This document shows, piece by piece, positions 1 through 62,007 of a DNA stretch of 62,007 nt (the stretch's first letter is position 1; each line of letters starts with the position of its first letter). The DNA comes from a virus. Its lineage: Duplodnaviria; Caudoviricetes. The notes beneath the pieces are model-generated. The model worked only from the letters and a program-made list of their open reading frames with translations, was not told where the DNA came from and did no database searches. The translations under genes were made by a program, and so were the position numbers. The stretch is taken from the IMG/VR virus record IMGVR_UViG_3300042307_001090, positions 1-62,007 of that record, one strand, 5' to 3'.

Positions 1-2
1 TC

Positions 3-3000
3 ATGGAAGCGCCTTCACTGGAAGAGAAGCAGGCTGTGATGAAGTCGATGTGGTCTGATGAGCAAATGCGGGTAATGAATGGCGTAGCTCAACAGGCGGC
101 TTTTGCTGATTTGGATGCTGACATGCAGGCGTCTTACATAGAGCAAGGTTCTGGTGAAGGTGCTCAGATTCGTCGTCTGGAAGATGGCATGTTTGAGGTG
201 ACGACTCCTGACGGTGAGTTATTGGATAACACAAGCAGTCCTGATGCGGCTTTGGAGTTGGCGCGTGATTGGAATGCTGCCGATCAACTGAACGAGACTG
301 CGGCCATTGAAGACATGATTGGTTATGTCGAGAGCTTCCAAGAAGCAGGGCAGTCGATTGAGCTGATGGACAAGTCAAAGACGCTTCAGGATCGCGTTGA
401 TGCGGGTGACTTCACGCAAGAAGAGGCTGATGGGATTGTGCAGCTTTACACGGAAATGGGGCGGCTGAATGAAGGGGCAACGCCTGGCTCTGTTTTGATT
501 ACGGGTGAGAATGAAGTGACCAAGTATGATGCGCGTCGGCGTATCGTGTCGGACGTTTCACGCATCTATGACGGTGCAAGTCCGCTGACTGTGGTGGAAG
601 AGCACGCTGAGGGTTATCTGAAGCGGCGTCTGGCTGATGGTTCTGTGACGCTTGAAGACATTGTGCGGTGGCGTAAGAGCACGGGGAGCACTGTAACGGA
701 TGCTTCAGAGCGTGCGCTGATTGAGTGGTTTAGTGAGCAGTCACAAGCCTATCTGGTGGGCAAGTCGAACGCTGAAGCGTTGCCTGCTACCTTTCGCCAA
801 TTCCTGAGCAAGCTGCGGAAGTATCTCGGTAAGATTCTTGATCTGTCTGTTCGGCTGATGGATCTGGAAGCGTCTGGCAAGATGGATGGCAACTTTAAGA
901 CTCACCTGGCGCGGTCGGTGGGGCTGGATCAAGCTCACATTGATGCTCAAATGCGGGCTGAAGAGGTGGGGCAAATGGATGGGCGTGGCACTGAGCTTAT
1001 GGGGTGGCTGAAGGGCAAGCTGCCGCATCCTGATACGGCAAAGGCTAACGGTGAGCAACTGGCGGGTGAGCTGGCTACGGTGTGGGAGGGATTTAAGTCA
1101 CCACAAGCGGCGCGTGCGTTCTTTGCGCCAAAGGGTGTTTACACGCCACTGGATCAACTGGCTGGCATGGCACGGGATGACGGGTTTCCTTTCGAGACGG
1201 CTGATGATCTGTTGAAAGCCATTGATTCGTCACTGCGCGGCGAAGAGGTGTTTGCTGATGCTGGCACTGGTGCGACGTTCAGCCTGAGCGATTCACGGGC
1301 AAAGCCTGAAGACGCAAGCAACGTCACGGTGCTGCCTGATGGTGCGCAACTGGTCGGGCCTACTACGTTCAGCTTAACAGCCTATCATGGCACTCCTCAC
1401 AAGGTGGACAAGTTCAGCATGGACAAGATCGGAACGGGCGAGGGTGCGCAGGCTTACGGCTGGGGGCTTTACTTCGCGGAGAATAAAGCGGTGGGCGAAG
1501 AATATAGGAGGAGTCTATCAGACAACATGCTTTCGCGTGATGTTCTAAAGGAGTATTTTAAGGAAGGGGCTATCATACCGTCATATGGCGGCATGGATCG
1601 CGTTGTTAAATTAAATCTCGGTGTAGATGTCGCTAATTGGAGTGTGGACGTTCAAGCGGTTGTGCCTGACGGAAAAGGGGGGTGGAAAAAGGAAAGTGAT
1701 TATGGCACTGGAATCCGTAACCATAGCACTTATCCAAGTCCCAAAAATTTAGATAAGTTGGGAATAAAGAGGGGCAACCTGTATACCGTAGAGCTACTAC
1801 CAGACGCCGATGACTTCCTTGACTGGGACAAGCCACTGAGAGAGCAAAGCGATAAGGTTAAGGAGGCTTTGGCTAAGGTGGACAACCGGCTAGTTAAGGC
1901 TTTGGCTGAAGTTGCTGCTGGTGGTCGTCCTAGGGACGTAGCGGTAAGCCATGGGGTTAACGTGATAGACCTTTACCTAGGTTCTGGCGGTGCAATGGTG
2001 CAAACGCTAGGTGGTGACGCTGCGGCATCTAAGACGCTGGCGGCTGCTGGCATTCCAGGAATCCGCTACTTAGACGGAGCAAGCCGTGGCAAGGGTGGCA
2101 CGTCCAACTACGTCATCTTTGACGAGTCGCTTGTGAAGATCATCGAAGAGAACGGCAAGAAGGTGGAGCAAGCGGGGGCTACGTTCTCGCCGGCTGACAT
2201 CAGCGCGAAGTGGGAAGCGCGTGGCATCAAAAACCAAGTGAGCGAAAAGGGCGGGGTAATTACTCTGTCTTCAATTCGCGTGTCTGACACTGAGCAGGCC
2301 CAGGGTCTTGGCACGGCAGCAATGAAGGAGTTGACGGCCTACGCCGACAAAAGCGGGCAAATGATCGCGCTAACACCTTCAGTTGATTTTGGGGCGTCTT
2401 CGGTTGGACGGTTGCGAGACTTTTACAAGCGATTTGGCTTCGTGGAAAACAAGGGCAGGAACAAAGACTTCCGAGTCAGGGAGACGATGATTCGTGAAGC
2501 CAAGAAGGGCGGGAAAGCTGACATCACAATGGGCATGGAGTCGCTTGACCGTGCAAATGAGATTAAGGCAGTGATGCGGAAGCATAAGATTGCTGCGCGT
2601 GTGGCTGCTGCGGATCACCAAGGGGAAGCGTTCTCACCTGAAATGCGTAAGGCTATGGAAGACCGGCTTTATCGCGTGGTTCCCAATAAGGAAACGGTGG
2701 CTGAAGCGTTAAAGGTGGTAACGGAGAAGGGTGTTGGTAATGCGTTGGAGCTTGTTCTGTCACGAACCAGTACGCTCACGCCCAACGTGCAGGTTGCTCT
2801 TGGAATGGCACTGATGGAGCATTTCAATGCCAAGAAGCAGTTTGAGAAGGCGATTGAAGTAGGTGAGCGAGTGAATGAGTTGGGCACTGAGTTGGGGCGT
2901 GGTGTTCAGGCGTTCAGTCTGTTGGGCAACGTGCTCGATACTCCTGAAAAGGCTCAAATCTTCCTGTCTAATAAGCTGAAGAGCTTGGAAGCGGCTTTGC

Positions 3001-5825
3001 GTGAGCGTAAGCCGGTCATTGACGCATCCAAAGAGGTGTTGGCTAACGTGCAGGAAGAGGCGTTGAAGCTTTTGGAGAAATGGCTTGATGAGATTAACGG
3101 GGTTTCTGGTAAGCCGATGGCTTCACGGAAGGCTGTTAGAACTGAGGATTTGCCTGATATTACCTTCGCACTGAGCCAAGACGTGCGGAAGTCAGGCATT
3201 GTGTCGGTTGTGGCTCGTATGCTCAAGGAATCGGGTGCTGCGGAGACGCGGAAGGCACTGGTTGAGAAGTACGGCGACAAGGTTGCTCCTCATGTGGCTG
3301 ACATTCTCATTGAGGCACAAAAGCAACTGACGGCAAAGGCTGCGGCTAAGAAGGCGAAGCCAAAGGTGGATAAGCCTGGCGCTGCTGCTGAGGATAAAGG
3401 CAAAGATCGCAGTGGGCCACGGATGAGCGAAGAGGAGATTGATAACGCACTGGCTGAGATTCACGCCACGGGGCGCAAGGTAGGCTTCCAAGATCAAATG
3501 GTTGCCATTGAAGAGCATTTCCAAGGTAAGCGTATGACTGATGCTCAGATTGAGGACACGCTTGCGCTAGGGCGTGCAATGGGCATCGGTGGCACTACTA
3601 CCACGCTGGAAGGGTTTGATGACCTGGTTAAGCGGTTTGAGGATGAGGTAATCAACCGGCTGAAGGTGAAAGGTCATGATGCGCCAAAGTCGCTGCGTGA
3701 TGCCGTGCGGAAGCTGTTTGAAACCAAGGGCGTCAAGTTTACCCGTGAGGACATTGCGCGGGTGTTCGCTGAGAAGTTCAAAGTGCCAAAGGCAACGGAG
3801 ACGCAAAATAAGCGCCTAGTGGAGTTGGCTGAGAACATTCGGAGCACGCCTGAGTTTTCGACTGCTCGGACTGATGCAACGGTGGAGCTGATGAACCACG
3901 TCAATGAAATCCTGAAGCCGGTTGATTGGGTGGATATTGGTTGGTCACTTTGGTATGCCAACGTGTTGAGCGGGTATAACACCCATTTCCGCAATCTTTA
4001 CGCGAATACCTTAGAGCAAATGGTTTCGCTTCCATTGGAAGCAATGCGGGCGAATCCAGTTAAGACGCTGCAACTGATGCGTGAAATGCTTTACGGGGTG
4101 AAGGCTGGGGCGTCTATCGGCCTAGCTGAAGCCAAGAATCAGTTGAAGACGGGTGAAGCGTCGGTGTTGCAAACTGAGTCGAACAAGTTTGGCAGTTCCG
4201 GCACGTTGGAGCGGGTTGACTTCGCTGGTGGGCAGGCAAATCCGTTCAACTGGCTGAAGGTAGTTGGTCGTGCTCTGCGTGCGGAAGATTTGTTTGCCTA
4301 CGCAACGGCTCAGGAAGCCAAGGCGCGCATGGTTGCGTGGGAAATGGCTGACGCAAAGGGGCTGATTGGTGCGGAGCGTCAAGCTGAGGTTGAAAAGCTC
4401 TTAAACGCCACGGATGAGCAGATTGGTGACTTCGCTGAACGGGCTGCGCGTGAGTGGGATGGTCTGAGCGATGAGCTGAAGGCCAAGGGCAATCGTGAAC
4501 AGTGGGAAGCGCGACGGGTGAAAGAGCTGCGTCTGTTGGAGCGTGATGGTGCTCTGATTGAGCGGGCGAGTGAGTTTGCGGCGCGTGCTACGTTCAATTA
4601 CAAGCCTGATGGGTTTGTTGGGCTTATGGCGAACAGCTTGATTGATGTAATGAATGGGCTTGGTCGTGCTGATACGACTGGACAAGCTGAGGTTGTGCAA
4701 AAGGCACTGATGACGGCTCCTAAGTTGGTGGTGCCGTTTGTTCGGATTGTCGCCAATGTGCTTAATCGTGGCATTGATTACACGGGCATGGGCATTGCAC
4801 GGTCTGCTTTTGAAACTAAGCGAGTTGGGGCGGCTGCTGGTAAGAATGGGTTTGTTGCCAAGTCAGCCGATGAGCGGGCAATGGAGTTGAAGCGGGGCAT
4901 TTTCGGCATTGTTGCCTTGGGTGTGCTGTCCAGCCTGGCGAATCCTGACGATCCTGAGGCAGAGATTCAGATTCACGGCTCTGGTGCTGGCTCACGCGAG
5001 AAGAACCAGGCGCTTAACGGGCCGCGGTGGATGCCTTATTCAATCGAGTTCAGGGGCAAAGAAGGGTCTAAGTTTTACACCTTCCAATACAGCCCTTTGC
5101 TCATGGGGCTGGCCTTGGTTGGTAATTACCACGATGCGAAGCGTTATCGTAAGCTCGATGAAAAGGATTTGACTGAGCGCCTGGCGGTGGCGGCTGCTGG
5201 TGTTGGTTCGGTGCTGCTCGATCAGTCGTTTCTTTCCAATGCTGCCGATCTTGTGAACATGTTTGGACGTGATGGGCAGGTGTCCCAAAATGCGCTTTAT
5301 TCGTTCATGGGTCGCACCTTCAATCCTTCCACGGTAGCGATTCCGTTTTCGTCACTGCTGCGTCAATTGGAGCGTGACTTTGATCCAGTGCAGCGGAGTA
5401 AACCGGACATCAAAGCGGCGTTGTTCTCCAATGTGCCGGTTGCAGCACGGGCGAATGATCCAGCGTTGGACATTCTTGGGGATGCGATTGCGAACAGGCC
5501 GTTTGACTGGTTGGCGCGTGCGTCTGTCGATGGCACTCCTGAAGCGCGGATTTACCGTGCGTTTGGGGCTAAAGACCTGGTTCCTACGTCTGTCTGGTCT
5601 TACAAAGGCAAGATGGAGCCGGAACAGTTCTACCAATTCACCAAGGAGCGCGGTGCGTTGTTGAAGGAGTCGCTGATGCGCAATGATGCGGCGTTCCTGA
5701 AGTTAATCGAATCTTCCAACGAAGAAGTTGCTGCGAAGATTCTCGAAAACCTTTCTCGTTCGGCTACGCAAATGGCGCGAGTTCGGGTCGGCTATTTCCC
5801 TGAAGTTAAAACCAAAACCAAATAA
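3..5825 (+). CDS. Large polyvalent (DarB/LPD-type) phage protein, probably virion-ejected; ADP-ribosyltransferase-like and GNAT-like domains; possibly 5' partial
   Basis: 1940 aa ORF. ART-like motifs YHGTPH..F...IGTGEGAQAYGWGLYFAE and YVIFD (~1377-2155). GNAT-like QGLGT...LRDFYKRFGF (~2190-2500). Long helical C-terminus. Directly precedes a podovirus-type fibre gene. Confidence 0.75.
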   Translation: MEAPSLEEKQAVMKSMWSDEQMRVMNGVAQQAAFADLDADMQASYIEQGSGEGAQIRRLEDGMFEVTTPDGELLDNTSSPDAALELARDWNAADQLNETAAIEDMIGYVESFQEAGQSIELMDKSKTLQDRVDAGDFTQEEADGIVQLYTEMGRLNEGATPGSVLITGENEVTKYDARRRIVSDVSRIYDGASPLTVVEEHAEGYLKRRLADGSVTLEDIVRWRKSTGSTVTDASERALIEWFSEQSQAYLVGKSNAEALPATFRQFLSKLRKYLGKILDLSVRLMDLEASGKMDGNFKTHLARSVGLDQAHIDAQMRAEEVGQMDGRGTELMGWLKGKLPHPDTAKANGEQLAGELATVWEGFKSPQAARAFFAPKGVYTPLDQLAGMARDDGFPFETADDLLKAIDSSLRGEEVFADAGTGATFSLSDSRAKPEDASNVTVLPDGAQLVGPTTFSLTAYHGTPHKVDKFSMDKIGTGEGAQAYGWGLYFAENKAVGEEYRRSLSDNMLSRDVLKEYFKEGAIIPSYGGMDRVVKLNLGVDVANWSVDVQAVVPDGKGGWKKESDYGTGIRNHSTYPSPKNLDKLGIKRGNLYTVELLPDADDFLDWDKPLREQSDKVKEALAKVDNRLVKALAEVAAGGRPRDVAVSHGVNVIDLYLGSGGAMVQTLGGDAAASKTLAAAGIPGIRYLDGASRGKGGTSNYVIFDESLVKIIEENGKKVEQAGATFSPADISAKWEARGIKNQVSEKGGVITLSSIRVSDTEQAQGLGTAAMKELTAYADKSGQMIALTPSVDFGASSVGRLRDFYKRFGFVENKGRNKDFRVRETMIREAKKGGKADITMGMESLDRANEIKAVMRKHKIAARVAAADHQGEAFSPEMRKAMEDRLYRVVPNKETVAEALKVVTEKGVGNALELVLSRTSTLTPNVQVALGMALMEHFNAKKQFEKAIEVGERVNELGTELGRGVQAFSLLGNVLDTPEKAQIFLSNKLKSLEAALRERKPVIDASKEVLANVQEEALKLLEKWLDEINGVSGKPMASRKAVRTEDLPDITFALSQDVRKSGIVSVVARMLKESGAAETRKALVEKYGDKVAPHVADILIEAQKQLTAKAAAKKAKPKVDKPGAAAEDKGKDRSGPRMSEEEIDNALAEIHATGRKVGFQDQMVAIEEHFQGKRMTDAQIEDTLALGRAMGIGGTTTTLEGFDDLVKRFEDEVINRLKVKGHDAPKSLRDAVRKLFETKGVKFTREDIARVFAEKFKVPKATETQNKRLVELAENIRSTPEFSTARTDATVELMNHVNEILKPVDWVDIGWSLWYANVLSGYNTHFRNLYANTLEQMVSLPLEAMRANPVKTLQLMREMLYGVKAGASIGLAEAKNQLKTGEASVLQTESNKFGSSGTLERVDFAGGQANPFNWLKVVGRALRAEDLFAYATAQEAKARMVAWEMADAKGLIGAERQAEVEKLLNATDEQIGDFAERAAREWDGLSDELKAKGNREQWEARRVKELRLLERDGALIERASEFAARATFNYKPDGFVGLMANSLIDVMNGLGRADTTGQAEVVQKALMTAPKLVVPFVRIVANVLNRGIDYTGMGIARSAFETKRVGAAAGKNGFVAKSADERAMELKRGIFGIVALGVLSSLANPDDPEAEIQIHGSGAGSREKNQALNGPRWMPYSIEFRGKEGSKFYTFQYSPLLMGLALVGNYHDAKRYRKLDEKDLTERLAVAAAGVGSVLLDQSFLSNAADLVNMFGRDGQVSQNALYSFMGRTFNPSTVAIPFSSLLRQLERDFDPVQRSKPDIKAALFSNVPVAARANDPALDILGDAIANRPFDWLARASVDGTPEARIYRAFGAKDLVPTSVWSYKGKMEPEQFYQFTKERGALLKESLMRNDAAFLKLIESSNEEVAAKILENLSRSATQMARVRVGYFPEVKTKTK

Positions 5826-5830
5826 AGATT

Positions 5831-8383
5831 ATGTCCGTAACAAATGAAACGTATCGCGTGCAGGCCACGCTTGCCACTGCCATTCAAGCAATTCCCGTCA
5901 CGTTCTACTTCTTGGAACAAGACGATTTGATCGTTTACCAAACGGTTGCAGGGGTGGATACGCTGATGGCGCTGAACACTAATTACACCTTAACGGGTGA
6001 GGGCGTGGAAGCAGGGGGTACGCTGACCACCATTGGCGGAACTGTGGGGGCTGTTTGGACTATCGCACGGGCGGATGCACTCACCCAGTCGGAAGAGTTC
6101 ATTTACAGCGGTTCTTTGGCACCTTCTGCGGTTGAGCGTGGTTATGACCGGCTGGCGATGCAGATTCAGCGCATTTACAGCATGGCGGCACGTTCGATTC
6201 GCTTACCTGTGACCAATGCGGAAGGTGGAGAGCTGGCATTGAATGACCGCAAGGGCACCATCTTGGGGTTTGATGCGAGCACTGGCGCGGTGGAGTTCAC
6301 CACTAAGCAAAGTCTTTTAGACGATGCGGCTGCTGCTGCTGAGGCGGCTGCTCAGCCTTTGGTGGATGCTGCTGAAGCGGCTAAAACTGCGGCTGAGCTG
6401 GCTGAAACCAATGCCGAGACTGCTGAAGCTAATGCGGTTGCTGCGGCTGGCACGGCTGCGGATGACGCTGCTGCTGCGGTGGTGGTGAGCTTGACTGCTG
6501 CTGTTCAGGTCTTGACTGACACTGCCACGCTTCAGGCTGGTTTGTCTGCTGATAGTGCAGCGGATTCAGAGCTTGCCAAGGAAGCTGCGCAAGTGGCTCA
6601 GGTTGCTGCGGAGTTAGCTGAAACTAACGCTGAAACTGCTGAAGCCAATGCAGAGCAAGCGGTGATTGATGCTGCTGCACAGTTGGCGTTGGCTACCACG
6701 CAAGCGAACAATGCTGCGGGTTCTGCGTCATCTGCCAGTGCGTCGGCTGCTTCTGCCGACGCCAGCGCCACGGCTGCGCTCAACGCCATCAGCCAAGCCT
6801 ACAAAGGCGAGCTGGCGGGCGCGAGCGTCCCCGCCACCAGCACGACCAACGGCGACACCTACCGCATCACCTCGGCAGGCACGAGCCAGGGCAAGACGTG
6901 GGTGGTTGGTGACGCCGCGATCTACAACGGAAGCTCGGGCCAATGGACGCAGCTCACGGGCTTTTACATTTACGCCGACGCCGCCGACATCGCCAGCAAA
7001 GCGGCGCTGATCGAGCGCGAGGGCCTGCGGTTCGACGGCACGGCGGGCGCGGTGATTGGTGGCGGCGGGATTCCGGCTGTGGGGACTGGGGATTTTACGG
7101 TCTGGTTTATGATAAATCCCGGTGCTGCCTTCATACCACGATTTTTATTTGGAGCTTCTGGGGCGTTTGGGTTGCAGGCATTAAACGTTAGCGGCGGGCT
7201 TGAAGTTGTGAAAGTCGGCATTGCTAATATTGGTTCATCTTCAATCGTGTTTAGTGCGGGCCTACCTACCATAATTCACTATGTTAGAAGCGCAGGGGTC
7301 GGCTCTTTTTACCGTAACGGATCATTTGTTGATTCGATTACAGATACCACGAACTACACTGCTAGTTCCACGTTCATAAATTCAGAAATTGATGGAGTTT
7401 CAAATGCCAGCGCCAACACGTATGCTCATTTTGGGCACGCCAACTACGCCCTAACCCAGTCCGAAATCACGGCCCTAATCGGTCGCGGTCTGGTCACGCT
7501 GCCGGAGCAACGCGGCGGGAGTATGGTGAGCCTAATCCCATCTGGCAACGGCGCATCACTTGGAGCAACCGACGCTAATAACCTCACCAATTGGAGCGCA
7601 TATTTAGCAACTGGAAGCGTTGGTTCAGGAACGCGAACGGGTGGCGCTGGATCGTATTATGCGAGGTTCACCCGAGCGGGAATTGATTTTAATGCGTGGT
7701 ATAATCCGGCCAAAATAGTTTCAGTTAATCAAAAATACCTGATTCGCTTTTGGGCTAGGGCATCGGTATCAGGAAATATAAATTTTCAGATGCGATCAGG
7801 CGGAGCAGGTAGCAGTACTAGCGCCGCTTTTGCCTTAACTACCGCATGGTCACAATTTAGCTACACTTGTGTAGTTACCGCAAATACTACGATTGATCGC
7901 CTATCATTTGATATGGCGGGCATTGGTATCAACGGGGACTATTTTGATATAGACGATTTTGAAGTAATCCCCCTCGGCACGCTATTCGAGCAGGACAGCG
8001 GCCAGCGCAACGGCGGCTACATGATCCGCGACACCTCAGGCAACGGTCGCCACCTCGAACTACCCGAAACAGGCGTCTCGATTAACGACCCCGCCGACAC
8101 GGGATTTATCGAGTACACCCGCACCACGGACGGCTATCTCCTCGGCGACCGCCGCGTGATCCCATCCACTGGCTACCTAGTCGAAGTCGTCGCCACCGGC
8201 AACGGCACCGTGACCCTTGGCGAATCCGCAGGCACGCCCGCCAACGTGTGCGCCTCGGTCACGCTCACCAGCACGCCGCAGATTCTTCCCATCCTAGTGA
8301 CCCAAACGAGCACGGGTAAGCTCTACTGCGACCTCGGCACCGCCACCACCGCCACCTTCAAGATCCGCCTCCGCGCCGTTTAA
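5831..8383 (+). CDS. Tail fibre/receptor-binding protein with T7 gp17-like N-terminal adaptor, Ala-rich stalk, and LamG-like and carbohydrate-binding-like domains (probably chimeric)
   Basis: N-terminus TFYFLEQDDLIVY...NYTLTG...ERGYDRLAMQIQ is typical of podoviral fibre adaptors. AETNAETAEANA repeats, then beta-rich domains. 7441-7684 is shared with the fibre at the window end. Confidence 0.8.
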   Translation: MSVTNETYRVQATLATAIQAIPVTFYFLEQDDLIVYQTVAGVDTLMALNTNYTLTGEGVEAGGTLTTIGGTVGAVWTIARADALTQSEEFIYSGSLAPSAVERGYDRLAMQIQRIYSMAARSIRLPVTNAEGGELALNDRKGTILGFDASTGAVEFTTKQSLLDDAAAAAEAAAQPLVDAAEAAKTAAELAETNAETAEANAVAAAGTAADDAAAAVVVSLTAAVQVLTDTATLQAGLSADSAADSELAKEAAQVAQVAAELAETNAETAEANAEQAVIDAAAQLALATTQANNAAGSASSASASAASADASATAALNAISQAYKGELAGASVPATSTTNGDTYRITSAGTSQGKTWVVGDAAIYNGSSGQWTQLTGFYIYADAADIASKAALIEREGLRFDGTAGAVIGGGGIPAVGTGDFTVWFMINPGAAFIPRFLFGASGAFGLQALNVSGGLEVVKVGIANIGSSSIVFSAGLPTIIHYVRSAGVGSFYRNGSFVDSITDTTNYTASSTFINSEIDGVSNASANTYAHFGHANYALTQSEITALIGRGLVTLPEQRGGSMVSLIPSGNGASLGATDANNLTNWSAYLATGSVGSGTRTGGAGSYYARFTRAGIDFNAWYNPAKIVSVNQKYLIRFWARASVSGNINFQMRSGGAGSSTSAAFALTTAWSQFSYTCVVTANTTIDRLSFDMAGIGINGDYFDIDDFEVIPLGTLFEQDSGQRNGGYMIRDTSGNGRHLELPETGVSINDPADTGFIEYTRTTDGYLLGDRRVIPSTGYLVEVVATGNGTVTLGESAGTPANVCASVTLTSTPQILPILVTQTSTGKLYCDLGTATTATFKIRLRAV
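7441..7684 (+). repeat. 244-bp direct repeat, copy 1 (copy 2 at 61764-62007)
   Basis: Read by eye; identical apart from 3 substitutions (7474/61797, 7483/61806, 7667/61990). Confidence 0.95.
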
Positions 8384-8387
8384 TCCC

Positions 8388-8636
8388 ATGCCACTTAATC
8401 CCGAGCCCATCCCATCGCGCTTTCCCTTGGTGCTTACCCGCACCAACGACGAAGCTGCCACGCCCATCCTCACCGCCACCGCCTGCTATCCCGAGGACGG
8501 CCCACTCGGCTCTGTCACCTTCGACACGCCGACCGACAAGGCACGCGGCGCGCTGTTTCTCGTTTCGCAAAACGGCAATGACCCCGAGGCGATCCCCGAG
8601 GCTAACCTGCTCGCGGCGATCAACGCCATCCTGTGA
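8388..8636 (+). CDS. Hypothetical protein (fibre-associated)
   Basis: 82 aa ORF 4 bp after the fibre stop; codon style matches neighbouring genes. Confidence 0.6.
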   Translation: MPLNPEPIPSRFPLVLTRTNDEAATPILTATACYPEDGPLGSVTFDTPTDKARGALFLVSQNGNDPEAIPEANLLAAINAIL

Positions 8637-8670
8637 AGCTTGCGCTCATCATCTGCATCGCCTTCTCGCC

Positions 8671-9210
8671 GTGAAAATCGCAGCACTTTTAGTCGCCCTT
8701 CTAATCTCCGCAGGCTGCACTAGCCAACGGTCAATCAGCGTTCCGCGCGTTCCCGATTGGATTCCCGCGAAGGCCGTCACGGTTTCCGAGGTGATCGCCA
8801 GATCCAGACAACTCGTGCACGTGTCCCCTCAGCTTAGCGACGGGGCATTCACCACAGTTAGCCGCGAGTGGCTTGACCTTGCTTTGCCTTGGTCGTGGGA
8901 GTTTGCCATTGCCACCGGCCTTGCCTACGTGCCCGAGTCATTTGACTGCGACAAATTCGCCAAAGCATTCTCTCTATCCGCTGAAATCTCCGCAGCTCGC
9001 GCAGGCGTAAAAGCGCAGCCGCTCGTCGCGCGAATTTACGTCATGCAGGTAAAAGCATGGGGCGGCATACCGATTGGCGGGGCCCACGCGCTCATCGCCG
9101 TAGCAACCGATGCCGGGGTAATTATTGTCGAACCACAAACAAGGGCCACCATTTCGCTAGACGAGTATCCAAATCGCGACCACATTTTCGCGGTCAAAAT
9201 TGGCGGGTAA
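8671..9210 (+). CDS. Lipoprotein with putative papain/transglutaminase-like Cys-His-Glu fold
   Basis: GTG start gives signal peptide MKIAALLVALLISAG-C (lipobox). Motifs FDCDKFA, AHALI, IIVEPQ. Confidence 0.6.
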   Translation: MKIAALLVALLISAGCTSQRSISVPRVPDWIPAKAVTVSEVIARSRQLVHVSPQLSDGAFTTVSREWLDLALPWSWEFAIATGLAYVPESFDCDKFAKAFSLSAEISAARAGVKAQPLVARIYVMQVKAWGGIPIGGAHALIAVATDAGVIIVEPQTRATISLDEYPNRDHIFAVKIGG

Positions 9211-9221
9211 ATTATTTGTAA

Positions 9222-9485
9222 ATGTCGAACGACACAAAAAACTCAATCGCATGGTGGATCGACACCGTGTGGAAACTCTCAGTTCCGCTCGGCATCGTTG
9301 CTGTGTTTTACTTAAAGGCGACGTTCGCCACCGGCGAAGACGTGCGGGCGCTCTCTGACCGGATCACGAAATCAGAGACCGCTATTCTCTTGCTCACCGA
9401 AAAGCAGAAGGACGACATCCGTCAGGATGATCTCATTAAGGACCACGAGATCCGGCTCAGAAACCTTGAGCGCGGGGTGCGTTAA
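9222..9485 (+). CDS. Single-TM coiled-coil protein, holin-like candidate
   Basis: One hydrophobic helix (LSVPLGIVAVFYL) followed by coiled coil ending HEIRLRNLE. Confidence 0.5.
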   Translation: MSNDTKNSIAWWIDTVWKLSVPLGIVAVFYLKATFATGEDVRALSDRITKSETAILLLTEKQKDDIRQDDLIKDHEIRLRNLERGVR

Positions 9486-9496
9486 TTTTCATCATC

Positions 9497-9952
9497 ATGA
9501 ACATGTCCAGCGCATACTTCCCGCGCCCGCTCAATATGCGCGTGCATCCAGACAAGCCGCGCGTTGCTATTCTAATGACCCCCTTCACGTTTAAGTCTCC
9601 GTCGCTGGGGATCATTCGCGTGGAGGCGGGGTTTGATACCGACTACGCCAGCGTACCCCGCGTCTTTTGGGCAATTTATCCGCCCGACGGCGAATATCGC
9701 GCCGCCGCTGTGATCCACGACTTTCTCTATTGGGCGCAGTCCTACACGGAGGGACACCCTCCAATCGTTCGCGAGCAGGCTGACACCGTTTTTCTTGAGG
9801 CGCTTTACGCCTGTGGTGTTCCTTGGCTGCGGCGTCACATTCTCCATAAGTCTGTTCGCTTGGGCGGCTGGGTAGCGTGGAACAAACGCGCCAAGGAAAT
9901 AGCCGCCGAGCGCAACACCACTTCGCAACCACAACAAGAGACCAACGCATGA
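9497..9952 (+). CDS. DUF1353 family protein
   Basis: Motif GFDTDYASVPR...AAVIHDFLY...ADTVFLEAL...VRLGG. Confidence 0.85.
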   Translation: MNMSSAYFPRPLNMRVHPDKPRVAILMTPFTFKSPSLGIIRVEAGFDTDYASVPRVFWAIYPPDGEYRAAAVIHDFLYWAQSYTEGHPPIVREQADTVFLEALYACGVPWLRRHILHKSVRLGGWVAWNKRAKEIAAERNTTSQPQQETNA

Positions 9953-10284
9953 AACGCATCGCCACAACCATTGCCATCATCCCCGCCGTGCTGGCCTTTA
10001 CCGGCTGCGCTACCTCCGAAAAACTCGACCTGCCCAACATCACCGCCAAGGAGGTTTGGGTGAGCCATCAGAACCCGCTTTTCAACGTCAACCTGCAGGC
10101 CGATAACCTAGTTGACCACGGCGACCGCGTCACCGCCGACCGCATCACCTACGAGCGCGGTGGTCGCATCACCTCGACCACGATCCGCGTTGAGGGTTAT
10201 CGCCGCAACAAACAACCCGCCGAGGCCGCGCAGGCCGTTTCCGCTCCCGCGCAGATCGCCACGCCTCCCCCTTTTACCAAATGA
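9949..10284 (+). CDS. Small lipoprotein
   Basis: ATG at 9949 overlaps the upstream stop (ATGA). Signal MKRIATTIAIIPAVLAFTG-C. Confidence 0.65.
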   Translation: MKRIATTIAIIPAVLAFTGCATSEKLDLPNITAKEVWVSHQNPLFNVNLQADNLVDHGDRVTADRITYERGGRITSTTIRVEGYRRNKQPAEAAQAVSAPAQIATPPPFTK

Positions 10285-11084
10285 ATCCCATCCTTAATCT
10301 CAACGCCACCTTCACCGGGGCAGTCGTAACGACCTTCGCCAGCGCTGAGCCCCCGGGCTGGCGACTCCTCAACGGCAGCACCATCGGCAGCGCCAGCTCT
10401 GGCGCCACCTACGCAAACGCAGCGGCAAAGAACCTCTTCACGTTCCTCTGGACGAACCTGTCCAACACCGTTGCTCCGGTGAGTTCCGGCCGTGGTGCCT
10501 CGGCCGCCGCCGACTGGACGGCCAACAAAACCCTCACGCTGCCCGACGCACGCGGGCGCTCGATCATCGGCGTAGGCACCGGCCTCGCGGTTGAAACGGT
10601 CACCAGCCAGACCGCCGCATCAAACGCCATTCCCGTCGCGTCCAACATCGCCAAATGGAACACCGGCATGCAGGTCACCGTGTCCGGCGCCTCGGGCTTT
10701 AGCGGCCTGACCAACGGCACCTGGTTCATCTTTCGGCAGGACGCCACCAGCGTGAAGTTTGCGAGCACATTGGCGAACGCGCAGAACGCGGCCGTTGCGA
10801 CGATCACCGGCACCGGCTCTTGCGTTATCACTCACACCCTCGCGGCTCGCAAACTCGGGGAATTTGGCGGCGAGGAGAATCACGCGATGAGTGCGTCGGA
10901 AATGCTCGCGCATAACCACGGCATCCTGAGTGCCGGTAGCGATACCGTGACGGATACACATTATGTAACCGGCAACGGCGGGACCACAAACACCCGCACC
11001 GACCTAAATACCGCCACTGGCGGCAACGTGCCGATGAACAACATGCAGCCGTTCCTCGCGCTCAACTACGTCATCAAGCTCTAA
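10281..11084 (+). CDS. Phage tail collar domain protein
   Basis: PPGWRLLNG...LPDARGRSIIG, GGEENH, HNH and NNMQPFLALNYVIKL collar motifs. Confidence 0.85.
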   Translation: MNPILNLNATFTGAVVTTFASAEPPGWRLLNGSTIGSASSGATYANAAAKNLFTFLWTNLSNTVAPVSSGRGASAAADWTANKTLTLPDARGRSIIGVGTGLAVETVTSQTAASNAIPVASNIAKWNTGMQVTVSGASGFSGLTNGTWFIFRQDATSVKFASTLANAQNAAVATITGTGSCVITHTLAARKLGEFGGEENHAMSASEMLAHNHGILSAGSDTVTDTHYVTGNGGTTNTRTDLNTATGGNVPMNNMQPFLALNYVIKL

Positions 11085-11108
11085 CTCAGTCAAGGAAAGC
11101 GCGGCGCA

Positions 11109-11151
11109 GGAAAGACCCGCACAAGACCTGCGCCGCTGCCTGACTTAACCT
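11109..11151 (+). promoter_or_regulatory. Late promoter motif GGAAAGACCCGCACAAGAC-N18-TAACCT upstream of tail sheath
   Basis: Exact 19-mer found four times, always intergenic before structural operons. Here it sits in a perfect 10-bp inverted repeat (11101-11136). Confidence 0.75.
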
Positions 11152-11176
11152 AACCACAAACCAACCGGAATCCACT

Positions 11177-12682
11177 ATGCCCGAAACATTCCTACACGGC
11201 GTCGAAGTTGTCGAGATCACCGACGGTCCTCGCCCCATCCAAACTGTTCGCAGCTCCATCATCGGCATCGTGGGAACCGCCCCCGACGCTCAGGCTGGCG
11301 TCGCTGCCACCCTGACCCTCGGCACCAGCACGGCCTCGCTGGCATTTACCGCCGTCGCCGCAGACGCCACGGGCAACGATGTCTCCATTGCGATCATCAA
11401 GCCCGCGACGAATAACGCGACCCTTGCCGTGACCGTCACTGGTAAGGCGGTCACGATCTCGCTCGCCACCAACGGCAGCGCCGTCGCTACCTCGACAGCC
11501 GCGCAGGTCAAGACCGCCTACGACCTCGTCGCCGGCGCAGTTGCCCTTGCTACTGTTGCCACCTCGGGCGGCGGTGCTGGCACCGTTGCCACCTCGGTTG
11601 AGAAGTTCCTCACCGGTGGCCTTGATGCTGCGTTCCCGCTCAACACCCCGGTCCTCGTCACCCCCGGCGACGGCCAGGTGAACCGCCTCGGCGAATCCGG
11701 CACCCTGTACCGCGCCATCGACAATATCTGGAAGCAGGCCGGCGCCGTGCTCGTTGTCGTCCGCGTCGCGCAGGTCACCTCCGACACCAGCGCTGGCACC
11801 ATCTCCAACGTAGCCGGCGACTCTATCACCCGCACCGGTGTGTTTGCCTTGCTCAACGCCGAGTCCACCGTTGGTTTTGCGGCTCGCATCTTGATCGCCC
11901 CGGGCTTCACCCAGGAGACCGCGGTCCTCACCAACTACATTTCGGTCGCGAACTCGATCAAGGGATTCATTTTTGCCGACGGTCCGAACAGCACCGATGC
12001 CGCTGCGATCGCCTACGGTGGCGGCTTCGGCAGTCGCCGCGTCAAGCTCGTTGACCCGCGCGTGAAGGTGCTCCGTGGCACCGACATCGTGGTTGAGCCC
12101 GCTTCGTCCTTCTTTGCTGGCATTCAGGCGCAGATCGACAACACGCTCGGCTTCTGGTGGTCCGAGTCCAATAAGGAAATCCTCGGCATCGTCGGCCTTG
12201 CCCGCCCGATCGACTTCGTGCTCGGCGATTCCAACAGTCGCGCCAACCTGCTCAACGAACAGAACGTCGCGACCATCATCCGTTACGACGGGTATCGCAC
12301 CTGGGGCAATCGCACCCTGTCCTCGGATTCGAAGTGGGCCTTCGCCTCCGTGGTCCGCACCGCTGACATCCTCAACGAGTCGATCCTGCGCGCTCACATG
12401 TGGGCCGTGGATCGCAACATCACCAAGACCTACTTGGAGGATGTCACCGAGTCCGTGAACGCCTACATGCGCAGCCTGATCGCCCAGGGCGCGCTTATCG
12501 GCGAACAGGACGTTTCCAAGAAGGTCAACGTCTGCTACCCGGACCCCGACCTCAACAGCCCGGCGAACATTTCGGCCGGCAAGGTCTATTTCAATTTCGT
12601 GTTCACCACGCCTTACCCGGCCGAGCGGGTGACCTTCAGCAGCGAACTCAACACCAACGGCCTCGTCGACCTCCTCTCCTAA
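11177..12682 (+). CDS. Contractile tail sheath protein (P2 FI-like)
   Basis: FLHGVEVVE...IGIVGTAP start; ANLLNE, GYRTWGNRT, VRTADI motifs. Confidence 0.95.
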   Translation: MPETFLHGVEVVEITDGPRPIQTVRSSIIGIVGTAPDAQAGVAATLTLGTSTASLAFTAVAADATGNDVSIAIIKPATNNATLAVTVTGKAVTISLATNGSAVATSTAAQVKTAYDLVAGAVALATVATSGGGAGTVATSVEKFLTGGLDAAFPLNTPVLVTPGDGQVNRLGESGTLYRAIDNIWKQAGAVLVVVRVAQVTSDTSAGTISNVAGDSITRTGVFALLNAESTVGFAARILIAPGFTQETAVLTNYISVANSIKGFIFADGPNSTDAAAIAYGGGFGSRRVKLVDPRVKVLRGTDIVVEPASSFFAGIQAQIDNTLGFWWSESNKEILGIVGLARPIDFVLGDSNSRANLLNEQNVATIIRYDGYRTWGNRTLSSDSKWAFASVVRTADILNESILRAHMWAVDRNITKTYLEDVTESVNAYMRSLIAQGALIGEQDVSKKVNVCYPDPDLNSPANISAGKVYFNFVFTTPYPAERVTFSSELNTNGLVDLLS

Positions 12683-12694
12683 ATCTAAAGCACC

Positions 12695-13201
12695 ATGAGC
12701 GCCGCACGCGACATCCTCAAAAACTTCAATATCTTCGTCGATGGCCGGGGCTACGCCGGCAACATCGACAGCATCCAGCTCCCTGCGCTCAACGTGCAGG
12801 AAGAAGACTTCCGCGCCGGCGGCATGGACGCCTCGATCGGCCTGGACATGGGCATGGAAAAGCTGGAGCTTTCCTTTGTCCTCTCCAAGTACGACCGCGA
12901 CGCCCTCGCGCAGTGGGGCCTTGGCAATGCCGAGACCGCCGTCACTCTGCGCGGCGCCCTTGAGTCGCGCGACGGCACCGTCACCGCGGTTGTCGTCAAC
13001 GCCCGGGGTAACTTCAAGGGCGTCGAGTTCGGCGAGTGGGCCCCCGGCTCCAAGTCGTCCATCACGTTCAACGCCACGCTGACGTATTACAAGTACACCC
13101 AGGGCGGCACCGTGGTGCACGAGATCGACGTCATCAACATGATCCGCCGCATCGGTGGCGTTGATCGCCTCGCCGCTCAGCGCGCCGCCATCGGCCTGTA
13201 A
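12695..13201 (+). CDS. Tail tube protein (P2 FII-like)
   Basis: LKNFNIFVDG..YAG...FRAGGMD...DMGMEKL...EIDVINMIR..GGVD. Confidence 0.95.
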   Translation: MSAARDILKNFNIFVDGRGYAGNIDSIQLPALNVQEEDFRAGGMDASIGLDMGMEKLELSFVLSKYDRDALAQWGLGNAETAVTLRGALESRDGTVTAVVVNARGNFKGVEFGEWAPGSKSSITFNATLTYYKYTQGGTVVHEIDVINMIRRIGGVDRLAAQRAAIGL

Positions 13202-13249
13202 CGCGCAGGCATCGCCGCACTCGTCGTCACTACCTGCATATAAACCGAA

Positions 13250-13513
13250 ATGTCCTCGCTCACCACCATCAAACTCGATCACCCTGTAAAGGTCGCCGGC
13301 GTTGAAGTCGCTGAACTTCGTTTTCGCCGCGCGTCCGTGCGTGACATCAAGATCGCCCGGGCCGGCGGAAAAGCCGATGACTTCGATCTGGCCGTGACCC
13401 TTGCCGCCAACCTAGCCGAGATCACCCCCGACGATGTGCTCAACCTCGATGTCGCCGACTTCAAGAAGGTGGAGGTCCTGATCGCTGGTTTTTTGGGGTC
13501 GTCCAAGGACTGA
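13250..13513 (+). CDS. Tail assembly chaperone (P2 gpE / Mu gp41-like)
   Basis: Between tube and tape measure genes; LRFRR, LDVADF motifs. Confidence 0.85.
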   Translation: MSSLTTIKLDHPVKVAGVEVAELRFRRASVRDIKIARAGGKADDFDLAVTLAANLAEITPDDVLNLDVADFKKVEVLIAGFLGSSKD

Positions 13514-13662
13514 GCTTAGACGACCTGCGTCGGGCTGAGATTCAACTCGCGTCACACACCGGCTGGGGGTGGCGCGAGATTCAAGACATGGGGTTCGATG
13601 AGTTTCATGCGTACCTGAAAATCCTAGCCGAAGAAGTAAAGCCCTCTCACCATGGCCGATAA
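13487..13662 (+). other. Programmed -1 frameshift site (GGTTTTTTG) and gpE'-like extension
   Basis: T6G at 13489-13495. The -1 frame is open to TAA at 13662 and encodes LASHTGWGWREIQDM, resembling P2 gpE'. Confidence 0.8.
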
Positions 13663-15691
13663 AAAGTTCAGCGCAGTCATCTCAATCGGCGCCGAACTCG
13701 GCGCGAGTTTCCGCGCGACCTTTGGCGGGCTCGACTCGCGTATTAAGTCGGTGGGCGCTTCCCTGCGCGGGCTGAACGACCAGCAGAAGGGGATTACCGG
13801 CTACGCGAAGGCGCTTGAGGCGGTCAACAAAGCCCGCGTGGCCGTGGTGGATGCGGCCAAGACCGGCGATCGCACTCAGTACGACAAGGCCCGGGCCGCG
13901 CTGACAAAGCAGACCGTAGCGCTTGATAAGCACCGCGAGTTTATGCGCGCCGCCGGCATTGACACGTCCAACCTATCGGGGGAAATGGAGCGGCTGGGCC
14001 GCGAAGGCGCGCAGGCTACCGCTCGCCTCAGCGCGCTCGGCAAACTCAAGGGCGCGACGGCCGAGCTCGGCGCGTCATTCAGGAAGCTGCGTGAGGACGC
14101 CGCCGCCGCCGGCATTGCCGTTGCAGCGGTCGGATACTCGGCGTGGCGGGTTATCGCGGGCTTCGCGAACATGGCTGACGAGGCCAGCGAGACCGGCTCC
14201 GCTCTTGGCCTGACCGCTCAGGAATTGCTCGGGCTGCGCTACGCCGGCGAGCGCGTGGGCATCGAGGCGGGCAAGATGGACGCCGCCCTCAACAAGCTCA
14301 ACCAGCAGCTCGCCGACGCCCAGAACGGCAGCAAGGAAGCCTCGAAGTCTTTTGACGAGCTCGGCCTTGACGCCGAAATGCTCGCATCTATCCCGGCATC
14401 CGAGCGCATGAACTTGCTCGCAGACGCTTTCCGCAATGTGCGCGACCCGCTCGATCGCACGCGCCTTGCAACGGACCTGTTCGGCGCCAAGGCTTACAAA
14501 ATGGCGAATGTCCTAGGGCTCGGCGCCGAGGGCCTGCGCGAATTGCGCAAGGAGGCCAAGGACACCGGATACATTCCGAGCGAAGAACTGATAAAACGCG
14601 CGGAGCAATTCGACTCCTCGTTCGGCGCCTTTAAGGGCACGCTCATCGGTATTCGAAACGAGATCGGCGGCGCGCTCCTGCCCATCGTGAATCGTTTCCT
14701 GACCTTCGCGACCGAGCACTCCCTGTTGCTCAAGGCTGCGGTGGCTGGGTTCGCCTTGGTTATGGGCGGCGTCGCTGTCGTAGCGGTAGCCCGGCTAGGC
14801 CTCACGGCCGTCACCACCGTAAAGCAGGTCGGCGCCCTTATCACCGCGATGCGCACCCTCGGCGCGCTGGAAATGGTAGGCAGCGCTGGCGGGCTCGGCT
14901 CGCTGGTCGCCATGCTGAAGAACGCCGTGCCGTGGATCACCGGCCTGGCAGGCACATGGCTGCCCGCGCTGGCGACCTCAATCAAAGCAGTCGGCCTTGC
15001 ATTCGCGATCGCGTTCGGGGCTACGCCTATCGGCTGGATCGTCGCAATCGGCGCCGCTATCGTCGGGCTCGGCATCCTTATCTACAAGTCATGGCAGCCC
15101 ATCAAAACTTTTCTGGGCGGGATGTGGACCGGATTTACAGAGGGCTTACGCGAGGCTTTAGGCGGCATCATGACCGAGCTGCGCCCGATCGGCGAAGCGC
15201 TTGCAGTCGTATTCTCTCCGCTTCTTTGGGCGCTCGGCAAGCTGCGCGATGCTTTCACTTGGCTGATCTCTCCGTTTAAGCAGACTAATGAGCAAATGCA
15301 GGCGACGGCCGGAATCGGGCGCACGCTTGGCCGGGTACTCGCCGACACCGTGCTGGCCCCAATTAACCTCATTGCCGGCGCGCTGCGCATGGTCCGCGTA
15401 GGGCTCGCCGCCGTTGGCATTGGCAGCAAGCCGGCCGCCAGTGAAGGCGGTGGGGATTACGCTACCTCCGGCGCCGCGCTGCCTTCGCCGTCGACGCGAT
15501 TGCCTTCCGTGCCGGTCGCCGCGGCATCCCGCAATTCATCGTCGGCTACCACCAACAACAGCATTGTCGTCAACGCTGCGCCCGGGATGGACGAACGCGC
15601 ACTGGCCGACGAGGTCATGCGAAGGATCCGCACGCAGCGCGAGCAAGAGCAACGAGGTGCGCTTTACGACAACACCATGCCCGCTTACTAA
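13652..15691 (+). CDS. Tail tape measure protein
   Basis: 679 aa Ala/Gly-rich helical protein with PIGWIV/W-repeat region, in P2 gene order. Confidence 0.9.
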   Translation: MADKKFSAVISIGAELGASFRATFGGLDSRIKSVGASLRGLNDQQKGITGYAKALEAVNKARVAVVDAAKTGDRTQYDKARAALTKQTVALDKHREFMRAAGIDTSNLSGEMERLGREGAQATARLSALGKLKGATAELGASFRKLREDAAAAGIAVAAVGYSAWRVIAGFANMADEASETGSALGLTAQELLGLRYAGERVGIEAGKMDAALNKLNQQLADAQNGSKEASKSFDELGLDAEMLASIPASERMNLLADAFRNVRDPLDRTRLATDLFGAKAYKMANVLGLGAEGLRELRKEAKDTGYIPSEELIKRAEQFDSSFGAFKGTLIGIRNEIGGALLPIVNRFLTFATEHSLLLKAAVAGFALVMGGVAVVAVARLGLTAVTTVKQVGALITAMRTLGALEMVGSAGGLGSLVAMLKNAVPWITGLAGTWLPALATSIKAVGLAFAIAFGATPIGWIVAIGAAIVGLGILIYKSWQPIKTFLGGMWTGFTEGLREALGGIMTELRPIGEALAVVFSPLLWALGKLRDAFTWLISPFKQTNEQMQATAGIGRTLGRVLADTVLAPINLIAGALRMVRVGLAAVGIGSKPAASEGGGDYATSGAALPSPSTRLPSVPVAAASRNSSSATTNNSIVVNAAPGMDERALADEVMRRIRTQREQEQRGALYDNTMPAY

Positions 15692-15694
15692 GTT

Positions 15695-16087
15695 ATGGCC
15701 GAATCACCCGATGTCATGATGGTGCTCGGCACCTACGCTTTTGCACTTAGCTCTGCCGCTTATCAGGAGTTCACGCGCTCTTCCGCTTACACCTGGGCGG
15801 AACAGCCGCTCATTGGCGGGCGCCCGGCCTTGCAGTTCACTGGCATTGACGCCGAGACCGTTACGCTGCGCGGAACGATTTACCCGACGTTTCGCGGAGG
15901 GTTACGCCAGGTCGATGCAATGCGAGCCCTCGCTGGCCGCGGCGCTCCGCTTCGGCTTGTGAGCGGTCTCGGCTCCAATCTCGGCGCATGGGTGATCGAG
16001 AAAATCAGCGAGGGACACACTGTTTTTTTCTCCGATGGAACGCCGAGGAAGATTGATTTTGACCTCACGTTGAAACGCTACGCATAA
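15695..16087 (+). CDS. Tail protein (P2 gpU-like)
   Basis: MMVLGTYAF...AYQEFTR...W...PALQFTG...G.WVIE...PRKIDF.LTL. Confidence 0.9.
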   Translation: MAESPDVMMVLGTYAFALSSAAYQEFTRSSAYTWAEQPLIGGRPALQFTGIDAETVTLRGTIYPTFRGGLRQVDAMRALAGRGAPLRLVSGLGSNLGAWVIEKISEGHTVFFSDGTPRKIDFDLTLKRYA

Positions 16088-16095
16088 CCCTAACC

Positions 16096-16302
16096 ATGGC
16101 CGCAACCTACTTCACCAAGGACCGCGACACCGTGGACTCAATCTGCCACGCCTACTATGGGCGCACGTCCGGCGCGGTTGAGCAGGTACTGGAAGCCAAC
16201 GTTGGCCTGGCCGACTACGGGCCCGAGCTGCCGGCCGGCGTGCTGATTGCCCTGCCTGACATCGCCGAGCCGAGCACGCAGGTGGTGCGGCTGTTCGACT
16301 AA
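16096..16302 (+). CDS. Tail protein X (P2 gpX-like)
   Basis: DTVDSICHAYYG....VEQVLEANVGLA..GPELPAG..I.LP. Confidence 0.9.
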   Translation: MAATYFTKDRDTVDSICHAYYGRTSGAVEQVLEANVGLADYGPELPAGVLIALPDIAEPSTQVVRLFD

Positions 16303-16312
16303 TTTTTCAACC

Positions 16313-16546
16313 ATGAATGCTTATTTAGTCCTCAAGCAGCGCGAAGGCTCGGCATCGGTCGAGAGTCAAGGGATTTTTTCAACTCTGGAAAAGGCAAAGG
16401 CTGCGTGCAAAACCGCCGAGGATATTGTGATGACTCACGCCCTTGATCAGGAGCTTCCGCAAGATCGCGTCTTTTGTTGCGACTGCTATCACCCATTATC
16501 CGGAACAGTCATGCGCGCTGGCACGACTGAGTGGGTTCCCGCATGA
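16313..16546 (+). CDS. Hypothetical protein inserted between gpX and gpD
   Basis: 77 aa from ATG 16313; stop overlaps the gpD start (ATGA); more AT-rich than its neighbours. Confidence 0.55.
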   Translation: MNAYLVLKQREGSASVESQGIFSTLEKAKAACKTAEDIVMTHALDQELPQDRVFCCDCYHPLSGTVMRAGTTEWVPA

Positions 16547-17565
16547 CCCCCGCCTACCGCATCATCGCCGAGGGCAAGGACGTGACGGCCAATTTCAATG
16601 GCCGCCTGATTGACCTGGCCATTGTTGACGACTCTGGCAGTCGCGCGGCCGACACGCTTTCAATCGTGGTTGAGGATTCAGGCAGCATGATCGAGGTGCC
16701 AGCAAGCGGTGCCCAGCTCAGGGTTGCTATCGGCTACGCCGGCGCGTTGACCGAAATGGGCGTGTTCGTCGTCGATGAAGTCTCCATTGAAGGGCCGCCG
16801 GACCGGATCACTATTCGCGCGGCCGGCGCCCCGCTGATTAAGTCCGAGCTGTTTGCCCCCCTGCACACTCAGAAGTCGCGCTCATGGCCTACGCCCAGCA
16901 CGCTCGGCGTTCTTGTGGCCGTCATCGCCTACGAGTCGGGGCTGACTGCCGAGCTTTCCAACACCGTGAAGGAAATTCAGCTCCCGCACATCGACCAGAC
17001 CAACGAGTCGGACATCAACCTGCTGACGCGCATCGCCGCCGAGCGGGGCCTGATCGTAAAACCCACGTTCGGGAAAATCGTGGTGCTCTCCATTGACGAG
17101 GCGAAGACCGCGAAGGGCCGCGACATTCCGCGTTTTGCCATTGATAAATCCAGCGTGTCGACGTGGAGCTTCCGCAGTTCAAACCGCAGGCGCTTTCAGT
17201 CGGTGGTCACTTCGTGGCACAACCAGGCTACCGGCCAGCCCGTCGAAGTGGGCGTCGGTTCAGGCGATCCCGTTTATCGATCGACCGTGACTTATGCCAA
17301 CGCGCAGACCGCGCAGGCCGCCGCGTCCTCATTCCTGCGCAATTTCCGGCGCACAGGCACGGAGTTCACGCTGACGATGCCAGGGCAGCCGACATTCATT
17401 GCTGAGGGCCGCGCGACGCTAAGCGGATTCCGCAATGAGATGAATGACGGCGAGTGGAAATTTACCCGGGTTGAGCACCGAATCAGCCGACAGGGCTACA
17501 ACACGGTCGTGACCGGCACCGCGGTCAAAGAGGAGTTGCCGCAGCCTGCGCAGGCCGCCGGATAA
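16543..17565 (+). CDS. Baseplate hub / late control protein D (P2 gpD-like)
   Basis: MTPAYRI..EGKDVT...ADTLSI...HIDQTNESDINLLTR motifs. Confidence 0.9.
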   Translation: MTPAYRIIAEGKDVTANFNGRLIDLAIVDDSGSRAADTLSIVVEDSGSMIEVPASGAQLRVAIGYAGALTEMGVFVVDEVSIEGPPDRITIRAAGAPLIKSELFAPLHTQKSRSWPTPSTLGVLVAVIAYESGLTAELSNTVKEIQLPHIDQTNESDINLLTRIAAERGLIVKPTFGKIVVLSIDEAKTAKGRDIPRFAIDKSSVSTWSFRSSNRRRFQSVVTSWHNQATGQPVEVGVGSGDPVYRSTVTYANAQTAQAAASSFLRNFRRTGTEFTLTMPGQPTFIAEGRATLSGFRNEMNDGEWKFTRVEHRISRQGYNTVVTGTAVKEELPQPAQAAG

Positions 17566-17684
17566 GATGAACCACCGGGCCGTTGCTTTGCATCTGCGCT
17601 GCCTGCGAGTTCACCTCGGGCGCGCATGGTTTGCTGCGCGCGGGGCATGGCGGTCAATGTGGCAGCGTGCCGGTGAATAGGCGC

Positions 17685-17712
17685 AAAAAAGCCTCACTGA
17701 TTGAGGTGAGGC
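17685..17712 (-). terminator. Rho-independent terminator of the leftward operon
   Basis: Stem GCCTCAC/GTGAGGC (17691-17712) with A6 on its left, i.e. U6 on the minus strand, between convergent operons. Confidence 0.65.
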
Positions 17713-17865
17713 GCAGGGATTTTACAACTCGTCTGGGGTTTTAACCCCATAAAAAAAAGTCCACTGGCTTCCAGTTTAGCAGCTTAACGCATGGCCTAAC
17801 CGGAACCGCGCAAAGCTGACTTTTTTACGGTTACTCGGTGGTGTGGCCTGCCTATCTGGAAAATG

Positions 17866-17887
17866 TTCCGCCTACACAACGTTGGGC
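17866..17887 (+). other. attI-like integron recombination site
   Basis: CGCCTAC-ACAAC-GTTGGGC: degenerate L box, 5-bp spacer, GTTRRRY R box. No attC hairpin. Heads the attC array. Confidence 0.5.
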
Positions 17888-17926
17888 AATGGAATCGGAG
17901 CCGTATTGGGCCGTGTTACGGCTAGA

Positions 17927-18652
17927 TTAAAAAAGGGTTGTTTGTGCGGTTTCACGGGCGATGCGTTCTTGCGCGGCCGCGAAGTAGTCGGGATCAAGCT
18001 CGCAGGCCGTCAGGTGTGCGCCGAAATAGTGGCACGCGATTGCGTGCGAGCCGGAGCCGAGGTGCGTATCGAGGATGCGCTGGCCGGGCTTGGCGTAGTT
18101 TTCGAGAAGCCAGCGGTAGAGCTTCACCGGCTTCTGTGTCGGGTGTATCGTGCCCTCTAGCGTGAGTTCTACGCGGTTCATCGTTACCACGCGCAGGGCG
18201 CGGTCGAACGACGTGAAGGCAAGCTCGCCGTCACTGTTACAGATGCGCTGGCCCTTATCCCAAAATATCCACCCCATGCTTTTCGGCAAGTGGCCGGGGT
18301 AGTAGTTCGCGCCCCAGATGATTTGGTCTTTGCTCACGCGGTAGAGTTCGCAGAAGTAGTCAGCGCCGGGCGGCTTGGCGTCCCATCCTTTGTATTCATG
18401 CGCCTTCCTTGCGTAGCTCCTGCCCGGCCTGCACGTTTTTGATTCCGTCGCACCGTCGCGCCCGATGCAGTAGGGCGGATCGACGATAGCCAGATCGAAG
18501 TGCTTGTCGGGATAGCGGCGCATGAGAGCCATGCAGTCTTCGTTGGTCACGGACACAGAGCCCAACCAGGCGCTAGAGCCAACAGCCCTAGTCTCCACGT
18601 TGGCGACCGGCTCAGGGCTTTCGAGAGTCAGGTTTTCAGTTTCTTGTTTCAT
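17927..18652 (-). CDS. DNA N6-adenine/N4-cytosine methyltransferase (cassette 1)
   Basis: DLAIVDPPY, IIWGANY, HPTQKPVKLY, ILDTHLGSGS motifs (beta-type order). Confidence 0.92.
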   Translation of the reverse strand: MKQETENLTLESPEPVANVETRAVGSSAWLGSVSVTNEDCMALMRRYPDKHFDLAIVDPPYCIGRDGATESKTCRPGRSYARKAHEYKGWDAKPPGADYFCELYRVSKDQIIWGANYYPGHLPKSMGWIFWDKGQRICNSDGELAFTSFDRALRVVTMNRVELTLEGTIHPTQKPVKLYRWLLENYAKPGQRILDTHLGSGSHAIACHYFGAHLTACELDPDYFAAAQERIARETAQTTLF

Positions 18653-18691
18653 GTTATTTTGTCGGGCTGCGGCTCAGCTTGAACGTTAGCC
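18560..18691 (+). other. attC site 1 (132 bp)
   Basis: R'' GCCCAAC, 5 nt, L'' GCTAGAGC ... L' GCTCAGC, 6 nt, R' GTTAGCC. Extra base in L''; inner stem CAGCCC/GGGCTG. Confidence 0.85.
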
Positions 18692-19528
18692 AATGCAGAA
18701 ACCGGAAGGCGGCGTCACCGTGATTTGCATGTCGCCAAGCGGAAATTGCGTGACGCCGCGCAGGTGTTTCCGCACGTCCACGGGGTCGGCCTGCGTCTTC
18801 CTGCGGTGCGCCCGCACCCAATGGCAGATTGCCGCCCGTCGCCCTGATTCCGTCATCGGTGCGTCACGAAGCGCGCACAGCTCTTTGATTTTCTCCTCGG
18901 TTGAGTAGAGCGTGAAGGCGGAGGACTCACGAATAGTCACGCTCCAATTCACCTTCATGTCCTCGACTACGGAGGACATGAGCACGAGCGTTTGCGTCAT
19001 CTCTTTTTCTAGGGTGCGTTCGCGCCCCTGAATCACCGCGTTTTTATGTTGGGGCACCGGGCACGATAGCGCGATCTTTCGCGCCTTGTTCCATCCGAAT
19101 ACGTTCACTTGGATGTCTTCGCGGCCCGACTTATACACGGTGCGCTGGCACGAGTCCCAGAATACGTCACACCCTGGTCGGATGAAAGCGCGAGGGCGTG
19201 TCTTCCTCCGCCGCATCCCGTTCCATCGGTAGGCGATTTCACCGCTGCACGCTTGCAGCAGCTCGAACCGCTCGAACTGGTCGGAGGGGTCTGCCATTAA
19301 CATACTGGCGTCAGCACAGAACAGGCGCTCCTCGTTGAAGACATCCTGAAAGAATAAGGGGTTTTCAGGGAGGTATGGTTTTGCATCGTATTCAGTCCAT
19401 ACGAGATCCCACCCGCCGCCTCGCTTTTCGCGGTGCTCCCGTTGTTTGTCGGAGGGTTTGAAGTGAAGCATGGCCATGAGGACTTCATCGGCCACGTCAT
19501 CGACGGCATTTAGTATTTCGGTATTCAT
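18686..19528 (-). CDS. Hypothetical phage protein with C-terminal HWVRAH...VRKHLRG motif (cassette 2)
   Basis: 280 aa ORF; its stop codon is supplied by the R' box of attC site 1. Confidence 0.7.
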   Translation of the reverse strand: MNTEILNAVDDVADEVLMAMLHFKPSDKQREHREKRGGGWDLVWTEYDAKPYLPENPLFFQDVFNEERLFCADASMLMADPSDQFERFELLQACSGEIAYRWNGMRRRKTRPRAFIRPGCDVFWDSCQRTVYKSGREDIQVNVFGWNKARKIALSCPVPQHKNAVIQGRERTLEKEMTQTLVLMSSVVEDMKVNWSVTIRESSAFTLYSTEEKIKELCALRDAPMTESGRRAAICHWVRAHRRKTQADPVDVRKHLRGVTQFPLGDMQITVTPPSGFCIG

Positions 19529-19568
19529 AGGTTTTTGGTTTTCGTAGCGTTAAAAATCGGAAGACGGA

Positions 19569-19628
19569 GGCTAACCAGTCGGTAGAGCACAACGGCGCTA
19601 CGCGCCGTGGCTCACCTTTTTGTTAGCC
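19569..19628 (+). other. attC site 2 (60 bp, classic 59-base element size)
   Basis: GGCTAAC CAGTC GGTAGAGC ACAACGGCGC TAC GCGCCGTG GCTCACC TTTTT GTTAGCC. Confidence 0.9.
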
Positions 19629-19996
19629 AGAGGGAGAACCGACAAGTCCACCTTGGCTCCGGCGTCGAGGTATAGGTTCCATGCGCGGCGTCCGTGGGGC
19701 TTTGATTGGGCTCCCGTGATGTCGCGGTCTTTTGTTGCCATGATCTGCGCGACGCCACCCTCGTCGATGCCTGCGCGTCGTAGTAGGTCATCATAACCAC
19801 ACGAACCGATGTGGTTCATGAGTGCGTCTTTCAGTGCCTCGCCGTCGATAGCTTTGTCCGTCCACGGCACAGCGATCAGATCGAGGTCTGCTGTCACTGT
19901 TCCGTGAATCGCTAGCGCGTAGCCATTATTTCGGGCCACGTCACAAAGCGCAGGATATAGACAGGCGAAGAAGGGTGCGAAGGTTGCAGGTTTCAT
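19598..19996 (-). CDS. Hypothetical protein, possible minimal nucleotidyltransferase fold (cassette 3)
   Basis: GYALAIHGT...DLDLIAVPW and distal VDLS resemble the hG[S/T]..DxD..D NTase pattern. Confidence 0.6.
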   Translation of the reverse strand: MKPATFAPFFACLYPALCDVARNNGYALAIHGTVTADLDLIAVPWTDKAIDGEALKDALMNHIGSCGYDDLLRRAGIDEGGVAQIMATKDRDITGAQSKPHGRRAWNLYLDAGAKVDLSVLPLANKKVSHGA

Positions 19997-20010
19997 GAAA
20001 GGGAGACAGA

Positions 20011-20104
20011 GGCTAACCAGGCGCTACAGCGAACGACCACGCTAGTCACTCAAATGGTTCGGGTGTCGGGGAGAGGTGGTTGTCTCTGAGCTTAAACGTT
20101 GGGC
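20011..20104 (+). other. attC site 3 (94 bp)
   Basis: R'' GGCTAAC, 5 nt, L'' GCTACAGC ... L' TCTGAGC, 6 nt, R' GTTGGGC. Inner stem GACCAC/GTGGTT. Confidence 0.8.
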
Positions 20105-20478
20105 AATGCGGAATCGGACTTGGGAAAGTAGGCCGCCCACTCTGCTAGCGCTGGGCCTCCGCCTTGGTAGCCGTGGCCGCGAGCGCATTCCAAAGCCTTT
20201 GCCACGCGCCATCCTGCTTCTCGCAGCCGTGCGTTCTCGCGCTCAAACTCGGCGCATAGAGCAACTGGAGCCGCATCATAATCCAGCGTCGCACGAGCTT
20301 CGCGGATGGCGCGGCGCAGGCGCTTGGCGGCAGGATTGCATGTGCATGACTCCTCGGTCACTGGCCAATGCTCTTGCTTAAAGTCGATGCAGTTGCCGCT
20401 GTGGCTTGGCTCGAACTGTGCGACCAATGCAAGCAGCAGCTCGCCAAGCGCCTTGGTGTGGGGGTGAATGGCGCTCAT
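20092..20478 (-). CDS. Hypothetical protein
   Basis: Start MSAIHPH overlaps the upstream stop; ends inside attC site 3. Confidence 0.6.
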   Translation of the reverse strand: MSAIHPHTKALGELLLALVAQFEPSHSGNCIDFKQEHWPVTEESCTCNPAAKRLRRAIREARATLDYDAAPVALCAEFERENARLREAGWRVAKALECARGHGYQGGGPALAEWAAYFPKSDSALPNV

Positions 20479-20738
20479 TGGCTGGCCTTTCTCGCGGTGT
20501 CCGGCTTGTGCAGGCACCAAATGCGCGTGCCGCCGTCTGCTTTAACCATTCGCGCAGACCATACCCACCCAGTATTTACCGAGCGGATCGTTGTAAGAAT
20601 TGTGTGAACGCGACTCGGTGAATAATCCTTTATTGGAATCAAAATTGAGTCACCGACATCCATTTGAAGCAGCGGCCATATCGGGTCTCTCGATGAAGCC
20701 CTGCCAGCCATTGGAGGAATATTTTTATCAATCTTCAT
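20475..20738 (-). CDS. Hypothetical small DNA-binding-like phage protein
   Basis: MKIDKNIPP...WPLLQMDVGDSILI...GTRIW pattern common in phages; ATGA-coupled. Confidence 0.65.
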   Translation of the reverse strand: MKIDKNIPPMAGRASSRDPIWPLLQMDVGDSILIPIKDYSPSRVHTILTTIRSVNTGWVWSARMVKADGGTRIWCLHKPDTARKASQ

Positions 20739-21043
20739 TTCGCGGCCTCCTTCTCAGCCTGCGTGGCGAGGATTAAGGCGCAACAGGCGGCGCGCGGGAG
20801 TGACTTGGATGCAAAGCTGCAATCTTCCTCATGGAGATGAACTTCAAAAATGCCAAGGCAGGGAAGTATATCTATGCCGCATCTATACTTAGCCAAGTAC
20901 GGCAGCACGGCGTCCATCGACGTGGCGTAAGGATCATGGACTATACGATGCCCAAGCGAGTCGGTGAAAAACTTGATTCCCGCCACCTCGACGGCGAACA
21001 CTGCCGACAGTTCGGAGTCGGTGAGTTGGTTTAAGTCGCTCAC
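20735..21043 (-). CDS. Phage ABA-sandwich-like domain protein
   Basis: EL...FAVEV.G...YATSMDAV...SLPRAACCALILA pattern. Confidence 0.55.
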   Translation of the reverse strand: MSDLNQLTDSELSAVFAVEVAGIKFFTDSLGHRIVHDPYATSMDAVLPYLAKYRCGIDILPCLGIFEVHLHEEDCSFASKSLPRAACCALILATQAEKEAAK

Positions 21044-21318
21044 TTCGCACCTCCCTTGATCCCGTTGGCCGCAAGCACTGCGCGTGCGATTGCTGCGCGA
21101 TTTAACTCACCCGTGCTCGTAAAAATATACTCATTGTGTATAGCATCAGCACCTTGCTCCACCATCGCCTCCACGCTCGCGGCGTCGGCGGGCAGGACGA
21201 AAACTGTTTTATCCACAATAACTCCGCATCTTTTGGCGAAGGCTTTTTTCGCCCAAGCCATTCCCGTTATGGTCTCCCACATCTTCCGTGCTTTGATTTT
21301 CTTGGTTTTGGTTTTCAT
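21040..21318 (-). CDS. Hypothetical protein
   Basis: 92 aa ORF translationally coupled to the next gene; ends KGGAK like neighbours. Confidence 0.6.
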   Translation of the reverse strand: MKTKTKKIKARKMWETITGMAWAKKAFAKRCGVIVDKTVFVLPADAASVEAMVEQGADAIHNEYIFTSTGELNRAAIARAVLAANGIKGGAK

Positions 21319-21334
21319 GGTCCTTAAATTTGAA

Positions 21335-21403
21335 TGACGCGGGCGGTCCTATCGTCGCCCCGCTTGGTGGTCCTTTGCAGCTCGTGCAAACCACGCCCGC
21401 GCC
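21335..21403 (-). ncRNA. Putative structured tRNA-like/three-way-junction RNA, copy A
   Basis: Intergenic; same architecture and core sequence as 22313-22382 with compensatory changes. Confidence 0.55.
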
Positions 21404-21418
21404 AAAATTGGGTTTTAA

Positions 21419-21925
21419 TCAGCTCGCAACGCAGAGCTTCAGATATGAATAAAAGGCGTCGTGGTTTGGATTAGGTCCGCCGCGCTTATAGACCTCCCGA
21501 TCGGCCTCCAGGTAAAGCACCTCAAGCTCACCCCAACGCGCGTGCAGGGCCGGCCACGGTTTGCGGCACTGGGCGAGGCGGTCGAAGTTCGCCCGCAGTT
21601 CCGGCACGGCGCGGAGCATGCGATAGCACCTACCGAAATCAGATCCGTCGTGCGGGTAATTGAACTCCGCTTTGAACGGAGGATCAGCCAAAACGCTCGC
21701 CATGTAGCGCGAGCTCAGGCCGGTGTCATTGGAGGCGAGCCACTGAGTAAGCCCCATCGCGGGCTTGGCCATGACGCGCGGGCGTTGGGCTTCGTTGGCG
21801 ATGTCTGTCGCGGCGCGTGCGACGACGTTGACCAGCGCGGAATCGGCTGGGTAGTTCGCAGGGAACGCGCCCAGGATGGCGCTCATGATTGCGATCTGCG
21901 AGGGATGTTCGGGTGTGGTGGACAT
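21419..21925 (-). CDS. Conserved hypothetical phage protein
   Basis: WL...DTGLSS...YPHDGSDFGRC..ML..VPE motif; likely start MSTTPEH. Confidence 0.7.
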   Translation of the reverse strand: MSTTPEHPSQIAIMSAILGAFPANYPADSALVNVVARAATDIANEAQRPRVMAKPAMGLTQWLASNDTGLSSRYMASVLADPPFKAEFNYPHDGSDFGRCYRMLRAVPELRANFDRLAQCRKPWPALHARWGELEVLYLEADREVYKRGGPNPNHDAFYSYLKLCVAS

Positions 21926-21939
21926 GAATAAAAATGGGC

Positions 21940-22310
21940 GCTTCCTGCATCGCCGGCGCTCGGCGGTTATGAATCCGTGCAGGATCGGAAGGTGAATTGA
22001 GCGGGCCGGACGTCTCCATGCATGCGCGGCGTTCAGGTTGCGATTCATCGCAAGGCTTTTCCCATGGGCTGGGCGGTTTGGGCCGTTGGTCGCACCGACG
22101 TGAATTTAAGGCCACGTCGCCGCTCAAATTGATCCCCCGCCGCGAGCGTCCCGAACTACTCTGGCCATCAGGCCAACGGCATCGGGTTGCCAACTACGTC
22201 GCACGCTCGCGCTTATGTTCACCGCATTATTTCGCTTTTCGTTTTGGATGGTGCCGCGAGCACCTAAGCGATGCGGATTCCAGTAGACCTGCGAAGGCAC
22301 GGGGGGAGTG
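21940..22310 (-). ncRNA. Putative structured non-coding RNA block
   Basis: No convincing ORF. Nested inverted repeats (TTGAGCGG/CCGCTCAA, CGCGAGCGT/ACGCTCGCG, TCCCCC/GGGGGA, CCGCAT/ATGCGG, TCCTGCA/TGCAGGA). Confidence 0.4.
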
Positions 22311-22312
22311 GA

Positions 22313-22382
22313 TGGTCTGGGCAGTTCAAAAGCTACCTGCTTGATGGTGTCCTTTGCGCGCTGCGCAAACCACACCCAGACC
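22313..22382 (-). ncRNA. Putative structured tRNA-like/three-way-junction RNA, copy B
   Basis: Outer stem GGTCTGG/CCAGACC-A, hairpin TTTGCGC/GCGCAAA, hairpin GCAG/CTGC. Confidence 0.55.
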
Positions 22383-22448
22383 AAAGTGAGAAAGAACGTG
22401 CCGCAGGTTGCCCGCTGCGGCGCCGGATGCGGCTTTGTTTTTTTTCGC

Positions 22449-22637
22449 TTACCGCGAATACTGCATCGAGCCATCTTTTGCGGCCGCATCATCACCGAGC
22501 AGGATGCGAACCTTGCGACCCTTAACTGACCCCTTTGTGTGATCCGTAGCGGACCACTGACCGTCACGTGAGCGGCGCACATTTGCGAAGCGGCGACTTA
22601 AGCTGTTTTTGATTTCTTTGATTTCGGTGTTTTTCAT
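22449..22637 (-). CDS. Hypothetical small basic protein
   Basis: Start MKNTEIK at GTTATG directly downstream of an operator/promoter motif. Confidence 0.55.
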   Translation of the reverse strand: MKNTEIKEIKNSLSRRFANVRRSRDGQWSATDHTKGSVKGRKVRILLGDDAAAKDGSMQYSR

Positions 22638-22661
22638 AACACCCTCACTCAAACCGCCCGC

Positions 22662-22675
22662 TTGCGCTGACGCAA
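22662..22675. promoter_or_regulatory. Palindromic operator/-35 motif TTGCG-N4-CGCAA
   Basis: One of nine intergenic copies. Confidence 0.7.
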
Positions 22676-22745
22676 GTTTTATTTCGTAGAAACTGCGCGT
22701 CGGTTTGTAATGGACTCGACCGCCTTCACGCCACCAGTCGCGTGC

Positions 22746-23000
22746 TCACTGGATTCCGCAAATCACGGCCGGCGCGCCACCGCGCTTGCTCCAAAAATAA
22801 CGCCACCCCTCATCAACCTCTCGCATCACCTCGACGTTTGAAATCGGATTGCCGAACCGGTCATGGAAAAGCGCGGAATGCTTTTGAGCCGTGCCGACAA
22901 ACGTGCGGGTGTTGGCGATTCGGCTCAGTCGATCTGATTTACCGTGCATGCGAGTTTTCCTCGGCCCCTCACACAGAGCAAGTTCGACTGCCTTGCTCAT
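22746..23000 (-). CDS. Hypothetical protein
   Basis: Start MSKAVEL overlaps the upstream stop. Confidence 0.5.
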   Translation of the reverse strand: MSKAVELALCEGPRKTRMHGKSDRLSRIANTRTFVGTAQKHSALFHDRFGNPISNVEVMREVDEGWRYFWSKRGGAPAVICGIQ

Positions 23001-23350
23001 GCGGCAATCCCTTTCTCCCTTGCAGCGGCCTCGATTTTCTCGGCGCCCGTGTTGTAGCACTTTGACGGCGGCCAGGTCACGTCGCTTACCTTGGCGAGCA
23101 AGCGCAGATTTTTATAGCCGGCCGCGTTTCCCTTCTTTCGCCATGCCTGGGCGGCGTGCACCTGCAGGGCGCTCGGGAAGTGCTGTGACTGTGCAGGCAG
23201 GTCGGCGGCGGTTCCGTTTTCAAGCTCGGCGGCGCGTTGCTTGAGCCTTTCCGTCAGGTTACTGATGTCGCCGTTGAAGGAGCCGAGCAGCGAAGTCATC
23301 ACCATGCAGAACGCGACGCCGATCACGAAGAGAATAAGGAGGACGATCAC
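22997..23350 (-). CDS. Hypothetical membrane-anchored protein
   Basis: N-terminal TM helix then coiled segment; coupled to neighbours. Confidence 0.6.
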   Translation of the reverse strand: MIVLLILFVIGVAFCMVMTSLLGSFNGDISNLTERLKQRAAELENGTAADLPAQSQHFPSALQVHAAQAWRKKGNAAGYKNLRLLAKVSDVTWPPSKCYNTGAEKIEAAAREKGIAA

Positions 23351-23736
23351 AGGCCGCCTCCCTTCACGATCGGAGCGAATCGGTCAGCGCAAGAGCGTGC
23401 TGACATCACAGGATTATTAATCAGGAACGCAGACGCGCAGGCGATTTCAGCGGTCATCACCGGCCTTCCTGCGGCATTGTTCCATGTGGCCCGCACGTCT
23501 ACGGCGGCCGGTATCTTGTCGGCTGGAATGGTGTCGACCGGCACGCGGCCGGCGCCGACATTGGCGAGGATGGTGAATGAGACGCCGGGCATGAGCTCGC
23601 CTAAGCGTGAGATGAAGATTTGCATGGTGATACGAATGGTTCTGGTGGATCGCCGAAGGCGCGAAGCCCTGAGGCTTTTGCGCCAGTCAGCGTCAGTTAT
23701 TGTGTTGAATGCGGACGGCACGAGGTGATGCGGCAT
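23347..23736 (-). CDS. Hypothetical protein (start uncertain)
   Basis: ORF track; may start at internal MQIFIS; overlaps the HTH gene. Confidence 0.45.
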   Translation of the reverse strand: MPHHLVPSAFNTITDADWRKSLRASRLRRSTRTIRITMQIFISRLGELMPGVSFTILANVGAGRVPVDTIPADKIPAAVDVRATWNNAAGRPVMTAEIACASAFLINNPVMSARSCADRFAPIVKGGGL

Positions 23737-23978
23737 ACGCTTGCTTGCGAAACTCCAAGTTCAAGCGCGATTTGCAATTGTCGGACGCCTTCGCGATTGA
23801 GCTGTTTCATGCGAGCTAGCTTTTCCTCTGGGATGCGATTGCCAAGTGACTTAACTCCAGCCTTTTTCAGGATCAAGCACACGGAGGTCTGAGAAATGCC
23901 GCACTCGGCAGCGATGTTCTTTTGCAGCTCACCGCTTCGGCCGAGGCGGATCACCGTGTCGATAGTGTGCTGGTTCAA
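23697..23978 (-). CDS. Tandem helix-turn-helix protein
   Basis: QKNIAAECGISQTSVC and QLQIALELGVSQASVC. Confidence 0.75.
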   Translation of the reverse strand: MNQHTIDTVIRLGRSGELQKNIAAECGISQTSVCLILKKAGVKSLGNRIPEEKLARMKQLNREGVRQLQIALELGVSQASVCRITSCRPHSTQ

Positions 23979-24598
23979 GCGGCACCTCCAATCGGGAAGC
24001 GCTTGCGGCGCTCGGCGATCAGGGCGTCGGCGTATTCGGCGACGATGGCGATGGTCTTATTGGTGCCCCAACTGACATCGGTGGTGCCCAGCGCGGCACT
24101 GGCATAGCGATCCCATGCTTGGCGCTCTTCAGCTGTTACGCTATCAGTCACCTTCTGGGGCGTCGGCGCAGCGTTTACTTGCAGGCCGGCGACAACCTCC
24201 GGAAGTAGTTCGCTAGGCATCAACGCGCGCTTCACCTTCGCCCAATACTTCGCCGTCGCAGGTTTCTTCCAGCCGTCCGGCCCACCGTTCCAGATGCGCG
24301 CCATGTCTTCGAGTGTCGGCTCACGGCCGATGCGCGCGGCATTCGCGTAGTGCGCCAGGTAGGTGCGGCACATATCGACCGCGTGTTGACGCGAAAAACG
24401 CGCCTCTGGTGAGAATCCTTCGCCCTTGGGGTGGCGGAGTATCCTGTTCACGTCGCGCACCGTGATCTCGTGAATTTGCAGGCAGCCAACCGCCAGACCG
24501 CCGTCGCCGACAGCTCGGTCATTCCCGCCCGATTCGACCTCAATCAATGCCGCAATGAGCGCTGATGGGATGTACAAGAGTTCAGTTTTTGTGCTCAT
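23975..24598 (-). CDS. Lysozyme-like/lytic transglycosylase (destabilase-like) with C-terminal extension
   Basis: LIEVESGG...AVG.LQI...ARIWNGGP.G...YWAKV. Confidence 0.85.
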   Translation of the reverse strand: MSTKTELLYIPSALIAALIEVESGGNDRAVGDGGLAVGCLQIHEITVRDVNRILRHPKGEGFSPEARFSRQHAVDMCRTYLAHYANAARIGREPTLEDMARIWNGGPDGWKKPATAKYWAKVKRALMPSELLPEVVAGLQVNAAPTPQKVTDSVTAEERQAWDRYASAALGTTDVSWGTNKTIAIVAEYADALIAERRKRFPIGGAA

Positions 24599-24735
24599 AA
24601 GGCCTCATAAAAAAAATAAGTGATGGTGAGAATCATGAATCCGCAGGCGAGGACCTGAAGGACGGTCGCCGGCTGGTTACGTGACGGGGCCTCAACGCGA
24701 AGCCCCGGGCGGCAGGTGATGCGGGGTTGGCTCAT
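24595..24735 (-). CDS. 46-aa hydrophobic peptide
   Basis: Own translation: MSQPR...VLQVLACGFMILTITYFFYEAL; ATGA overlaps at both ends. Confidence 0.5.
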   Translation of the reverse strand: MSQPRITCRPGLRVEAPSRNQPATVLQVLACGFMILTITYFFYEAL

Positions 24736-25139
24736 GACTGTGCCTCCTTCACCGGCGCCTCAGTGGTCAATCCATCGGCCTCGGCGATCAACGCCTCGGC
24801 TTGAGCGCGGAGCTTCGCGGCTTTCTCGGCGCGAATCTCGGCCGAAGACTTGGTGCTCAGTGAGTCAAGTCGGCTAACGACACGGGCGTGAAGACTGTGC
24901 AGGCCCACCGCGCTGGAGTCGTCAAGGTAGGCTTGGTCCCTATAGGTAGCGTCGGCGCCATTTACCCAGCCGCCGGCGTGGATTGAGACATCAAGTTGAT
25001 CGACGTGCGGCGAGTAGTGAAAGAAAACGTCGGCGACATTTTTAGGAGTCGTCGCGGCAATAGTGAGCAAGTCGTGAAGCACGGCGAGCTGTTCAATCGA
25101 GTAGCCTCGGGTTGAGGCGGTGGAAGTGGTGTTTTTCAT
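24732..25139 (-). CDS. Hypothetical protein
   Basis: Start MKNTTST at GTTATG downstream of an operator motif. Confidence 0.65.
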   Translation of the reverse strand: MKNTTSTASTRGYSIEQLAVLHDLLTIAATTPKNVADVFFHYSPHVDQLDVSIHAGGWVNGADATYRDQAYLDDSSAVGLHSLHARVVSRLDSLSTKSSAEIRAEKAAKLRAQAEALIAEADGLTTEAPVKEAQS

Positions 25140-25163
25140 AACGTCGTTAATCAGGCGCGATGC

Positions 25164-25177
25164 TTGCGCCGACGCAA
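25164..25177. promoter_or_regulatory. Palindromic operator/-35 motif TTGCG-N4-CGCAA
   Basis: One of nine copies; next to hairpin GCGCCGCCGG/CCGGCGGCGC. Confidence 0.7.
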
Positions 25178-25237
25178 GTATTTTTTCGGTGGAAACGCGC
25201 CGCCGGTTTGTAATAGCCGGCGGCGCAGGATTAGCAC

Positions 25238-26056
25238 TTAGGCGGTGCGAACAATGGCGGACGAGACCGGCCAATGGCGAACGCCGGATAACGTGGCGCC
25301 CTCGGGTAGCGACTTCAGCGCGGCCTTTAGCTCGGCGCGCTTCACCGTGAGGGTCACGAGGGATGGATTGATGGCATACAGCGCCGCGATGTCCGTAACC
25401 TCGAAGTCAATGTCATTGCGCGTGCTGACTCCAGAAGGTGTCGCGACCTGCGCGCTGGCGACAACGAGGGCCTGCGCGGCGAGCTGTGCGTCTGCTTTGG
25501 CTTTCGCGGTGGCGGCCTCCTGCTCGGCGCGTAGGCGGGCATCAGCGGCGGCCCGCTCGGCCTGTGCACGTTTCAATGCGTCGGTTTCCTGCGCGGCCTT
25601 TGCGGCGGCTGCGCGTGCATCAGCTTCGGCTTTCTCGCGGGCCTCGCGCGCCTGGCGATCGGCTTCTTCACGGATGCGGCGAGCCTCAGCTTCGGCAGCG
25701 GCACGGGCGGCAGCGGCTTGGCGTTCCTGCTCGGCGTTGAACTCGCCAATTAACAAGCCGATGCGCTTGGCCTCGGCAACGATTTCGGTGGTGAGGTCTT
25801 TTTTGAGCTGGTCGATCTTGCGGCCGAGCTCAAGGACCGGCGCCTTCGCGGTGGCGTGTGAATCGTTGATGGCTTTCTCGAAGGACTTGAGATCGCGCAG
25901 GAGGTTAGTGGCGCGGACGCCAGACTCCGGGCTAGCGATGCGCTGGCCTTTTTTGGCGATGGCAAGCAGCTCGTCGCGCTTGGCGATGGCTGCGGGTAGG
26001 GCCGAGACCTGAGTGGATTCGGCGCCGGTGATGGTAATGAGTGCGTTGGTGTTCAT
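25238..26056 (-). CDS. Ala-rich coiled-coil phage protein (recombination-region type)
   Basis: 272 aa with long E/A/R coiled coil and C-terminal FEVTD domain. Confidence 0.7.
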   Translation of the reverse strand: MNTNALITITGAESTQVSALPAAIAKRDELLAIAKKGQRIASPESGVRATNLLRDLKSFEKAINDSHATAKAPVLELGRKIDQLKKDLTTEIVAEAKRIGLLIGEFNAEQERQAAAARAAAEAEARRIREEADRQAREAREKAEADARAAAAKAAQETDALKRAQAERAAADARLRAEQEAATAKAKADAQLAAQALVVASAQVATPSGVSTRNDIDFEVTDIAALYAINPSLVTLTVKRAELKAALKSLPEGATLSGVRHWPVSSAIVRTA

Positions 26057-27750
26057 GCGAAAGAAAGTTCAGGCTGTTCAATGGTGGTGGTAGTGGTGGT
26101 GGTGGCAGCGGCCTGCACGGTGGACGGTGCGCCGAGCATCGGCAGCGTTCCTGCGCCGACCTGCAGGTTGCGGCCGAAATACTTTGCGGCGGTCTTGTCG
26201 CCCAGCTCTTCAGTCGCCTGAGCGCCGTTGCGAATCCACCCGCGCAGGCGTCCGGTCTCGACGTTGAGCGCGAGGGCAAACTTCTGGTTGAGCCGGATAT
26301 GGATGTTGCGATTGAGGAATGCGCGCACGTCAAACAAGACCTCGCGCTGGCCGTCCACCGTCGCCCAGAACTCCTCGCGAGTGCCGCTCGTCCAGTTGCG
26401 CCGGCCTTGGTAGGTCAGCCGGGCGTCATTGGTGTCACCCATGAAGCCGAGCCCGTGCGCGACCGTCAGCATGTCGCCCATAAAATCAGCGGCGGACTGG
26501 TCGAGGCCGCTATCGTAGGAGCCCGTCGGCCGGACGCCGCCCATGTGCTGAAGCACGATCCGGTACTCAAGCGCGATGTGCGTAGGCTTCTGGTCATCCG
26601 AGCAGTAGCGCCAGCGGTCGAAGGTGAACACCCGCTCGTTCGACTTATAGTTCTTCACGTTGGCCTTGCCGACCATCGAGTCAAAGGTCTCCAGCAGCTG
26701 CTCGTTTATGTGAGTGTTGGCGTTTTTCATCACCCACATAATTACTGCGTGAATATTGGAGACGGAAAAATCAACCGCTCCGGATCGATTGAGCGTGTTG
26801 AGCATCGCCTGGCGCTTCTTGGAGGTGAGCCGGTTGGTCACCGACTTCATGTGCGAGAAAAGCTCCTGCCAGTACGTGTTGCGCAGGCCGGCAAGCCGGG
26901 CCTTGAGGCATCCCATGATCCGGACCGGCGAAACGTCGAACTCCTTAAGCAGGTCAACGTCGAGCTGCTTCACGAGGTCGTAGTTCTTGCGGACGTGGTC
27001 AAGGTCTTCGTTGTAGAGAGCGACCAACAGGTCGGGGTAATTGGCACCAACGACCAGGGCGTCCATCTTGGAGTTCCTGCGGGTGCCCTTTTCATGATCG
27101 CCGACGGTGGCTTTGTCGGCTGAAAACTTCTCGCGCAGGTCAGCAAACTGCGCCTGGGCGAACCGATCAAACGCGTCGTCCTTCTCGCGCGACAGCTCTA
27201 TGCGGATCAGGTGAACCTTGGCGCGGGCTGCGCGGTCCTCGGCGTCGAGAAAATCAAACGAGCCTACGATGTGGTGCTTGGCCTCGCGGTATTCGAGGGC
27301 GTTCTTGATGTCGATCGACGCCTCCCAGCGTTGCGGGATAGCGAGGTAAACAAGGCGCGACGACGACTCGCGAATGATCTTCGTGGCCCAGTCGGCAAAC
27401 TCAGAGTAGGGCGGGTTGCAGAACGTCACCTCGACCTGCTTGGCGACAAGCGACTGTTCGTGAAACTCGGTGCCGACGATGAAGATTTCGTTATCCATTT
27501 GCTCGCAAAGGATCGGCGACTTCTCAATCGCATATAGGGTCGAAAACTTGGCCTTGTCGCGAAGCGCGCGCAGGACCTTGCCATTGCCTGCGCCGATGTC
27601 CAGCACGCTGGAAATGTCGTGATAGGCGCGCCAGTGCGCGTGCCGCATGCTGTCGATGTCGGCGATCAGCTTGGCGATGATCTCGTTGGTGGTCGGGTAG
27701 AACTCGTGGTCTTGACCGGCCTGTTTGAGTTGGGTGACGAGGGCGTTCAT
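26053..27750 (-). CDS. N6-adenine DNA methyltransferase with DUF4942-like domain
   Basis: EFYPT, VLDIGAGNG, FCNPPY, AEDRAARAKV, F.N.NIH motifs. Confidence 0.85.
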   Translation of the reverse strand: MNALVTQLKQAGQDHEFYPTTNEIIAKLIADIDSMRHAHWRAYHDISSVLDIGAGNGKVLRALRDKAKFSTLYAIEKSPILCEQMDNEIFIVGTEFHEQSLVAKQVEVTFCNPPYSEFADWATKIIRESSSRLVYLAIPQRWEASIDIKNALEYREAKHHIVGSFDFLDAEDRAARAKVHLIRIELSREKDDAFDRFAQAQFADLREKFSADKATVGDHEKGTRRNSKMDALVVGANYPDLLVALYNEDLDHVRKNYDLVKQLDVDLLKEFDVSPVRIMGCLKARLAGLRNTYWQELFSHMKSVTNRLTSKKRQAMLNTLNRSGAVDFSVSNIHAVIMWVMKNANTHINEQLLETFDSMVGKANVKNYKSNERVFTFDRWRYCSDDQKPTHIALEYRIVLQHMGGVRPTGSYDSGLDQSAADFMGDMLTVAHGLGFMGDTNDARLTYQGRRNWTSGTREEFWATVDGQREVLFDVRAFLNRNIHIRLNQKFALALNVETGRLRGWIRNGAQATEELGDKTAAKYFGRNLQVGAGTLPMLGAPSTVQAAATTTTTTTIEQPELSFA

Positions 27751-28133
27751 TCGGTCGGGTAGTCAAGGGCTCCGGTCACGAGGGCGGTCAGGCTGGCCAA
27801 CTCCGCCGGTGCCTGCGCGGGGTTGTGGTGAACTGTCAACCACGCGAGACCTTGGAAAAATCCGGTCACAACGACCGTGCATCCGGGTGGGAGCGGGTAC
27901 TCGCCGCCGGGCATAAGGTCGGTGAAGCCAGCCCACTCGCCGCCTGCGCGGACGGTCATGCTGCGCATGTCGGGGCCGTAGGCGGTGTAGCGAGCATCCT
28001 CATGGATGTAGAACCGCGTCGCGGCGCTTACGCTAATATGGCGTTTGCTGTGGGCTGCGGACCAGTCGCCGATCTTCACACGGAGCGCGTCGGGCAGGCT
28101 GGCCAGTAATTTTTTGGTAAGGCGGATTTTCAT
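27747..28133 (-). CDS. Hypothetical protein
   Basis: 128 aa; GTTATG start downstream of an operator motif. Confidence 0.65.
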   Translation of the reverse strand: MKIRLTKKLLASLPDALRVKIGDWSAAHSKRHISVSAATRFYIHEDARYTAYGPDMRSMTVRAGGEWAGFTDLMPGGEYPLPPGCTVVVTGFFQGLAWLTVHHNPAQAPAELASLTALVTGALDYPTE

Positions 28134-28157
28134 AACGTCGCCGACTCAAACAGCCAC

Positions 28158-28171
28158 TTGCGCCGACGCAA
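28158..28171. promoter_or_regulatory. Palindromic operator/-35 motif TTGCG-N4-CGCAA
   Basis: One of nine copies. Confidence 0.7.
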
Positions 28172-28194
28172 GCACTTTCGCTAATTTCATAAAT

Positions 28195-28229
28195 AAAAAA
28201 GCCGAGCCATTTTGTAATGGACTCGGCTT
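28195..28229 (-). terminator. Rho-independent terminator
   Basis: GCCGAGCCAT...ATGGACTCGGC hairpin with A-run on its left (U-tract on minus strand). Confidence 0.7.
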
Positions 28230-28236
28230 GTGCGGC

Positions 28237-28452
28237 TTAGACCTTGCGATGCTTCAGCTCGTAAGCCTCGATGTCGGCCAGCGGGTAGAGAATCGCGCGG
28301 CCCACCTTTACGAACTGCGGGCCGCCTCCGCGGCTTCGCCAGGTAGCGAGTGTCGCGGCGGAAACTCCGCTCTTCCACCGCTCAATCAATTCGGCTGGGG
28401 TGAGCATAACCTGAGCGGGCTTCGGCGATAGCGCGTCAGAATACATCGTCAT
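28237..28452 (-). CDS. Excisionase/AlpA-like winged-helix protein
   Basis: LTPAEL.ERW..VS..TL..WR..G.GP.F.K.GR.ILY...DIE.YE. Confidence 0.85.
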   Translation of the reverse strand: MTMYSDALSPKPAQVMLTPAELIERWKSGVSAATLATWRSRGGGPQFVKVGRAILYPLADIEAYELKHRKV

Positions 28453-29572
28453 CGGCTCCTCCCTTGGTGGCAGGCGTGGCGGCAGGCTGCGGGGGCGCCC
28501 CGGCGGCGACGTTTGCAGGAGGCGCACCGTGCGCAGGCGCGGCGGGACTTTCAACACTCTTGTTCTCCTTCACGGGTTGGACCGGCGCGGGCTGCGCAGG
28601 CGGGGTAACGGGTGCAGGCGCGGACGTTCCGGCGATGGCCGCGTTGACGTCAGCCGCAGTGTCGGCACCGTTGGCCTCGCTGGCGGTTTGGCGGTGCGCG
28701 TCATAGCCGGCGGCGCTGGCCTTCAGCGTAGGCAGGTCGTCTTTCAGCGTCTGTTTGGTCTTCGCTGGCAGCGCCGTCCATGCGGCCTGTAGCGCGGCGG
28801 TGCCTTGCTCGCACACGTTGGCGAGCTGTGCACGGACGCGCTCAAGCTCCTTGTCCACCGGCGAAGCGCCGTCGATCCAACCGCGCAGGGCCTCGCCGGC
28901 GGCGACACCGAGATAACCTTGGCCCTTGCCGAGCACCTCGCGAATCGCCTCTGGGCACTTGAGCACGTCCTGAGTGCGGCCCATGTCGCGCATCATCAGC
29001 GACGCCGTCATCTCAAACATGAAGTTCTTTTCTTGGATCGGCTGGATGCCTAGCGACTCCACCAACGTGGCGCCGCGTTCGTCCTTGCCCATCTTCACTT
29101 TTTCGCGGGCTCGGAGGCACACGATGATGTGCATGGAAGATTGGAGGAGCACATTCATGAAGCGCTTGTGCTCGGCCTTCGCCTTGTTCCAGCGCGGCAG
29201 CTTCGGGTTGCCGTCGGTGGCGATTTCCTCGCAGCCTCCAAGACCTTCCCATTCATGCGTGGCGCTGTCGATCACGAGGACTTCGACGCCGGCCGCTTCA
29301 AAGTCGCGGATTGCCTCAACGTAGCGTTGCGGTGAGAACGGCGGGGTGAGGTCGCCGATCAGGAACTTGGCTCCGCCGGGCAGGATGTCGGCATAGAGAC
29401 GGCCGCGGCGATTCTCGGTGTCGAGAAAGCCGAGTTTTTTGCCGTCGCGCTTGGCGAGGCCGTAGCCGATTTGAATAGCCGTGTAGGTCTTGCCGCCGCC
29501 GGAAGTGCCGGCCAGGCCGAGGACGATCTTGGCGCCTTCGCGGCGTGCTTCTTCGATTTTAATAATAGACAT
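28436..29572 (-). CDS. AAA family ATPase (Sak4/AAA_24-like recombination protein)
   Basis: Walker A GTSGGGKT, DTENRRG, Walker B LVIDS.THEW.G.GG; acidic DDDVF tail. Confidence 0.85.
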   Translation of the reverse strand: MSIIKIEEARREGAKIVLGLAGTSGGGKTYTAIQIGYGLAKRDGKKLGFLDTENRRGRLYADILPGGAKFLIGDLTPPFSPQRYVEAIRDFEAAGVEVLVIDSATHEWEGLGGCEEIATDGNPKLPRWNKAKAEHKRFMNVLLQSSMHIIVCLRAREKVKMGKDERGATLVESLGIQPIQEKNFMFEMTASLMMRDMGRTQDVLKCPEAIREVLGKGQGYLGVAAGEALRGWIDGASPVDKELERVRAQLANVCEQGTAALQAAWTALPAKTKQTLKDDLPTLKASAAGYDAHRQTASEANGADTAADVNAAIAGTSAPAPVTPPAQPAPVQPVKENKSVESPAAPAHGAPPANVAAGAPPQPAATPATKGGADDDVF

Positions 29573-29595
29573 GGATGGTGATGCTGGTGGTTGGC

Positions 29596-30063
29596 TTACT
29601 CAGAGTCGGTGGCGTCGTCGGCCTGCGCAGGCTCGCGCGGTATTTCGTTGTCGGTACGGATAACGAGCACCGGAACCTTGGTCTTCACCCAGACTTGCTG
29701 CTCCTTGAAGTGCTTTCCGGGGATGTGCTCAAGTGCCTCGCCGACAGTTTTGGCGGGCATGAGTCGGCCTTTCTTCGTGGTGTTGAACTCGTAGGCCGCG
29801 CGGTGAAGGCGCTCCAACGTGGAAGTGACGGATTCGTCCTCCGGAATTTGGCAGACCCAAGCGACGAGGTCGTTGCCGGTAAGGAGTCCATTGGGATCGG
29901 AGACGATCACGGAAAACTGCTTTTTAATCGCGGGGGCTTTTTCCTCGTCGACCTCGGGTTGAGCCTGGAGGTTTAAGTCCTCGATGATTGCGCGGAATGT
30001 CTCGGGCGCTACGTCGTGGCGCTTAATGGTTTCGGCGACCTTGTTGATTTCTAATTTGGCCAT
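29596..30063 (-). CDS. Hypothetical protein
   Basis: 155 aa ORF with strong codon bias. Confidence 0.7.
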   Translation of the reverse strand: MAKLEINKVAETIKRHDVAPETFRAIIEDLNLQAQPEVDEEKAPAIKKQFSVIVSDPNGLLTGNDLVAWVCQIPEDESVTSTLERLHRAAYEFNTTKKGRLMPAKTVGEALEHIPGKHFKEQQVWVKTKVPVLVIRTDNEIPREPAQADDATDSE

Positions 30064-30102
30064 GGTAATGCGGGTGTTGCTGATTTTTTCTGATTTTCTG
30101 GG

Positions 30103-31029
30103 TTACTGATTCAAGGATTTGCTCGCCCAGACAGGCAGATCCAAAGGGAGAACGGCATCGCCGTAGCCTGGCCACTGGCCGGACTCGACGCACGCCGCGT
30201 AGGTAGCGAGGTCGCGGCGATACCGCGCGCGGCCCGCCTCGATCATTTCAGGTGTCGCGACGTAGCAAGCCACCAAGTGCGGAGCGTCATTCTCGACGCA
30301 CACAAAGATGAACTTGCCGTCGATTCCGGTAATGGCCCGGTAACCGTCGAGATAGAAGGCAGCCTGCACGTCGTAGCGGTAGCTCCACGCGTCGCGGCTG
30401 AACGCTTCCGCGCTGGCGTCCTTGGTCGTCTTTACGTCCAAAATGAACTGGTCGCTCGCATGAATCCGGTCGGTTCGTGCCCGGCAGCGAAGGCCGGTAT
30501 CGGGGTCTTGCCAGAACATGGACGCCTCGGTATGGCCGCCAGCCAGTAGCAGGCGCCCGGCGCTCGGGTGCGCCATGAGTGCCGCCTGCACGGCGGACAG
30601 CTTGCCCAACTCGGCGGCGTCCACCATTTCCTTGCCGATGTTCTCGGCGTCAAAGCGTGCCCAGGCGGTGGCGGCCGCGATCACCTCGGGGCGTGGATTC
30701 TTGGCATTCACGCTGCGGGCCTGCGGGCGCTCCGGCATGTGAGGCGGCGTGCACGCAACCTCGTCAGCAAACCGCCCCGGCTCCAACGCGCGCAGGTGCA
30801 CCAGCGTCCCCCAGCGTTGCGCAGGGGTCGGCGTGTGCGGGTTGCGCAAGCCGTGAAGGAACATAGCGGGGCAGCGTGCGATCTTGTGCAGACCGTGCGC
30901 GGAAATCTCAGGGCGGGAGTGGTAAATGTGCGGCGGCATGTCTGTAACGATGCCGTTTAATTCAGCGCTCTCGACGCCAGCTCCGGCAGATAACACATCA
31001 TTTAGGGACTCAAAACTTACGACGCTCAC
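30103..31029 (-). CDS. RecE-like PD-(D/E)XK exonuclease (DUF3799-like)
   Basis: YH...IS..GL, GTLVH..LEP, CRARTD, DVKTT, Y..QAAFY. Confidence 0.9.
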   Translation of the reverse strand: MSVVSFESLNDVLSAGAGVESAELNGIVTDMPPHIYHSRPEISAHGLHKIARCPAMFLHGLRNPHTPTPAQRWGTLVHLRALEPGRFADEVACTPPHMPERPQARSVNAKNPRPEVIAAATAWARFDAENIGKEMVDAAELGKLSAVQAALMAHPSAGRLLLAGGHTEASMFWQDPDTGLRCRARTDRIHASDQFILDVKTTKDASAEAFSRDAWSYRYDVQAAFYLDGYRAITGIDGKFIFVCVENDAPHLVACYVATPEMIEAGRARYRRDLATYAACVESGQWPGYGDAVLPLDLPVWASKSLNQ

Positions 31030-31283
31030 TTGCGTCCTTTCTTTTTCGCCGCGGTTGCGGCTTTGGTTGGCTTGGCGGCCGGCGTGACCACGGGCTGCGG
31101 GTGGGGCAACGCCAGCAACTCAGCCGGAAACAGCGTCTCGGTTTTGACCTCCTTAAAGCCGAGCTGCTTCATGATCACCTCCAGGGTTGGGGCGTCCTTC
31201 GCGACGATGAAATAGCGATCACCTTCAGGGGTTGCGCACGAGGCTGCTGAGCCGGAGTGCTTGAGTGCGTTGGTGGCGATCAT
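31026..31283 (-). CDS. Hypothetical protein
   Basis: 85 aa coupled ORF with basic tail. Confidence 0.6.
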   Translation of the reverse strand: MIATNALKHSGSAASCATPEGDRYFIVAKDAPTLEVIMKQLGFKEVKTETLFPAELLALPHPQPVVTPAAKPTKAATAAKKKGRK

Positions 31284-31747
31284 GCGCGGCCTCCTTTCAA
31301 GGGGCGGCGGAAACGCAGGGTGTCACGGGCACCAACGCGCGTGCCGATAACCCCATGGCCCGCTGAGACCGGCAGGTAGCCGACTCCGGCATGGTTTACA
31401 GCGGAGGTCGCCTCGTCTCCGACGATTACCATTTCGCCAACTTTGAGCGCTCGAAACTTAGTGGTTTTGGTCTTCGCGGGGACGCCAATCGCTCGGCATT
31501 TAGGAGCCGCCGACTGCGATGACGCCAATTGCCGCGAGCACATTGATGAAGGTTTGGAACATTTCTGGGTCTCCTTGCGGCGATACTGTTTCGGGGCTTG
31601 AGCGACACTGCCGACGCACTCGGTGGCCTGCCACTTGCGGAGAAAGCTGCGGTACTCATCGCCTTCGCGAATCACTTCGCCAACTTTTAGAAAGCGCCAG
31701 CCGTTTCCGGTTGGGCGCGGTTTGTTTTTAATTGCTTTGGTAGGCAT
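31280..31747 (-). CDS. Hypothetical protein with duplicated small domain
   Basis: WRFLKVGEVIREGDE...YRR and FRALKVGEMVIVGDE...FRR. Confidence 0.65.
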   Translation of the reverse strand: MPTKAIKNKPRPTGNGWRFLKVGEVIREGDEYRSFLRKWQATECVGSVAQAPKQYRRKETQKCSKPSSMCSRQLASSQSAAPKCRAIGVPAKTKTTKFRALKVGEMVIVGDEATSAVNHAGVGYLPVSAGHGVIGTRVGARDTLRFRRPLKGGRA

Positions 31748-31896
31748 AACGTCGCTGATTCATTGCGCCCGCGCAACCGATTGCAAGAACAAAATTGCGC
31801 TGGACTGAATTTCGTTTGCGCCCGCTCGCGCTCAATCGCCTTTTTACTCTTGCGCTAGCGCAACGCATGGGCATGCTGAGACCATCACATCTCACC
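31748..31896. promoter_or_regulatory. Divergent promoter region with two TTGCG-N4-CGCAA operators (31763-31776, 31850-31863)
   Basis: Strand switch point; two palindromes; TTGCGC-N16-CATGCT rightward. Confidence 0.7.
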
Positions 31897-32088
31897 ATGG
31901 ACATCAATAAAACACTCACGGACCTTCGCGGCCGTGCTCTTACCAAACACAAATCGGTTGCCGCTTGGCTTAAATCTGCTCGCGTGGCACCCTCCACTTA
32001 TTACGCGTGGACGCGTCCTCGTGCTGGTCGCATATCCATGCCCAGCACGCGCACCATTGCGCGCCTTGAAAACGCAGCCGAGGGCTGA
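31897..32088 (+). CDS. Cro-like HTH regulator
   Basis: SVAAWLKSARVAPSTYYAW...PSTRTIARL; first gene of the rightward operon. Confidence 0.7.
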   Translation: MDINKTLTDLRGRALTKHKSVAAWLKSARVAPSTYYAWTRPRAGRISMPSTRTIARLENAAEG

Positions 32089-32090
32089 AC

Positions 32091-33686
32091 GTGGCTCTCG
32101 TTCTTCGCGACTACCAAGTCAATGGAGTCGATTTGATCCGCAATGCGTTTCGATCAGGGAAGCGTGCGCCCCTCTTCGTTGCCCCTACAGGCGCGGGAAA
32201 AACCACCATCTTCAGCTTCATCACAGAAGGCGCTGCCAAAAAAGGCCGGCGCGTGTGGATACTTGTTCACCGCTCCGAGCTGAAGGACCAAACCTCTCGC
32301 ACGCTGCGTGAGATAGGCGTGGCGCATGGGCTGATCGCTTCGGGCGAAAGCATGGACCAGACCCAAATCGTCCAAGTCGCGAGCGTGCAAACGGTGGTCA
32401 AGCGGCTCGACAAGGTGATCCCTCCTGACCTCATCATCACCGACGAGGCGCACCATGCCGCCGCAGGAACCTATGCAAAGATCGCGCAGGCATTCCCGAA
32501 GGCCCTCAACCTTGGCGTTTCAGCTACGCCCCAGCGCTTAGACGGCAAGGGGCTTAGCGGGGTTTTTGACATCCTTATTCGCGGCCCTGAAGTCGCTGAT
32601 TTGATCGAGCGCGGCTTCCTTTCCCGCCCTGCTTACTTCTGCCCCCCTGTTCAATTCGACGCATCGCAACTTCATGTAACGGCAGGCGACTTCAATAAAC
32701 ATGACCTTGAGGAGGTGGTGGATAAACCCAAAATCGTGGGCGACTCGGTGGCCACCTACGCGAGGATTTGCCCCGGCGCTCCGGCGATCGCGTTTTGTGT
32801 TTCCGTTCAGCACGCCCAGCACGTAGCCGAAGCGTTTCGAGCGGCCGGTTATCGAGCCGCAACGATTGATGGCGATATGTTGCCGGCTCAAAGGCGCGAC
32901 TTAATTTCGTCATTAGGTGACGGGCGCCTGCACGTGCTGACTTCATGCGACCTGATTGGCGAGGGCGTTGATGTCCCTGTTGTGAGCGTGGCAATCCTGT
33001 TGCGGCCCACTCAGTCGCTTGGCCTGCACATCCAGCAGATCGGTCGCTGCCTGCGTCCTGTCTATGACAAACGCCTTCCTATTACCACGGACGCCGAACG
33101 GATAGCCGCCATTGCCGCCGGTCCTAAGCCGCGCGCCATCGTGCTTGACCACGCCGGCAATTGCCTGCGTCACGGGCTGGCCGAGGAATATCGTGAGTGG
33201 TCGCTCGACGGGCGCGCCGATACCAAGAAAAAGAAAAAGGACGGCGATGCCGGTGATCGCGTGTGTCAGTGCCCAAAATGTTATTCAGTCCACATGCCTG
33301 CTCCTAAGTGTGAAGCATGCGGGCATGCGTACATTAAAGAAGGCAGAGAAATTGAGCAGGTTGCTGGTGAACTTGTTGAGTTAATCACACCAATGGTTGG
33401 TGCGGCAGCAAGTGGAGCGTCGTTTATTCAATGCCCGTCATGCACACACGTACACGCGGGGCGACTAAGTATCTGCCCGCGTTGTGCACGCGATCACGGG
33501 GGCGCGGAAGTAAGGGCCGCGCGGCAAGAGCGTGGATCAGCACAGACGTTTCAGCAGCTCATCGACTTCGCCAAGAAGCGTAGCTATAAAAATCCGCATG
33601 GTTACGCCGCTCACGTGTGGAAAGCTCGGCATGGACACTACCCAACCGCCGAAGAAAGACACACCCAAGTTCTTGCTGGACTTTAG
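32091..33686 (+). CDS. SF2 DEAH helicase (RadD/YejH-like) with C-terminal Zn ribbons
   Basis: LRDYQ, APTGAGKT, DEAHH, SATP.RLDG, QQIGRCLR, CxxC pairs. Confidence 0.95.
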   Translation: MALVLRDYQVNGVDLIRNAFRSGKRAPLFVAPTGAGKTTIFSFITEGAAKKGRRVWILVHRSELKDQTSRTLREIGVAHGLIASGESMDQTQIVQVASVQTVVKRLDKVIPPDLIITDEAHHAAAGTYAKIAQAFPKALNLGVSATPQRLDGKGLSGVFDILIRGPEVADLIERGFLSRPAYFCPPVQFDASQLHVTAGDFNKHDLEEVVDKPKIVGDSVATYARICPGAPAIAFCVSVQHAQHVAEAFRAAGYRAATIDGDMLPAQRRDLISSLGDGRLHVLTSCDLIGEGVDVPVVSVAILLRPTQSLGLHIQQIGRCLRPVYDKRLPITTDAERIAAIAAGPKPRAIVLDHAGNCLRHGLAEEYREWSLDGRADTKKKKKDGDAGDRVCQCPKCYSVHMPAPKCEACGHAYIKEGREIEQVAGELVELITPMVGAAASGASFIQCPSCTHVHAGRLSICPRCARDHGGAEVRAARQERGSAQTFQQLIDFAKKRSYKNPHGYAAHVWKARHGHYPTAEERHTQVLAGL

Positions 33687-33711
33687 TTGTTACGGGACTT
33701 TTTATCCGGCC

Positions 33712-34473
33712 ATGCGAAAAGACGAAGCCGAACGAAAGAAATACGAGCGCGACTACTACCTGAAAAACGCCGAGCGCATTAAGGCGCGCACGAAACAGTG
33801 GGCAGAGGAAAACCGAGATAAGGTTATTGCCGCTAGGCGGAAGTGGGCCAAAGGCGAGAAGCCCAAGAAGATTAGGCGTGACTACTACAAACAAAATGCA
33901 GAGGCGATAAAGGCGAAGGTTCAGGCCTGGCGCATTGCAAACAAGGATAAATTCATGGAGCAGCGCAAAGTCCATGCATTAAAGAACAGGGAGAAACTGC
34001 GCATATACAAATCTCTGCTTCCGAAGAAAAAACCTTCCCAAGAACAAAAAAAAGCGCGAGCTGATCGCATGAGGATTGAGCGTGAAACCTGTCCGCAGGC
34101 CGCTATTGTGAATAGGTTGAGGAGTCGCATTCGCCATGGTATTGCTGGCCGCTGCAAGTCAGCCCCTACAGAAACACTCATCGGCTGCACTTTTGACCAA
34201 GCCCGCGCCCATTTAGGGGTCAAAGAAGTTGCCGACTTAAAGGATGTTCATATTGATCACGTAATCCCAGTCGCTGCGTTTGATTTAACACACAAAGACG
34301 CGCAATTGGTTGCGTTCAATTTTCTAAATACTCAGCTTCTTCCAAAAAAAGAGAACATCGCCAAGAAACACAAACTGCCTGACGATTGGTTTTCTAGGCT
34401 CATAAATCTTTGCGGCAAGGTCGGGGTGGAGCCATCGCCTATTTGGTTCTTTTCACTGCGTCCATCGTTTTAG
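33712..34473 (+). CDS. HNH homing endonuclease-like protein
   Basis: Basic N-terminal repeats; HIDHVIP..AFDL...NTQLL...EN..K; lower GC than flanks. Confidence 0.75.
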   Translation: MRKDEAERKKYERDYYLKNAERIKARTKQWAEENRDKVIAARRKWAKGEKPKKIRRDYYKQNAEAIKAKVQAWRIANKDKFMEQRKVHALKNREKLRIYKSLLPKKKPSQEQKKARADRMRIERETCPQAAIVNRLRSRIRHGIAGRCKSAPTETLIGCTFDQARAHLGVKEVADLKDVHIDHVIPVAAFDLTHKDAQLVAFNFLNTQLLPKKENIAKKHKLPDDWFSRLINLCGKVGVEPSPIWFFSLRPSF

Positions 34474-34485
34474 CTGTGATTCTGC

Positions 34486-34499
34486 TTGCGCTTTCGCAA
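34486..34499. promoter_or_regulatory. Palindromic operator/-35 motif TTGCG-N4-CGCAA
   Basis: One of nine copies; upstream of the SSB-like gene. Confidence 0.7.
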
Positions 34500-34524
34500 C
34501 TAGGGAGCATAACCGGCGACCGCT

Positions 34525-34839
34525 ATGGCAAATCTAATCACGGTAAAAATCGACGTTCGGAAACTGGACAAGGCCCGGTTCTTTGAGGGCAAGCCCGACA
34601 AAAAAGGACATAAGCCGCTTTATGCGGACATCGTTCTCGTTGCTCGCAAAGAAGTCGGCCAATACGGCGACACCCACATCGTTAAGCAGTCGAAGAAAAA
34701 AGAGGAGCAGGTTGAAATGCCGATCATAGGCAGCGCGACCGAGCGGGTTTTTTCGCAAGCCGCGAAGGCACCGGCACCCGCCCCGGCGACCAACACCCCA
34801 CCCCCGCAGGAAAACATCGACGAGGATGTGCCGTTTTGA
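34525..34839 (+). CDS. Putative single-stranded DNA-binding protein
   Basis: Small beta protein, Pro-rich linker, acidic DEDVPF C-terminus. Confidence 0.65.
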   Translation: MANLITVKIDVRKLDKARFFEGKPDKKGHKPLYADIVLVARKEVGQYGDTHIVKQSKKKEEQVEMPIIGSATERVFSQAAKAPAPAPATNTPPPQENIDEDVPF

Positions 34840-34858
34840 TCACCAAGGACACCCATCC

Positions 34859-35278
34859 ATGAAGATCAAATTGCTCTCACCCACCGCTCGCATTCCAAAG
34901 CGTGCGACTTCCGGCTCTTCCGGTTACGACGTGTTTGCCGCTCGGGCGGTCCGCGTTCCGGCCCGTGGGCGCGCGCTCATTCCGCTCGATGTCGCCGTTG
35001 AGTTACCGCCTCAAATTGAGCTGCAAATCCGGCCGCGCTCCGGCATGTCACTCAAAAAGGGCGTGCATGCAATCTTCGGCACGGTCGATAACGATTACCG
35101 TGGCCCGGTCGGCGTCATCCTGTTCAACGAGTCAGACGCGCCTTTCCACGTTTCAGTTGGCGACCGGGTCGCGCAGGCTGTTCCTGTTTGGCTCTGTGAA
35201 CTGAGTCCCATTGAAGTGGTGGATACGCTTACCAGCACCAACCGCGGTTCAGGCGGTTTTGGAAGCACGGGGAAATGA
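34859..35278 (+). CDS. dut: dUTPase
   Basis: SGYD, IRPRSG, GTVDNDYRG, GDRVAQ, RGSGGFGSTG (all five motifs). Confidence 0.97.
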   Translation: MKIKLLSPTARIPKRATSGSSGYDVFAARAVRVPARGRALIPLDVAVELPPQIELQIRPRSGMSLKKGVHAIFGTVDNDYRGPVGVILFNESDAPFHVSVGDRVAQAVPVWLCELSPIEVVDTLTSTNRGSGGFGSTGK

Positions 35279-35526
35279 AGCCCATTGTCCGCGCCGCTCC
35301 ACCCGTCGAGCCACCACAGCCACCGCCAGGCCCCGAGCGCTTCTTGAAGCGAACCGTCGAGTTTGACCTCAAAGGGGCTCGGGCGCAGGGCGTTGTCATT
35401 GCGGCGCGCGACAACGGGGTGCGCGGCAAGGGCGCGATCCCTGATTTTATTTTGACCGTGCGCGGAAAGTCTGGCCGCGTCATGGAGGTTTCGATTTACG
35501 ACACCTACGCCAGCATTCTCGATTAA
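35275..35526 (+). CDS. Hypothetical protein
   Basis: 83 aa coupled ORF. Confidence 0.6.
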   Translation: MKPIVRAAPPVEPPQPPPGPERFLKRTVEFDLKGARAQGVVIAARDNGVRGKGAIPDFILTVRGKSGRVMEVSIYDTYASILD

Positions 35527-35528
35527 CC

Positions 35529-35930
35529 ATGCCTACCCCACAAACTGAGAGGTCCGTTCAGCAATCAATCCTGCTTGCACTTGGATCGCGGCCGGATGTC
35601 CGATTGTTCAGGAACAACGTCGGCACCGGCTGGCAGGGTCGGATGCAGCGCATGACCGACGGCTCCGTCTTGCTTCGCGACCCGCGCCCGCTGAACGCCG
35701 GCCTGCACGTAGGAAGCGCCGACCTAATCGGGATGCAGCGCATCACCATTACGCCGGAGATGGTCGGCCGCGAAATAACGTGCTTCGTCAGTCTCGAATG
35801 CAAGTCCGCGACCGGCCGCCCGCGCCCTGAGCAGATTCAGTGGGCGGACTTCTGTCGAAAGTTCGGTGCCCGCGCCGGCATCGTCCGCTCTGTGGCTGAC
35901 GCCGAGGCGGTACTGTTCCCGGTCATTTGA
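35529..35930 (+). CDS. VRR-NUC domain nuclease
   Basis: E..VQ..I, LFRNNVG, GSADLIG, LECKS..GR...EQ..W, AGIVRSV.DA. Confidence 0.9.
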   Translation: MPTPQTERSVQQSILLALGSRPDVRLFRNNVGTGWQGRMQRMTDGSVLLRDPRPLNAGLHVGSADLIGMQRITITPEMVGREITCFVSLECKSATGRPRPEQIQWADFCRKFGARAGIVRSVADAEAVLFPVI

Positions 35931-35974
35931 TCCGCGCCATTACAAACCGATTCACAGTTTCCTCGACTTTGTGC

Positions 35975-35988
35975 TTGCGTGCACGCAA
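35975..35988. promoter_or_regulatory. Palindromic operator/-35 motif TTGCG-N4-CGCAA
   Basis: One of nine copies; ATTACAAACCG lies 25 nt upstream. Confidence 0.7.
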
Positions 35989-36012
35989 CTCGCGTTTTGA
36001 ATCGGCACCGTT

Positions 36013-36279
36013 ATGAACGACATCAAATCACGAATCGCCGCAGCCTGCGCGAACACCGCGCCGCGCACCAAGGCCCGCAACTTAGCCCTCGCCGCTGTGC
36101 GCTGGGTTATTAAATCAGAGCAGGGAAACGCCTACATAGGGCAGGCCGGCCTTTCCTCCGTCCTTGTCGCCCGCGAGCACGCCACCGTGTTTGATGGCCG
36201 AGACAACGAGGAAATGAAGATCGCTTTTTTACGCGCCATTACCGCAGACTACTCGCTCACCATTGAGCTCGCAGCATGA
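36013..36279 (+). CDS. Hypothetical protein
   Basis: 88 aa; GTTATG start; coupled to the methyltransferase. Confidence 0.65.
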   Translation: MNDIKSRIAAACANTAPRTKARNLALAAVRWVIKSEQGNAYIGQAGLSSVLVAREHATVFDGRDNEEMKIAFLRAITADYSLTIELAA

Positions 36280-37685
36280 ATTACATCGAACTCTTCGCCG
36301 GCGTCGGCGGCATGAGCATGGGGCTTGAGCGCGCAGGATTTAATCCTGTTGCCCTTGTTGAGTGGGATCGTGCCGCCGCTGGCGTGATCGCCCATCGCTT
36401 TCCCGACGTTCCGCTTTATTGCGACGTCACTAAATTTACCGGCGAGGAGGTTGGTGACGCTCGCGTTGACCTCCTTGCTTTTGGTTCACCCTGCCAAGAC
36501 CTGTCTGTCGCAGGCAAACGCGCAGGCCTTAAAGACGGCTCCCGTTCATCCCTTTTTTTCCATGCAATCCGAATCGCAAATCGCCTTCGCCTTCATAACG
36601 GACTCCGCTTTCTGCTCTGGGAAAACGTCGTCGGTGCACTCTCAAGCAATCAAGGAGCGGACTTCGCTTCCGTCCTCGGTGAAATGGTCGACCTTGGGGC
36701 GCGTGACGTCGCGTACCGAGTGCTGGACAGCCAGTGGTTTGGAGTACCCCAGCGACGCCGCCGTGTGTTCGTTGTCGCAGATTTTGGAGGCGAATGCGCC
36801 GCCGAAATACTATCTCTCGCCGAAGGCATGTCGGGGAATCCTCCGCCGAGCAGACAAGCGGGGGAAGGATTTACCCACACACTTAGCGCACGCACTAAAG
36901 GCGGCGGCGGGCTCGGGACCGATACCGAGCTAGACGGCGGATTGATCGCCGCCCGTATGACCGCGTTTGGCGAATACACCGAGGACGGGACTGCATCCAC
37001 GCTTAAACAGCGCGATTACAAGGATGCGACGGACCTCATCGCCCACACCCTGCGCGGCGAAGGCTTTGACGCGTCAGAGGATGGTACGGGGCGCGGGACG
37101 CCGTTGGTCTGCACCCCCATTTTGGAGGCGGGAGCAAAAACCGGCGTAAGCACAACGGATCTTCGTGCCGGTTCTGGAATCGGTAAATCGGGAGATCCTA
37201 TGTTTACCTTGCAGGCCACAAAACAGCATGCGGTTGCATTTTCATGCAAAGACTATGGCACCGATGTCGGTGATCTTGCGCCAACCCTCCGCGCTATGGG
37301 GCACGCAGGGAGCCACCAGAACGGAGGCGGTCAGGTGGCCGTCGCTTTCGCCCAGAATCAAGCCGGGGAGCTGCGCACCTCCGATGTCATGGGCACCCTC
37401 GGCACGAACTCCAACGCGAGTGGTCGCGCAACGCCAATGGTGCAGGCTCCCCAGTCAGGCGTCCGTCGCCTCACCCCAACCGAGTGTGAGCGTCTGCAAG
37501 GCTGGCCTGATTCGCACACTCGATTCCGCCGTGACCTCGTGCTCGATGGCAACCGCTGGCACATTAAACCCGACTCTCCCATCCGCGAGCAGGCCGACGG
37601 GCCGCGTTACAAACAGTGTGGCAACGGGGTGACGAGTTCCGTTGCCTTTTGGATTGCTTCCCGCCTCGTTAAATTTTCCAAGTAA
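36276..37685 (+). CDS. DNA C5-cytosine methyltransferase
   Basis: FAGVGG, GSPCQD, WENV, PQRRRRVF, RRLTP.ECERLQG, YKQCGNGV. Confidence 0.95.
   Translation: MNYIELFAGVGGMSMGLERAGFNPVALVEWDRAAAGVIAHRFPDVPLYCDVTKFTGEEVGDARVDLLAFGSPCQDLSVAGKRAGLKDGSRSSLFFHAIRIANRLRLHNGLRFLLWENVVGALSSNQGADFASVLGEMVDLGARDVAYRVLDSQWFGVPQRRRRVFVVADFGGECAAEILSLAEGMSGNPPPSRQAGEGFTHTLSARTKGGGGLGTDTELDGGLIAARMTAFGEYTEDGTASTLKQRDYKDATDLIAHTLRGEGFDASEDGTGRGTPLVCTPILEAGAKTGVSTTDLRAGSGIGKSGDPMFTLQATKQHAVAFSCKDYGTDVGDLAPTLRAMGHAGSHQNGGGQVAVAFAQNQAGELRTSDVMGTLGTNSNASGRATPMVQAPQSGVRRLTPTECERLQGWPDSHTRFRRDLVLDGNRWHIKPDSPIREQADGPRYKQCGNGVTSSVAFWIASRLVKFSK
36562..36933 (+). CDS. Overlapping (+1 frame) methyltransferase beta-like polypeptide
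   Basis: SLSQILE...KYYLSPKACRGILRRA.KRGK.LP..L..AL, fully nested in the C5 MTase gene; start uncertain. Confidence 0.65.
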   Translation: MQSESQIAFAFITDSAFCSGKTSSVHSQAIKERTSLPSSVKWSTLGRVTSRTECWTASGLEYPSDAAVCSLSQILEANAPPKYYLSPKACRGILRRADKRGKDLPTHLAHALKAAAGSGPIPS

Positions 37686-37697
37686 CCCCCCTTTCCA

Positions 37698-40421
37698 GTG
37701 GCCATTGATTTTGATCGCATCGCCCAAGCAGCACTCGCCAACGCCGAAGGCCTGCTCTGTGAATTATTCCCAGCTGGCCGTCGCGACGGCTACGAGTTCC
37801 GCGTTGGTGGTCTCACCGGTGAGGCCGGCCGCTCGCTCGCAATCAATATGCGAACGGGTAAATGGGCGGATTTTTCGGGAGGCGATACCGGTTCTGACCT
37901 GATCGCCCTGTGGGCAGCGGCTCGCATGATTGGCATGGGTACTGCCGCCCGTGAGCTGGATGAACGGCTATCCGCTGGCGGTATCACCGCGAAGGCCCTT
38001 CGTGCAGACTCGCGCCCTAACCGCACTGATCCGAGCGATTGGGAGGCACTGCCTTTTTCACCAGATGAGCAGCCAGCACCAACATTCAAGCGCCTTTTTC
38101 GAGAAAACGAGTGGCGTGAATACCCGATCATTGCATCGTGGTGTTACCGGGACGCGCAGGGCCGCCTTGTTGGCTATGTCTGCCGCGTGCAATTCTCGGA
38201 TGGATCAAAAGACGTCTTTCCGTTCACCTACGCGCGCCACACTTCGGGCCGCGAGCAATGGCGATGGAAGGGTTTCGCTCGCCCCCGTCCGCTGTACCGC
38301 TTGCCTGAGTTGGTCGTCACCGCAAGCGAAGTTGGCGTTTTGATCGTTGAGGGCGAAAAGAGCGCGGACGCCGCCGCCCGCTTGCTCCCCAATGTTGCCG
38401 TTGTTACTTGGCCAGGCGGCTCAAAAGCAGTCTCCCTTGTTGACCTCGAACCCCTGCGCGGGCGGCGCGTCACCCTGTGGCCGGATGCCGACAAGCCCGG
38501 ACTGGACGCCATGGCAGCGATCGCAGACCGACTCGAAGGAGTCGCGGCGAGCACGTTTATCGTCCTTCCGCCCGAGGGCGTCTGTGAAGGTTGGGACTTG
38601 GCCGACGCCGAGGCCGAAGGTTGGGACGCGGCTAAGGTCCGGGCCCACGTGAAGGCCCGAAAGGACGCCGCCCAGGCCGCCACTCAAAACAACGTGTTCG
38701 CAGCATCGACGCCAACGGCCGATACGTCAAAAAATGCCGATAAATTGGAAGCATCGCACGATAGCGATGAGCTGCCAGAAGACCCCAGCGAATCAATCCA
38801 CGATGCACCTCCGCCCAGCCCACTGGAGGACATCCGCCCATTCCGCTGCCTTGGATTCGCCGACGGCCGCTTTTTCTACCTACCGAACGGCTCCAAGCAG
38901 ATCGTAGAGCTCACCGCGAGCGAGCACAAGAAACTCCCGCTTCTGCAGCTCGCCACGCTTCAATGGTGGCAGTCGATGTTCGCCGGCAAGGAGGATGCTG
39001 ACTGGGGGCTTGCCGCCAACGCGCTCATACAGTGGCAAATCAAGGTGGGCATTTTCGACCCCAAGCGGATCCGCGGTCGCGGTGCTTGGATTGATGCCGG
39101 CCGCGTGGTCTTCCACGCTGGTGACCGGCTGTTAATCGAAGGGTCAGATGTCGGTATTCACGAGCACCCATCGCCATTCATTTACGAGCAAGCGCATGGG
39201 CTCGAACCCGAATCAGCGGCCCCGGCATCCAATACCGACGCCGCGAAGCTCATCACCCTATGCGAATCGGTCTCCTGGAAGCACCCCCTCAACGCCAAAC
39301 TCCTTGCTGGGTGGTGTGTTATCGCGCCCATCTGCGGCGTGCTTCACTGGCGGCCTCACATTTGGATCAATGGCCCGCGCGGAACCGGCAAGACTTGGAT
39401 CCTCGAAAACATCATTCAGCCCATCGCCGGTCGCGCCGCTTTGCAGGTCCAGTCAGCCACAACCGAGCCGGGTATCCGCCAGGCGCTTCGGTCCGACGCC
39501 CTACCGATCATCTTCGACGAGGCCGAGTCTGAAAACAGGCGCGGTCAAGAGCGCATGCAGTCCATTCTTGAGTTCGCCCGGGCGTGCAGCTCGGACACGG
39601 AGGCCATCATCGCCAAGGGCACGGCGTCCGGTGGCGGCATGCGGTTCAAGCCCAGGGCGTGCATTTGCTTCGCTTCCATTGGCGTAGCGGCCGTGCAGGC
39701 TGCCGATACCTCCCGTATAGCCGCACTTGAGCTGAAGCGCCGCGGTAGTGATTTCCAGTCGGCTTTCGATAAGACCCTCGCAATCTGGGGCGACACAGTC
39801 GGCCGCGAGGGCTACGTTGAATCCCTGCGCGCGCGCTCCCTTTCCTTGGCTCCGGTTATCCGGGCAAACTCAAAGACATTCGCCCGGGTGGTCGCCAAGC
39901 GACTAGGCGACGCGCGCCTAGGTGATCAAATCGGGGCGCTGCTTTCCGGCGCCTACTCGCTCACCTCGCGCAACGAGATCGCGATCGAGGACGCAACCGA
40001 GTGGGTCCAGCGTCAAGACTGGTCGTTCTTTGAGCCCGACGAATCCGACACCGACCAAGTGCGCGCCTTTACGATGCTCGTCGACGCCCATGTCAGGATC
40101 GAGCGCGACGATGGCCCGGCAATTACCCGAACAGTGGGCGAGCTCGTCGAGGATGCCATGTCGCCGGCCAGCGATCAAACTACGGCCCGCGCCATCCTTA
40201 TGCGGCACGGTCTGCGCATCATGGAGGACGGCCTTTCAGTTGCGGTGGCAAACGGTCACCAGTTCCTCGCGAAGGTGTTTTCCGATTCAGCGTGGGCGGG
40301 TAAGCACCGCGATCAAATGGCGCGCATCCCGGGCGCGAAGGCGTCCATTGGCGCCGTTTCATTCGGCCCGGGGTCAAAGCACCGCGCGGTGCTCCTACCG
40401 CTGACACAGTTCACGGATTAG
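37698..40421 (+). CDS. Primase-helicase (Toprim + P-loop ATPase)
   Basis: W.DF..G..G.DLI N-terminus, RPLY, IVEGEK.AD, WPDAD.PG, GWDLAD, GPRGTGKT, IIFDEAE. Confidence 0.9.
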   Translation: MAIDFDRIAQAALANAEGLLCELFPAGRRDGYEFRVGGLTGEAGRSLAINMRTGKWADFSGGDTGSDLIALWAAARMIGMGTAARELDERLSAGGITAKALRADSRPNRTDPSDWEALPFSPDEQPAPTFKRLFRENEWREYPIIASWCYRDAQGRLVGYVCRVQFSDGSKDVFPFTYARHTSGREQWRWKGFARPRPLYRLPELVVTASEVGVLIVEGEKSADAAARLLPNVAVVTWPGGSKAVSLVDLEPLRGRRVTLWPDADKPGLDAMAAIADRLEGVAASTFIVLPPEGVCEGWDLADAEAEGWDAAKVRAHVKARKDAAQAATQNNVFAASTPTADTSKNADKLEASHDSDELPEDPSESIHDAPPPSPLEDIRPFRCLGFADGRFFYLPNGSKQIVELTASEHKKLPLLQLATLQWWQSMFAGKEDADWGLAANALIQWQIKVGIFDPKRIRGRGAWIDAGRVVFHAGDRLLIEGSDVGIHEHPSPFIYEQAHGLEPESAAPASNTDAAKLITLCESVSWKHPLNAKLLAGWCVIAPICGVLHWRPHIWINGPRGTGKTWILENIIQPIAGRAALQVQSATTEPGIRQALRSDALPIIFDEAESENRRGQERMQSILEFARACSSDTEAIIAKGTASGGGMRFKPRACICFASIGVAAVQAADTSRIAALELKRRGSDFQSAFDKTLAIWGDTVGREGYVESLRARSLSLAPVIRANSKTFARVVAKRLGDARLGDQIGALLSGAYSLTSRNEIAIEDATEWVQRQDWSFFEPDESDTDQVRAFTMLVDAHVRIERDDGPAITRTVGELVEDAMSPASDQTTARAILMRHGLRIMEDGLSVAVANGHQFLAKVFSDSAWAGKHRDQMARIPGAKASIGAVSFGPGSKHRAVLLPLTQFTD

Positions 40422-40463
40422 AAACCGGCAGCTCAGTTGTAATGCCGTTTCGGGTTTCGGTGC

Positions 40464-40477
40464 TTGCGTCCGCGCAA
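40464..40477. promoter_or_regulatory. Palindromic operator/-35 motif TTGCG-N4-CGCAA
   Basis: TTGCGT-N17-GATGCT upstream of radC. Confidence 0.7.
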
Positions 40478-40502
40478 CTGCTCGCGGATGCTTGCCGGCG
40501 TT

Positions 40503-40976
40503 ATGGAAACCAAGACCTACACGCTTTACGAACCCGTCATCACCTACCGCGCCCGTCAGGGTGTGCGCCGCAAGCTCGACAACGCGGATAAACTGGCCGC
40601 CCGCTTCCGTGAGCTATTCACCGAGCTCAACCCCGACCCGACCAAGGAGGCCGTCATCATCGTTACCCTGTCGACGCGGCTCATGGAGGTAGGCTACCGC
40701 CTTATGTCGCTTGGCAGCTCGCGCAACGCATTGATTGCCCCCGCTGACACCATGCGCGCAGCGCTACTCCTTGGCGGCGTCGGTTTCGCCATAGCGCACA
40801 ACCACCCTTCAGGCGACCCCTCACCAAGCGCAGCCGACGTTCGCATAACGGCGACCATTCGCGAGGCCGCAAAGGCCGTTGGGGTGGATTTCATTGATCA
40901 CCTCGTGATAGGCGATGTGGGCGGCGACCCGCACGGCGTAGGCCATTACTCTTTCCGGAGCGCCGGTCAGGTTTAA
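40503..40976 (+). CDS. radC: RadC-like JAB domain protein
   Basis: AHNHPSGDPSPSAAD..IT...DHLVIG. Confidence 0.92.
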   Translation: METKTYTLYEPVITYRARQGVRRKLDNADKLAARFRELFTELNPDPTKEAVIIVTLSTRLMEVGYRLMSLGSSRNALIAPADTMRAALLLGGVGFAIAHNHPSGDPSPSAADVRITATIREAAKAVGVDFIDHLVIGDVGGDPHGVGHYSFRSAGQV

Positions 40977-41017
40977 GCCCAAGGGCCGGCCGCCCATCGG
41001 CCCCACGACCACCACCT

Positions 41018-41045
41018 GCCCCAGCCGCAACGCTGGGGCTTTTTT
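41018..41045 (+). terminator. Rho-independent terminator
   Basis: GCCCCAGC-cgcaac-GCTGGGGC followed by T6. Confidence 0.85.
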
Positions 41046-41069
41046 GTGTCCTGAAGGCCAGCAAGAACG

Positions 41070-41355
41070 CCACGGGAACGCGAAAAAACGCACTGTGTTC
41101 CCGCGTAAGTCCGTAATGACAAACAGCTTGCGTCACTTTTTTGGCGCTGGAACGGATTTTTGCAAAAGATAGATAGAGCGCCAAAGCGCGCGTGTGTGCG
41201 AGCGTGCGAGCGCGCGCTAGGGGTTATATCTATCTTTTACCGTTCCCGCGTTCCCAACCCTTCTTTTTTATTATCTTTATCTAAGTAAGAGTGTGAGTAA
41301 GAGAGAGTTAGCAAGCTATCGCGGCGGGAACAAAAACGGGAACGCGCGGGAACGC
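41070..41355. repeat. Putative replication origin: seven (C)GGGAAC iterons in both orientations around an AT-rich core
   Basis: Copies at 41073, 41097, 41242, 41250, 41325, 41337, 41347; AT-rich 41222-41310; near the primase-helicase gene. Confidence 0.55.
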
Positions 41356-41397
41356 TGGCAAATATGCGTTCCTGACTTGCGTTCGCTACGAATAACC

Positions 41398-41411
41398 TTG
41401 CGCCAGCGCAA
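41398..41411. promoter_or_regulatory. Palindromic operator TTGCG-N4-CGCAA upstream of the late activator
   Basis: TTGCG-ccag-CGCAA, 23 nt before the ATG. Confidence 0.7.
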
Positions 41412-41434
41412 CCAACCCGACAATCTCGGGGCGA

Positions 41435-41887
41435 ATGGAGGAAGCGCCACTGCCACCAACAGCCCAAGTCGTCGCCGAAATCATTGGCCGCGAGCCTACC
41501 CTTGCCCTCGCAAGGACTGCCAAGTACCGCGCCATGTACGTGCCCTATCAAATCCGCGATAACCATTGGATCGCCAAGACAGTCGGCCGCCGTCATGCCG
41601 ATGCACTCAGCCGTCACCTAGGCGGCCTGCACCTACCACTCGCACGTTGTGAGTCCGTCGTCACAGCCGAACGCAACGCGGCCATTCGCCTGGCCTTCCG
41701 CGCAGGCAAGACCATAGAGTGGCTTGCCGTTCAGCACACCCTATCTGCTCGCATGGTGGAGCTGATCCTTGACCCCAAGCGAGCGGCAGCTGTGAGGGCA
41801 ACACAACGTGAGCGTGCCGCTCGCATGCGCAACACACCGGGCTACCAGCGGCCTGATCGGCAAACCAGCGGGGGTGGTCAAAAATGA
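41435..41887 (+). CDS. Mor/C-family transcriptional activator
   Basis: LP...VAEIIG....AL...YVP...L...GG..L...RNAAI......GKTI..LA..H.LS.R.V..IL. Confidence 0.8.
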   Translation: MEEAPLPPTAQVVAEIIGREPTLALARTAKYRAMYVPYQIRDNHWIAKTVGRRHADALSRHLGGLHLPLARCESVVTAERNAAIRLAFRAGKTIEWLAVQHTLSARMVELILDPKRAAAVRATQRERAARMRNTPGYQRPDRQTSGGGQK

Positions 41888-41946
41888 ACAGCACTAGGCA
41901 AAAACTGCCTACCGGCAAAATTTGCCTAAGAAAATTTTTCCCACCA

Positions 41947-42001
41947 CGGGTCCTTCCCAGGGCCGGTAGGCGGGTAAGGCGAATCACCCCGTCATTTCGC
42001 T
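41947..42001 (+). other. Putative cos packaging site (cosQ/cosN-like)
   Basis: GGGTCCT at 41948-41954 matches lambda cosQ, followed 16 nt later by dyad CGGGT...ACCCCG and TTTCGCT; upstream of a lambda-like terminase. Confidence 0.55.
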
Positions 42002-42059
42002 AGCTTCAGCGCAACAAACACCTCTTTGTTTTTGAGAACCTTACCCTGCCGAGGATGAA

Positions 42060-42695
42060 TTGACTCAGCCAGCCAACGTCGCCCAAATCGCGGCGAGCAT
42101 TGAACAAATTGAAACCGAAAAACTAATCCCGTACGCCATGAACGCCAGAACTCACAATGATGCCAACGTCGCCCAAATCGCGGCGAGCATCCGTGAGTTT
42201 GGCTTTACCAACCCGGTGTTGATAGACGGCGAGAACGGAATCATCGCCGGTCACGGCCGCGTCCTTGCCGCGCGTAAGTTGGACATGGTCACGGTGCCGT
42301 GCATTCGCCTGAGTTATATGACGCCGGCGCAGAAGCGCGCCTACGTGATTGCCGACAACAAAATCGCACTGAACTCGGGGTGGGACGAGGAGCTGCTAAA
42401 GGTCGAGCTGGCAACCTTGCGTGACGAAGATTTCAGTCTTGGCGTAACGGGATTTAGCGGAGAAGAGCTGGCTGCGCTACTCACCGCGGCGGAGGATTTG
42501 GAGAACATTGACTCCGACGGCGATGAAGCCAAGGGAGCATCGGTGGAGTACCTAGCCGTAGGCAAATTCAAGATCCCGCTCGACGCTGACGAAGTGCAGT
42601 CAATTACCGGCCTGATTGAAGCCTACGCGCAGGAAGCTGGAACTACTTTCGGTTTCGGCGCGTTCATGGTTCGCAAGATGGAGGGCAGCAAATGA
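42060..42695 (+). CDS. ParB/Srx N-terminal domain protein
   Basis: LIPYA.NARTH...QIAASIREFGFTNPVLID...IIAGHGRVLAA...ADNK; start uncertain. Confidence 0.9.
   Translation: MTQPANVAQIAASIEQIETEKLIPYAMNARTHNDANVAQIAASIREFGFTNPVLIDGENGIIAGHGRVLAARKLDMVTVPCIRLSYMTPAQKRAYVIADNKIALNSGWDEELLKVELATLRDEDFSLGVTGFSGEELAALLTAAEDLENIDSDGDEAKGASVEYLAVGKFKIPLDADEVQSITGLIEAYAQEAGTTFGFGAFMVRKMEGSK
42072..42190 (+). repeat. Exact 29-bp direct repeat (42072-42100, 42162-42190)
   Basis: GCCAACGTCGCCCAAATCGCGGCGAGCAT twice, 90 bp apart, in frame. Confidence 0.95.
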
Positions 42696-44101
42696 AGCCT
42701 GGCCTCCACCTTGATTACGAGATCAAAGACATCGTCGGCGCCGACTACAACCCGCGCCGCATTGATAATGACGCGATTGAAAAACTGAAACACAGCCTGA
42801 GCGTAGTTGGCTGCGCGAAGCCGATTATTGTTCGAGGCCGAACTATTGTTGCGGGCCACCAACGAACCAAGGCATTGCGTGCCATGGGCGTAACACGGGC
42901 GCCGGTTTACTTACTGCCAACCGACGCGAGCACCTACGACGAAGTCCGATTCAATCAGCTGCACAACGGCACGGACTTGGACACCGGCGACGAAAGCGCG
43001 AGAGTGGTTGACGGTCTGCGTGGAGTGCGGGGCTTTACCCAGGTTGAGCCCGACCGACTGAGCGTTAATCAGAAGGCAGCGGGCGCGAATATCCGCCACG
43101 AGATCATGCGGCTCGTCACGATTTACGGATCGTGGGGCGCGTGTGTCGCCAGCGAATCCGGAGAGATTTTTCATGCTGCGCAATACGCTCTGTCGATGAA
43201 AACCATGGGGAAGAAGTGCCTTGTTTACGTGGTGCCAGCGGAGCGTGAAGCCGAAGCGCGCGAGTTGTTAGGGGCGCGATATGGCGTATTTAGTTATGAC
43301 AACCTGCCGCGCGAAACCTACATTCAAACCTTCGCTCAAATGTTCCGCCTGCGCGAAGATGCCGAGCGCGAGAACGCGTCGCCAACTTACGTTGAGCACG
43401 TCATACCGTGGTTGCAGAAAAACCCGGGGGCGCGCGTGCTTGACTTTGGCTGCGGACAGGGAGACTACGTCCGTCGACTATCCTGTGCAGGTCATGCAAT
43501 CCAAGGAATGGAGTTCTTTCGGCGTGCGGCTGGTAAGGACGCAATCGACGTAGCGGCGGTGAATGGCATGGTTGATTCGCTCATCTCATCGCTGAAAACT
43601 GCCGGACGTTTTGACGCAGTGGTTTGCGACTACGTGCTGAATTCTGTGGACACGCAGCAAGCCGAGGACGACGTGCTCACTTGCCTGGCGGCATTCTGTA
43701 AGCCGGGCGGTCAGGTGTTTTTTTCCGGCCGCAAAAAAGAGCGCATCGACTGGCAGGACACGATGAAGACCAACGTAAAGACAAAGCAGATCGGCCAGCG
43801 CTACGTCGAGTTCATCGACGAGCACGGCCTGTCGGCGCTTTATCGGAAGGGGCGGTGGTTCTACCAAAAGTTTCACAGCCGTGACGACATCGCGAATATC
43901 TCGGCCCGGTTTGGCTTTGCGATCACCAAGCACACCGAAAGTGCGGTGGCGTTTCAGCTATCGAGCAAACAATCAAAAACTCCTGCACGCGAATATGTTG
44001 CATCAGCTATTGACCGCGAATTTAATATGCCGCTGAATAGTACAGGACGGCGACTCGGCCGTCATAATGACGTGAAGGAAACTCTTTTATGCCTACTCTA
44101 A
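42692..44101 (+). CDS. ParB-like domain fused to a class I SAM-dependent methyltransferase
   Basis: YNPRRI...IVAGHQR; VLDFGCGQG...FDAVVCDYVLNSV...KPGG. Confidence 0.8.
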   Translation: MKPGLHLDYEIKDIVGADYNPRRIDNDAIEKLKHSLSVVGCAKPIIVRGRTIVAGHQRTKALRAMGVTRAPVYLLPTDASTYDEVRFNQLHNGTDLDTGDESARVVDGLRGVRGFTQVEPDRLSVNQKAAGANIRHEIMRLVTIYGSWGACVASESGEIFHAAQYALSMKTMGKKCLVYVVPAEREAEARELLGARYGVFSYDNLPRETYIQTFAQMFRLREDAERENASPTYVEHVIPWLQKNPGARVLDFGCGQGDYVRRLSCAGHAIQGMEFFRRAAGKDAIDVAAVNGMVDSLISSLKTAGRFDAVVCDYVLNSVDTQQAEDDVLTCLAAFCKPGGQVFFSGRKKERIDWQDTMKTNVKTKQIGQRYVEFIDEHGLSALYRKGRWFYQKFHSRDDIANISARFGFAITKHTESAVAFQLSSKQSKTPAREYVASAIDREFNMPLNSTGRRLGRHNDVKETLLCLL

Positions 44102-44514
44102 AAATTACATCAACGCACTCTCAGCTCACCGGCTGGAAGTACCTTTGGATGAAGACGGTCATCGGCTTTGACTCAGGCCAGCACTGCGCGCGCTGCCTCC
44201 GCGGCGACTACGTGAAGGCCGTCGGCTTGAAAATGCCGGTCAACGAAGACCTTGCGCTCGACTACCCCGAGGGCACGATCCTTTATCTCTGCGGCGTTTC
44301 CACGCCTTACCAGTGGCGCAACAACCTGCACCTCGCCGTGCGAGTGAAGGCCGGCGCCACCGCAACAGCAGGGGCTTGGACGGGCGACCGCGTTGAAATC
44401 CTCGGCGCAGAAGCGCTGCCGATTGACGGACTGGTAGCGCGCCGCGCGTTCCCGTCACGCAACTCGGCTTTTCTTACCTGCCGCAATTTTCAGTTCGGGG
44501 CTCAGTATTTTTAA
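44089..44514 (+). CDS. Hypothetical Cys-containing protein
   Basis: HCARCL, YLCG, NLHL, CRN motifs; overlaps the upstream stop. Confidence 0.65.
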   Translation: MPTLKITSTHSQLTGWKYLWMKTVIGFDSGQHCARCLRGDYVKAVGLKMPVNEDLALDYPEGTILYLCGVSTPYQWRNNLHLAVRVKAGATATAGAWTGDRVEILGAEALPIDGLVARRAFPSRNSAFLTCRNFQFGAQYF

Positions 44515-44517
44515 CCC

Positions 44518-45135
44518 GTGGCCAACGACACTGCCAGCCCTACCGTTCCAGTTGGCACGCTCGCCAAGCTGTTCAACCTGACCGACATTCGAGTACAGCA
44601 GCTCGCAAAGATGAGTGTTTGCGTGAAGGTTGCGCACGGGCGTTACGACCTCTGGCAGTCCATTCGCGGTTACATCAAATACCTGCAGGAGCGGCAAAAG
44701 GGCCTCAACACCGGGATGGGCACAGGCGACGACGCCGACCCCGACAGCTACGCGAAACACCGGACACGGCTTTACCGAGCGCGCGCCGACAAGGAAGAGG
44801 TGCAGGCTCAAATCATAAAGGGCAAGGCGCATGACGGTGAGATCATCGAAAAGGTTTGGGGTGACATGATCGCCAATGCAAAGACGCGCATCATGGCAAT
44901 TCCAACGAAGGCCGCCGGTAAAGTTCAATCGGTGCTCCCGCTGCCGCAGGTTGAGGCGATCCTTCGTGAGCCATGCTTAGAAGCATTAAACCAACTCGCG
45001 GCCTACGACCCAGCGCGACTCGTCGCTGAGTTTGTGGCACAGCACCAAGAAGAGCTCCATCCGAGCGCAGCCGACGCGGACGCTGAATCCGACGCTGACG
45101 CCGACGAAGAGGAGACGCCAAGCGCGAAGGCATAG
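44518..45135 (+). CDS. terS: Terminase small subunit (Nu1-like)
   Basis: N-terminal wHTH LAKLFNLT..RVQQL...GRYDL..SI..YI.YL, coiled region; precedes the large subunit. Confidence 0.85.
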   Translation: MANDTASPTVPVGTLAKLFNLTDIRVQQLAKMSVCVKVAHGRYDLWQSIRGYIKYLQERQKGLNTGMGTGDDADPDSYAKHRTRLYRARADKEEVQAQIIKGKAHDGEIIEKVWGDMIANAKTRIMAIPTKAAGKVQSVLPLPQVEAILREPCLEALNQLAAYDPARLVAEFVAQHQEELHPSAADADAESDADADEEETPSAKA

Positions 45136-45144
45136 CGCGCACGC

Positions 45145-47151
45145 ATGGACGAAGAGAACGCAACGATTCAACTCCTGCGGCGCATTGCTCGCCGCTGGGC
45201 ACCGCCGCCATCATGGACCGTAAGCCAATGGGCTGACCGCCGACGCCAGCTCCCTCGCGAGTCATCCTCTGAAGCCGGGCAATGGGACACCGCGCGCGCG
45301 GAATACCAACGCGACATCATGGACTCGGTGTGCGACCCAATGGTTGAGCGCGTTGTCGTGAAGTCGTCCGCGCAGGTGGGCAAGTCCGAGATCATCCTGA
45401 ATGTGGTCGGCTACTTTGTAGACTTCGACCCATCGCCGATGTTGTTGGTTTACCCAACCGACAAGATGGGCGAGGCGTTTTCCAAGGACCGTATCACGCC
45501 TATGTTGCGCGACTCGCCGAGCCTGCGCGACAAGGTCGGCGACCAAAAGGCGCGCGACTCTGGGAACACCATCACGCACAAATCGTTTCCAGGTGGATCG
45601 CTAAACATCGTCGGCGCAAACTCCCCCACCGACCTTGCGGGCCGCTCGGTTCGCATCGCGCTTTTTGACGAGGTTGACCGCTACCCGGCATCAGCCGGCA
45701 CGGAAGGCGACCCAGTTGCGCTCGGCGAAAAGCGCACGACTACGTTCTGGAACGCCAAGAAAGTCCTTGTCAGCACGCCGACCGTGAAGGGGTTTTCCCG
45801 AATTGCGGCCGCCTATGACGAGTCGGACAAGCGGGTGTTTGAAGTGCCGTGCCCGCACTGCGGACATGATCATGTGCTTGCGTGGAGCAATGTGGTGTTT
45901 GATTCCGCCAAGCCGGAAGAGGCGAGCATGAAGTGCCCGAGCTGCGCGAAGGTTTACGGCAACGCCGAGAAAAACGTGGCGGTGAGCAAAGGCCGCTGGC
46001 GGGCGACGGCGCCATTTAAGGGCACGGCCGGATTCCACGTGAACGAACTTTACTCCCCGTGGAGTTCAATCGCGAAGGTCGTGCGTGATTTTCTAGCCGC
46101 CAAGGACTACCCGGAGCGCCTAAAAACGTGGGTCAACACCTCGCTCGGCGAAGAATGGGAAGAGGGCGACTTCACCCTGGACGGTCCGGCGGTGTCGAAG
46201 CGCGCCGAGAAATACCCGGCACCGGTTCCCGGGCGCGTGCTGACGATGACGTTCGGCGCGGACACGCAGCCCGACCGCATTGAGGCGGAGTTGATCGGCT
46301 GGGGCGCAGGCGAGGAATCGTGGTCAATCGACCACGCCGTTTTCTGGGGCGACCCCGACATTCAAGAGGGGCGCCCGGGTTCGCCATGGGGGGCGTTCAC
46401 GGATTGGCGGCGCAAGCGGTGGAAGCACGAGAGCGCCGGCGAGATGGTTGCATGGGGTGGGTGCATCGACTCGGGCGGCCACAACACCGAGGCCGTTTAC
46501 AGCTACTGCCGCGGGCGGCGGGGCGAGCGCGTGTTCGCGGTCAAGGGCGTTTCCGGCGAGGACAAGGCGCTTGTCTCGGCTGCGCAGCGCAAGCGCGTCG
46601 GCAAACAGCGCAGGCCGGTTGACCTGTTCCTTGTCGCGGTCGATCAGGTGAAGTCGATCACCTATCGCCGCCTGCGTATCGAGTCGCCTGGCGCTCCGGG
46701 CTATTGCCACTTTCCTGCGGGCCGCGCTCCGGAGTGGTTCGAGCAGCTGGTCGCCGAAAAGCCGGTGACCGAAAAAGACCGAAAGGGTTTTAAGAAACGC
46801 GTGTGGAAACTGCCGGAGGGCAAACGCAACGAGGCGCTTGACTGCCGCGTTTATGGATTCGCCGCCCTCGTGCTGGCAAAGCCGGACTTTTCAAAGCTCG
46901 CCTTGAAGATGAAACTTGCGCGCTCACCACTCGTGGTTGAGCGAGGCGAGGTCGAGAAGGTAATGCCGGAAGAGGAGCATGACGATGCCGAAGAAACACC
47001 GCCGTCACCGCCGCCAGCCAAGCCGGCTCCGCCAGCCCGGGCGCCTACCCCTGATCCTGAAATGCCGGATCCGCCAGCGGTGCCGGTAAAGATTCCGCCG
47101 CGGCCACGCGCAGGGAAGCTCAGGCGAGGCGGATTCGTGAACGCCTGGTGA
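45145..47151 (+). CDS. terL: Terminase large subunit (lambda gpA-like)
   Basis: SQWAD, KSSAQVGKS, FDEVD, STPT, CPHC, DSGG, RNEALDC.VY. Confidence 0.97.
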   Translation: MDEENATIQLLRRIARRWAPPPSWTVSQWADRRRQLPRESSSEAGQWDTARAEYQRDIMDSVCDPMVERVVVKSSAQVGKSEIILNVVGYFVDFDPSPMLLVYPTDKMGEAFSKDRITPMLRDSPSLRDKVGDQKARDSGNTITHKSFPGGSLNIVGANSPTDLAGRSVRIALFDEVDRYPASAGTEGDPVALGEKRTTTFWNAKKVLVSTPTVKGFSRIAAAYDESDKRVFEVPCPHCGHDHVLAWSNVVFDSAKPEEASMKCPSCAKVYGNAEKNVAVSKGRWRATAPFKGTAGFHVNELYSPWSSIAKVVRDFLAAKDYPERLKTWVNTSLGEEWEEGDFTLDGPAVSKRAEKYPAPVPGRVLTMTFGADTQPDRIEAELIGWGAGEESWSIDHAVFWGDPDIQEGRPGSPWGAFTDWRRKRWKHESAGEMVAWGGCIDSGGHNTEAVYSYCRGRRGERVFAVKGVSGEDKALVSAAQRKRVGKQRRPVDLFLVAVDQVKSITYRRLRIESPGAPGYCHFPAGRAPEWFEQLVAEKPVTEKDRKGFKKRVWKLPEGKRNEALDCRVYGFAALVLAKPDFSKLALKMKLARSPLVVERGEVEKVMPEEEHDDAEETPPSPPPAKPAPPARAPTPDPEMPDPPAVPVKIPPRPRAGKLRRGGFVNAW

Positions 47152-47156
47152 CCACG

Positions 47157-47199
47157 GGAAAGACCCGCACAAGACGGGCAGGCTACCGCTGCCCATACT
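47157..47199 (+). promoter_or_regulatory. Late promoter motif GGAAAGACCCGCACAAGAC-N18-CATACT
   Basis: Second of four copies; upstream of the portal operon. Confidence 0.75.
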
Positions 47200-47248
47200 G
47201 GCCCGGACAGCTTGCCTCCCGTCGCCGGCGCGGCGGCTTCGTCCGAGC

Positions 47249-47779
47249 ATGGTAAACAACCTCCCATCAACGATCATTGCAGGCGAGACGTTCCGCGCGC
47301 AGATTTGCGCAGTGGCTGACTCCGTCACGTTCTACTTGCGTGGCCCGGCCGCCTACACGGTGACCACCACCGCGACCGGCGACACATGGCAGGCATCACA
47401 GGCGACTGCCGAATGGGAACCCGGCACCTACGCAGTCGAGGCATGGGCGGTGAACGCCGTCGTTTGCGGCGAGACCATTCCCAGCTACCTCGTTGCGCGA
47501 ACCCGCATCAACGTCGAGGCTTCGGCTGTTTCCGGCGGCGCGGCATTCAACGCGCTAAACAAATACGAGCAGATCGTGACCGCGATCGAGACTCACCTCG
47601 CGGGCAACGGATCGGACCCCACCTGGCGGTCCTACAAAATCAACAACCGCGAGATTGCCCGCCACTCCGTGCCGGAGCTGTTGCAGCTTCTTGCGCACTA
47701 CAAACGCCTCGCCGCGATCGAGCGCCGCAAGCAGCGCGGGCAAAGCATCCTCGGGCCCGACATCCGGTTCCGCTTCTGA
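47249..47779 (+). CDS. Head-tail joining protein (gpW position)
   Basis: Between terminase and portal; SYKINNREI....ELL.L..HY motif. Confidence 0.7.
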   Translation: MVNNLPSTIIAGETFRAQICAVADSVTFYLRGPAAYTVTTTATGDTWQASQATAEWEPGTYAVEAWAVNAVVCGETIPSYLVARTRINVEASAVSGGAAFNALNKYEQIVTAIETHLAGNGSDPTWRSYKINNREIARHSVPELLQLLAHYKRLAAIERRKQRGQSILGPDIRFRF

Positions 47780-47790
47780 CCCCGAATTTC

Positions 47791-49626
47791 ATGCCTTTTA
47801 ACTGGAATCCCTTTCGCAGCCGCTCTTCCGCCCCTGCCGGCGGCCTCCCTGAGTCAGTCGTTGCCGACGCTCGCAAGCGTCGCGCTGGAATTATGCGCTC
47901 AGCGCAGCGCTCGCTTTTGCAGGCGGCCGACACCACGCGGCTTGAGCAGACGTGGACAACCACCCCGCACACGGCCGACACCTACATTGAGCAGCACTGG
48001 ACGACGCTTGTCGCCCGCTCGCGTGACGCCGGCCACAACCGCGACCACGCGCGAAAGTTTCTGCAGCTCGTGCAGGACAACGTCGTCGGCTCGCGCGGCT
48101 TCCGCTTTCATGCCGACGTTCAGGATTTCAACGGCGTCACCGACATGCCGGCAAGCAACGAGATCGAGCGCGAGTGGAAGCGCTTCAGTCGCCGCGGTAA
48201 TTTCGATGTCACGGGCAAACTCGGCCGCACCGACTTTGAACGCCTCTGGGTGAAAACGCTCGCGACCGACGGCGAAGCGATTGCGGTAAAAATTTACGGC
48301 GAGAAGGCTGGCCCCTACGGCTTTGCGGTGCAGATGGTTGACCCCATGTTCCTTGATCCTCGGCACAACGAGGTCATCACTCCGGGCGGAAACTACATCA
48401 AGCACGGCATCGAGTTCACGCGCGAAGGCCGGCCGGTCCGCTACCACTTCCGCGAATACGACGAGCAGCACGTCGGCTATATCACGTACTCGAGTCAGAA
48501 GTACAACGTCGTGCCCGCCGACATGGTGATTCACGACTTTTTGCCAGAGGTGGTAAACCAGAAGCGCGGCCTGCCTTGGATGCGTGCTTCGCTCTGGCGC
48601 ATGCGCATGCTATCGGGATTTGAGGATGCTGCGGTGGTCAATGCCCGCGTCGGCGCCGCGAAGGGCGGTTTCTTCCGCGACCCTGACGGCGACACCCTGG
48701 ACGAAGCAGAACTGCCGGCCGACGCCGAGGCCGGCGCGTTCATGAACATCGGCAACATGGAGTTTGTGCCCTACGACCCAGCCTATCCCGCCGGCGACTT
48801 CGGCCCCTTCATGAAGCGGTGCCTGATGTCCATCGCATCCGGACTTGGTCCCGCGTATCACAACATCGCCTCCGACATGGAGGGCGTGAACTACACGTCC
48901 TCGCGCACCGCCGAGTTGGCCGAGCGCGAGCTGTGGAAAGGCATTCAGGACCACGTGATCGAGGCGCTGTGCGTTCCCATTTACGAGGCGTGGATTGATT
49001 TCTGCCTGTTGGCCGACCGCATCAAAGTGGCGAACAAGCCGCTCAAGATGGAGCGCGTGGAACGCTACAAATCGGCGGGGCATTTCACCGGGCGCCGGTG
49101 GGAATGGGTGGATCCAAAAAAATCTCTGGACGCTCACAAACTCGCGGTCGAGCTCGGCGTCAAATCGCGTCAGGCAATCATTCGCGAAACCGGCGACGAG
49201 CCGTGGACCGTGTGGGATGAGCTTGAGGAAGAGCGCGGCGAAATGCGCGACCGTGGCATTCCTGTGGACGACACGCAGGGTGGCGGCTCAACCGTTTCGC
49301 TTATGGGCGCCGACGGCGAGCCCGTGGACATTACGACCGGCGGCAAGGCCGGTAAAGGTGCGGCCGCTCAGGGTGCTGCGGTCGCTGCCGCCCAGGGCGA
49401 CGTACAAGGAACGGCCCTCAACGGCGCGCAGGTCACCGCCTTGGTTCAGCTCGCCGCGCAGGTAGCGCAAGGGCAGCTCCCGCTCGAAACCGCGAAGGCC
49501 ATTGCCAAGGCGTCCTTCCCGCTCGTGCCTGATTCCGAGGTGGACGCCATCTTCGCGCCGCTCCTGAAGTTCACGCCAAAACCTGACCCGGCGACTGCAC
49601 GGCCGGCCAATTCCTCCGCACAGTAA
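47791..49626 (+). CDS. Portal protein, lambda family, with C-terminal extension
   Basis: L.ARSRD, NVVG, GIEF...GRP..Y, Q.RG.PW, VNYTSSR, W.WVDP.K. Confidence 0.95.
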   Translation: MPFNWNPFRSRSSAPAGGLPESVVADARKRRAGIMRSAQRSLLQAADTTRLEQTWTTTPHTADTYIEQHWTTLVARSRDAGHNRDHARKFLQLVQDNVVGSRGFRFHADVQDFNGVTDMPASNEIEREWKRFSRRGNFDVTGKLGRTDFERLWVKTLATDGEAIAVKIYGEKAGPYGFAVQMVDPMFLDPRHNEVITPGGNYIKHGIEFTREGRPVRYHFREYDEQHVGYITYSSQKYNVVPADMVIHDFLPEVVNQKRGLPWMRASLWRMRMLSGFEDAAVVNARVGAAKGGFFRDPDGDTLDEAELPADAEAGAFMNIGNMEFVPYDPAYPAGDFGPFMKRCLMSIASGLGPAYHNIASDMEGVNYTSSRTAELAERELWKGIQDHVIEALCVPIYEAWIDFCLLADRIKVANKPLKMERVERYKSAGHFTGRRWEWVDPKKSLDAHKLAVELGVKSRQAIIRETGDEPWTVWDELEEERGEMRDRGIPVDDTQGGGSTVSLMGADGEPVDITTGGKAGKGAAAQGAAVAAAQGDVQGTALNGAQVTALVQLAAQVAQGQLPLETAKAIAKASFPLVPDSEVDAIFAPLLKFTPKPDPATARPANSSAQ

Positions 49627-49648
49627 CCAATTTCAATTCACCTATACC

Positions 49649-51148
49649 ATGGCTCAAAACATCATCACTGATTACACGCTGAACAAGGCCGGCGGCACGC
49701 TGACCTTGAACGGCATCGCGACCGTTCGCGTAGAAAGTCTTATTCGTGTCTTCAACATAACTCGGAACGTAATGGTTCACGAGCTCGCTGCGAAGAACAC
49801 GATCCTGCAAGCGGTCGGATCCGTTTTCACGCTGTCTGCCGCTGCGCTCGATAGCATCAGCGCCGATACCGACGTGCTTCATATTGTCTATGACGGAAGC
49901 ATCCAGACCGTTGATGCCGCCTACGAACCGACCGGCGGCAAGCTCCTCGTCGGCACAGCCCGCGAAAAATTTTTTGATAATTTCCGCGAATTCGACACCA
50001 GCCCAACGGGTAATTGGCAGGTGGTCCAAACCGGCGACGGCATGGCTATCACCGGCCCTTTTGGTGGTGGGGTAGCAGGCGCAACCCCCTACATTAACAT
50101 CTCCAGCGGCACCACCTCAGGAGCAATGACCGTGATTCTGTCGCGGGCCTCGTTCTTGCCTCCGACGGAACTTCGGTATCAGATCAGCGCATCACAGCGC
50201 ATCGCCAACAACGCCTTTAGAATCGGCTTTGTTGAAGTCGATGACGCGGGCGCGTTGGTTGTTGATACGACCTATGCCGCAGCCCCCGGTGTGCTCAATG
50301 CTCGCAACGCCGTGTTTCAGGAAATGAGCGGCACGACTGCGACGACTGGCACGCTTCTGGTGCGTGCTGCCGCAGCCGCGCAGGACTCTTTTACTACTGC
50401 CTTTGGCGTCGGCTCCACCACGGCTGCCACAGGTTCGACGCCCAACTTCATCGTTGCGGCCACCTACGGTCTCATGTTCGAGCGCGACCGCATCAACGCC
50501 CGTTCGTGGGGTCAGAATTTGATCGCCAACACAGGCGGACAATTTGCCTATGACCGCACGCTCCCCAACCCAACGCGAAAATACAAACTGTGTATCCTTG
50601 TGGAGAATACGGGGGTCCCGGCTAGCTCGACGGATTGGCGCATCCACCTCGTAAACGTACTGGATGCCGTGCGATTCGATGTCAGTCCCCGCGCTGCGGG
50701 CACAAACGACCTGTCGAAAGCATTTCCGGTGAATCTCGCGGGCGGTACACTCGGCACCCTTACCACCTTGACCACGGCGGGCACCCCCGCAGTCCCAGCA
50801 ACGCCGTATTTCGTCAACTCGGCGGCGTCCACCAACGGCGCTTTGATCCTCACCGGAACGTCCGGCCTGAGTGCGCTTTGGGCGACGAACACCGGAGCAG
50901 GAGCGGCGTTCGTAAAACTCTACAACAAGGCCACCGCGCCAACGGTCGGCACCGACGTTCCCGAAATGATTATCCCCGTCCCAGCGGCTTTGGCTGGCGT
51001 GCCAGGCACGGCAACGCTGCCGATGGGTTTCAACGGCTTCCGGTTCCCGCTCGGACTCGGCATCGCGATTACGGGGGCGGTTGCCGACACCGACACCACC
51101 GCTGTCGCAGCCGGACAGGTCAAAGTCAAACTCAGCCGCACCGTCTAA
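49649..51148 (+). CDS. Putative virion structural protein (head fibre/decoration candidate)
   Basis: 499 aa Thr/Gly/Ala-rich beta protein inside the head operon; C-terminal VKLYNKATAPTVGTDVP domain. Confidence 0.6.
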   Translation: MAQNIITDYTLNKAGGTLTLNGIATVRVESLIRVFNITRNVMVHELAAKNTILQAVGSVFTLSAAALDSISADTDVLHIVYDGSIQTVDAAYEPTGGKLLVGTAREKFFDNFREFDTSPTGNWQVVQTGDGMAITGPFGGGVAGATPYINISSGTTSGAMTVILSRASFLPPTELRYQISASQRIANNAFRIGFVEVDDAGALVVDTTYAAAPGVLNARNAVFQEMSGTTATTGTLLVRAAAAAQDSFTTAFGVGSTTAATGSTPNFIVAATYGLMFERDRINARSWGQNLIANTGGQFAYDRTLPNPTRKYKLCILVENTGVPASSTDWRIHLVNVLDAVRFDVSPRAAGTNDLSKAFPVNLAGGTLGTLTTLTTAGTPAVPATPYFVNSAASTNGALILTGTSGLSALWATNTGAGAAFVKLYNKATAPTVGTDVPEMIIPVPAALAGVPGTATLPMGFNGFRFPLGLGIAITGAVADTDTTAVAAGQVKVKLSRTV

Positions 51149-51152
51149 TCAA

Positions 51153-51467
51153 ATGCCTACTAACTACAACCCTGCAACGGGACTTCCATATACTCGCGTC
51201 GAGTCAATTCACATCGAGTTTCGCCCAGACCGCGCCGATGTCACCATACTCGAAGGTGAGGCAATCGTCGCGGGCGGAGAGGTACGCAGGCTCGATTCGG
51301 TGCCTCGCGTCCTCACGTTCACGCTGCCACTCGACGCCGAGGGCCTAGCCGCCGCGTTTCCCCGCCGCGATTTTGAGACGGGCGAGGTTACGACCGGCAA
51401 CGTCACGGTCGGCGAGGTTGTTGTAGGTATGCTCGCCGTCATTCGCGCTAAGCAGATCGAGAGCTAA
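51153..51467 (+). CDS. Hypothetical protein
   Basis: 104 aa from ATG 51153. Confidence 0.6.
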   Translation: MPTNYNPATGLPYTRVESIHIEFRPDRADVTILEGEAIVAGGEVRRLDSVPRVLTFTLPLDAEGLAAAFPRRDFETGEVTTGNVTVGEVVVGMLAVIRAKQIES

Positions 51468-51514
51468 ACGCCGACCATTTCGCTTACCGCACACGGCCGA
51501 CCTGCCGTAACGCA

Positions 51515-51557
51515 GGAAAGACCCGCACAAGACCTGCGCGGGTCGCATCCATAATAT
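51515..51557 (+). promoter_or_regulatory. Late promoter motif GGAAAGACCCGCACAAGAC-N18-TAATAT
   Basis: Third of four copies; 9 nt before the capsid ATG. Confidence 0.75.
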
Positions 51558-51566
51558 CAACGCAAC

Positions 51567-53453
51567 ATGAGCACCGTAGCAACCGAGGTCTCACAGGCCC
51601 AGCGCATCGCCCCCGGCGTGATGCTGCGCCGCGCCCTGCGTGTCGGCACCATCGACAAGGAAAAGCGCACCGTCGAGGTGGCGTTTTCGTCCGACGTTGA
51701 GCTGAAGCGCTGGGGCGAAATCGAGGTTTTGTCGCACGCGCCTGGTGCCGTCGACATGACCCGCATGGAGGACGGCGCGGCCGTCCTCTTTAATCACAAT
51801 TTCGATACGCAACTCGGCGTCGTTGAGAGCGCCCGCATTGATCCTGACGGCAAGGGCCGCGCTGTTGTCCGCTTCGGCAACGGCACCTTTGCTGAAGAAA
51901 AATGGCGGGATGTCCAGGACGGAATCCTGAAGCACATCAGCGTCGGTTACAAAATCGAAGAAGTGAAGCTGAACGAGACCCGCTCTGATGGAACCGACGT
52001 TTACGTCGTCAACCGTTGGCAGCCCTACGAGATCAGCTTCGTCACCGTCCCTGCCGACCCGACCGTCGGCGTGGGCAGAAACCTAAACACCGCCTCCGCT
52101 ACCGCGCAGGCTCCGGTCGAAAAATCTCAGAAACCAACTATTACCATGAGTGCAAATCCCACCGCTGAAAATCAGCCCGCTGGTCCCGACCTTGCTGTTG
52201 AGACCCGCAAGGCTTCCGACGCCGAGTTCTCGCGCGTTCGTTCCATCCTCGAAATCGGCAAGAAATATGAGCTGGCCGACCTCGCGCAGGAGTTCGTCTC
52301 CGAGCGCCGTAGCGAAGCCGAGTTCAAAGAAGCCGTGCTCACCAAAATGCAGGAGCGCACCAAGACGCTGAAGAGCTCCGGCGAAATCGGCATGTCCGAC
52401 AAGGAGGCCCGCAAGTTCTCGTTCGTCCGCCTCCTTGCTTCCGCCGCCGACCCCAAGAACCACAAGCTACACGAGGCCGCCGCTTACGAGCGCGAAGTCT
52501 GCGAAGCCGCCGCCAAAGCCTCGCACCGCTCCGTTGCTGGCATGAGCATCCCGCTCGAAGTGCTCCGCACCCCGCTTGACGCCGAGCTCTCCAAGCGCGC
52601 CGATGTTCTCTCGGTCAAGACCGGCACCGGCTACACCGGCACCGGCTCCGCCACCGTTGCGACCACGCTGCTCGCCAGCTCGTTCGTCGACCTGCTCCGC
52701 CCCCGCACCTTCATCATGCGTCGCGCCTCCGTGCTCGGCGGCCTGGTTGGCAACTTCGACATCCCGAAGCAAGTCACCGGCGCCTCTGGCTACTGGATCG
52801 GCGAGGATGATCCCGCTGGCCAGTCCGATGTCGACTTCGGCCTCATCAGCCTGAACCCCAAGACCGCCTCCGGTTTTGTGGATGTCACCCGCAAGATGCT
52901 CATGCAGTCCTCGCTCGACGTGGAGGCCCTCGTGCGCCTTGACCTCGCGAAGGGTCTTGCCCAGACCATCGACAAGGCCGGCCTCTACGGCACCGGCGCC
53001 AACGGCCAGCCCAAGGGTCTGAAGCTTTATGACGGCATCAACGCCGTGGACTTCTCTGGCGTCAACCCCACCTACGCTGAGCTCGTGGAGATGGAGTCGC
53101 AGATCGCTGCCGACAACGCCGACGTGAACTCCATGGCCTACGTGGTCAACTCCGGCATGCGCGGCTACACCAAGAGCACCCTGAAGTTCTCTGGCGTGTC
53201 CGGCACCATTTGGGAACCGGGCGACAGCATCAACGGCTACGGCACCGAGGTCACCAATCAGGTCACCGCCGGCGACGTGTTCTTCGGTAACTGGTCCGAC
53301 TTCTGGGCAGCCATGTGGGGCGGCCTGGAGCTGAACGTCGATCCGTACAGCCACAGCACCCGCGGCCGCATTCGCGTGATCGCCATGCAGGACGTGGACT
53401 TCGCGGTTCGCCGTGTCGAGTCCTTCACCTACGGCAAGCAGCTCACCCCGTAA
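51567..53453 (+). CDS. Prohead protease - major capsid protein fusion (HK97 fold)
   Basis: RTVEVAFSS, LFNH, SVGY, WQPYEISFV.VPADP.VG.GR protease, then capsid domain (G.G...QPKG, FGNWS, D..VRR.ESF). Confidence 0.95.
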   Translation: MSTVATEVSQAQRIAPGVMLRRALRVGTIDKEKRTVEVAFSSDVELKRWGEIEVLSHAPGAVDMTRMEDGAAVLFNHNFDTQLGVVESARIDPDGKGRAVVRFGNGTFAEEKWRDVQDGILKHISVGYKIEEVKLNETRSDGTDVYVVNRWQPYEISFVTVPADPTVGVGRNLNTASATAQAPVEKSQKPTITMSANPTAENQPAGPDLAVETRKASDAEFSRVRSILEIGKKYELADLAQEFVSERRSEAEFKEAVLTKMQERTKTLKSSGEIGMSDKEARKFSFVRLLASAADPKNHKLHEAAAYEREVCEAAAKASHRSVAGMSIPLEVLRTPLDAELSKRADVLSVKTGTGYTGTGSATVATTLLASSFVDLLRPRTFIMRRASVLGGLVGNFDIPKQVTGASGYWIGEDDPAGQSDVDFGLISLNPKTASGFVDVTRKMLMQSSLDVEALVRLDLAKGLAQTIDKAGLYGTGANGQPKGLKLYDGINAVDFSGVNPTYAELVEMESQIAADNADVNSMAYVVNSGMRGYTKSTLKFSGVSGTIWEPGDSINGYGTEVTNQVTAGDVFFGNWSDFWAAMWGGLELNVDPYSHSTRGRIRVIAMQDVDFAVRRVESFTYGKQLTP

Positions 53454-53520
53454 TCTGAGCACAACACTGGCGGCCCCTTAACCGGGGCCGCCTAAAACCA
53501 AAACACCAACTCACACTCAC

Positions 53521-53916
53521 ATGGCTATTACCATCACCGCAGTTCGGCCCCTTATGGTTGCCGGCTCTCTTGTCGCTGTCGGCGGCACCGCGTCGGTTGA
53601 CGACGCGCTGGCCCTTCAGCTCGTGAATAACGGCGACGCCACCGCAACCCTTGCGGATAACGGCACCGCCCCTGGCAACTTCGAAGTCGTTTTCTCCGGA
53701 ACCCGCAGCTGGGCCGGCGGCGCGGCCGCTACCGATGCCCTGACCCTGACCGGCCTGAAGGCCACCGACATCGTGAACGCCACGTTGCGCGCTCGTGCCA
53801 GCACCGAGACCCTTGTTCTCGCCGTGCCCACGACCAACACGCTGACCTTCACGCTCTCGGCGAACGGCACCAACACCACGACCAAGATCGACTACAAAGT
53901 CCTTCGCCCGCTCTAA
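53521..53916 (+). CDS. Putative head decoration protein
   Basis: Thr/Ala-rich 131 aa after capsid; strong codon bias. Confidence 0.55.
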   Translation: MAITITAVRPLMVAGSLVAVGGTASVDDALALQLVNNGDATATLADNGTAPGNFEVVFSGTRSWAGGAAATDALTLTGLKATDIVNATLRARASTETLVLAVPTTNTLTFTLSANGTNTTTKIDYKVLRPL

Positions 53917-53937
53917 GTGAGCAGGTCGCTTCAGGTT

Positions 53938-53971
53938 GGGCGCCGGCCGGTAACGCCGGCGCCCTTTTTTT
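53938..53971 (+). terminator. Rho-independent terminator
   Basis: GGGCGCCGGC/GCCGGCGCCC stem followed by T7. Confidence 0.9.
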
Positions 53972-53991
53972 GTTAACCCGACACGTATTTT

Positions 53992-54468
53992 ATGGCCACT
54001 ACCATTTTGCCCAAAGGCGAGACCATGCAGGTGCGCTTGCTGCGCAGCATGCACATTCGGGGCGAGTACATCGCCGCCGGCACCGTGATCAACGTGGACC
54101 GGCAAGACGGCCGCCAGATGATTTATCACGAGCGCGCCGTGCCGTTCGTTGAGCAGCCCGCCGCCGCCGCGGTCGCCGAGCCCGTTCCCGCCGAGCCCGC
54201 CGAGCCCGCGCGTTCCGAGCCCGTGAACTCCGCCGCCGAGCCCGAGCGTTCCGAGCCCGCGCCCGCCGCCGAGCCCGAGCCCATCCCTTCCGATGCACCA
54301 GGCGTGCAAACGGATTTAGCGCCCGTCGCCGAGTCGGCGGACGCGGTCATTTCCGCCGAGCCCGCGAAGGCCCGCCGTACTCGTAAGCCCAAGGCCGACA
54401 CCGTGGCCGATGCGGGAATCCCCGTTTCGCCCGCGACTCAAACCGAGAATCCCGGCGCCTCCGTCTGA
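53992..54468 (+). CDS. Hypothetical protein with AEP low-complexity repeats
   Basis: Small N-terminal domain followed by many CCGAGCCC repeats. Confidence 0.65.
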   Translation: MATTILPKGETMQVRLLRSMHIRGEYIAAGTVINVDRQDGRQMIYHERAVPFVEQPAAAAVAEPVPAEPAEPARSEPVNSAAEPERSEPAPAAEPEPIPSDAPGVQTDLAPVAESADAVISAEPAKARRTRKPKADTVADAGIPVSPATQTENPGASV

Positions 54469-54776
54469 TGGCCTTCGTCGAGCCCACCAACGTATTCTTC
54501 AACGCCGGCCCGCTGAGTTTCAGCGTGCCGGCTACGTTGCGTTTTAATAGCGGCAACGTGGTGAAGCAGGTGATTTTTGACGACCCTTTCCTTGACACGC
54601 AGGCTGGCGAGGTCGTCATGGACACGCGCCGCCCGATGCTCACCGCGCGCGAGTCTGACCTAGCCGGCGTCACCCGGGGCCTCCTTGTTTCGATCGGCGC
54701 GAAAAATTACAGTGTGATCGAAGTCCGGCCGGACGGCACCGGCATGGCTTACGTTGAGCTTGCCTACGAGGCGTAG
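54468..54776 (+). CDS. Head-tail joining protein (lambda FII-like)
   Basis: IFD.P...Y.V..V.PDGTG...V.L. Confidence 0.8.
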   Translation: MAFVEPTNVFFNAGPLSFSVPATLRFNSGNVVKQVIFDDPFLDTQAGEVVMDTRRPMLTARESDLAGVTRGLLVSIGAKNYSVIEVRPDGTGMAYVELAYEA

Positions 54777-54794
54777 CGCGGCACGCTCCCGGCG

Positions 54795-55112
54795 ATGATT
54801 CCAAACGGCTACTACCTTGCCGGGCCTATGTCCGGTTTCCCTGAAAATAACTTCCCGGCGTTTCATGCCGAGGCCGGCCGCCTGCGGGCGCTTGGCCACC
54901 GCATCGCAAACCCCGCCGAGGCGTCTATCGGCGAAAACCCAACCTGGGCGGGTTTCATGCGCGAGGACATCGGCATGCTGTTGACTTGCGAGGCTGTCGT
55001 CGTTTTGCCGGGGTGGGATAAATCCAAGGGCGCAACGCTTGAAGTGCACATCGCCCGCTCGCTCGGCATGGCGGTGCTTGACCTAAGCCTTCAGCCCATT
55101 CCTCATGAGTAG
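54795..55112 (+). CDS. DUF4406 family protein
   Basis: YLAGPMSG....NFPAF...NPAE...W..FMR.D..ML..C....LPGW..SKGA.LE..IA..LG. Confidence 0.9.
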   Translation: MIPNGYYLAGPMSGFPENNFPAFHAEAGRLRALGHRIANPAEASIGENPTWAGFMREDIGMLLTCEAVVVLPGWDKSKGATLEVHIARSLGMAVLDLSLQPIPHE

Positions 55113-55671
55113 TTCCCCGCTGCGCGTAAAGTTCGACGCCTCGGACTTTGAATCGCTCGGGGCGGAGTTCAGCGTCTTTAAGGGTGAGATCCAAGAAGCC
55201 GTGCGGCGCGCCGTGAAAACCACCACCCAGCGGATTCAAGAGGAGGCAATCAGCGAGTTCGTGAAGGTCTCCGGCCTGCGCGTGTCGGGTGTGAGGAAGC
55301 GCATGTTTTTGCGTTACAAATACGCCGACGGCTACGGGCGCATTTGGTGGGGACTGTCGCCGGTATCGCTGGCGTTATTGAGCCCGAGGCGCTCGGCCAG
55401 CGGAGTGCGTGCAGGCCCCGTCTCAGTAGCGGGAGGGTTCATGCCGGGAGGCGACTATAAGCGCTCGGTGTTTAAGCGTCGCGGCCGCGAACGCCTGCCC
55501 ATAGACAAACAGTTTTACGAAGTACGCGACATGGGCGAAGGCGTTATTCGCGAAAAGATTGAACCCGTGATCGAAAGTATTTTTAAGGAGGAGCTGCGCG
55601 ATGAACTCCTCGGCGCTGTCTCCGGCGCCACGCGCGCGAAACGCCGCACCACCAAACGCTTTAAGCCATGA
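55105..55671 (+). CDS. Minor tail / tail completion protein (lambda Z-like)
   Basis: A..RA..TT, VFKR.G.ERLPI motif; neck-region position. Confidence 0.7.
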   Translation: MSSSPLRVKFDASDFESLGAEFSVFKGEIQEAVRRAVKTTTQRIQEEAISEFVKVSGLRVSGVRKRMFLRYKYADGYGRIWWGLSPVSLALLSPRRSASGVRAGPVSVAGGFMPGGDYKRSVFKRRGRERLPIDKQFYEVRDMGEGVIREKIEPVIESIFKEELRDELLGAVSGATRAKRRTTKRFKP

Positions 55672-56267
55672 GCCAAGACGCCTATAACCCCCTTCCTGCC
55701 GTTGACCTGGCCGCGCTTCATGAAGCGATCAAGACCGGCCTGCGCGCCGCGTTCCCCTTGTCGGGGCCGGGCGCCGTTGTGACCATCGACTATTACGGCC
55801 GCCAAGGTGAGCGCATCGTCACGCCGGCGATCCTCTTTGAGCTCACGGCGATTCTCCCGGGCGAGGGCGACGACGACGTGGGCACCGAGCAGTACAACTC
55901 GACACTCGAGTTCTCCGCTTATGTGATGGTGAGCTACCGCGAGGTCGCCGCCAAGCTCGCCGTTCGGTCCCTCATTGCTCGCACGCTCGCCGCGATCCGC
56001 GGTCAACGCTGGGCGCAGACCGGCGTCTTCACGCAGGCCAAGGTTTCCGGCGCGTTCCCCGACCAATTCCAAAACACGCAGGGCGGCAAATCGCCGAACG
56101 AGTCTTATGAGATGTGGCGAATCGATTGGACTCACGACGCGGTTATTAAGACCAGCGTATGGGACCCGTCCGGCGTTGTCCCGACCGAGGTCTGGCTTGG
56201 CATTGACCCCGAGACCGGCGTGCCGAACGTGGACAAATACACGCAGGTTGTGCCCGAGGCACCGTAA
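55668..56267 (+). CDS. Tail terminator-like protein
   Basis: LHEAI..GL...FP, TPAI..EL, GQRW, WRIDW; precedes the baseplate spike. Confidence 0.65.
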   Translation: MSQDAYNPLPAVDLAALHEAIKTGLRAAFPLSGPGAVVTIDYYGRQGERIVTPAILFELTAILPGEGDDDVGTEQYNSTLEFSAYVMVSYREVAAKLAVRSLIARTLAAIRGQRWAQTGVFTQAKVSGAFPDQFQNTQGGKSPNESYEMWRIDWTHDAVIKTSVWDPSGVVPTEVWLGIDPETGVPNVDKYTQVVPEAP

Positions 56268-56270
56268 CCC

Positions 56271-56897
56271 ATGAATGAATTTGCGCTCAATGAACTGGCT
56301 CGGCGAATGTCGAACCTGATTCGCGCCGGCACCATCGGCGAGGTCAACGCCACCGATGCGCGCGCCCGCGTGCAGATTGGCGCGCTGCTTACCGCGCCGC
56401 TGCCGTGGCTGACCGCTCGGGCCGGTGAAGACCGCACCTGGTGGGCGCCGAGTATTGGCGAGCAGGTTCTCGTGCTCGCGCCCGACGGCGAGCTGGCAGC
56501 CGGGTGGATTCTCCCGGGCGCTTACACTCAGGCATCGCCGGCGCCGGTCACCAATCCAGCCATTCACCGCACGACCTACCGCGACGGGGCCGTCGTTGAA
56601 TACGACACCGCCGAGCACAGGCTCACCGTCTCGGGCGTCGCGCAGGTAGCCGTCACTGGCAGCACGAGCTTGGTCGTCACCGCTCCGGCTATCACGATGA
56701 ATGGCGACTTTACGGTCAACGGCAACACCACGCTGAACGGTCCGCTCGCCCAGGGCACCGGCTCAAACGGCGGCGACGCGATCATGGCCGGCCCCTTGCA
56801 GGTTGCAGCCGACGTTATTGCCGACGGCGTCTCGCTTACTTTACACACGCATGGTGGCGTTGACACCGGCGGTGGCGATACCGACATCCCGAATTAA
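56271..56897 (+). CDS. Baseplate spike (P2 gpV-like)
   Basis: NLIR.GTI, LPWL..RAG....W.PS.GEQV, DGA..EYD, SL..HTHGGV. Confidence 0.95.
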   Translation: MNEFALNELARRMSNLIRAGTIGEVNATDARARVQIGALLTAPLPWLTARAGEDRTWWAPSIGEQVLVLAPDGELAAGWILPGAYTQASPAPVTNPAIHRTTYRDGAVVEYDTAEHRLTVSGVAQVAVTGSTSLVVTAPAITMNGDFTVNGNTTLNGPLAQGTGSNGGDAIMAGPLQVAADVIADGVSLTLHTHGGVDTGGGDTDIPN

Positions 56898-56915
56898 CCT
56901 TAATCCTAACTACCT

Positions 56916-57308
56916 ATGCCCGACACTTGGAACTCACTCACGCTTGGCGATATTTTCCCCGGCCCTAGCAGCACGATCGGCTCGCTTAAAGGGCAGGCTG
57001 ATAACCTGTTTGCCCGCTATGGCCGGATACAGTCGCAGCTCAACGCGAAGGTCGCCGCGCTGGAGACAATGAAGAACGAGTCAACGACGCTTGCCAACGG
57101 TCTCACACAGGCAGGTTTTTACCGGATCAATCTCGCGCCAAGCGTAGGCGGCTGGGCTGACCGCGCAAGCTCGGCCGCAGGCGCGCCGCCGAACGAGGGT
57201 TATTCGTGCGGCATTCTGATCGTCGTGCAGGCGCCCGATCTGCTCTCGCTCGGCGACAAGTACACGAAGCTGACCTCGATGCTGACCTCGCCGGTCAACC
57301 TCGGGTAA
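56916..57308 (+). CDS. Hypothetical baseplate-region protein
   Basis: 130 aa between gpV and gpW. Confidence 0.65.
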   Translation: MPDTWNSLTLGDIFPGPSSTIGSLKGQADNLFARYGRIQSQLNAKVAALETMKNESTTLANGLTQAGFYRINLAPSVGGWADRASSAAGAPPNEGYSCGILIVVQAPDLLSLGDKYTKLTSMLTSPVNLG

Positions 57309-57324
57309 CTGACCAGCCGGCGGC

Positions 57325-57426
57325 GGCGGGGCGTGCCGCTGGCAGGAAAGCGCGCTGATTACGGCGAGGCGTGCCGTTAGCAGGGAAGCGCGATGATTAC
57401 GGCGAGGCGTGCCGCTAGCAGGAAAG
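57325..57426 (+). repeat. Tandem 38-bp repeat, ~2.7 copies
   Basis: Units 57325-57362, 57363-57400, 57401-57426; the third runs into the late promoter motif. Confidence 0.9.
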
Positions 57427-57463
57427 ACCCGCACAAGACCCAAGCCGCGCCCCTGCGCATACT
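57421..57463 (+). promoter_or_regulatory. Late promoter motif GGAAAGACCCGCACAAGAC-N18-CATACT
   Basis: Fourth copy; 9 nt before the gpW ATG. Confidence 0.75.
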
Positions 57464-57472
57464 CGCCGGGCA

Positions 57473-57808
57473 ATGCGCGGCATCAACGCATCTTCAGGCA
57501 AGGCCATCGACGGCTTAGCCCACCTCCGGCAATCCATTGGGGACATTCTCTCGACCCCGCTGGGAAGCCGCGTCATGCGCCGCACTTACGGATCGCGCCT
57601 GTTTCAGTTGGTCGACGCGCCGGTCAACCGCGGCACGCTCGCCGAAATTTACGCCGCGACCGTTGACGCGCTTGTTACATGGGAGCCGCGCATCGCAGTT
57701 GAGCGCGTCCGGGTTGAGGCAATCAAGGCCGGCCGGATAACACTCACGCTCACCGCTACTCTCGTTGAATCCGGTGAACCTATCACGCTTGACGGGCTCG
57801 TCGTTTAA
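57473..57808 (+). CDS. Baseplate wedge protein (P2 gpW / gp25-like)
   Basis: HLRQSI.DIL.TP.GSRVMRR.YGS.L..LVD.P...WEPRI. Confidence 0.95.
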   Translation: MRGINASSGKAIDGLAHLRQSIGDILSTPLGSRVMRRTYGSRLFQLVDAPVNRGTLAEIYAATVDALVTWEPRIAVERVRVEAIKAGRITLTLTATLVESGEPITLDGLVV

Positions 57809-57817
57809 TTTTCGCGC

Positions 57818-58711
57818 ATGTCCACTTTTACGCCCATTGACCTCTCGCTTGTTTCCGCGCCGTCCATTGTGGAGGCACTGGATTACGAGACCATTTTGGC
57901 CGCGATGCTGGCCGACTTGCAGGCGCGCGACTCCGCGTTCACCGCGCTGGTTGAGTCCGACCCCGCTTACAAAATCCTTGAGGTCGCCGCCTATCGCGAG
58001 CTGTTGCTGCGCCAGCGTGTAAACGACGCGTGCCGCCAGGTCTTGCTCGCCTACGCGGTGGGCACGAATCTCGAACAACTCGCCGCGCTGTTTGGCGTCA
58101 CCCGGCTGACGCTGACTCCGGGCGACCCCGACGCCATCCCGCCTGTTGAGCCTACCTATGAGTCCGACACCGATCTGCGCCGCCGTGTACAGCTGTCGCT
58201 TGAGGGCCTGTCCACCGCAGGCCCGGTGGGCGCTTACATTTACCACGCCTTGACTGTGCCGGAGGTCGCCGACGCTTCAGTGGAGTCTCCGGACCCGGGC
58301 GATGTCGTTGTGACCGTGCTGGCCCGCGCCGGCACCGGCCTGCCTAGCGCGCAGACAATCGACGACGTTGAGGCGGCGCTGAATGCCGAGGACGTGCGAC
58401 CCTTGACGGATAACGTCACCGTGCAGGCGGCGACGATTGTTTCCTACGCGATCACCGCGACGATTTACACCTACGCCGGGCCTGACCCAGTCACGGTCAT
58501 CGCTTCCGCTCAGGCGTCCGCCACGGCTTATGCGGCGACGAACCGCAGGCTCGGCCGCAACATTACGCTGTCGGGCGTTTACGCGGCTCTGCATCAGCCC
58601 GGCGTTCAGCGCGTCGAGCTGGCAGCGCCGCTGGCCAACGTAACGTGCACCGCCGCGCAGGCCGCCAACTGCACCGCGGTAACTATCACCAACGGGGGCA
58701 CTGACGAATGA
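57818..58711 (+). CDS. Baseplate protein (P2 gpJ-like)
   Basis: IDLS....P..VE.LDYE, ESDP..K.LE..AYRE, STAGP..AY, VRPLTD.V.V. Confidence 0.95.
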   Translation: MSTFTPIDLSLVSAPSIVEALDYETILAAMLADLQARDSAFTALVESDPAYKILEVAAYRELLLRQRVNDACRQVLLAYAVGTNLEQLAALFGVTRLTLTPGDPDAIPPVEPTYESDTDLRRRVQLSLEGLSTAGPVGAYIYHALTVPEVADASVESPDPGDVVVTVLARAGTGLPSAQTIDDVEAALNAEDVRPLTDNVTVQAATIVSYAITATIYTYAGPDPVTVIASAQASATAYAATNRRLGRNITLSGVYAALHQPGVQRVELAAPLANVTCTAAQAANCTAVTITNGGTDE

Positions 58712-59391
58712 GCGAAGAGCTTGATCTGCTCCCGCCAAATGCGACCGCGCAAGAGCGCGCGATGTCGCTGGCTACGGCGCGCGCCGGCGAAGTGCCGATG
58801 CAGATCAAGCAGGTTTGGAATCCGCAGACCTGCCCGGCCGGCATTCTGCCTTGGCTCGCCTGGGCGCTGTCGGTTGACGCGTGGGATTCAAACTGGACCG
58901 AGCAGCAAAAGCGCGACGCGATCGAGGCGAGTGTTTCCGTGCATCGCGTGAAAGGCACGGTCGGAGCGGTGCGCCGTGCGTTGCAGGCTATCGGCTACGA
59001 GGTCATGGTCGATGAAAACACCGGCACCCCGTACACCTTCCGCCTGCAGGTTGACATCGGCGAGACCGGCGGCACCGAGGAAATTTACGACGAGGCTGAA
59101 CGCATCGCGCTGCGCAACAAAAACGCACGCTCTCACCTGCTGGGCGTGGACGCGATCGGCACCGTAAGCGGATTGACCCGCCTGTGCTCGGTAGGCATTG
59201 ACGGAAACACCACGCGAGTTTGGCCCGACGTGGTCGAGTTGCTGTCCCGTGTGGACATCCTGCGAATCCTCTCCGCTGAGCAGACCATTGACACGGCCCG
59301 CGTGATTCCTGAAGCACTTACCGACATAACTGTTTCCGGAGAACTGACTGCCGGTGGCGCGTTTGCCTACGACTTAACTATTTCAATCTAA
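58708..59391 (+). CDS. Tail protein (P2 gpI-like)
   Basis: LLPPNAT..ER, WNP.TCP...LPWLAWALSVD.WD, H..KGT. Confidence 0.95.
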   Translation: MSEELDLLPPNATAQERAMSLATARAGEVPMQIKQVWNPQTCPAGILPWLAWALSVDAWDSNWTEQQKRDAIEASVSVHRVKGTVGAVRRALQAIGYEVMVDENTGTPYTFRLQVDIGETGGTEEIYDEAERIALRNKNARSHLLGVDAIGTVSGLTRLCSVGIDGNTTRVWPDVVELLSRVDILRILSAEQTIDTARVIPEALTDITVSGELTAGGAFAYDLTISI

Positions 59392-59393
59392 TC

Positions 59394-60809
59394 ATGCCTG
59401 CGACCTACAAATCCATCGTTACCACACTCGGCCAGGCGAAGATCGCCACGGCCATCGCAAACAACTCGACCGTCAATCTTTTCGAGATGGCCGTCGGCGA
59501 CGGCAACGGCAATGCCACCACTCCGAACGTTTCGCAAACGGCGCTCGTGCGCGAGCAATACCGCGCGCAGCTCAACACGCTGACGAACGATCCGCAAAAC
59601 CCCAACTACGTCATCGCCGAGCTGGTGATCCCGTCGAGTGTTGGCGGGTGGACGGTTCGCGAGGTCGGCGTTTACGACAATGCCGGCGCCCTTGTCGTCG
59701 TCGCGAATTTCCCTGACACCTACAAGCCCGTCATCGGCGAAGGCAGCACGCGCGACCTGATCGTTCGCATCATCATCGAGGTAGCGGAGGCCGACGCGCT
59801 CACGCTGACGATTGATCCCGCGGTCGTGCTAGCCTCGCGGCAATGGGTGTCGGACAATTTTAGCATCGCGATTCAGATCCCTGGCGGCACCACCGGGCAG
59901 ATTCTGCGCAAGGCATCCAACTCAGCCGGCGACTTCGAGTGGTTTGACCCGGTCGCCGGTTACAACATCCTCGTGGATGTCGTGGAGGAATACCAGACAC
60001 TCGCCGCTTTACAGACGGTGGTCAATCTGGCCATTGCTACGACCAACGGTGCGGCGGTTTATGTCGACGGCGTTCGACTGGAGTCCAGCGAATGGGCGGC
60101 GACTGATTCCGACACGATCACGCTCGATGAATCTTACCCGGATGGTTCGCGCATCACGGTGTTGCAAAATGAGCCATTGTCGTCTGGAGATTTCCTGCGC
60201 ACTGCGAATCAGCTTAGCGAGATCAATGCAGCTGGTTCCGTCGCCCGCGAAGCTGCGCGCGTGAATATCGGGTTGCCGGCCGGCGGCACAACGGGAATTA
60301 TTCAGGCCGTCGCGCAGTTCCTTTACCCGGTGGGCGCGCTGTGGATGTCGACGGTTGCAGGCGATCCTTCGTCAATCTTGGGCTTCGGCACTTGGGCGCG
60401 CTTCGCTGAAGGCCGAGCCATCGTTGGCTTTAATGCGTCGGACTCCGATTTCAACGCGATTGAAAAGACGGGTGGCGCGAAGACCCACACGCTTATTTCG
60501 GCAGAGATACCTGCGCACGTTCACGTGATTGATCCGCCGCCGACTAACACGTCTAGTGGCGGCGCACACAATCACACGACAAGATTTAATCGCACTTCAA
60601 AATCCAGTAACGCAACCCCTTTCATACTCTCCGATCCTACTGTTGGAGAAAATCTAAACGGCTCTGTAGACCTGACAACCAGCACGAGCGGCGACCATGC
60701 TCACACCATTGACATCCCCGCGTTCAACTCAGGCAGCGTAGGCAGCGGGCAGGGCCACAACAATTTGCAGCCCTATATCACCACTTTTATCTGGAAGCGC
60801 ACTGCGTAA
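59394..60809 (+). CDS. Tail fibre protein 1 (P2 gpH-type N-terminus)
   Basis: T.LG.AKIA, MAVGDGNG, GGWTVREVG, YKP...EG; C-terminal YPVG..., GG.KTH.L...E.P.H.H, HNNLQPY. Confidence 0.9.
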   Translation: MPATYKSIVTTLGQAKIATAIANNSTVNLFEMAVGDGNGNATTPNVSQTALVREQYRAQLNTLTNDPQNPNYVIAELVIPSSVGGWTVREVGVYDNAGALVVVANFPDTYKPVIGEGSTRDLIVRIIIEVAEADALTLTIDPAVVLASRQWVSDNFSIAIQIPGGTTGQILRKASNSAGDFEWFDPVAGYNILVDVVEEYQTLAALQTVVNLAIATTNGAAVYVDGVRLESSEWAATDSDTITLDESYPDGSRITVLQNEPLSSGDFLRTANQLSEINAAGSVAREAARVNIGLPAGGTTGIIQAVAQFLYPVGALWMSTVAGDPSSILGFGTWARFAEGRAIVGFNASDSDFNAIEKTGGAKTHTLISAEIPAHVHVIDPPPTNTSSGGAHNHTTRFNRTSKSSNATPFILSDPTVGENLNGSVDLTTSTSGDHAHTIDIPAFNSGSVGSGQGHNNLQPYITTFIWKRTA

Positions 60810-60822
60810 TTAAACACAGCCC

Positions 60823-62007
60823 ATGCCTTACACACTTACACTCACGACGGCTGGCCAGGCCAAGATCATGGCCGCCATTGCCGCAGGCAGCAAAGTTACG
60901 CTTACGCATATTGCAGTCGGGTCATCGGCGACTCTGCTCACTGTTGCCAGCACGGCGCTCGGGCAGGAGCGGTTTCGCGCCTCGATCAATAACCAGTCGG
61001 TAGCGGGTAACGTGCTGACCATGACGGCAATCGTTCCGAGCACGCAGGGCGGCTGGTATATCCGCGAGCTGGCCGTCTTCGATGTTGACGGAACGCTGAT
61101 CGCCTTTTCTCAGTTCCCCGAGACCTATAAGCCGCAGCCTTCGATTGATAATGTAGGGGTAAACCTGACGTTAACCGCGTCGCTGAATGTCATCAATGCA
61201 GCGGCGATTACGGTGACGGTGTCTGCGGCCGCGCTGGTGTTGGTATCAAACAAGGCTACCGCCGCAGAAGTGAGATCCGGCACTGCTGACAAGTGGGTGG
61301 ATGCAAAGGAAAGTCAGACTGAATTAAGCGCGCGGTTGGCCGCGCTTATCGAGCGCGAGGGCCTGCGGTTTGACGGGACGGCGGGGGCTACTATTTCAAA
61401 CGGCGGGATTCCGGCTGTGGGGACGGGGGATTTTACGATAGCGTTTCTCCTAGCACCCGGAACTACATTGGGAGACTTAATTAGCGGAAATACAAACTCT
61501 CTTTGTGCTTATTATGGCGGAGATTATTTAGGCATACAAAAGCTTAATGTGGCAAACGGTGGATTTGTTACAAAAACAATAACGGAGGCAACAATATGCA
61601 CTTATGTTAGGCAAAGTGGCGTTGGGCAGTGGTATGTAGCTAACGCAGCTTTTGGCAGTCCACAGGCTGACACAAATGACTATAGCGTACCAAGTACCCA
61701 CATGATGCAGCGTGGCGACGGTACGCAGAAAGCATCTGGGAGTCTTGCCGCAACGCGTGCATTCAACTACGCCCTAACCCAGTCCGAAATCACGGCGCTA
61801 ATCGGACGCGGTCTGGTCACGCTGCCGGAGCAACGCGGCGGGAGTATGGTGAGCCTAATCCCATCTGGCAACGGCGCATCACTTGGAGCAACCGACGCTA
61901 ATAACCTCACCAATTGGAGCGCATATTTAGCAACTGGAAGCGTTGGTTCAGGAACGCGAACGGGTGGCGCTGGATCGTATTATGCGAGGCTCACCCGAGC
62001 GGGAATT
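60823..62007 (+). CDS. Tail fibre protein 2 (gpH-type N-terminus), runs off the window end; continues at 7685-8383 if the genome is circular
   Basis: Own translation from ATG 60823: MPYTLTLTTAGQAKI...GGWYIRELAVFD...YKP...ALIEREGLRFDGTAGA...NYALTQSEITALIGRG; open to the end. Confidence 0.88.
   Translation, partial: MPYTLTLTTAGQAKIMAAIAAGSKVTLTHIAVGSSATLLTVASTALGQERFRASINNQSVAGNVLTMTAIVPSTQGGWYIRELAVFDVDGTLIAFSQFPETYKPQPSIDNVGVNLTLTASLNVINAAAITVTVSAAALVLVSNKATAAEVRSGTADKWVDAKESQTELSARLAALIEREGLRFDGTAGATISNGGIPAVGTGDFTIAFLLAPGTTLGDLISGNTNSLCAYYGGDYLGIQKLNVANGGFVTKTITEATICTYVRQSGVGQWYVANAAFGSPQADTNDYSVPSTHMMQRGDGTQKASGSLAATRAFNYALTQSEITALIGRGLVTLPEQRGGSMVSLIPSGNGASLGATDANNLTNWSAYLATGSVGSGTRTGGAGSYYARLTRAGI
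61764..62007 (+). repeat. 244-bp direct repeat, copy 2 (copy 1 at 7441-7684)
   Basis: 3 substitutions versus copy 1; truncated by the window end. Confidence 0.95.

Follow-up and report, generated by a model that had tools for sequence, protein, structure and literature searches.

The IMG/VR record IMGVR_UViG_3300042307_001090 is catalogued as a linear contig and rated 100% complete, and the window analyzed here is the entire record of 62,007 bp, which has no larger parent. An initial annotation described its left end as a podovirus-like fragment joined to a myovirus genome through a shared tail-fibre sequence, so the question raised by this locus is whether the record represents one phage, or two phages that were joined by an assembler or by recombination, and what the shared fibre DNA then means. 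All features described below lie on the plus strand.

The window end was confirmed to match an internal segment and to close a 54,323-bp circle, as had been claimed. A direct repeat of 244 nt with 99% identity links 7441–7684 to 61764–62007, with a start-to-start spacing of 54,323 and three mismatches (left/right copy: C/G at 7474, T/A at 7483, and T/C at 7667). The left copy comprises the start of the second linker and of the middle domain of a fibre gene (see below). Since both copies start at codon position 3 of their own ORFs, that is, in the same phase, and 60823–62007 comprises exactly 395 codons, the reading frame is preserved on circle closure, which yields a closed fibre gene of 395 + 233 codons. 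A second, weaker direct repeat lies upstream, with 78% identity between 7001–7131 and 61339–61469 and 85% in the 7001–7099 portion, and the sequence separating it from the 244-nt repeat is diverged between the two fibre copies.

The composition of the window is broken near its left end. In a codon-ending comparison with 15 myovirus genes, fibre genes excluded, the giant ORF at 3–5825 showed a C3 of 0.18 and a T3 of 0.30, whereas the myovirus genes ranged from 0.34 to 0.62 and from 0.10 to 0.23, respectively. The change to C-ending codons was located at ~6761, the piece 6761–7000 having a C3 of 0.61, so that the differing codon use reported for 1 to ~6760 was borne out. Consistently, the tetranucleotide profiles of two 3.5-kb segments of 1–7000 correlated with the myovirus backbone at r values of 0.41 and 0.56, vs. 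0.85–0.965 in 15 of the 15 remaining segments, a slightly circular comparison because the reference contains those same 15 segments. Strand-specific trinucleotide correlations to the myovirus were 0.22–0.32 within 1–6760 and 0.77–0.82 on the myovirus-like side, with 0.82 at 8384–9496. In detail, 8284–8558 correlated at 0.62 with the myovirus and at −0.18 with the podovirus part, and 8388–9485 at 0.82 and 0.04, respectively.

The left part begins with the 3′ part of a giant podovirus virion-protein gene (1–5825, 1,940 codons), whose 5′ part is cut by the contig end. The encoded protein is 39–52% identical to residues 610–2266 of a 2,267-aa ORF in the podovirus contig L006, whose genes encode a capsid, tail-tubular A/B, an internal virion protein, this giant protein, and a fibre. 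There, the ORF follows the genes for the head, tail-tubular A/B, and internal virion protein and precedes that for the fibre. The alignment begins with residue 29 of the window ORF at residue 610 of the homologue, and the gene lacks ~580 N-terminal codons, cut off by the contig end. In the concept of Iyer et al. (2017), polyvalent proteins are reportedly giant phage proteins in which several effector or enzymatic domains are combined. The naming of this product as a polyvalent giant protein held as to the giant protein, while for the term polyvalent there are only matches below the cut-off, to ART-PolyVal (27.6 vs. 31.2 bits, spanning 40 of 140 profile positions) and GNAT (20.0 vs. 20.7 bits); its other matches, PHROGs 10691 and 11975, are families without assigned function.

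The next ORF, at 5831–8383, encodes as assembled an 850-codon fibre that consists of a podovirus anchor and a modular C-terminal part. The order is an anchor (~5831–6310), an Ala-rich shaft, a pre-LamG module (~6790–7000), linker 1, a LamG-like domain (~7100–7440), linker 2, and a middle domain of CBM-like type, and the protein closes with a conserved C-terminal domain. The N-terminus had been called a T7-type fibre adaptor, and a podovirus-type anchor was indeed found, as residues 1–128 match PHROG 1640, and the N-terminus is 31% identical over 150 aa to BcepC6B gp18, 37% identical over 155 aa to the L006 fibre, and similar to Dpo31/Dpo36 in the PDB (E 7e-6); membership in the T7 family was not upheld, Phage_T7_tail (Pfam) giving no match at E ≤ 0.01. 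BcepC6B was the sole match when this N-terminus was compared with GenBank phages by tblastn, and megablast of 1–8400 and of 44000–62007 against GenBank phages matched nothing. A database protein of 850 aa (P0001) is identical to the window fibre at 846 of 850 residues, with three of the four differences in the last 18 residues, and occurs on contigs of ≤36.9 kb, a podovirus size. Bases 1–7440 represent the 3′-terminal portion of a structural module from a podovirus.

The remainder is a complete myovirus, circular or circularly permuted, of ~54,323 bp, with a lambda-like head and P2-like tail. Its packaging, head, connector, and baseplate genes lie at 44518–59391 (PHROGs 57, 15, 21, 617, 9992, 43, 6/4226, and 48) and include those for small and large terminase, portal, a protease-capsid fusion, and baseplate V/W/J/I-like proteins. 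They are followed by fibre 1 (59394–60809, 471 aa), which combines a P2 gpH-type N-terminus with Gp10_C (PF12571, E 8e-55; PF21939, E 1.4e-29), and by the 5′ 395 codons of fibre 2 (60823–62007), open at the contig end. Behind a gpH-type N-terminus (PF12571, E 4e-27), fibre 2 has linker 1, a LamG-like domain of its own, and linker 2, and it runs into the shared middle domain before the contig stops, in agreement with the claim that the circle has its own gpH-type fibre N-terminus at 60823. On the other side of the junction, three small ORFs of 82, 210, and 87 aa with myovirus-like composition (8388–9485) separate fibre 2 from a DUF1353/tail assembly chaperone-like gene (9497–9952; PF07087, E 2.7e-24; PHROG 1158). 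The three ORFs matched no PHROG or Pfam family, and tblastn against L005–L036 gave no hit, the related myovirus contig L033 having no counterpart of them. The tail genes at 10281–17565 (PHROGs 8763, 23, 55, 28, 76, and 52) start with a tail protein and comprise sheath (11177–12682), tube (12695–13201), tape measure (13652–15691), gpU-like (15695–16087), and gpD-like (16531–17565) genes.

With the circle closed, the baseplate V/W/J/I-like genes, gpH-type fibres, sheath, tube, tape measure, and gpU/gpD-like genes stand in P2 order. The assignment to a P2-type tail is based on PHROGs 9992, 43, 6, 48, 23, 55, 28, 76, and 52, on PF12571 in both fibres, and on the same order in L033, and it does not extend to the P2 lineage as a whole, since its head genes resemble those of lambda/HK97. 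Two related contigs, L033 (part of a contig of 57.7 kb) and L034, are colinear with the window at 57–90% amino-acid identity, their order being baseplate J, I, fibre 1, fibre 2 (630 aa), DUF1353, tail protein, sheath, tube, and tape measure. Fibre 1 is 77% identical to its L033 counterpart, the N-terminal 124 aa of fibre 2 are 84% identical to L033 fibre 2 (an open frame of 630 aa, entered in the database as P0033 with 619 aa), and the DUF1353 gene, the first post-fibre gene common to this related myovirus, is 65% identical to L033 10127–10540. In L033 and L034, nothing like window 1–7000 is present. The sheath was also compared with genome_contigs, where the best-segment identity was only 41–72% to many Pseudomonadota (Pseudoalteromonas, Castellaniella, Methylobacter, Bartonella, and others), relatives too distant to name a host.

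To follow the two parts in lake samples, Logan contigs of sequencing runs were compared with the window, depth being a contig-level word depth with one figure per contig. In run X1, which is possibly the source run and in that case not independent, the depth was 7.49–9.22 on the podovirus part (1–7470), 25.2 (7441–7512) and 17.1 (7483–8283) on the shared block, and 13.5 on the myovirus (8532–20000), so the block depth was about the sum of the depths of both phages. The coverage step that the initial annotation had proposed to look for was therefore seen at the level of contig depths (7.5–9.2, 17.1–25.2, and 13.5), and the proposed composition profile likewise gave the break described above. 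The X1 unitigs chain 8254–8369, 8340–8558, and 8532–20000, that is, they lead from the block into the myovirus backbone, although the linking unitigs 8254–8369 and 8340–8558 have a depth of ~6, below either flank and unexplained by the step; at least one further allele is needed to account for it.

In an independent lake run, X3, a single contig of 28,615 nt covers 1–8392 with 22 differences, extends 18.5 kb beyond base 1, and diverges completely after 8392, 9 nt past the fibre stop codon. The X3 depth over 8672–20000 was 0–1.7, made up of 19–22-nt scraps and a 258-nt piece of depth 2.1 at 10047–10304, and a 266-nt piece of depth 2 at 8499–8764 also lies beyond the divergence point. In X7, podovirus pieces reach up to 8216, and the myovirus part has a depth of 0–1.4. 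Missing cover in X3 and X7 was counted only together with the positive divergence of the X3 contig at 8392. In both of these lake runs, the podovirus part, with its full 850-codon fibre, is thus found apart from the myovirus. The reverse case, a myovirus on its own, was seen in none of the runs, and on that side the relatives L033 and L034 contribute synteny only.

The fibre block from 7441 to ~8283 (~0.84 kb) is truly carried by both phages at at least 99% identity. Relative to the window, the X3 podovirus contig has one difference in 7441–8283 and then 18 between 8284 and 8362, and the final 100 nt of the fibre gene, together with the DNA downstream (8284–8558), are a myovirus version that differs from the podovirus version in X3 and P0001. 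Contigs of both X1 and X2 begin at 7441, and a 600-nt X2 contig that starts exactly there carries the three right-end variants (G/A/C) and continues through 8040. The claim that two morphotypes share nearly identical receptor-binding DNA was therefore not only upheld but extended from the visible 244 nt to ~0.84 kb. Among 32 homologous fibres and fibre 2, the middle domain (residues 566–712) is present only in P0001 and window fibre 2, and this confinement makes the near-identity specific to the podovirus–myovirus pair of the window. A 42-nt exact word from the block occurred in no further contig of viral_contigs or metagenome_contigs, and 7001–8383 as protein against IMG/VR, and fibre 2 as protein against metagenome_contigs, had no relative. 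The PF12571-type relatives P0033, P0035, and P0036 have C-termini quite unlike that of fibre 2. Judged from sequence, otherwise unrelated phages with different codon use appear to have exchanged a fibre cassette very recently in the same lake; they probably infect the same host, and the shared block may bind glycans.

The composition break, the truncated gene, the L033 synteny, the podovirus alone in X3 and X7, and the depth step all support the earlier suggestion of an assembly chimera of two co-occurring phages. We consider it likely, with a probability of about 0.87, that the record is a chimeric metagenome contig in which a podovirus end is joined to a complete 54-kb myovirus via shared fibre DNA. 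A de Bruijn-type assembler would have left the podovirus, entered the near-identical fibre block, with the crossover somewhere inside it, exited on the myovirus side, circled the 54.3-kb genome once, and ended its walk on re-entering the block from myovirus fibre 2 at 61764–62007; we infer both this path and the exact crossover. Two genomes would then underlie the record, a podovirus with the 850-codon fibre ending at 8383 and other DNA next, and a myovirus of ~54,323 bp in which fibre 2 reads 60823–62007 and then 7685–8383, ~628 codons. The shared block itself is real biology and constitutes one cassette within a family of modular lake-phage fibres. If the record is chimeric, the "complete" 62-kb catalogue entry combines a 54.3-kb myovirus with 7.4 kb from a second phage, and any genome size, gene inventory, host prediction, or clustering derived from it will be wrong, while the true circular genome would be recoverable by trimming at the repeat. 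The pair would also be a clean natural case of fibre-cassette exchange and offers material for studies of module movement and for modular fibre engineering.

A real cointegrate would give exactly the observed contig structure, a direct repeat flanking the myovirus genome. Here, the circular myovirus would have recombined with the podovirus inside the shared 0.84-kb block, for example on co-infection, and the contig would be a true piece of a layout podovirus-left, block, myovirus genome, block, podovirus-right, while short-read graphs are unable to phase over an identical 0.84-kb block. However, the X1 depths of the two parts are unequal (7.5–9.2 vs. 13.5), X3 and X7 contain the podovirus part but not the myovirus, the X3 contig going into other DNA past 8392, and the insert is absent in the related myovirus. 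The product, ~90 kb, would presumably also be too big for either capsid, given genomes of ≤37 kb and 54 kb. We regard this explanation as improbable, and a cointegrate would be at most a minor replicative intermediate.

It is more improbable still that the block truly belongs to one phage only and the other copy, such as the last 244 nt, is a misassembly or end artefact. The right copy is indeed just 244 nt long and lies at the contig end, and no independent contig or protein joins the myovirus N-terminus to the shared C-terminus, fibre 2 having been found in one piece in none of the database proteins or contigs searched. Yet a separate haplotype (G/A/C) marks the right copy and recurs in the X2 contig from 7441, the X1 depth on the block roughly equals that of the two phages added together, the unitigs chain the block to the myovirus backbone, and the DNA directly after the fibre stop has myovirus composition. 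Homology between the fibres moreover begins farther upstream, in linker 1 (85%), the LamG domain in between has diverged, and the frame is kept, which argues for natural mosaicism and not an overlap artefact. Programmed fibre diversification within one genome, by a diversity-generating retroelement or an invertible, shufflon-type switch, would also place two near-identical repeats within fibre genes. This candidate was rejected and is effectively refuted, as the repeats are direct and 54 kb apart, the mismatches (C/G, T/A, T/C) are not adenine-specific, no reverse transcriptase or invertase was found among 60 window ORFs scanned against PHROGs, and the two parts occur separately in other samples.

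The cassette belongs to a fibre family whose architecture is linker 1, a LamG-like domain, linker 2 ('NYALTQSEITALIGRGLVTLPEQRGGSM'), a variable middle domain, and a conserved C-terminal domain. Linker 1 ('LIEREGLRFDGT...GTGDF'), which in the podovirus-type copy lies at 7001–7131, was matched at 55–100% identity in 29 of the 32 homologues. Both linkers are highly conserved, bracket the exchangeable parts, and probably act as joints for homologous recombination. Laminin_G_3 was found at E ≤ 0.001 in 14 of the 32 homologues, eight of which pass the Pfam cut-off, and the window fibre's own match is a weak CBM_4_9 at residues 583–693 (20.5 bits vs. a cut-off of 25.9). A structure model of the fibre had an overall pLDDT of 61 and pTM of 0.37; its LamG part reached a pLDDT of ~70–93 and resembles trans-sialidase lectin and pentraxin domains over ~150 residues (rmsd 3.6–4.0). 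When the entire 460-residue model was used in a fold search, all matches were to generic lectin or jelly-roll folds (TM 0.16–0.27), and such generic, low-scoring matches name no specific ligand. The fibre-family alignment had no relative in genome_contigs, and hence no prophage-based host clue was gained.

A rather doubtful extension is that the two linkers are dedicated joints of a freshwater fibre "construction kit", at which LamG, middle, and C-terminal modules would be swapped continuously and across morphotypes (podovirus anchors, P2-type myovirus anchors, fibres with BppL_N, and short stand-alone forms), that exchange between podovirus and myovirus is ongoing and not a single past event, and that the chimeric contig marks a live recombination hot spot. 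Were exchange ongoing, several alleles should coexist per sample, block haplotypes should be sample-specific and common to both phages, and rare genuine cointegrates could exist.

That tail fibres of P2, Mu, P1, lambda, and T-even phages are mosaic was reportedly described by Haggard-Ljungquist et al. (1992). As in that P2-type mosaicism, a gpH-type N-terminus anchors to the baseplate and C-terminal receptor-binding segments are exchanged among unrelated phages; unlike the mostly protein-level mosaicism of the enterobacterial phages, the partner here is a podovirus and the joints are two short conserved linkers. The podovirus part resembles BPP-1 and BcepC6B-like podoviruses (Ryyoungvirus; NC_005887), where a fibre gene with a comparable N-terminal anchor comes after those for large virion proteins, and the BcepC6B-type gene order is that of L006 and window 1–8383. 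However, identity to BcepC6B is low, it has no single ~2,300-aa giant ORF (gp15–gp17 being 2.1–2.6 kb each), and its fibre C-terminus is different.

Fibre exchange across morphotypes as a phenomenon is already documented. For the Alteromonas schitovirus A5 and myovirus V22, homologous fibre C-terminal modules are described in otherwise unrelated genomes, and the sharing is read as horizontal transfer between morphotypes infecting the same host (Gonzalez-Serrano et al., 2023; PMC10579305). The window likewise pairs a podovirus and a myovirus with a common fibre C-terminal module. Unlike A5 and V22, which are isolates with a known host, a cognate chaperone, and a tested function, the phages here are uncultivated freshwater phages known from sequence alone, with no cognate chaperone identified, LamG/CBM-like domains, and a block at least 99% identical at the DNA level over ~0.84 kb. 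Inter-genome chimeric contigs are described from viral metagenome assemblies, in which high-similarity regions make assemblers join genomes (PMC3901335, PMC4247695). Compared with that general description, the window is a concrete catalogued case, in which the shared region is an exchanged fibre cassette.

The IMG/VR record, 62,007 bp in length, is listed as linear with 100% completeness, and since the window is the entire record and no cut from a longer sequence, the 244-nt repeat truly stops at the contig end. The two copies of this direct repeat, 7441–7684 vs. 61764–62007, are 99% identical with a spacing of 54,323, and differ at 7474, 7483, and 7667. Upstream, a weaker direct repeat (7001–7131 vs. 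61339–61469) showed 78% identity, or 85% over the sub-part 7001–7099, and ~300 nt of diverged sequence, near-equal in length in both copies, separated it from the 244-nt repeat. As the repeat copies lie in identical codon phase within ORFs 5831–8383 and 60823–62007 (the latter open at its end), closing the circle yields an unbroken fibre gene of 395 + 233 codons, in agreement with the initial annotation, in which the window end closed a 54,323-bp circle.

Left of the repeat, the giant ORF (3–5825) was 39–52% identical to residues 610–2266 of a 2,267-aa ORF of L006, an IMG/VR podovirus contig. Since the alignment starts at residue 610, the window ORF is without ~580 N-terminal codons and is truncated by the contig end. 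Besides the giant protein, L006 encodes a protease or scaffold protein, the major head protein, tail tubular proteins A and B, an internal virion protein, and a fibre that shares its first 155 residues, at 37% identity, with the 850-aa fibre ORF of the window (5831–8383). The N-terminus of this 850-aa ORF matched PHROG 1640, gp18 of podovirus BcepC6B (31%), and the N-terminus of the solved podoviral tailspikes Dpo31/Dpo36 (E 7e-6), while the Pfam T7 family was unmatched; the proposed "T7-type fibre adaptor" thus resembles podovirus anchors rather than the Pfam T7 family. The protein upstream is giant, and for its "polyvalent" label only sub-threshold ART-PolyVal and GNAT matches were obtained.

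Third codon positions of the giant ORF carried C at 0.18 and T at 0.30, vs. 0.34–0.62 and 0.10–0.23 in the myovirus genes (n = 15, fibre genes excluded), with the shift located near 6761. Consistently, tetranucleotide correlations to the myovirus backbone were 0.41 and 0.56 in the two 3.5-kb windows of 1–7000, vs. 0.85–0.965 in 15 of 15 others, bearing out that 1 to ~6760 is compositionally unlike the rest. In the podovirus-type fibre, the pre-LamG piece (6761–7000) already uses C-ending codons (third-position C 0.61), so the native podovirus composition stops near 6760, well upstream of the near-identical block (7441–8283). This piece recurs at 55–81% identity in 10 other fibre homologues, e.g., the database proteins P0002, P0003, P0008, and P0012.

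The sequence from 9497 on, like that leading up to 62007, encodes a myovirus whose head is lambda/HK97-like and whose tail is P2-like. The tail side comprises a DUF1353 chaperone-like gene and genes for a tail protein, sheath, tube, tape measure, and gpU- and gpD-like proteins; the middle holds replication, recombination, and methylase genes; and the head side carries two ParB-like genes, terminase, portal, a protease–capsid fusion, connectors, and baseplate V/W/J/I-like genes. Both myovirus fibres, fibre 1 (59394–60809) and fibre 2 (60823–62007), have a P2 gpH-type N-terminus, and the circle thus has a gpH-type fibre N-terminus of its own, as initially annotated. The P2 order, with fibres leading to chaperone and sheath, is obtained only by joining the window right end to 7685 onward. 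In the related myovirus contigs L033 (taken from a contig of 57.7 kb) and L034, baseplate J, I, fibre 1, fibre 2, DUF1353, tail protein, sheath, tube, and tape measure are contiguous in this order, with identities to the window of 77% for fibre 1, 65% for DUF1353, 77% for the tail protein, and 90% for the sheath, and a counterpart of window 1–7000 is absent from both. The related-myovirus fibre 2 has 630 aa, of which the N-terminal 124 are 84% identical to window fibre 2. In L033 (7968–9857; P0033) this same N-terminus is retained ahead of a C-terminal domain that, judged by eye, looks SGNH/GDSL-hydrolase-like.

Three small ORFs of 82, 210, and 87 aa (8388–9485) separate fibre 2 from the DUF1353 gene. 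They are myovirus-like in composition and had no PHROG or Pfam match and no counterpart in L033/L034; a moron or fibre accessory genes specific to the cassette are possible identities. A 628-aa ORF (51567–53453) combines a head-maturation-protease-like N-terminus with a major capsid protein (PHROGs 617, 4523, and 80), and a 499-aa ORF between portal and capsid genes (49649–51148) had no PHROG or Pfam match. A small ORF in the head–tail connector block (54795–55112) matched nucleoside 2-deoxyribosyltransferase and MazG-like families (PHROG 355, E 5e-30), and two adjacent ParB-like genes of 211 and 469 aa (42060–44101) immediately precede the small terminase. The 60 window ORFs scanned yielded no integrase. 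A 52–73-nt element with an internal palindrome of the TTGCGC...GCGCAA type (22626–22698, 25128–25200, and 35937–35988) is found, in two direct copies (73%) and one inverted (73%), where early-region genes have their 5′ ends; it might serve as a leader or regulatory motif.

Parts of 2500–12400 were present in 24 lake-water runs, and assembled contigs from four of these (X1, X2, X3, and X7) were compared with window 1–20000. In X3, a single 28,615-nt contig spans window 1–8392, differs from it at 22 places (19 tabulated, 18 of them in 8284–8362), extends 18.5 kb past base 1, and diverges totally 9 nt downstream of the fibre stop codon. Just beyond lies a 266-nt piece at depth 2 (8499–8764), and over 8672–20000 the depth was 0–1.7, from 19–22-nt scraps, plus a 258-nt piece at depth 2.1 (10047–10304). 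X7 contained podovirus pieces up to 8216, with the myovirus nearly absent. In X1, possibly the source sample, contigs break at 7441 and 7483, and a coverage step appeared at the contig level, from 7.49–9.22 on 1–7470 to 25.2 on 7441–7512, 17.1 on 7483–8283, and 13.5 on 8532–20000. In X2, a 600-nt contig begins exactly at 7441 with the three variants of the window right end. The database protein P0001 (850 aa), on contigs of ≤36.9 kb, is identical to the window ORF at 846 of 850 residues, and three of its four differences are among the final 18 residues, where X3 also differs. Together, these data indicate that the podovirus exists separately with a full fibre. The final 100 nt of the window fibre ORF and the downstream sequence correlate in composition with the myovirus at 0.62–0.82, vs. 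−0.18 to 0.04 with the podovirus, which, with the X3 and P0001 differences, identifies them as the myovirus version; the run contigs and P0001 thus place the chimera crossover within 7441–8283.

Two further observations were made in X1. Unitigs at 8254–8558, which run from the shared block into the myovirus backbone, had a depth of ~6 vs. 17 and 13.5 on the flanks, suggesting that this myovirus population carries two alleles of the fibre-2 3′ end. A 410-nt contig joins 7527 to 7973, from linker 2 into the beginning of the C-terminal domain, with the 445-nt middle domain skipped or replaced; a third fibre allele with another middle domain would explain this contig, as in P0004 and P0006, whose middle domains are short.

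The C-terminal 461 residues of the window fibre are common to 32 database proteins, many of them short forms, and a module-by-module comparison shows the family to be a construction kit. Linker 1 was matched in 29 of 32 homologues (55–100%) and is followed by a variable LamG-like domain (Laminin_G_3 at E ≤ 0.001 in 14/32); linker 2, present in all 32 (mostly 75–100%), is followed by a variable middle domain; and the C-terminal domain of ~138 aa also matched in all, at 90–98% in eight and mostly ~45–50% in the rest (range 32–73%). Podovirus anchors are found in three homologues (P0001, P0011, and P0012) and weak BppL_N-type N-terminal matches in four, and, of the fibres compared, window fibre 2 alone has a P2-type anchor; the three other P2-anchored fibres checked (P0033, P0035, and P0036) have unrelated C-termini. 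The middle domain of the window fibre, with a weak CBM_4_9 match, was found only in P0001 and fibre 2; the near-identity is therefore confined to this podovirus–myovirus pair, and two morphotypes do share near-identical receptor-binding DNA, up to 8283. An AlphaFold model of residues 391–850 (mean pLDDT 61; LamG part confident, C-terminal domain fair) resembles generic lectin or jelly-roll folds only, and a carbohydrate-binding role of the block is likely by inference. Fibre relatives were absent from GTDB genomes, and sheath relatives (41–72% best-segment identity) are scattered over Pseudomonadota, naming no host.

We put the probability that the contig is an assembly chimera of podovirus and myovirus, the reading initially preferred, at about 87%, on the X3 podovirus contig diverging past 8392, the L033/L034 synteny, and the X1 depth step. 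The assembler would have passed from the podovirus through the collapsed block into the myovirus, gone round its 54.3-kb genome, and halted on re-entering the block. The data sets examined showed neither the myovirus alone nor full fibre 2 in one piece, and both results weigh against the chimera. A true cointegrate of the two is improbable given the evidence from X3, L033/L034, and X1. An artefactual second repeat copy appears still less probable: the three variants of the right copy recur in X2, and the LamG domains of the two window fibres differ (35% identical) between conserved linkers, as expected of natural mosaics jointed at the linkers. We give a programmed diversification system almost no weight. 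Under the assembly chimera, the two genomes were joined spuriously, but the fibre cassette that they share is genuine.

Shared regions are known to give rise to chimeric contigs in virome assemblies, and tail-fibre mosaicism is classic in P2, Mu, P1, lambda, and T-even phages. Fibre-module exchange between unrelated morphotypes is already established, and the present case is a fresh instance of it. The closest case considered (PMC10579305) is the fibre-module exchange across morphotypes between Alteromonas schitovirus A5 and myovirus V22, which the two window phages resemble in sharing fibre modules across morphotypes.

Follow-up and report, generated by a model that had tools for sequence, protein, structure and literature searches.

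We analyzed a 62,007-nt viral genome, referred to below in its whole length as the window, which is a 62-kb myovirus record with a CheckV completeness of 100%. At the far 3′ end of its leftward operon, positions 17738–20104 hold a genuine integron module without an integrase, made up of an attI-type site and, after it, three cassettes that are each closed by an attC site. All three cassette genes (3/3) were antisense to their attC sites, so the canonical arrangement, in which gene and attC share a strand and attC follows the gene's 3′ end, was not seen. The operon is closed by a hairpin and T-run on the minus strand at 17691–17712, detected in a terminator scan, and an A-run opposite makes this terminator bidirectional and shared with the tail operon ending at 17565. 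The original prediction, that the antisense reading frames continue the leftward transcription unit up to a terminator, was thus borne out by their minus-strand position and by this hairpin. The operon's first gene beyond the array, a 142-aa reading frame from the ORF list (20092–20520, minus strand), has final codons that cross the R′ box of attC3, and neither Pfam nor PHROG searches assigned its protein to a family.

The first cassette (17882–18685) encodes an N6/N4 DNA methyltransferase on the minus strand at 17927–18652 (PF01555, E 2.2e-13; phrog_67, E 4.6e-38). Its first 31 codons sit within attC1 and may lie outside the real protein; alternative starts are a TTG at 18564 and a GTG slightly downstream, and another phage has kept the leader within attC but has no methylase there. 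The second cassette (18686–19622) carries a 280-aa reading frame from the ORF list (18686–19528, minus strand), whose TAA stop is the reverse complement of the TTA in the R′ box G|TTAGCC. Its protein belonged to no Pfam or PHROG family and had 13 homologues besides the window's own, 5 of the 13 on contigs of 0.9–1.6 kb. We rejected an AcrVA2-like identity for it, suggested by Atlas clusters (score 0.87, family on 20–38% of members), because Pfam was silent even at E 5. The third cassette (19623–20098) holds a 132-aa gene (19598–19996, minus strand) of a phage-typical family (phrog_35913, E 5.9e-19), whose closest Atlas clusters were 86–87% viral (score 0.95) and whose final 8 codons run into attC2. 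We regard the proteins of cassettes 2 and 3 both as phage-typical.

The three attC sites all lie on the plus strand. The first, attC1 (18560–18691, 132 nt), reads GCCCAAC-CAGGC-GCTAGAGC ... GCTCAGC-TTGAAC-GTTAGCC from its R″ box (GCCCAAC) to its R′ box (GTTAGCC), which is chimeric in that its TTAGCC part belongs to cassette 2. The second, attC2 (19569–19628, 60 nt; R″ GGCTAAC, R′ GTTAGCC), reads GGCTAAC-CAGTC-GGTAGAGC ... GCTCACC-TTTTT-GTTAGCC. The array's last site, attC3 (20011–20104, 94 nt), reads GGCTAAC-CAGGC-GCTACAGC ... (T)CTGAGC-TTAAAC-GTTGGGC, with R″ GGCTAAC, a chimeric R′ GTTGGGC and one L mismatch. A 5′ arm of 20 nt was counted 3 times where chance would give 0.06, and the 3′ motif AACGTTRGSCAATG is exact at 17878, 18682 and 20095. 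The geometry of all three sites is 7-5-8...7-5/6-7, with an 8-nt L″ that has an extra base at position 4 and a 7-nt L′, and the same geometry was found in 18 instances of class 1 attC, representing 15 distinct sites, each at the 3′ end of an annotated resistance cassette. The architecture originally described for these sites stood in its spacers, L boxes and extra base; the strict RYYYAAC/GTTRRRY consensus did not, as GGCTAAC and GTTAGCC are each one position off it.

Rfam at gathering thresholds gave zero matches in the window and hence no attC match, so models were built from class 1 sites. Our own covariance model R2 (not IntegronFinder's) was made from 10 class 1 attC sites of plasmid integrons, none from a phage; a first MAFFT alignment of 15 mixed-length attCs had misaligned L′ boxes and was left out of the models. 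Searched on both strands of the 62-kb window, R2 recovered exactly three attC sites, all on the plus strand and at the positions read by eye in the original prediction, with 34.1 bits for attC1 (E 1.8e-7), 46.7 bits for attC2 (E 1.5e-11) and 26.9 bits for attC3 (E 3.5e-5). Class 1 attCs outside the training set scored 17–29 bits in the same search, and attC2 was also matched by the earlier model R1 (44.6 bits). There was no reverse-strand match at the three sites and no other match with E <1 in the 62 kb, the sole further match up to E 10 being a partial one at 28199–28230 (E = 1). The attC2 bottom strand folds into a textbook hairpin with R, L and central stems and one bulged base (-18.4 kcal/mol, z -4.67), and the minimum-energy folds of attC1 and attC3 were no better than shuffled sequence (bottom-strand z 0.36 and 1.49). 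Across 49 distinct phage and host sites of this family, AAC and GTT were invariant (49/49), 93.7% of cells paired against 23–39% with slid partners, and 15 of 22 pairs had changes on both sides, a count matched by 0 of 500 shuffles.

Orientation of the sites rests on the extra base in L″, on model R2 and on the position of intI in relatives. It had been proposed that each R″ box being the complement of the core site at its own cassette's start is a signature of insertion; the complementarity is real, but it is symmetric and gives no orientation by itself because each ORF segment has inverted 7-mers on both sides. We therefore considered reading the attC sites on the minus strand, where the genes would be sense, a GGCTAAC box would contain the stop of the second gene and GTTGGGC would supply a TTG start. 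This reading was rejected, as it puts the extra base on the wrong arm, had no minus-strand model match and conflicts with the location of intI on the R″ side in a host genome (G011) and two viral contigs (G010 and L017).

Ahead of the first cassette, the attI-type region spans 17738–17887 on the plus strand, with a core at 17866–17887 that reads TTCCGCCTACACAAC-GTTGGGC and an expected crossover between G17881 and T17882. The simple site ending in GTTGGGC at 17881–17887 that had been noted here is present and is not an attC; we regard it rather as attI-type, on the grounds of its host intI match and of the covariance model, which found no attC-type match in the region. A degenerate attC extending from GCCTAAC at 17794 to this GTTGGGC was rejected for its lack of L pairing and of a model match and for a fold with z -0.82. 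Window positions 17866–17890 were 92% identical over 25 nt to a stretch upstream of a host intI, and one Opitutaceae integrase lineage carries the attI TTCCGACTACACAAC|GTT; in sequence, the phage core matches the attI adjoining one host integron integrase lineage. A metagenome scan placed 21 of 61 loci in this attI group; in 8 of these the DNA reached 860 nt or more upstream, and IntI lay there in 7, the eighth being a phage contig. The sequence after GTT was highly variable, with 18 distinct sequences among 20 attI-group loci. About 200 nt before the arrays are conserved in 8 phage contigs, and an alignment of 8 phage contigs showed the terminator hairpin kept at the same place. No promoter-like site was detected in the attI-type region.

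The original prediction also held that the phage lacks a tyrosine recombinase in an apparently complete genome, and this was upheld by the completeness estimate and by a six-frame search of the whole 62-kb record that yielded no match to PF00589 or TIGR02249. A cluster of attC sites lacking an integron integrase (CALIN) is recognized by two or more neighboring attC sites that have no intI in their vicinity, and the window, with three attCs inside 1.6 kb and a record free of TIGR02249 and PF00589 matches, is such a cluster. Of the parts of a complete integron, in which intI stands beside attI and an array, it has what appears from its likeness to a host site to be an attI at the head of the array (core 17866–17887), and the integrase is absent. 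Close relatives of this phage were sought in three ways: a nucleotide search of GenBank phages gave short tail-gene matches only, the tail protein gpD retrieved 59 loci in viral contigs with 33% identity at best, and a 24-nt backbone pattern retrieved 0 metagenome contigs.

The attC family of the window was found in 115 bacterial genome stretches, mostly from Opitutaceae and other Verrucomicrobiota. All 5 tested genomes bearing this family had an integron integrase over the curated cut-off, as did 65 of 151 Opitutaceae genomes, and in one such host genome a minus-strand intI precedes a series of at least 18 plus-strand attCs. Five host genomes have an integrase class with lower scores; four of the contigs stop 0.3–2 kb past intI, and none of the five genomes gave a readable array. 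The region around the second integrase of genome G013 had no attC match. An attC cluster in genome G012 (288–308 kb) was considered as a prophage and rejected, since most of its ORFs share the strand of the attCs and repeated 421-aa ORFs are among them. The attC and attI families, together with weak terminase matches (4/151 genomes, best 45% identity), suggest that the phage probably infects Opitutaceae (Verrucomicrobiota). None of the phage cassette proteins was found in 437 kb of host loci.

We found the same attC family in 10 other viral contigs. Model matches numbered 52 over 17 loci, some of them overlapping, and fell on one strand per locus; sites of the window resembled some of these closely, attC1 being 90.5% identical to an attC of viral record G003 and attC3 95% identical to one of another viral contig. 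The whole module of terminator, attI-type region and array was present in 8 contigs of dissimilar phages, with different cassettes in each. Two viral contigs other than the window, G010 and L017, neither close to this phage, carry an integron integrase. In the 66-kb record G010 (CheckV 100%), the integrase (TIGR02249, 266.5 bits; cut-off 265) sits between packaging and structural genes, the attCs are directed away from it, and the ORF of the first cassette, at least, shares the direction of intI. The integrase of L017 is 74–78% identical to that of G010 and has intact RKHRHY positions and the integron-specific insert, and by tblastn the integron integrases in the phage records Shewanella phage vB_SspM_M16-3 and Virus Rctr41k are 38–40% identical to G010's.

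Gene polarity separates the two groups of arrays. In host arrays the longer ORF was sense in 23 of 24 cassettes, which confirms the premise that cassette genes normally follow the direction of attC within this very family, and Pfam matches fell on 5 of 22 sense ORFs compared with 0 of 17 antisense ones. Of 30 cassettes in phage arrays, 22 had the longer ORF antisense and 8 had it sense. PHROG matched 7 of the 30 antisense ORFs, the window's methylase coming in addition, and 0 of the 28 sense ORFs. The contrast between antisense phage arrays and sense host arrays is real. A tentative proposal, which we hold to be possible more than probable, is that Opitutaceae phages maintain their own cassette pool with opposite gene polarity, using the recombination grammar of the host (its attC family and host-cognate attI) and in some cases an integrase of their own at the operon end, so that polarity would act as an expression filter. 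If so, a phage cassette in a host integron would be silent, as would a host cassette such as a defense gene in a phage, and one enzyme could still shuffle genes for both sides.

We favor, with reasonable though far from complete confidence, the explanation that this integrase-less module, with host-family attC and attI sites and reversed cassettes, is worked by an integrase supplied in trans. An integron integrase would bind the folded bottom strand of attC together with the attI site and would insert, excise or reorder cassettes at G|TT; its source could be the host chromosome or a co-infecting phage carrying its own intI. Action of a host integrase in trans is plausible. Points against the explanation are that four lake metagenome runs gave no joint across the cassettes, that the searches retrieved no close relative for a comparison of arrays, that the 437 kb of host loci contained no phage cassette protein, and that attC1 and attC3 fold no better than shuffled sequence. 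Under the reversed polarity, attC stands upstream of its gene in the mRNA sense and the recombinogenic bottom strand is the coding strand, and as a result the cassette genes would be transcribed with the phage operon up to the 17691–17712 terminator.

The traces of past exchange bear on this explanation and on its strongest competitor, in which descendants of attC serve as portable short homologies and phage enzymes swap modules between co-infecting phages with no integrase involved, a reading we think unlikely but worth serious attention. The homologies would be the conserved 20-nt arms (R″-spacer-L″ and L′-spacer-R′) that flank each gene. Two phage contigs share an RNA ligase cassette, the best resolved of all, whose ORF segment is 98.9% identical (692/700); identity is no more than 64.8% for its own attC and 38.5% for the attC upstream, with breaks at both R′ and R″. 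Recombination by an integrase on the bottom strand alone would give breaks at R′ only, so this cassette departs from the unit of ORF plus attC, and breaks in both arms are what swapping by homology would produce. A second shared block of 358 nt at 97% likewise runs from exactly the R″ of one attC to the R′ of the next, and most blocks common to contigs are the ~100-nt attCs alone. Candidate enzymes are present as well: the window encodes an exonuclease VIII-like PD-(D/E)XK nuclease (30103–31029) with an adjoining AAA_24 protein, and G010 an exonuclease VIII-like nuclease and a RecT-like protein. The R″ breaks are also possible, however, from occasional top-strand integrase events, and homology swapping leaves unexplained the attI-type core, the attC asymmetry (bulge, 5 versus 5/6 spacers) kept with compensatory changes across 49 sites and the intact integron integrases in some of these phages. 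We infer that integrase recombination, rather than homologous exchange, acts on the phage and shaped the array. The expectation that related contigs would differ in cassette content held for dissimilar phages, and the expectation of junctions at G|TT alone did not hold for the RNA ligase cassette. As a separate observation, 86 of 138 block ends fell within 12 nt of an attC end (5.4% expected), a statistic that is largely trivial because most shared blocks are attCs themselves and overlapping loci were counted twice.

Less probable again is that the module is an inert relic, its attI and cassettes captured once by illegitimate or homologous recombination and its hairpins at most RNA structures in the transcript. 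The genome has no integrase, for two of the three sites the fold is no more stable than that of shuffles, and no joint across cassettes occurred among contigs from four metagenome runs of lake samples. In run X2 the region is covered by contigs over its full length, and in runs X3 and X4 both flanks were present at high identity with most of 17840–19945 uncovered, a gap from which nothing follows. At some loose ends attC2 and attC3 have different flanks, which diverge at 19564/19629 and 20011–20015 and may come from other organisms. A single capture fits poorly with the recurrence of one module, differently filled, in those 8 contigs, with sites that keep full model scores equal to or above those of working class 1 attCs, and with a systematic reversal of polarity that points to selection within phages and not to one capture from a sense host array. 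We consider it highly improbable that the repeats are terminators or REP-like elements resembling attC by chance: the one-base departures from the strict consensus and the terminator-like score of the attC2 plus strand would suit this, but a model built from unrelated plasmid attCs matches the three sites strand-specifically and nothing else, and the identical family is arrayed beside intI in bacterial chromosomes.

Integrons are known as bacterial gene-capture devices, and clusters of attC in phages were first reported in 2023 as rare features of cultured phages. The module described here recurs, each time with a different cargo, among uncultured and otherwise dissimilar phages of a single bacterial family, and the match of a phage attI to a host integrase lineage makes an integrase in trans a concrete, testable proposal. 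If the polarity rule is true, virus and host would share one recombination system and keep their expressed gene pools apart, and the phage arrays would be a good hunting ground for anti-defense genes such as orphan methyltransferases.

Among known systems, Vibrio superintegrons contain inverted cassettes that mostly encode toxin-antitoxin systems with their own promoters, a scattered, self-expressed minority within a sense array. The window shares antisense genes with these and differs in that its whole array is antisense and would be read through from the phage operon. Class 1 mobile integrons (aadA1, aadA2, cmlA1, aac(6′)-IIc and others) have attCs with the same R″-5-L″...L′-5/6-R′ architecture and comparable scores, and the cmlA1 attC has GCCCAAC, GCTGCAGC and GCTGAGC-like boxes in common with the window's sites; unlike those integrons, the window carries cargo other than resistance genes, in reversed polarity and without expression driven by Pc. 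The sedentary chromosomal integrons of Opitutaceae (such as those of Nibricoccus genomes G011 and G012) share the attC family and its geometry and, in one integrase lineage, the attI core, but they have intI beside attI and sense genes, whereas the window has no intI and only antisense genes. Shewanella phage vB_SspM_M16-3, which is discussed by Qi et al. (2023, Front Microbiol, PMC9892861), and Virus Rctr41k resemble G010 and L017 in carrying an integron integrase inside a phage record. The closest precedent is that same survey, in which 10,705 NCBI phage genomes yielded 17 CALINs in temperate and virulent phages, and attC sites of virulent phages, from families other than the window's, recombined with attI1 under IntI1 in assays (PMC9892861). 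Those CALINs agree with ours in having attC arrays without intI, N6_N4 methyltransferase cassettes and a proposed integrase in trans. They differ in that cassette direction was usual or mixed, and in the parts of that paper available to us we found no mention of genes antisense to attC, of a cognate attI in integrase-less phages or of Verrucomicrobiota phages. Integrase-less attC clusters in phages are thus already published (PMC9892861); judged against those parts, what is new here is the reversed polarity, the host-matched attI and the link to a host.

Three sites with full attC architecture were found in the window at 18560-18691 (attC1), 19569-19628 (attC2) and 20011-20104 (attC3), and on inspection they read exactly as the original prediction had described. 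Their common 20-nt 5' arm occurs three times in the window against 0.06 expected. Because an Rfam scan of the window gave no attC match, we built our own covariance models from class 1 integrons, which were pulled from plasmids by tblastn, probing with a related viral contig's integrase; the training attCs were located at the 3' ends of annotated cassettes (e.g., aadA1, aadA2, aadA16, cmlA1, aac(6')-IIc, and catB3), giving one model of seven 60-nt sites (R1) and one of ten sites (R2), with zero phage sites in either. Searched against both strands, R2 bore out all three sites on the plus strand, at 46.7 bits for attC2 (E 1.5e-11), 34.1 bits for attC1 (E 1.8e-7), and 26.9 bits for attC3 (E 3.5e-5); class 1 attCs held out of its training reached 17.3-29 bits in the same search, and the sole further match in the window up to E 10 was partial (28199-28230, E = 1). 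The window sites share the class 1 geometry of R'', 5 nt, 8-nt L'', a variable part, 7-nt L', 5-6 nt, and R', including the extra base at position 4 of L''. The expected hairpin is formed by attC2 (z -4.67); whole-molecule folds of attC1 and attC3 were not better than shuffled sequence, which is a weakness of the attC reading.

Ten other viral contigs carry the 5' arm pattern, at 14 loci and several times per contig, and R2 gave 52 matches over 17 loci, some of these loci overlapping, always on a single strand per locus. When 49 distinct sites (phage contigs plus one host array) are aligned, pairing covers 93.7% of cells, falling to 23-39% after a shift of the partners by 1-3 columns, and both sides change in 15 of 22 pairs, equalled by none of 500 shuffles, though this alignment is biased towards structure because it was fitted to the model. 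Judged by their proteins, the phages sharing this attC family are not close kin: matches with the window number one, weak, in the viral record G010 and four in another, G003. A bacterial genome collection held 115 stretches with the 5' arm pattern, overwhelmingly in assemblies of Opitutaceae and other Verrucomicrobiota, with long runs in two Nibricoccus chromosomes. An integron integrase above the curated cut-off was detected in all five attC-bearing genomes tested and in 65 of 151 sampled Opitutaceae genomes; in the Nibricoccus genome G011, at least 18 plus-strand attCs come after a minus-strand intI.

Several other features of these arrays were observed. The stretch around attC3 (19946-20179) has a summed contig depth about 10 times that of its flanks (about 50 vs about 5) in the lake metagenome runs X2 and X3, so the attC3 type is highly repeated in those communities. 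Host-family genomes G013, G059, G080, G081, G106, G107, G122, and G135, to which the Opitutaceae hits led, have a second, lower-scoring integron integrase class with scores of about 240-275 bits and open frames of 343-410 aa, like the phage-borne integrase in both score and length; in four of five fetched regions (L225-L229), the contig stops 0.3-2 kb past intI, as if assembly broke at repeats. The host attC cluster at L158 (G012:C1:288001-308000, Nibricoccus), which lacks a nearby integrase, is broken up by a 421-aa ORF that occurs four times, each copy on the opposite strand; these are probably insertion sequences that have landed among the attCs.

Integrases are also carried by phages with this attC family. 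G010 (66,462 bases, CheckV 100%) encodes one of 326 aa between the large terminase and structural genes, scoring 266.5 bits against TIGR02249 (cut-off 265) despite an NN gap; this gap (L015:1950-1960) replaces about 16 codons and takes in part of the conserved region following the first catalytic arginine. The ungapped integrase of another viral contig, L017, is 74-78% identical to that of G010 and has all six catalytic positions and the integron-specific insert. A GTTAGGC core lies 43 nt from the G010 integrase start, the attCs point away from intI, and the first cassette ORF, the sole one read, is codirectional with intI, so intI, where present, ends the cassette-reading operon at its downstream end.

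By its sequence, the window site at 17881 is predicted to be of the attI type. Eight viral contigs conserve about 200 nt in front of their arrays, running from the terminator to GTTGGGC, and they cease to be similar just past GTT. The final 25 nt of this region are 92% identical to a stretch upstream of a host intI, with a 23/23 match in contig L012 and a weak extension of the window-host alignment over ~80 nt. A metagenome scan placed the 18-nt core at 61 loci, 21 of which form one group with common upstream sequence. Eight loci in this group have at least 860 nt of upstream DNA: seven carry a host-type integrase on the opposite strand (71-83% identical to that of G012), and the eighth, from a phage, has the conserved region in place of the integrase. 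Past GTT, 18 distinct continuations were found in 20 loci, and with its adjoining intI this group looks like an active attI. The remaining 40 core loci (L232-L289) fall outside this group: they make up other conserved sequence families, of which the three large ones have 18, 7, and 4 copies (e.g., ...GTTAGCCGATTCCGACTACACAACGTTACTATTGG...), along with single loci, and showed no integrase beside them. Aligned across the eight phage contigs (A4), window 17680-17800 includes the terminator hairpin as well as a TTTACAA motif and the perfect palindrome GGGGTTTTAACCCC, and no promoter of sigma-70 type scored in this stretch.

The window comprises the entire IMG/VR virus record (62,007 bases, 100% complete by CheckV), and PHROG and Pfam scans show a myovirus. 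Packaging and head genes (small and large terminase, portal, major head protein) lie at 44.5-53.5 kb, and tail genes run from baseplate and fibre (57-61 kb) on to tape measure, gpU, and gpD (0-17.6 kb). A leftward block at 17.9-31.7 kb encodes an exonuclease VIII-like nuclease, an AAA_24 protein, a lytic transglycosylase, and methyltransferases, and replication genes run rightward. The array sits at the meeting point of two operons: the plus-strand tail operon, whose end is at 17565, and the leftward one, closed by a minus-strand terminator (17691-17712). As originally predicted, this complete genome has no tyrosine recombinase: six-frame searches of the whole window with PF00589 and TIGR02249 gave no match, and none of 64 scanned ORFs matched an integrase or transposase family at E 1e-5. 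DNA modification genes occur at 17927-18652, 26053-27750, 36276-37682, and 42060-44098; beyond the cassette methylase, the phage encodes a DUF4942-type methyltransferase and a 469-aa DNA methyltransferase, its ParB-like proteins match ParB-methyltransferase fusion families, and it invests heavily in DNA modification. Contigs of lake runs X3 and X4 join 16301 to 16543, skipping 241 nt, so the 99-aa ORF at 16247-16546, between the baseplate hub gene and gpD, is missing from some relatives.

The window module holds all that an integrase needs, the enzyme excepted. The likely hosts, Opitutaceae, commonly encode an integron integrase, which, supplied in trans, would act on the phage attI and attC sites; since these hosts commonly encode the enzyme and one host lineage shares the attI core, such action on the window array would be a reasonable mechanism. 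Comparative traces of recombination are mixed. In related contigs, breaks fall at R'' as well as at R', and no joint across the window cassettes was found in contigs of four lake metagenome runs. Canonical bottom-strand integrase recombination breaks at R' only; breaks at R'' would require either rare top-strand events or homologous exchange in the conserved attC arms. Homologous exchange would fit an RNA ligase cassette that in two contigs is 98.9% identical in its ORF segment, 64.8% in its own attC, and 38.5% in the upstream attC, as well as a 358-nt block, shared at 97%, whose bounds are R'' of one attC and R' of the following one, and these phages encode nucleases and annealing proteins for it. 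No phage cassette proteins were shared with 437 kb of host loci.

As observed, every R'' is complementary to the core that opens its own cassette, but the relation is symmetric, because inverted 7-mers flank every ORF segment, and it holds equally on the minus strand. Three independent lines of sequence comparison decide for attC sites predicted on the plus strand: the extra base lies on the same arm as in class 1 sites, R2 found no minus-strand match at the window sites, and in integrase-bearing genomes of this attC family the intI gene is located on the R'' side and its transcription leads away from the cassettes. These rule out sites on the minus strand, a reading that would make the genes sense and place the ORF2 stop in a GGCTAAC box, with a methylase start possible at TTG of GTTGGGC.

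With the attCs on the plus strand, all three window cassette genes are antisense to them by ORF list, Pfam, and PHROG, as had been claimed. Among 30 distinct cassettes on phage contigs, the longer ORF is antisense in 22 and eight are ambiguous or maybe sense; PHROG matched 0 of 28 sense and 7 of 30 antisense ORFs (two of the seven being one RNA ligase cassette), plus the window's methylase. In host arrays, 24 cassettes have an ORF of at least 45 aa, and in 23 of them the longer ORF is sense; Pfam, with four duplicate ORFs removed beforehand, matched 5 of 22 sense ORFs (three distinct families) and 0 of 17 antisense ORFs. The reversal therefore belongs to the phage arrays and not to the attC family.

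We also observed that attC1 (132 nt) holds a start codon and a conserved ~31-codon leader (MKQETENLTLESP..., window 18560-18652) in frame with the methyltransferase. In G003 (L004:1928-2050), the leader within a 90.5% identical attC forms an ORF of its own, 40 codons long, in front of an unrelated gene, and a short binned contig (L076:385-483) has a third copy; the leader may be a small gene or an attC-borne translation-initiation module. Five of 13 homologues of ORF2 (280 aa, 18686-19528) are on 0.9-1.6 kb contigs, about single-cassette size, which suggests assemblies breaking at the flanking attC repeats. ORF2 has a weak Atlas lead to AcrVA2-like viral clusters (score 0.87), not confirmed by Pfam.

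Full-text literature searches, including a term search of the accessible text of Qi et al. 2023 (PMC9892861), returned nothing on reversed gene polarity of a whole array, a host-cognate attI kept in integrase-less phages, a module recurring in dissimilar phages of one host family, or an integrase at the end of the cassette-reading operon. The core idea is already published: in the portions available, that paper reports 17 integrase-less attC clusters and a few integrons in 10,705 NCBI phage genomes, methyltransferase cassettes among the clusters, and phage attCs that are IntI1 substrates in recombination assays.

Follow-up and report, generated by a model that had tools for sequence, protein, structure and literature searches.

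A back-to-front cassette array with Opitutaceae-type attC sites in a lake-water phage that lacks an integron integrase

Setting of the array

A lake-water phage carries three repeats that look like the attC recombination sites of integrons, and their positions overlap the starts and ends of its genes. Are these genuine integron sites, where do they come from, and how are the genes between them arranged and read? The window analyzed here is the whole record of this phage (62,007 nt), which was rated 100% complete by CheckV. According to our main reading, to which a probability of about 0.7 is given, the region is an integron-type cassette array in a phage without integrase, and it ends a leftward operon just before a terminator.

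The three attC sites lie within 1.6 kb and no intI was found next to them, which is the arrangement of a CALIN (at least two attC sites, no integrase nearby). The model TIGR02249 had no match across the 62-kb record, and the locus is thus not a complete integron; no tyrosine recombinase was found in the complete phage window either. The same model had no match in the viral contigs G006-G010 and was positive for 14 of 14 control genomes. Identical pieces bridging R' of attC1 and attC3 were present in an independent sequencing run. Thus, the array is not an assembly artefact.

Such arrays have the same placement in other phages, flanked by tail-fibre genes on one side and by dUTPase, RuvC, primase or DnaC genes on the opposite side; the latter are co-directional with the cassette ORFs encoded on the attC bottom strand (reverse cassettes). 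Since relatives of gpD among the viral contigs reach only 26-33% identity, no sister genome was available for comparison with an empty or different array.

Architecture and origin of the attC sites

The core sites of the array are as follows:

17881-17887, + strand: fourth core site, GTTGGGC
18560-18691, + strand: attC1, 132 nt; R'' GCCCAAC at 18560-18566, R' GTTAGCC at 18685-18691
19569-19628, + strand: attC2, 60 nt, canonical hairpin; R'' GGCTAAC at 19569-19575, R' GTTAGCC at 19622-19628
20011-20104, + strand: attC3, 94 nt, the last site of the array; R'' GGCTAAC at 20011-20017, R' GTTGGGC at 20098-20104

The pairs GCCCAAC/GTTAGCC, GGCTAAC/GTTAGCC and GGCTAAC/GTTGGGC are inverted cores of the type RYYYAAC and GTTRRRY; GGCTAAC/GTTAGCC is one position off this consensus, with AAC and GTT retained. 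The lengths of 132, 60 and 94 nt fall inside the 57-141 bp expected of attC sites with variable terminal structure. As the original prediction had described, all three sites have A as the bulged L'' base (GCT[A]GAGCC, GGT[A]GAGC and GCT[A]CAG), ACAGA or ACGGA stands ahead of R'', and CAATG follows three of the four core sites. The A is not a peculiarity of phages; attC sites of Opitutaceae hosts have it at bulge position 16 as well. Read on the bottom strand, this first bulged base is T (or C) instead of the usual G. Near-copies of attC1 are found in G006 (92% identical) and L111 (96% identical), and attC3 shares 94% identity with one attC of G007.

A covariance model trained on 28 attC sites from five other viral contigs recovered attC3 (80.7 bits, E 2e-18), attC2 (39.1 bits, E 9e-8) and, as a local match, attC1 (19.7 bits, E 0.009), while the next-best match in the window had an E of 0.46. 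Thus, it was confirmed that all three sites are real at the coordinates listed above. Mechanical repeat finding also recovered the attC repeats (families D1 and D3). The fold of attC2 stands out from shuffled sequences (z = -4.4; 0 of 200 shuffles folded as well), and the whole sequences of attC1 and attC3 fold no better than shuffles (z of +0.7 and +1.2, respectively). The support for attC1 and attC3 comes from the covariance model, not from folding.

Compensatory changes occur at 10 of the 20 predicted pairs in the family alignment. Besides the 7-bp R box and a spacer of 5/6 nt, the consensus structure has a stem and two bulges, one at position 16 and one of AA at 22-23. It fits the attC layout given in the available part of Nivina 2016, with L'' and L' boxes, an extrahelical base at 16, a stem of about 6 bp, an unpaired spacer of 5-6 nt and, on the bottom strand, a further bulged base, T, at 23/24. 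The cassette rule, by which R'' complements the TTRRRY that opens its own cassette and the crossover lies at G|TT, holds for all three cassettes of the window. Between neighbouring sites, complementarity of R'' to the R' before it was found for 29 of 34 viral pairs and 59 of 68 host pairs; among pairs in which the two readings can be distinguished, the counts are 15 versus 2 (viral) and 46 versus 1 (host). Judged by this rule, the arrays are built by integrase recombination.

The sites had been predicted not to stem from a host integron. This was too strong, since their family is that of Opitutaceae chromosomal integrons. Matches to the 19-mer tested fell overwhelmingly into Opitutaceae/Verrucomicrobiota MAGs. 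IntI scored above the TIGR02249 cut-off in five of five genomes tested, and the Opitutaceae arrays adjoin IntI and point away from it, i.e., sites of the same family stand beside an integrase. By their sequence, the window sites are host-type and not phage inventions. At the same time, phage attC sites from different contigs are closer to each other than to any host site found, and the phage arrays have a distinct attC subfamily in common. Because host attC sites reach at most 64 bits on the covariance model, the actual host and its integron were not identified. The type-specific attC pattern occurred in metagenome contigs at only seven short loci, one of them identical to G010.

An attI-like platform and a terminator precede the first cassette

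To the left of the first cassette, two features were found:

17680-17887, + strand: array-leading platform, ending in ..TTCCGCCTACACAACG|TTGGGC, with the crossover between 17881 and 17882
17691-17712, - strand: intrinsic terminator hairpin from the terminator scan, GCCTCAC...GTGAGGC followed by TTTTTT

About 200 nt (17680-17881) are conserved in eight viral (phage) contigs, and this conservation breaks off exactly at the G|TT crossover; an array follows in seven of the eight. The last ~25 nt of the platform match host sites beside intI, and 23 of 25 nt are shared with a site about 540 nt upstream of Nibricoccus intI. The resemblance to host attI is close for only ~25 nt and becomes weak when ~85 nt are compared, and the 208-nt platform searched as DNA had no match among 201 family genomes. 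The motif TTCCGNCTACACAACGTT had five hits in 4 of the 201 family genomes and none in the controls. IntI lay within the 3-kb locus for three of these hits and not for the two others; one locus is cut by a contig end. The attI of the Nibricoccus-type IntI carries TTCCGACTACACAACGTT. By homology, the platform is an attI-like site, with attI function being putative. The conserved platform ending at G|TT that is shared by integrase-less phages is new here.

The platform is not a normal attC, as it reached only 9.6 bits (E 3.2) with the model. The stretch 17794-17887 was likewise discarded as a fourth attC (9.6 bits; the R''-like AAC is lost in three of five contigs). A short platform pattern gave ten hits, of which three (L367, L368 and L375) were chance matches.

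The terminator hairpin is kept in five phage contigs, with compensatory changes, and would stop a leftward transcript past the last cassette gene. An A-tract lies on its other side, and it may therefore act in both directions. As to a Pc promoter reading in from the attI side, a scan of 17300-20900 revealed no promoter-like site, which is weak evidence, as it covered the sigma-70 consensus only.

Cassette ORFs end in, and probably start from, recombination sites

The three cassettes and the adjoining ORF are:

17882-18685, + strand: cassette 1, from TTGGGC to the G of R'; holds the methyltransferase (MTase) ORF 17927-18652 on the - strand
18686-19622, + strand: cassette 2; holds ORF2, 18686-19528 on the - strand, 280 aa
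19623-20098, + strand: cassette 3; holds ORF3, 19598-19996 on the - strand, 132 aa, phage family phrog_35913
20092-20478, - strand: ORF4, right of the last attC

In cassette 1, R'' (GCCCAAC) complements the core GTTGGGC at 17881 without mismatch, and the ORF encodes an N6/N4 DNA methyltransferase (Pfam PF01555, PHROG 67). The overlaps between ORFs and sites that had been predicted were all found. First, the stop codon TAA of ORF2 is the TTA at 18686-18688 of the attC1 R' box. Second, ORF3 crosses R', spacer and L' of attC2 and stops at its apical loop (TAG, 19598-19600), so that attC2 encodes its last nine residues and the stop. Third, ORF4 ends inside attC3: its TAA (20092-20094) falls in the spacer that precedes R', and the stop together with the final five codons (ALPNV) overlaps R' and the spacer.

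All six full-length ORF2 proteins at 63-71% identity (P0122-P0126 and P0121 of the window) end at the same residue position, with a variable last residue; a seventh homologue, at 50% identity, has a different tail. Comparison of ORF2 with Pfam and PHROG gave no match up to E 1, and no Pfam domains were found in the ORF2 homologues. An Atlas hint to AcrVA2-like clusters (0.87, under the 0.9 bar of the tool) is a lead only. The attC-coded tail of ORF3 differs between homologues, which looks like passive read-through. ORF4 shares 4 nt with the gene just upstream of it (20475-20738) and is weakly similar to cassette ORFs of G006 and G008 (38-40% over ~62-65 aa). No attC of its own was found, nor one that closes the array on the ORF4 side.

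In four sequencing runs, no joint at G|TT that would mark cassette loss was found in the contigs, from which rare variants are dropped; the uncovered parts of runs X3 and X4 were excluded from interpretation. Three joints were rejected as excision products, namely 18583>20013 and 18582>20089, with sides of less than 30 nt, and 18687>20015, which derives from a high-depth foreign element.

As predicted, the MTase ORF opens with an ATG (18652) in the loop of attC1, and its first 31 codons (MKQETE...AVGSSAWLG) run antisense to attC. The search for the predicted N-terminal motif found GVGS..[WL]LG in 12 of 36 sampled MTase homologues, and wherever DNA was available (window, G006, L275, L286 and L309) the motif is the antisense of L'', spacer and R''. 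This leader of 31 codons is joined to unrelated methyltransferases in two cassettes, one in the window and one in L111. In G006 it is a short upstream ORF, unfused, that stops nine codons after R'', and six cassettes of L275 also begin inside their attC. The attC1 loop thus appears to hold a portable start module, from which translation would begin at 18652. A Shine-Dalgarno sequence is not the translation signal: an SD-like motif precedes 16 of 52 window genes and none of the cassette genes.

It is rather unlikely, though by no means negligible, that these overlaps are an effect of ORF calling. The true MTase start would then be at or after R'' (TTG 18565, GTG 18556 or GTG 18550), with ATG 18652 unused or giving only a short regulatory peptide. 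Many close MTase homologues are 197-212 aa long and have no extension, the TTG in the complement of R'' aligns with the Met of short forms such as that of L280, PHROG and Pfam matches begin at MTase residue 33 or later, and the G006 leader is joined to no gene. However, the frame that begins at the loop ATG runs through attC without a stop in the window, L275, L286, L309 and L111, and also in a second attC family (L313/314/316), and in L111 the leader is in frame with an unrelated MTase. A near-N-terminal [FL]xLE is retained in homologues with other attC types or none, and Leu and Thr codons of this region differ synonymously between the window and G006. In addition, the A/C-rich ..aaataacATG upstream of 18652 matches the other Shine-Dalgarno-less starts of the phage.

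Phage cassettes are reversed relative to host cassettes

Orientation was called from the longest ORF per cassette. Among 34 viral cassettes in six arrays, 19 were reverse, 3 forward and 12 ambiguous. The 68 Opitutaceae cassettes, from only three genomes and with duplicated cassettes included, comprised 2 reverse, 46 forward, 12 ambiguous and 8 without ORF (Fisher p 4.5e-12). L275/L309 had 8 reverse, 1 forward and 2 ambiguous cassettes, and metagenome contigs 7, 2 and 3, respectively. PHROG families were matched by 6 of 45 reverse ORFs and 0 of 36 forward ORFs. The leader motif ..TTAGTTATTCGGAA.. stood ahead of R'' in 27 of 40 viral attC sites as compared to 6 of 77 host sites. Thus, of the dedicated family of reverse cassettes that had been proposed, the bottom-strand bias and the leader motif hold up, while the attC family itself is host-type.

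These data also bear on passive capture, i.e., the entry of a piece of host array into the phage by illegitimate or homologous recombination, with incidental overlaps between ORF ends and attC and no life of its own. Such routes were proposed for phage attC clusters in the available part of Qi et al. 2023 (PMC9892861), and the host-type attC family, the missing integrase and the variable ORF3 tail, which resembles accidental read-through, would fit. Nevertheless, passive capture is improbable: host arrays are nearly all forward and phage arrays reverse, the phage arrays share a crossover-ending platform and a leader motif that is rare in hosts, their attC sites resemble one another more than any host site, and their ORFs match phage protein families. 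That the repeats are phage-specific intergenic hairpins (terminators or regulatory stem-loops) can practically be dismissed, since, although they fall between genes of one operon and the terminator scan picks up attC2 on the + strand, T-runs are missing from the minus strand, which is the transcribed one, bulges and spacer are arranged as in attC, the boundary rule is satisfied and the same family is arrayed beside IntI in 5/5 host genomes.

Proposed mechanism

For the preferred reading of an integrase-less, integron-type array, the following mechanism is proposed. The array forms the far end of the leftward DNA-metabolism/accessory operon, just ahead of the terminator, with the + strand order terminator hairpin, platform with attI-like crossover (G17881|T17882) and three attC-closed cassettes. 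The integron integrase of the infected cell would act in trans on platform and attC sites, and would insert, remove and exchange cassettes. Transcription would enter from the end opposite the platform, with no platform-side promoter, and only cassettes with their ORF on the attC bottom strand would be expressed by this read-through. In such cassettes attC lies ahead of the gene, not behind it, and the back-to-front cassettes may form a pool common to these phages. The build is compact: ORFs begin in or just after their own attC, the attC1 loop carrying an ATG and the 31-codon leader joined to different genes, and their stops fall in the attC on the other side of the cassette boundary, in its R' box or spacer.

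Tentatively, at somewhat less than even odds, a broader picture is put forward. Freshwater Opitutaceae phages may keep an 'inverse integron' with a host-attI mimic, neither integrase nor Pc, and private attC-first cassettes read from a phage operon. During infection, they would use the integrase of the host to swap accessory genes that probably serve counter-defence, such as those for methyltransferases, RNA ligases and perhaps an anti-CRISPR-like protein, and some attC loops may have evolved into portable translation-start modules for different enzymes.

Integrons are described as stores of bacterial anti-phage defence genes in the available part of a preprint (2024.07.02.601686). If phages indeed keep integrase-less arrays and a copy of the host docking site, a single recombination system would be of use to bacteria and phages alike in their arms race. 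The array suggests that phages borrow host integron machinery for swaps of accessory genes. A second recent preprint reportedly presents integrons likewise as anti-phage defence gene stores. The back-to-front build is a simple, testable rule for separating phage-adapted from bacterial cassettes in metagenomes, and the leader common to unrelated methyltransferases is a concrete case of a recombination site doubling as coding and start sequence. Because attC precedes the gene here, the array also bears on the question of cassette birth.

Comparison with known systems

The sedentary chromosomal integrons of Opitutaceae (Nibricoccus and other MAGs) have the attC family found here, A at bulge 16 included, and obey the same boundary rule, and one of their attI types has the crossover-proximal sequence of the phage platform. 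In contrast to the phage array, they carry intI, their ORFs are forward and start ~10 nt after R', and most of their attC sites measure 99 or ~60 nt. Toxin-antitoxin cassettes of chromosomal integrons are known in reverse, with the ORF opposite to the attC top strand and with a promoter of their own; they are an array-stabilising minority. In the phage arrays, by contrast, most cassettes are reverse as a rule, and the phage operon would provide for their expression.

Clusters of attC in phages have already been published, and the present array is a variant of these. As far as the available part of Qi et al. 2023 (Front Microbiol, PMC9892861) goes, it reports attC sites and cassettes in phages without intI, including N6_N4 methyltransferase cassettes, and proposes use of the host integrase and an anti-restriction benefit, all as here. 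Its cassettes are co-oriented as in bacteria, or the sites are divergent, unlike here. The terms 'reverse', 'antisense' and 'opposite' do not occur in its main text as available, and that text describes neither a conserved attI-like platform in integrase-less phages nor ORF starts inside attC.

ORF-11/ORF-18 of attI1 and short ORFs inside attC drive cassette translation, according to the available part of a review (PMC8876359). As described there, the start codon lies in the recombination site, the stop comes from the core site of the neighbour, and translation is coupled to, or the ORF fused with, the cassette gene, as in the phage. Those ORFs belong to class 1 integrons and act on the top strand, along the direction of Pc, whereas coding here is on the bottom strand, and the phage leader has 31 codons and can be fused in frame to an enzyme.

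The Phage attC Array

The 62,007 bases form a complete virus record (CheckV, 100% complete), in which the following features were considered. The site and ORF coordinates of the original prediction all held when the sequence was re-checked.

Features of the array and its surroundings
up to 17565, plus strand: P2-like tail genes (sheath, tube, tape measure, gpU, gpX, gpD)
17680-17881: platform, ~200 nt
17881: fourth core site, GTTGGGC
17927 to ~31750, minus strand: gene block with the N6/N4 DNA methyltransferase (MTase, 17927-18652), small ORFs without known function, SLT lysozyme, AAA_24 protein and PD-(D/E)XK exonuclease
18560-18691, plus strand: attC1; R'' GCCCAAC (18560), spacer CAGGC, L'' GCT[A]GAGCC with bulged A, far-side L' GGCTCAGC, far-side spacer TTGAAC, R' GTTAGCC (18685)
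18686-19528, minus strand: ORF2
19569-19628, plus strand: attC2; R'' GGCTAAC (19569), R' GTTAGCC (19622)
19598-19996, minus strand: ORF3
20011-20104, plus strand: attC3; R'' GGCTAAC (20011), R' GTTGGGC (20098)
20092-20478, minus strand: ORF4

In the probable source run, one contig spans 16500-21500 with 0 differences, and identical pieces from an independent lake-water run bridge attC1 R' (18635-19076) and attC3 (19646-20442). No tyrosine recombinase was found in the 62,007-base window, and the integron-integrase model gave 0 matches there; as a positive control, the model detected Xer-type proteins in 14 of 14 control genomes. The tail genes are preceded by two very large ORFs (3-5825, 1940 aa; 5831-8383, 850 aa). 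Two more methyltransferase-type genes, encoding a DUF4942/Methyltransf_23 protein (26053-27750) and a C5 cytosine methylase (36276-37685), are located outside the array.

A pattern derived from the three window copies matched in clusters on several further viral contigs. The alignment took in 28 of the 34 attC sites from outside the window; sites of 132, 116, 115, 103 and 47 nt and one duplicate were excluded. The RNAalifold consensus comprised a 7-bp R box, an unpaired spacer of 5/6 nt, an L box bulged at position 16 and one more stem, with compensatory changes in 10 of 20 consensus pairs. A covariance model built from this alignment, which contained no window sequence, scored the three sites at 80.7 (attC3), 39.1 and 19.7 bits, the next match having an E value of 0.46. 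Taken singly, attC2 folded much better than shuffled sequences (z -4.4), while the longer attC1 and attC3 folded no better than theirs. According to the available text of Nivina 2016, the attC bulge at 16 is followed by about six pairs and by a T at bottom-strand position 23/24, and the first bulged base is normally G. The consensus agrees with this layout except that the first bulged position here holds T or C (bottom strand). The bulged A, noted earlier as a departure from the usual C, is not special to phages, the same A/T being common to host and phage copies.

In all four metagenome runs compared, the attC3 region (20007-20173) was 5-18 times deeper than its surroundings (summed contig depth of 68-102 vs 4-16), and many different flanks were joined to it. 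Thus, the attC3-type family is abundant in lake-water communities and linked to many other cassettes.

A Host-Type attC Family and a Putative attI-Like Platform

An integron cassette takes in the final six bases of the R' box before it, so that its R'' should complement this preceding R' rather than its own. This was observed for 3/3 window cassettes, 29/34 viral neighbour pairs and 59/68 host neighbour pairs; pairs able to tell the alternatives apart favoured the preceding-R' rule by 15 v 2 in viral and 46 v 1 in host arrays. Matches of a 19-mer pattern in species-representative genomes fell overwhelmingly in Opitutaceae and other Verrucomicrobiota MAGs. Integron integrases were present in all five Opitutaceae/Verrucomicrobiota genomes tested (347-420 bits; cut-off 265), adjoined by dense covariance-model arrays directed away from them. 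Since the same attC family lies beside host integrases, the phage sites are of host type, which contradicts the strong form of the earlier view that the cassettes do not derive from a host integron. The exact source integron was not found among the host sites scored, of which the best reached 64 bits on the phage-derived model; attC3, with its higher score, was likewise outside the training set and is 91-94% identical to attC sites of other viral contigs. In a Nibricoccus host genome (L211, 285000-305000), an attC cluster far from any IntI contains a 2.5-kb cassette in duplicate; both copies have a bottom-strand ORF of 421 aa with high GC3 (0.79).

The platform recurs with the same boundary in four other contigs (G006, G008, G009, G010), conservation ending exactly at G|TT, and its terminator hairpin shows compensatory changes among these and the window. 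Pattern scans added three contigs to give 8 in all; an array follows in 7, and the eighth ends ~120 nt past the site. Of the last 25 platform nt, 23 are identical in a site that lies where the first cassette starts, ~540 nt upstream of the Nibricoccus intI with the best score. A platform 18-mer (at most one mismatch) had 5 matches in 4/201 family genomes (control pattern, 0), and for 3/5 of these a divergently oriented IntI lay inside the 3-kb locus. Phage and host head sequences could be aligned over ~85 nt. An ordinary attC was rejected for the platform (9.6 bits, AAC not kept). We read it as a putative attI-like docking site, a reading weakened by the whole platform having no match in the 201 family genomes.

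Reverse Orientation of the Cassettes

Orientation was called from the longest ORF per cassette, which had to reach 50 aa and 1.3 times the length of the longest ORF on the opposite strand.

Orientation of cassette ORFs relative to attC
Six viral arrays (n = 34): bottom 19, top 3, ambiguous 12
Six host array loci in three genomes (n = 68): bottom 2, top 46, ambiguous 12, no ORF 8
Contigs L275 and L309 (n = 11): bottom 8, top 1, ambiguous 2
Metagenome contigs with phage-type attC (n = 12): bottom 7, top 2, ambiguous 3

Viral and host arrays differed strongly (Fisher p 4.5e-12), although the counts are not fully independent, with duplicated cassettes in the host arrays. PHROG families were matched by 6/45 bottom-strand vs 0/36 top-strand ORFs (p 0.03). 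A start 10 nt past the crossover is the commonest in host forward ORFs. In phage reverse ORFs, favoured stop offsets are 0 (the R' TTA), -7 (TTAAAC of the spacer) and -19. A leader motif (..TTAGTTATTCGGAA..) directly precedes R'' at 27/40 viral vs 6/77 host sites. Two other phage arrays include RNA-ligase cassettes (PF09414, phrog_548) in bottom-strand orientation relative to attC: L200 (11871-12545) and L203 (231-917).

Other array-bearing contigs carry tail-fibre or tail proteins on the attC top-strand side and, opposite, dUTPase, RuvC-like, primase and DnaC-like genes that run in the direction of the reverse ORFs. The best minus-strand terminator of the window (17712-17691) comes after the last cassette gene. 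Together with the flanking gene order, this indicates that the array is the tail end of a leftward operon.

Overlap of attC Sites with Translation Starts and Stops

The putative MTase ATG (18652) lies inside the attC1 loop. Among 36 sampled MTase homologues, 12 carry GVGS..[WL]LG, the antisense of L''-spacer-R'', and an A/D alternation in this motif mirrors the spacer variants CAGGC/CAGTC. The predicted correspondence of the N-terminal motif to antisense attC was borne out in all five cases with DNA (window, G006, L275, L286, L309). The gene fused to the attC1-type leader differs between contigs: the N6/N4 MTase in the window, an unrelated methyltransferase (phrog_757; in-frame fusion) in contig L111. 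In G006 the leader forms a 40-codon ORF whose stop is 13 nt before a different gene. In L275, six cassettes have ORFs starting inside their own attC loops, in different frames. These comparisons make the start in the attC1 loop a candidate reusable module. A true MTase start elsewhere is a live alternative: a later one would suit the homologues with a short N-terminus, whose Met aligns with a TTG of the R'' complement.

Fossil attC sites occur in L286 (2480-2600), where the R'' and L boxes survive as MTase coding/leader sequence, and in L301/L302 (2501), where in L301 just L' and spacer survive as such; R' is lost in both cases. Contigs L313, L314 and L316 carry a different, lower-GC attC family (ACCTAAC...GTTAGCA/GTTATAG), in which the homologous MTase start is also in the loop, with an in-frame ATG right beside the R'' complement. 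Five MTase homologues (P0023, P0036, P0046, P0051, P0067) are almost identical to the window protein (17927-18652) over the first ~60 and last ~75 residues and quite different in the middle; they look like mosaics exchanging the target-recognition part.

The ORF2 stop is the TTA of attC1 R', ORF3 stops in the attC2 apical loop and ORF4 in the attC3 spacer. Six full-length ORF2 homologues (63-71% identity, window protein included) end at one position with a varying last residue; a seventh (50% identity) has a different tail. The ORF3 family ends in ..KVDLSV[ML]P[RL] followed by context-dependent tails, PLAN.. in the window and its closest relatives. These stops may be read as supplied passively by whichever attC lies across the cassette boundary. 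A Shine-Dalgarno-like motif precedes only 16/52 window genes; gene starts in the window follow leaders that are rich in A/C and poor in G, often ..taac(c)ATG, and cassette genes share '..taac..ATG' leaders. A role of the attC sites as translation signals is plausible but unproven. The ORF2 product (280 aa) had no family match; the protein Atlas placed it near viral clusters with 20-38% AcrVA2-like members (score 0.87), a link that is a lead only.

Comparison with Known Systems

A literature search on phage attC, cassette orientation, Verrucomicrobia integrons, phage CALIN/anti-defence and ORF-11, covering main texts, found no phage array that lacks an integrase and combines reverse cassettes with an attI-like head. 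On the top strand, attI1 is known to contain translation starts (ORF-11, ORF-18) and attC sites to contain short ORFs (review PMC8876359, available text). Integrase-less phage attC clusters, including methyltransferase cassettes and experimental IntI1 recombination, have been published (Qi 2023, PMC9892861), the words 'reverse', 'antisense' and 'opposite' being absent from the main text as available. That the window contains a real phage cassette array, a variant of these published phage attC clusters, is well supported.
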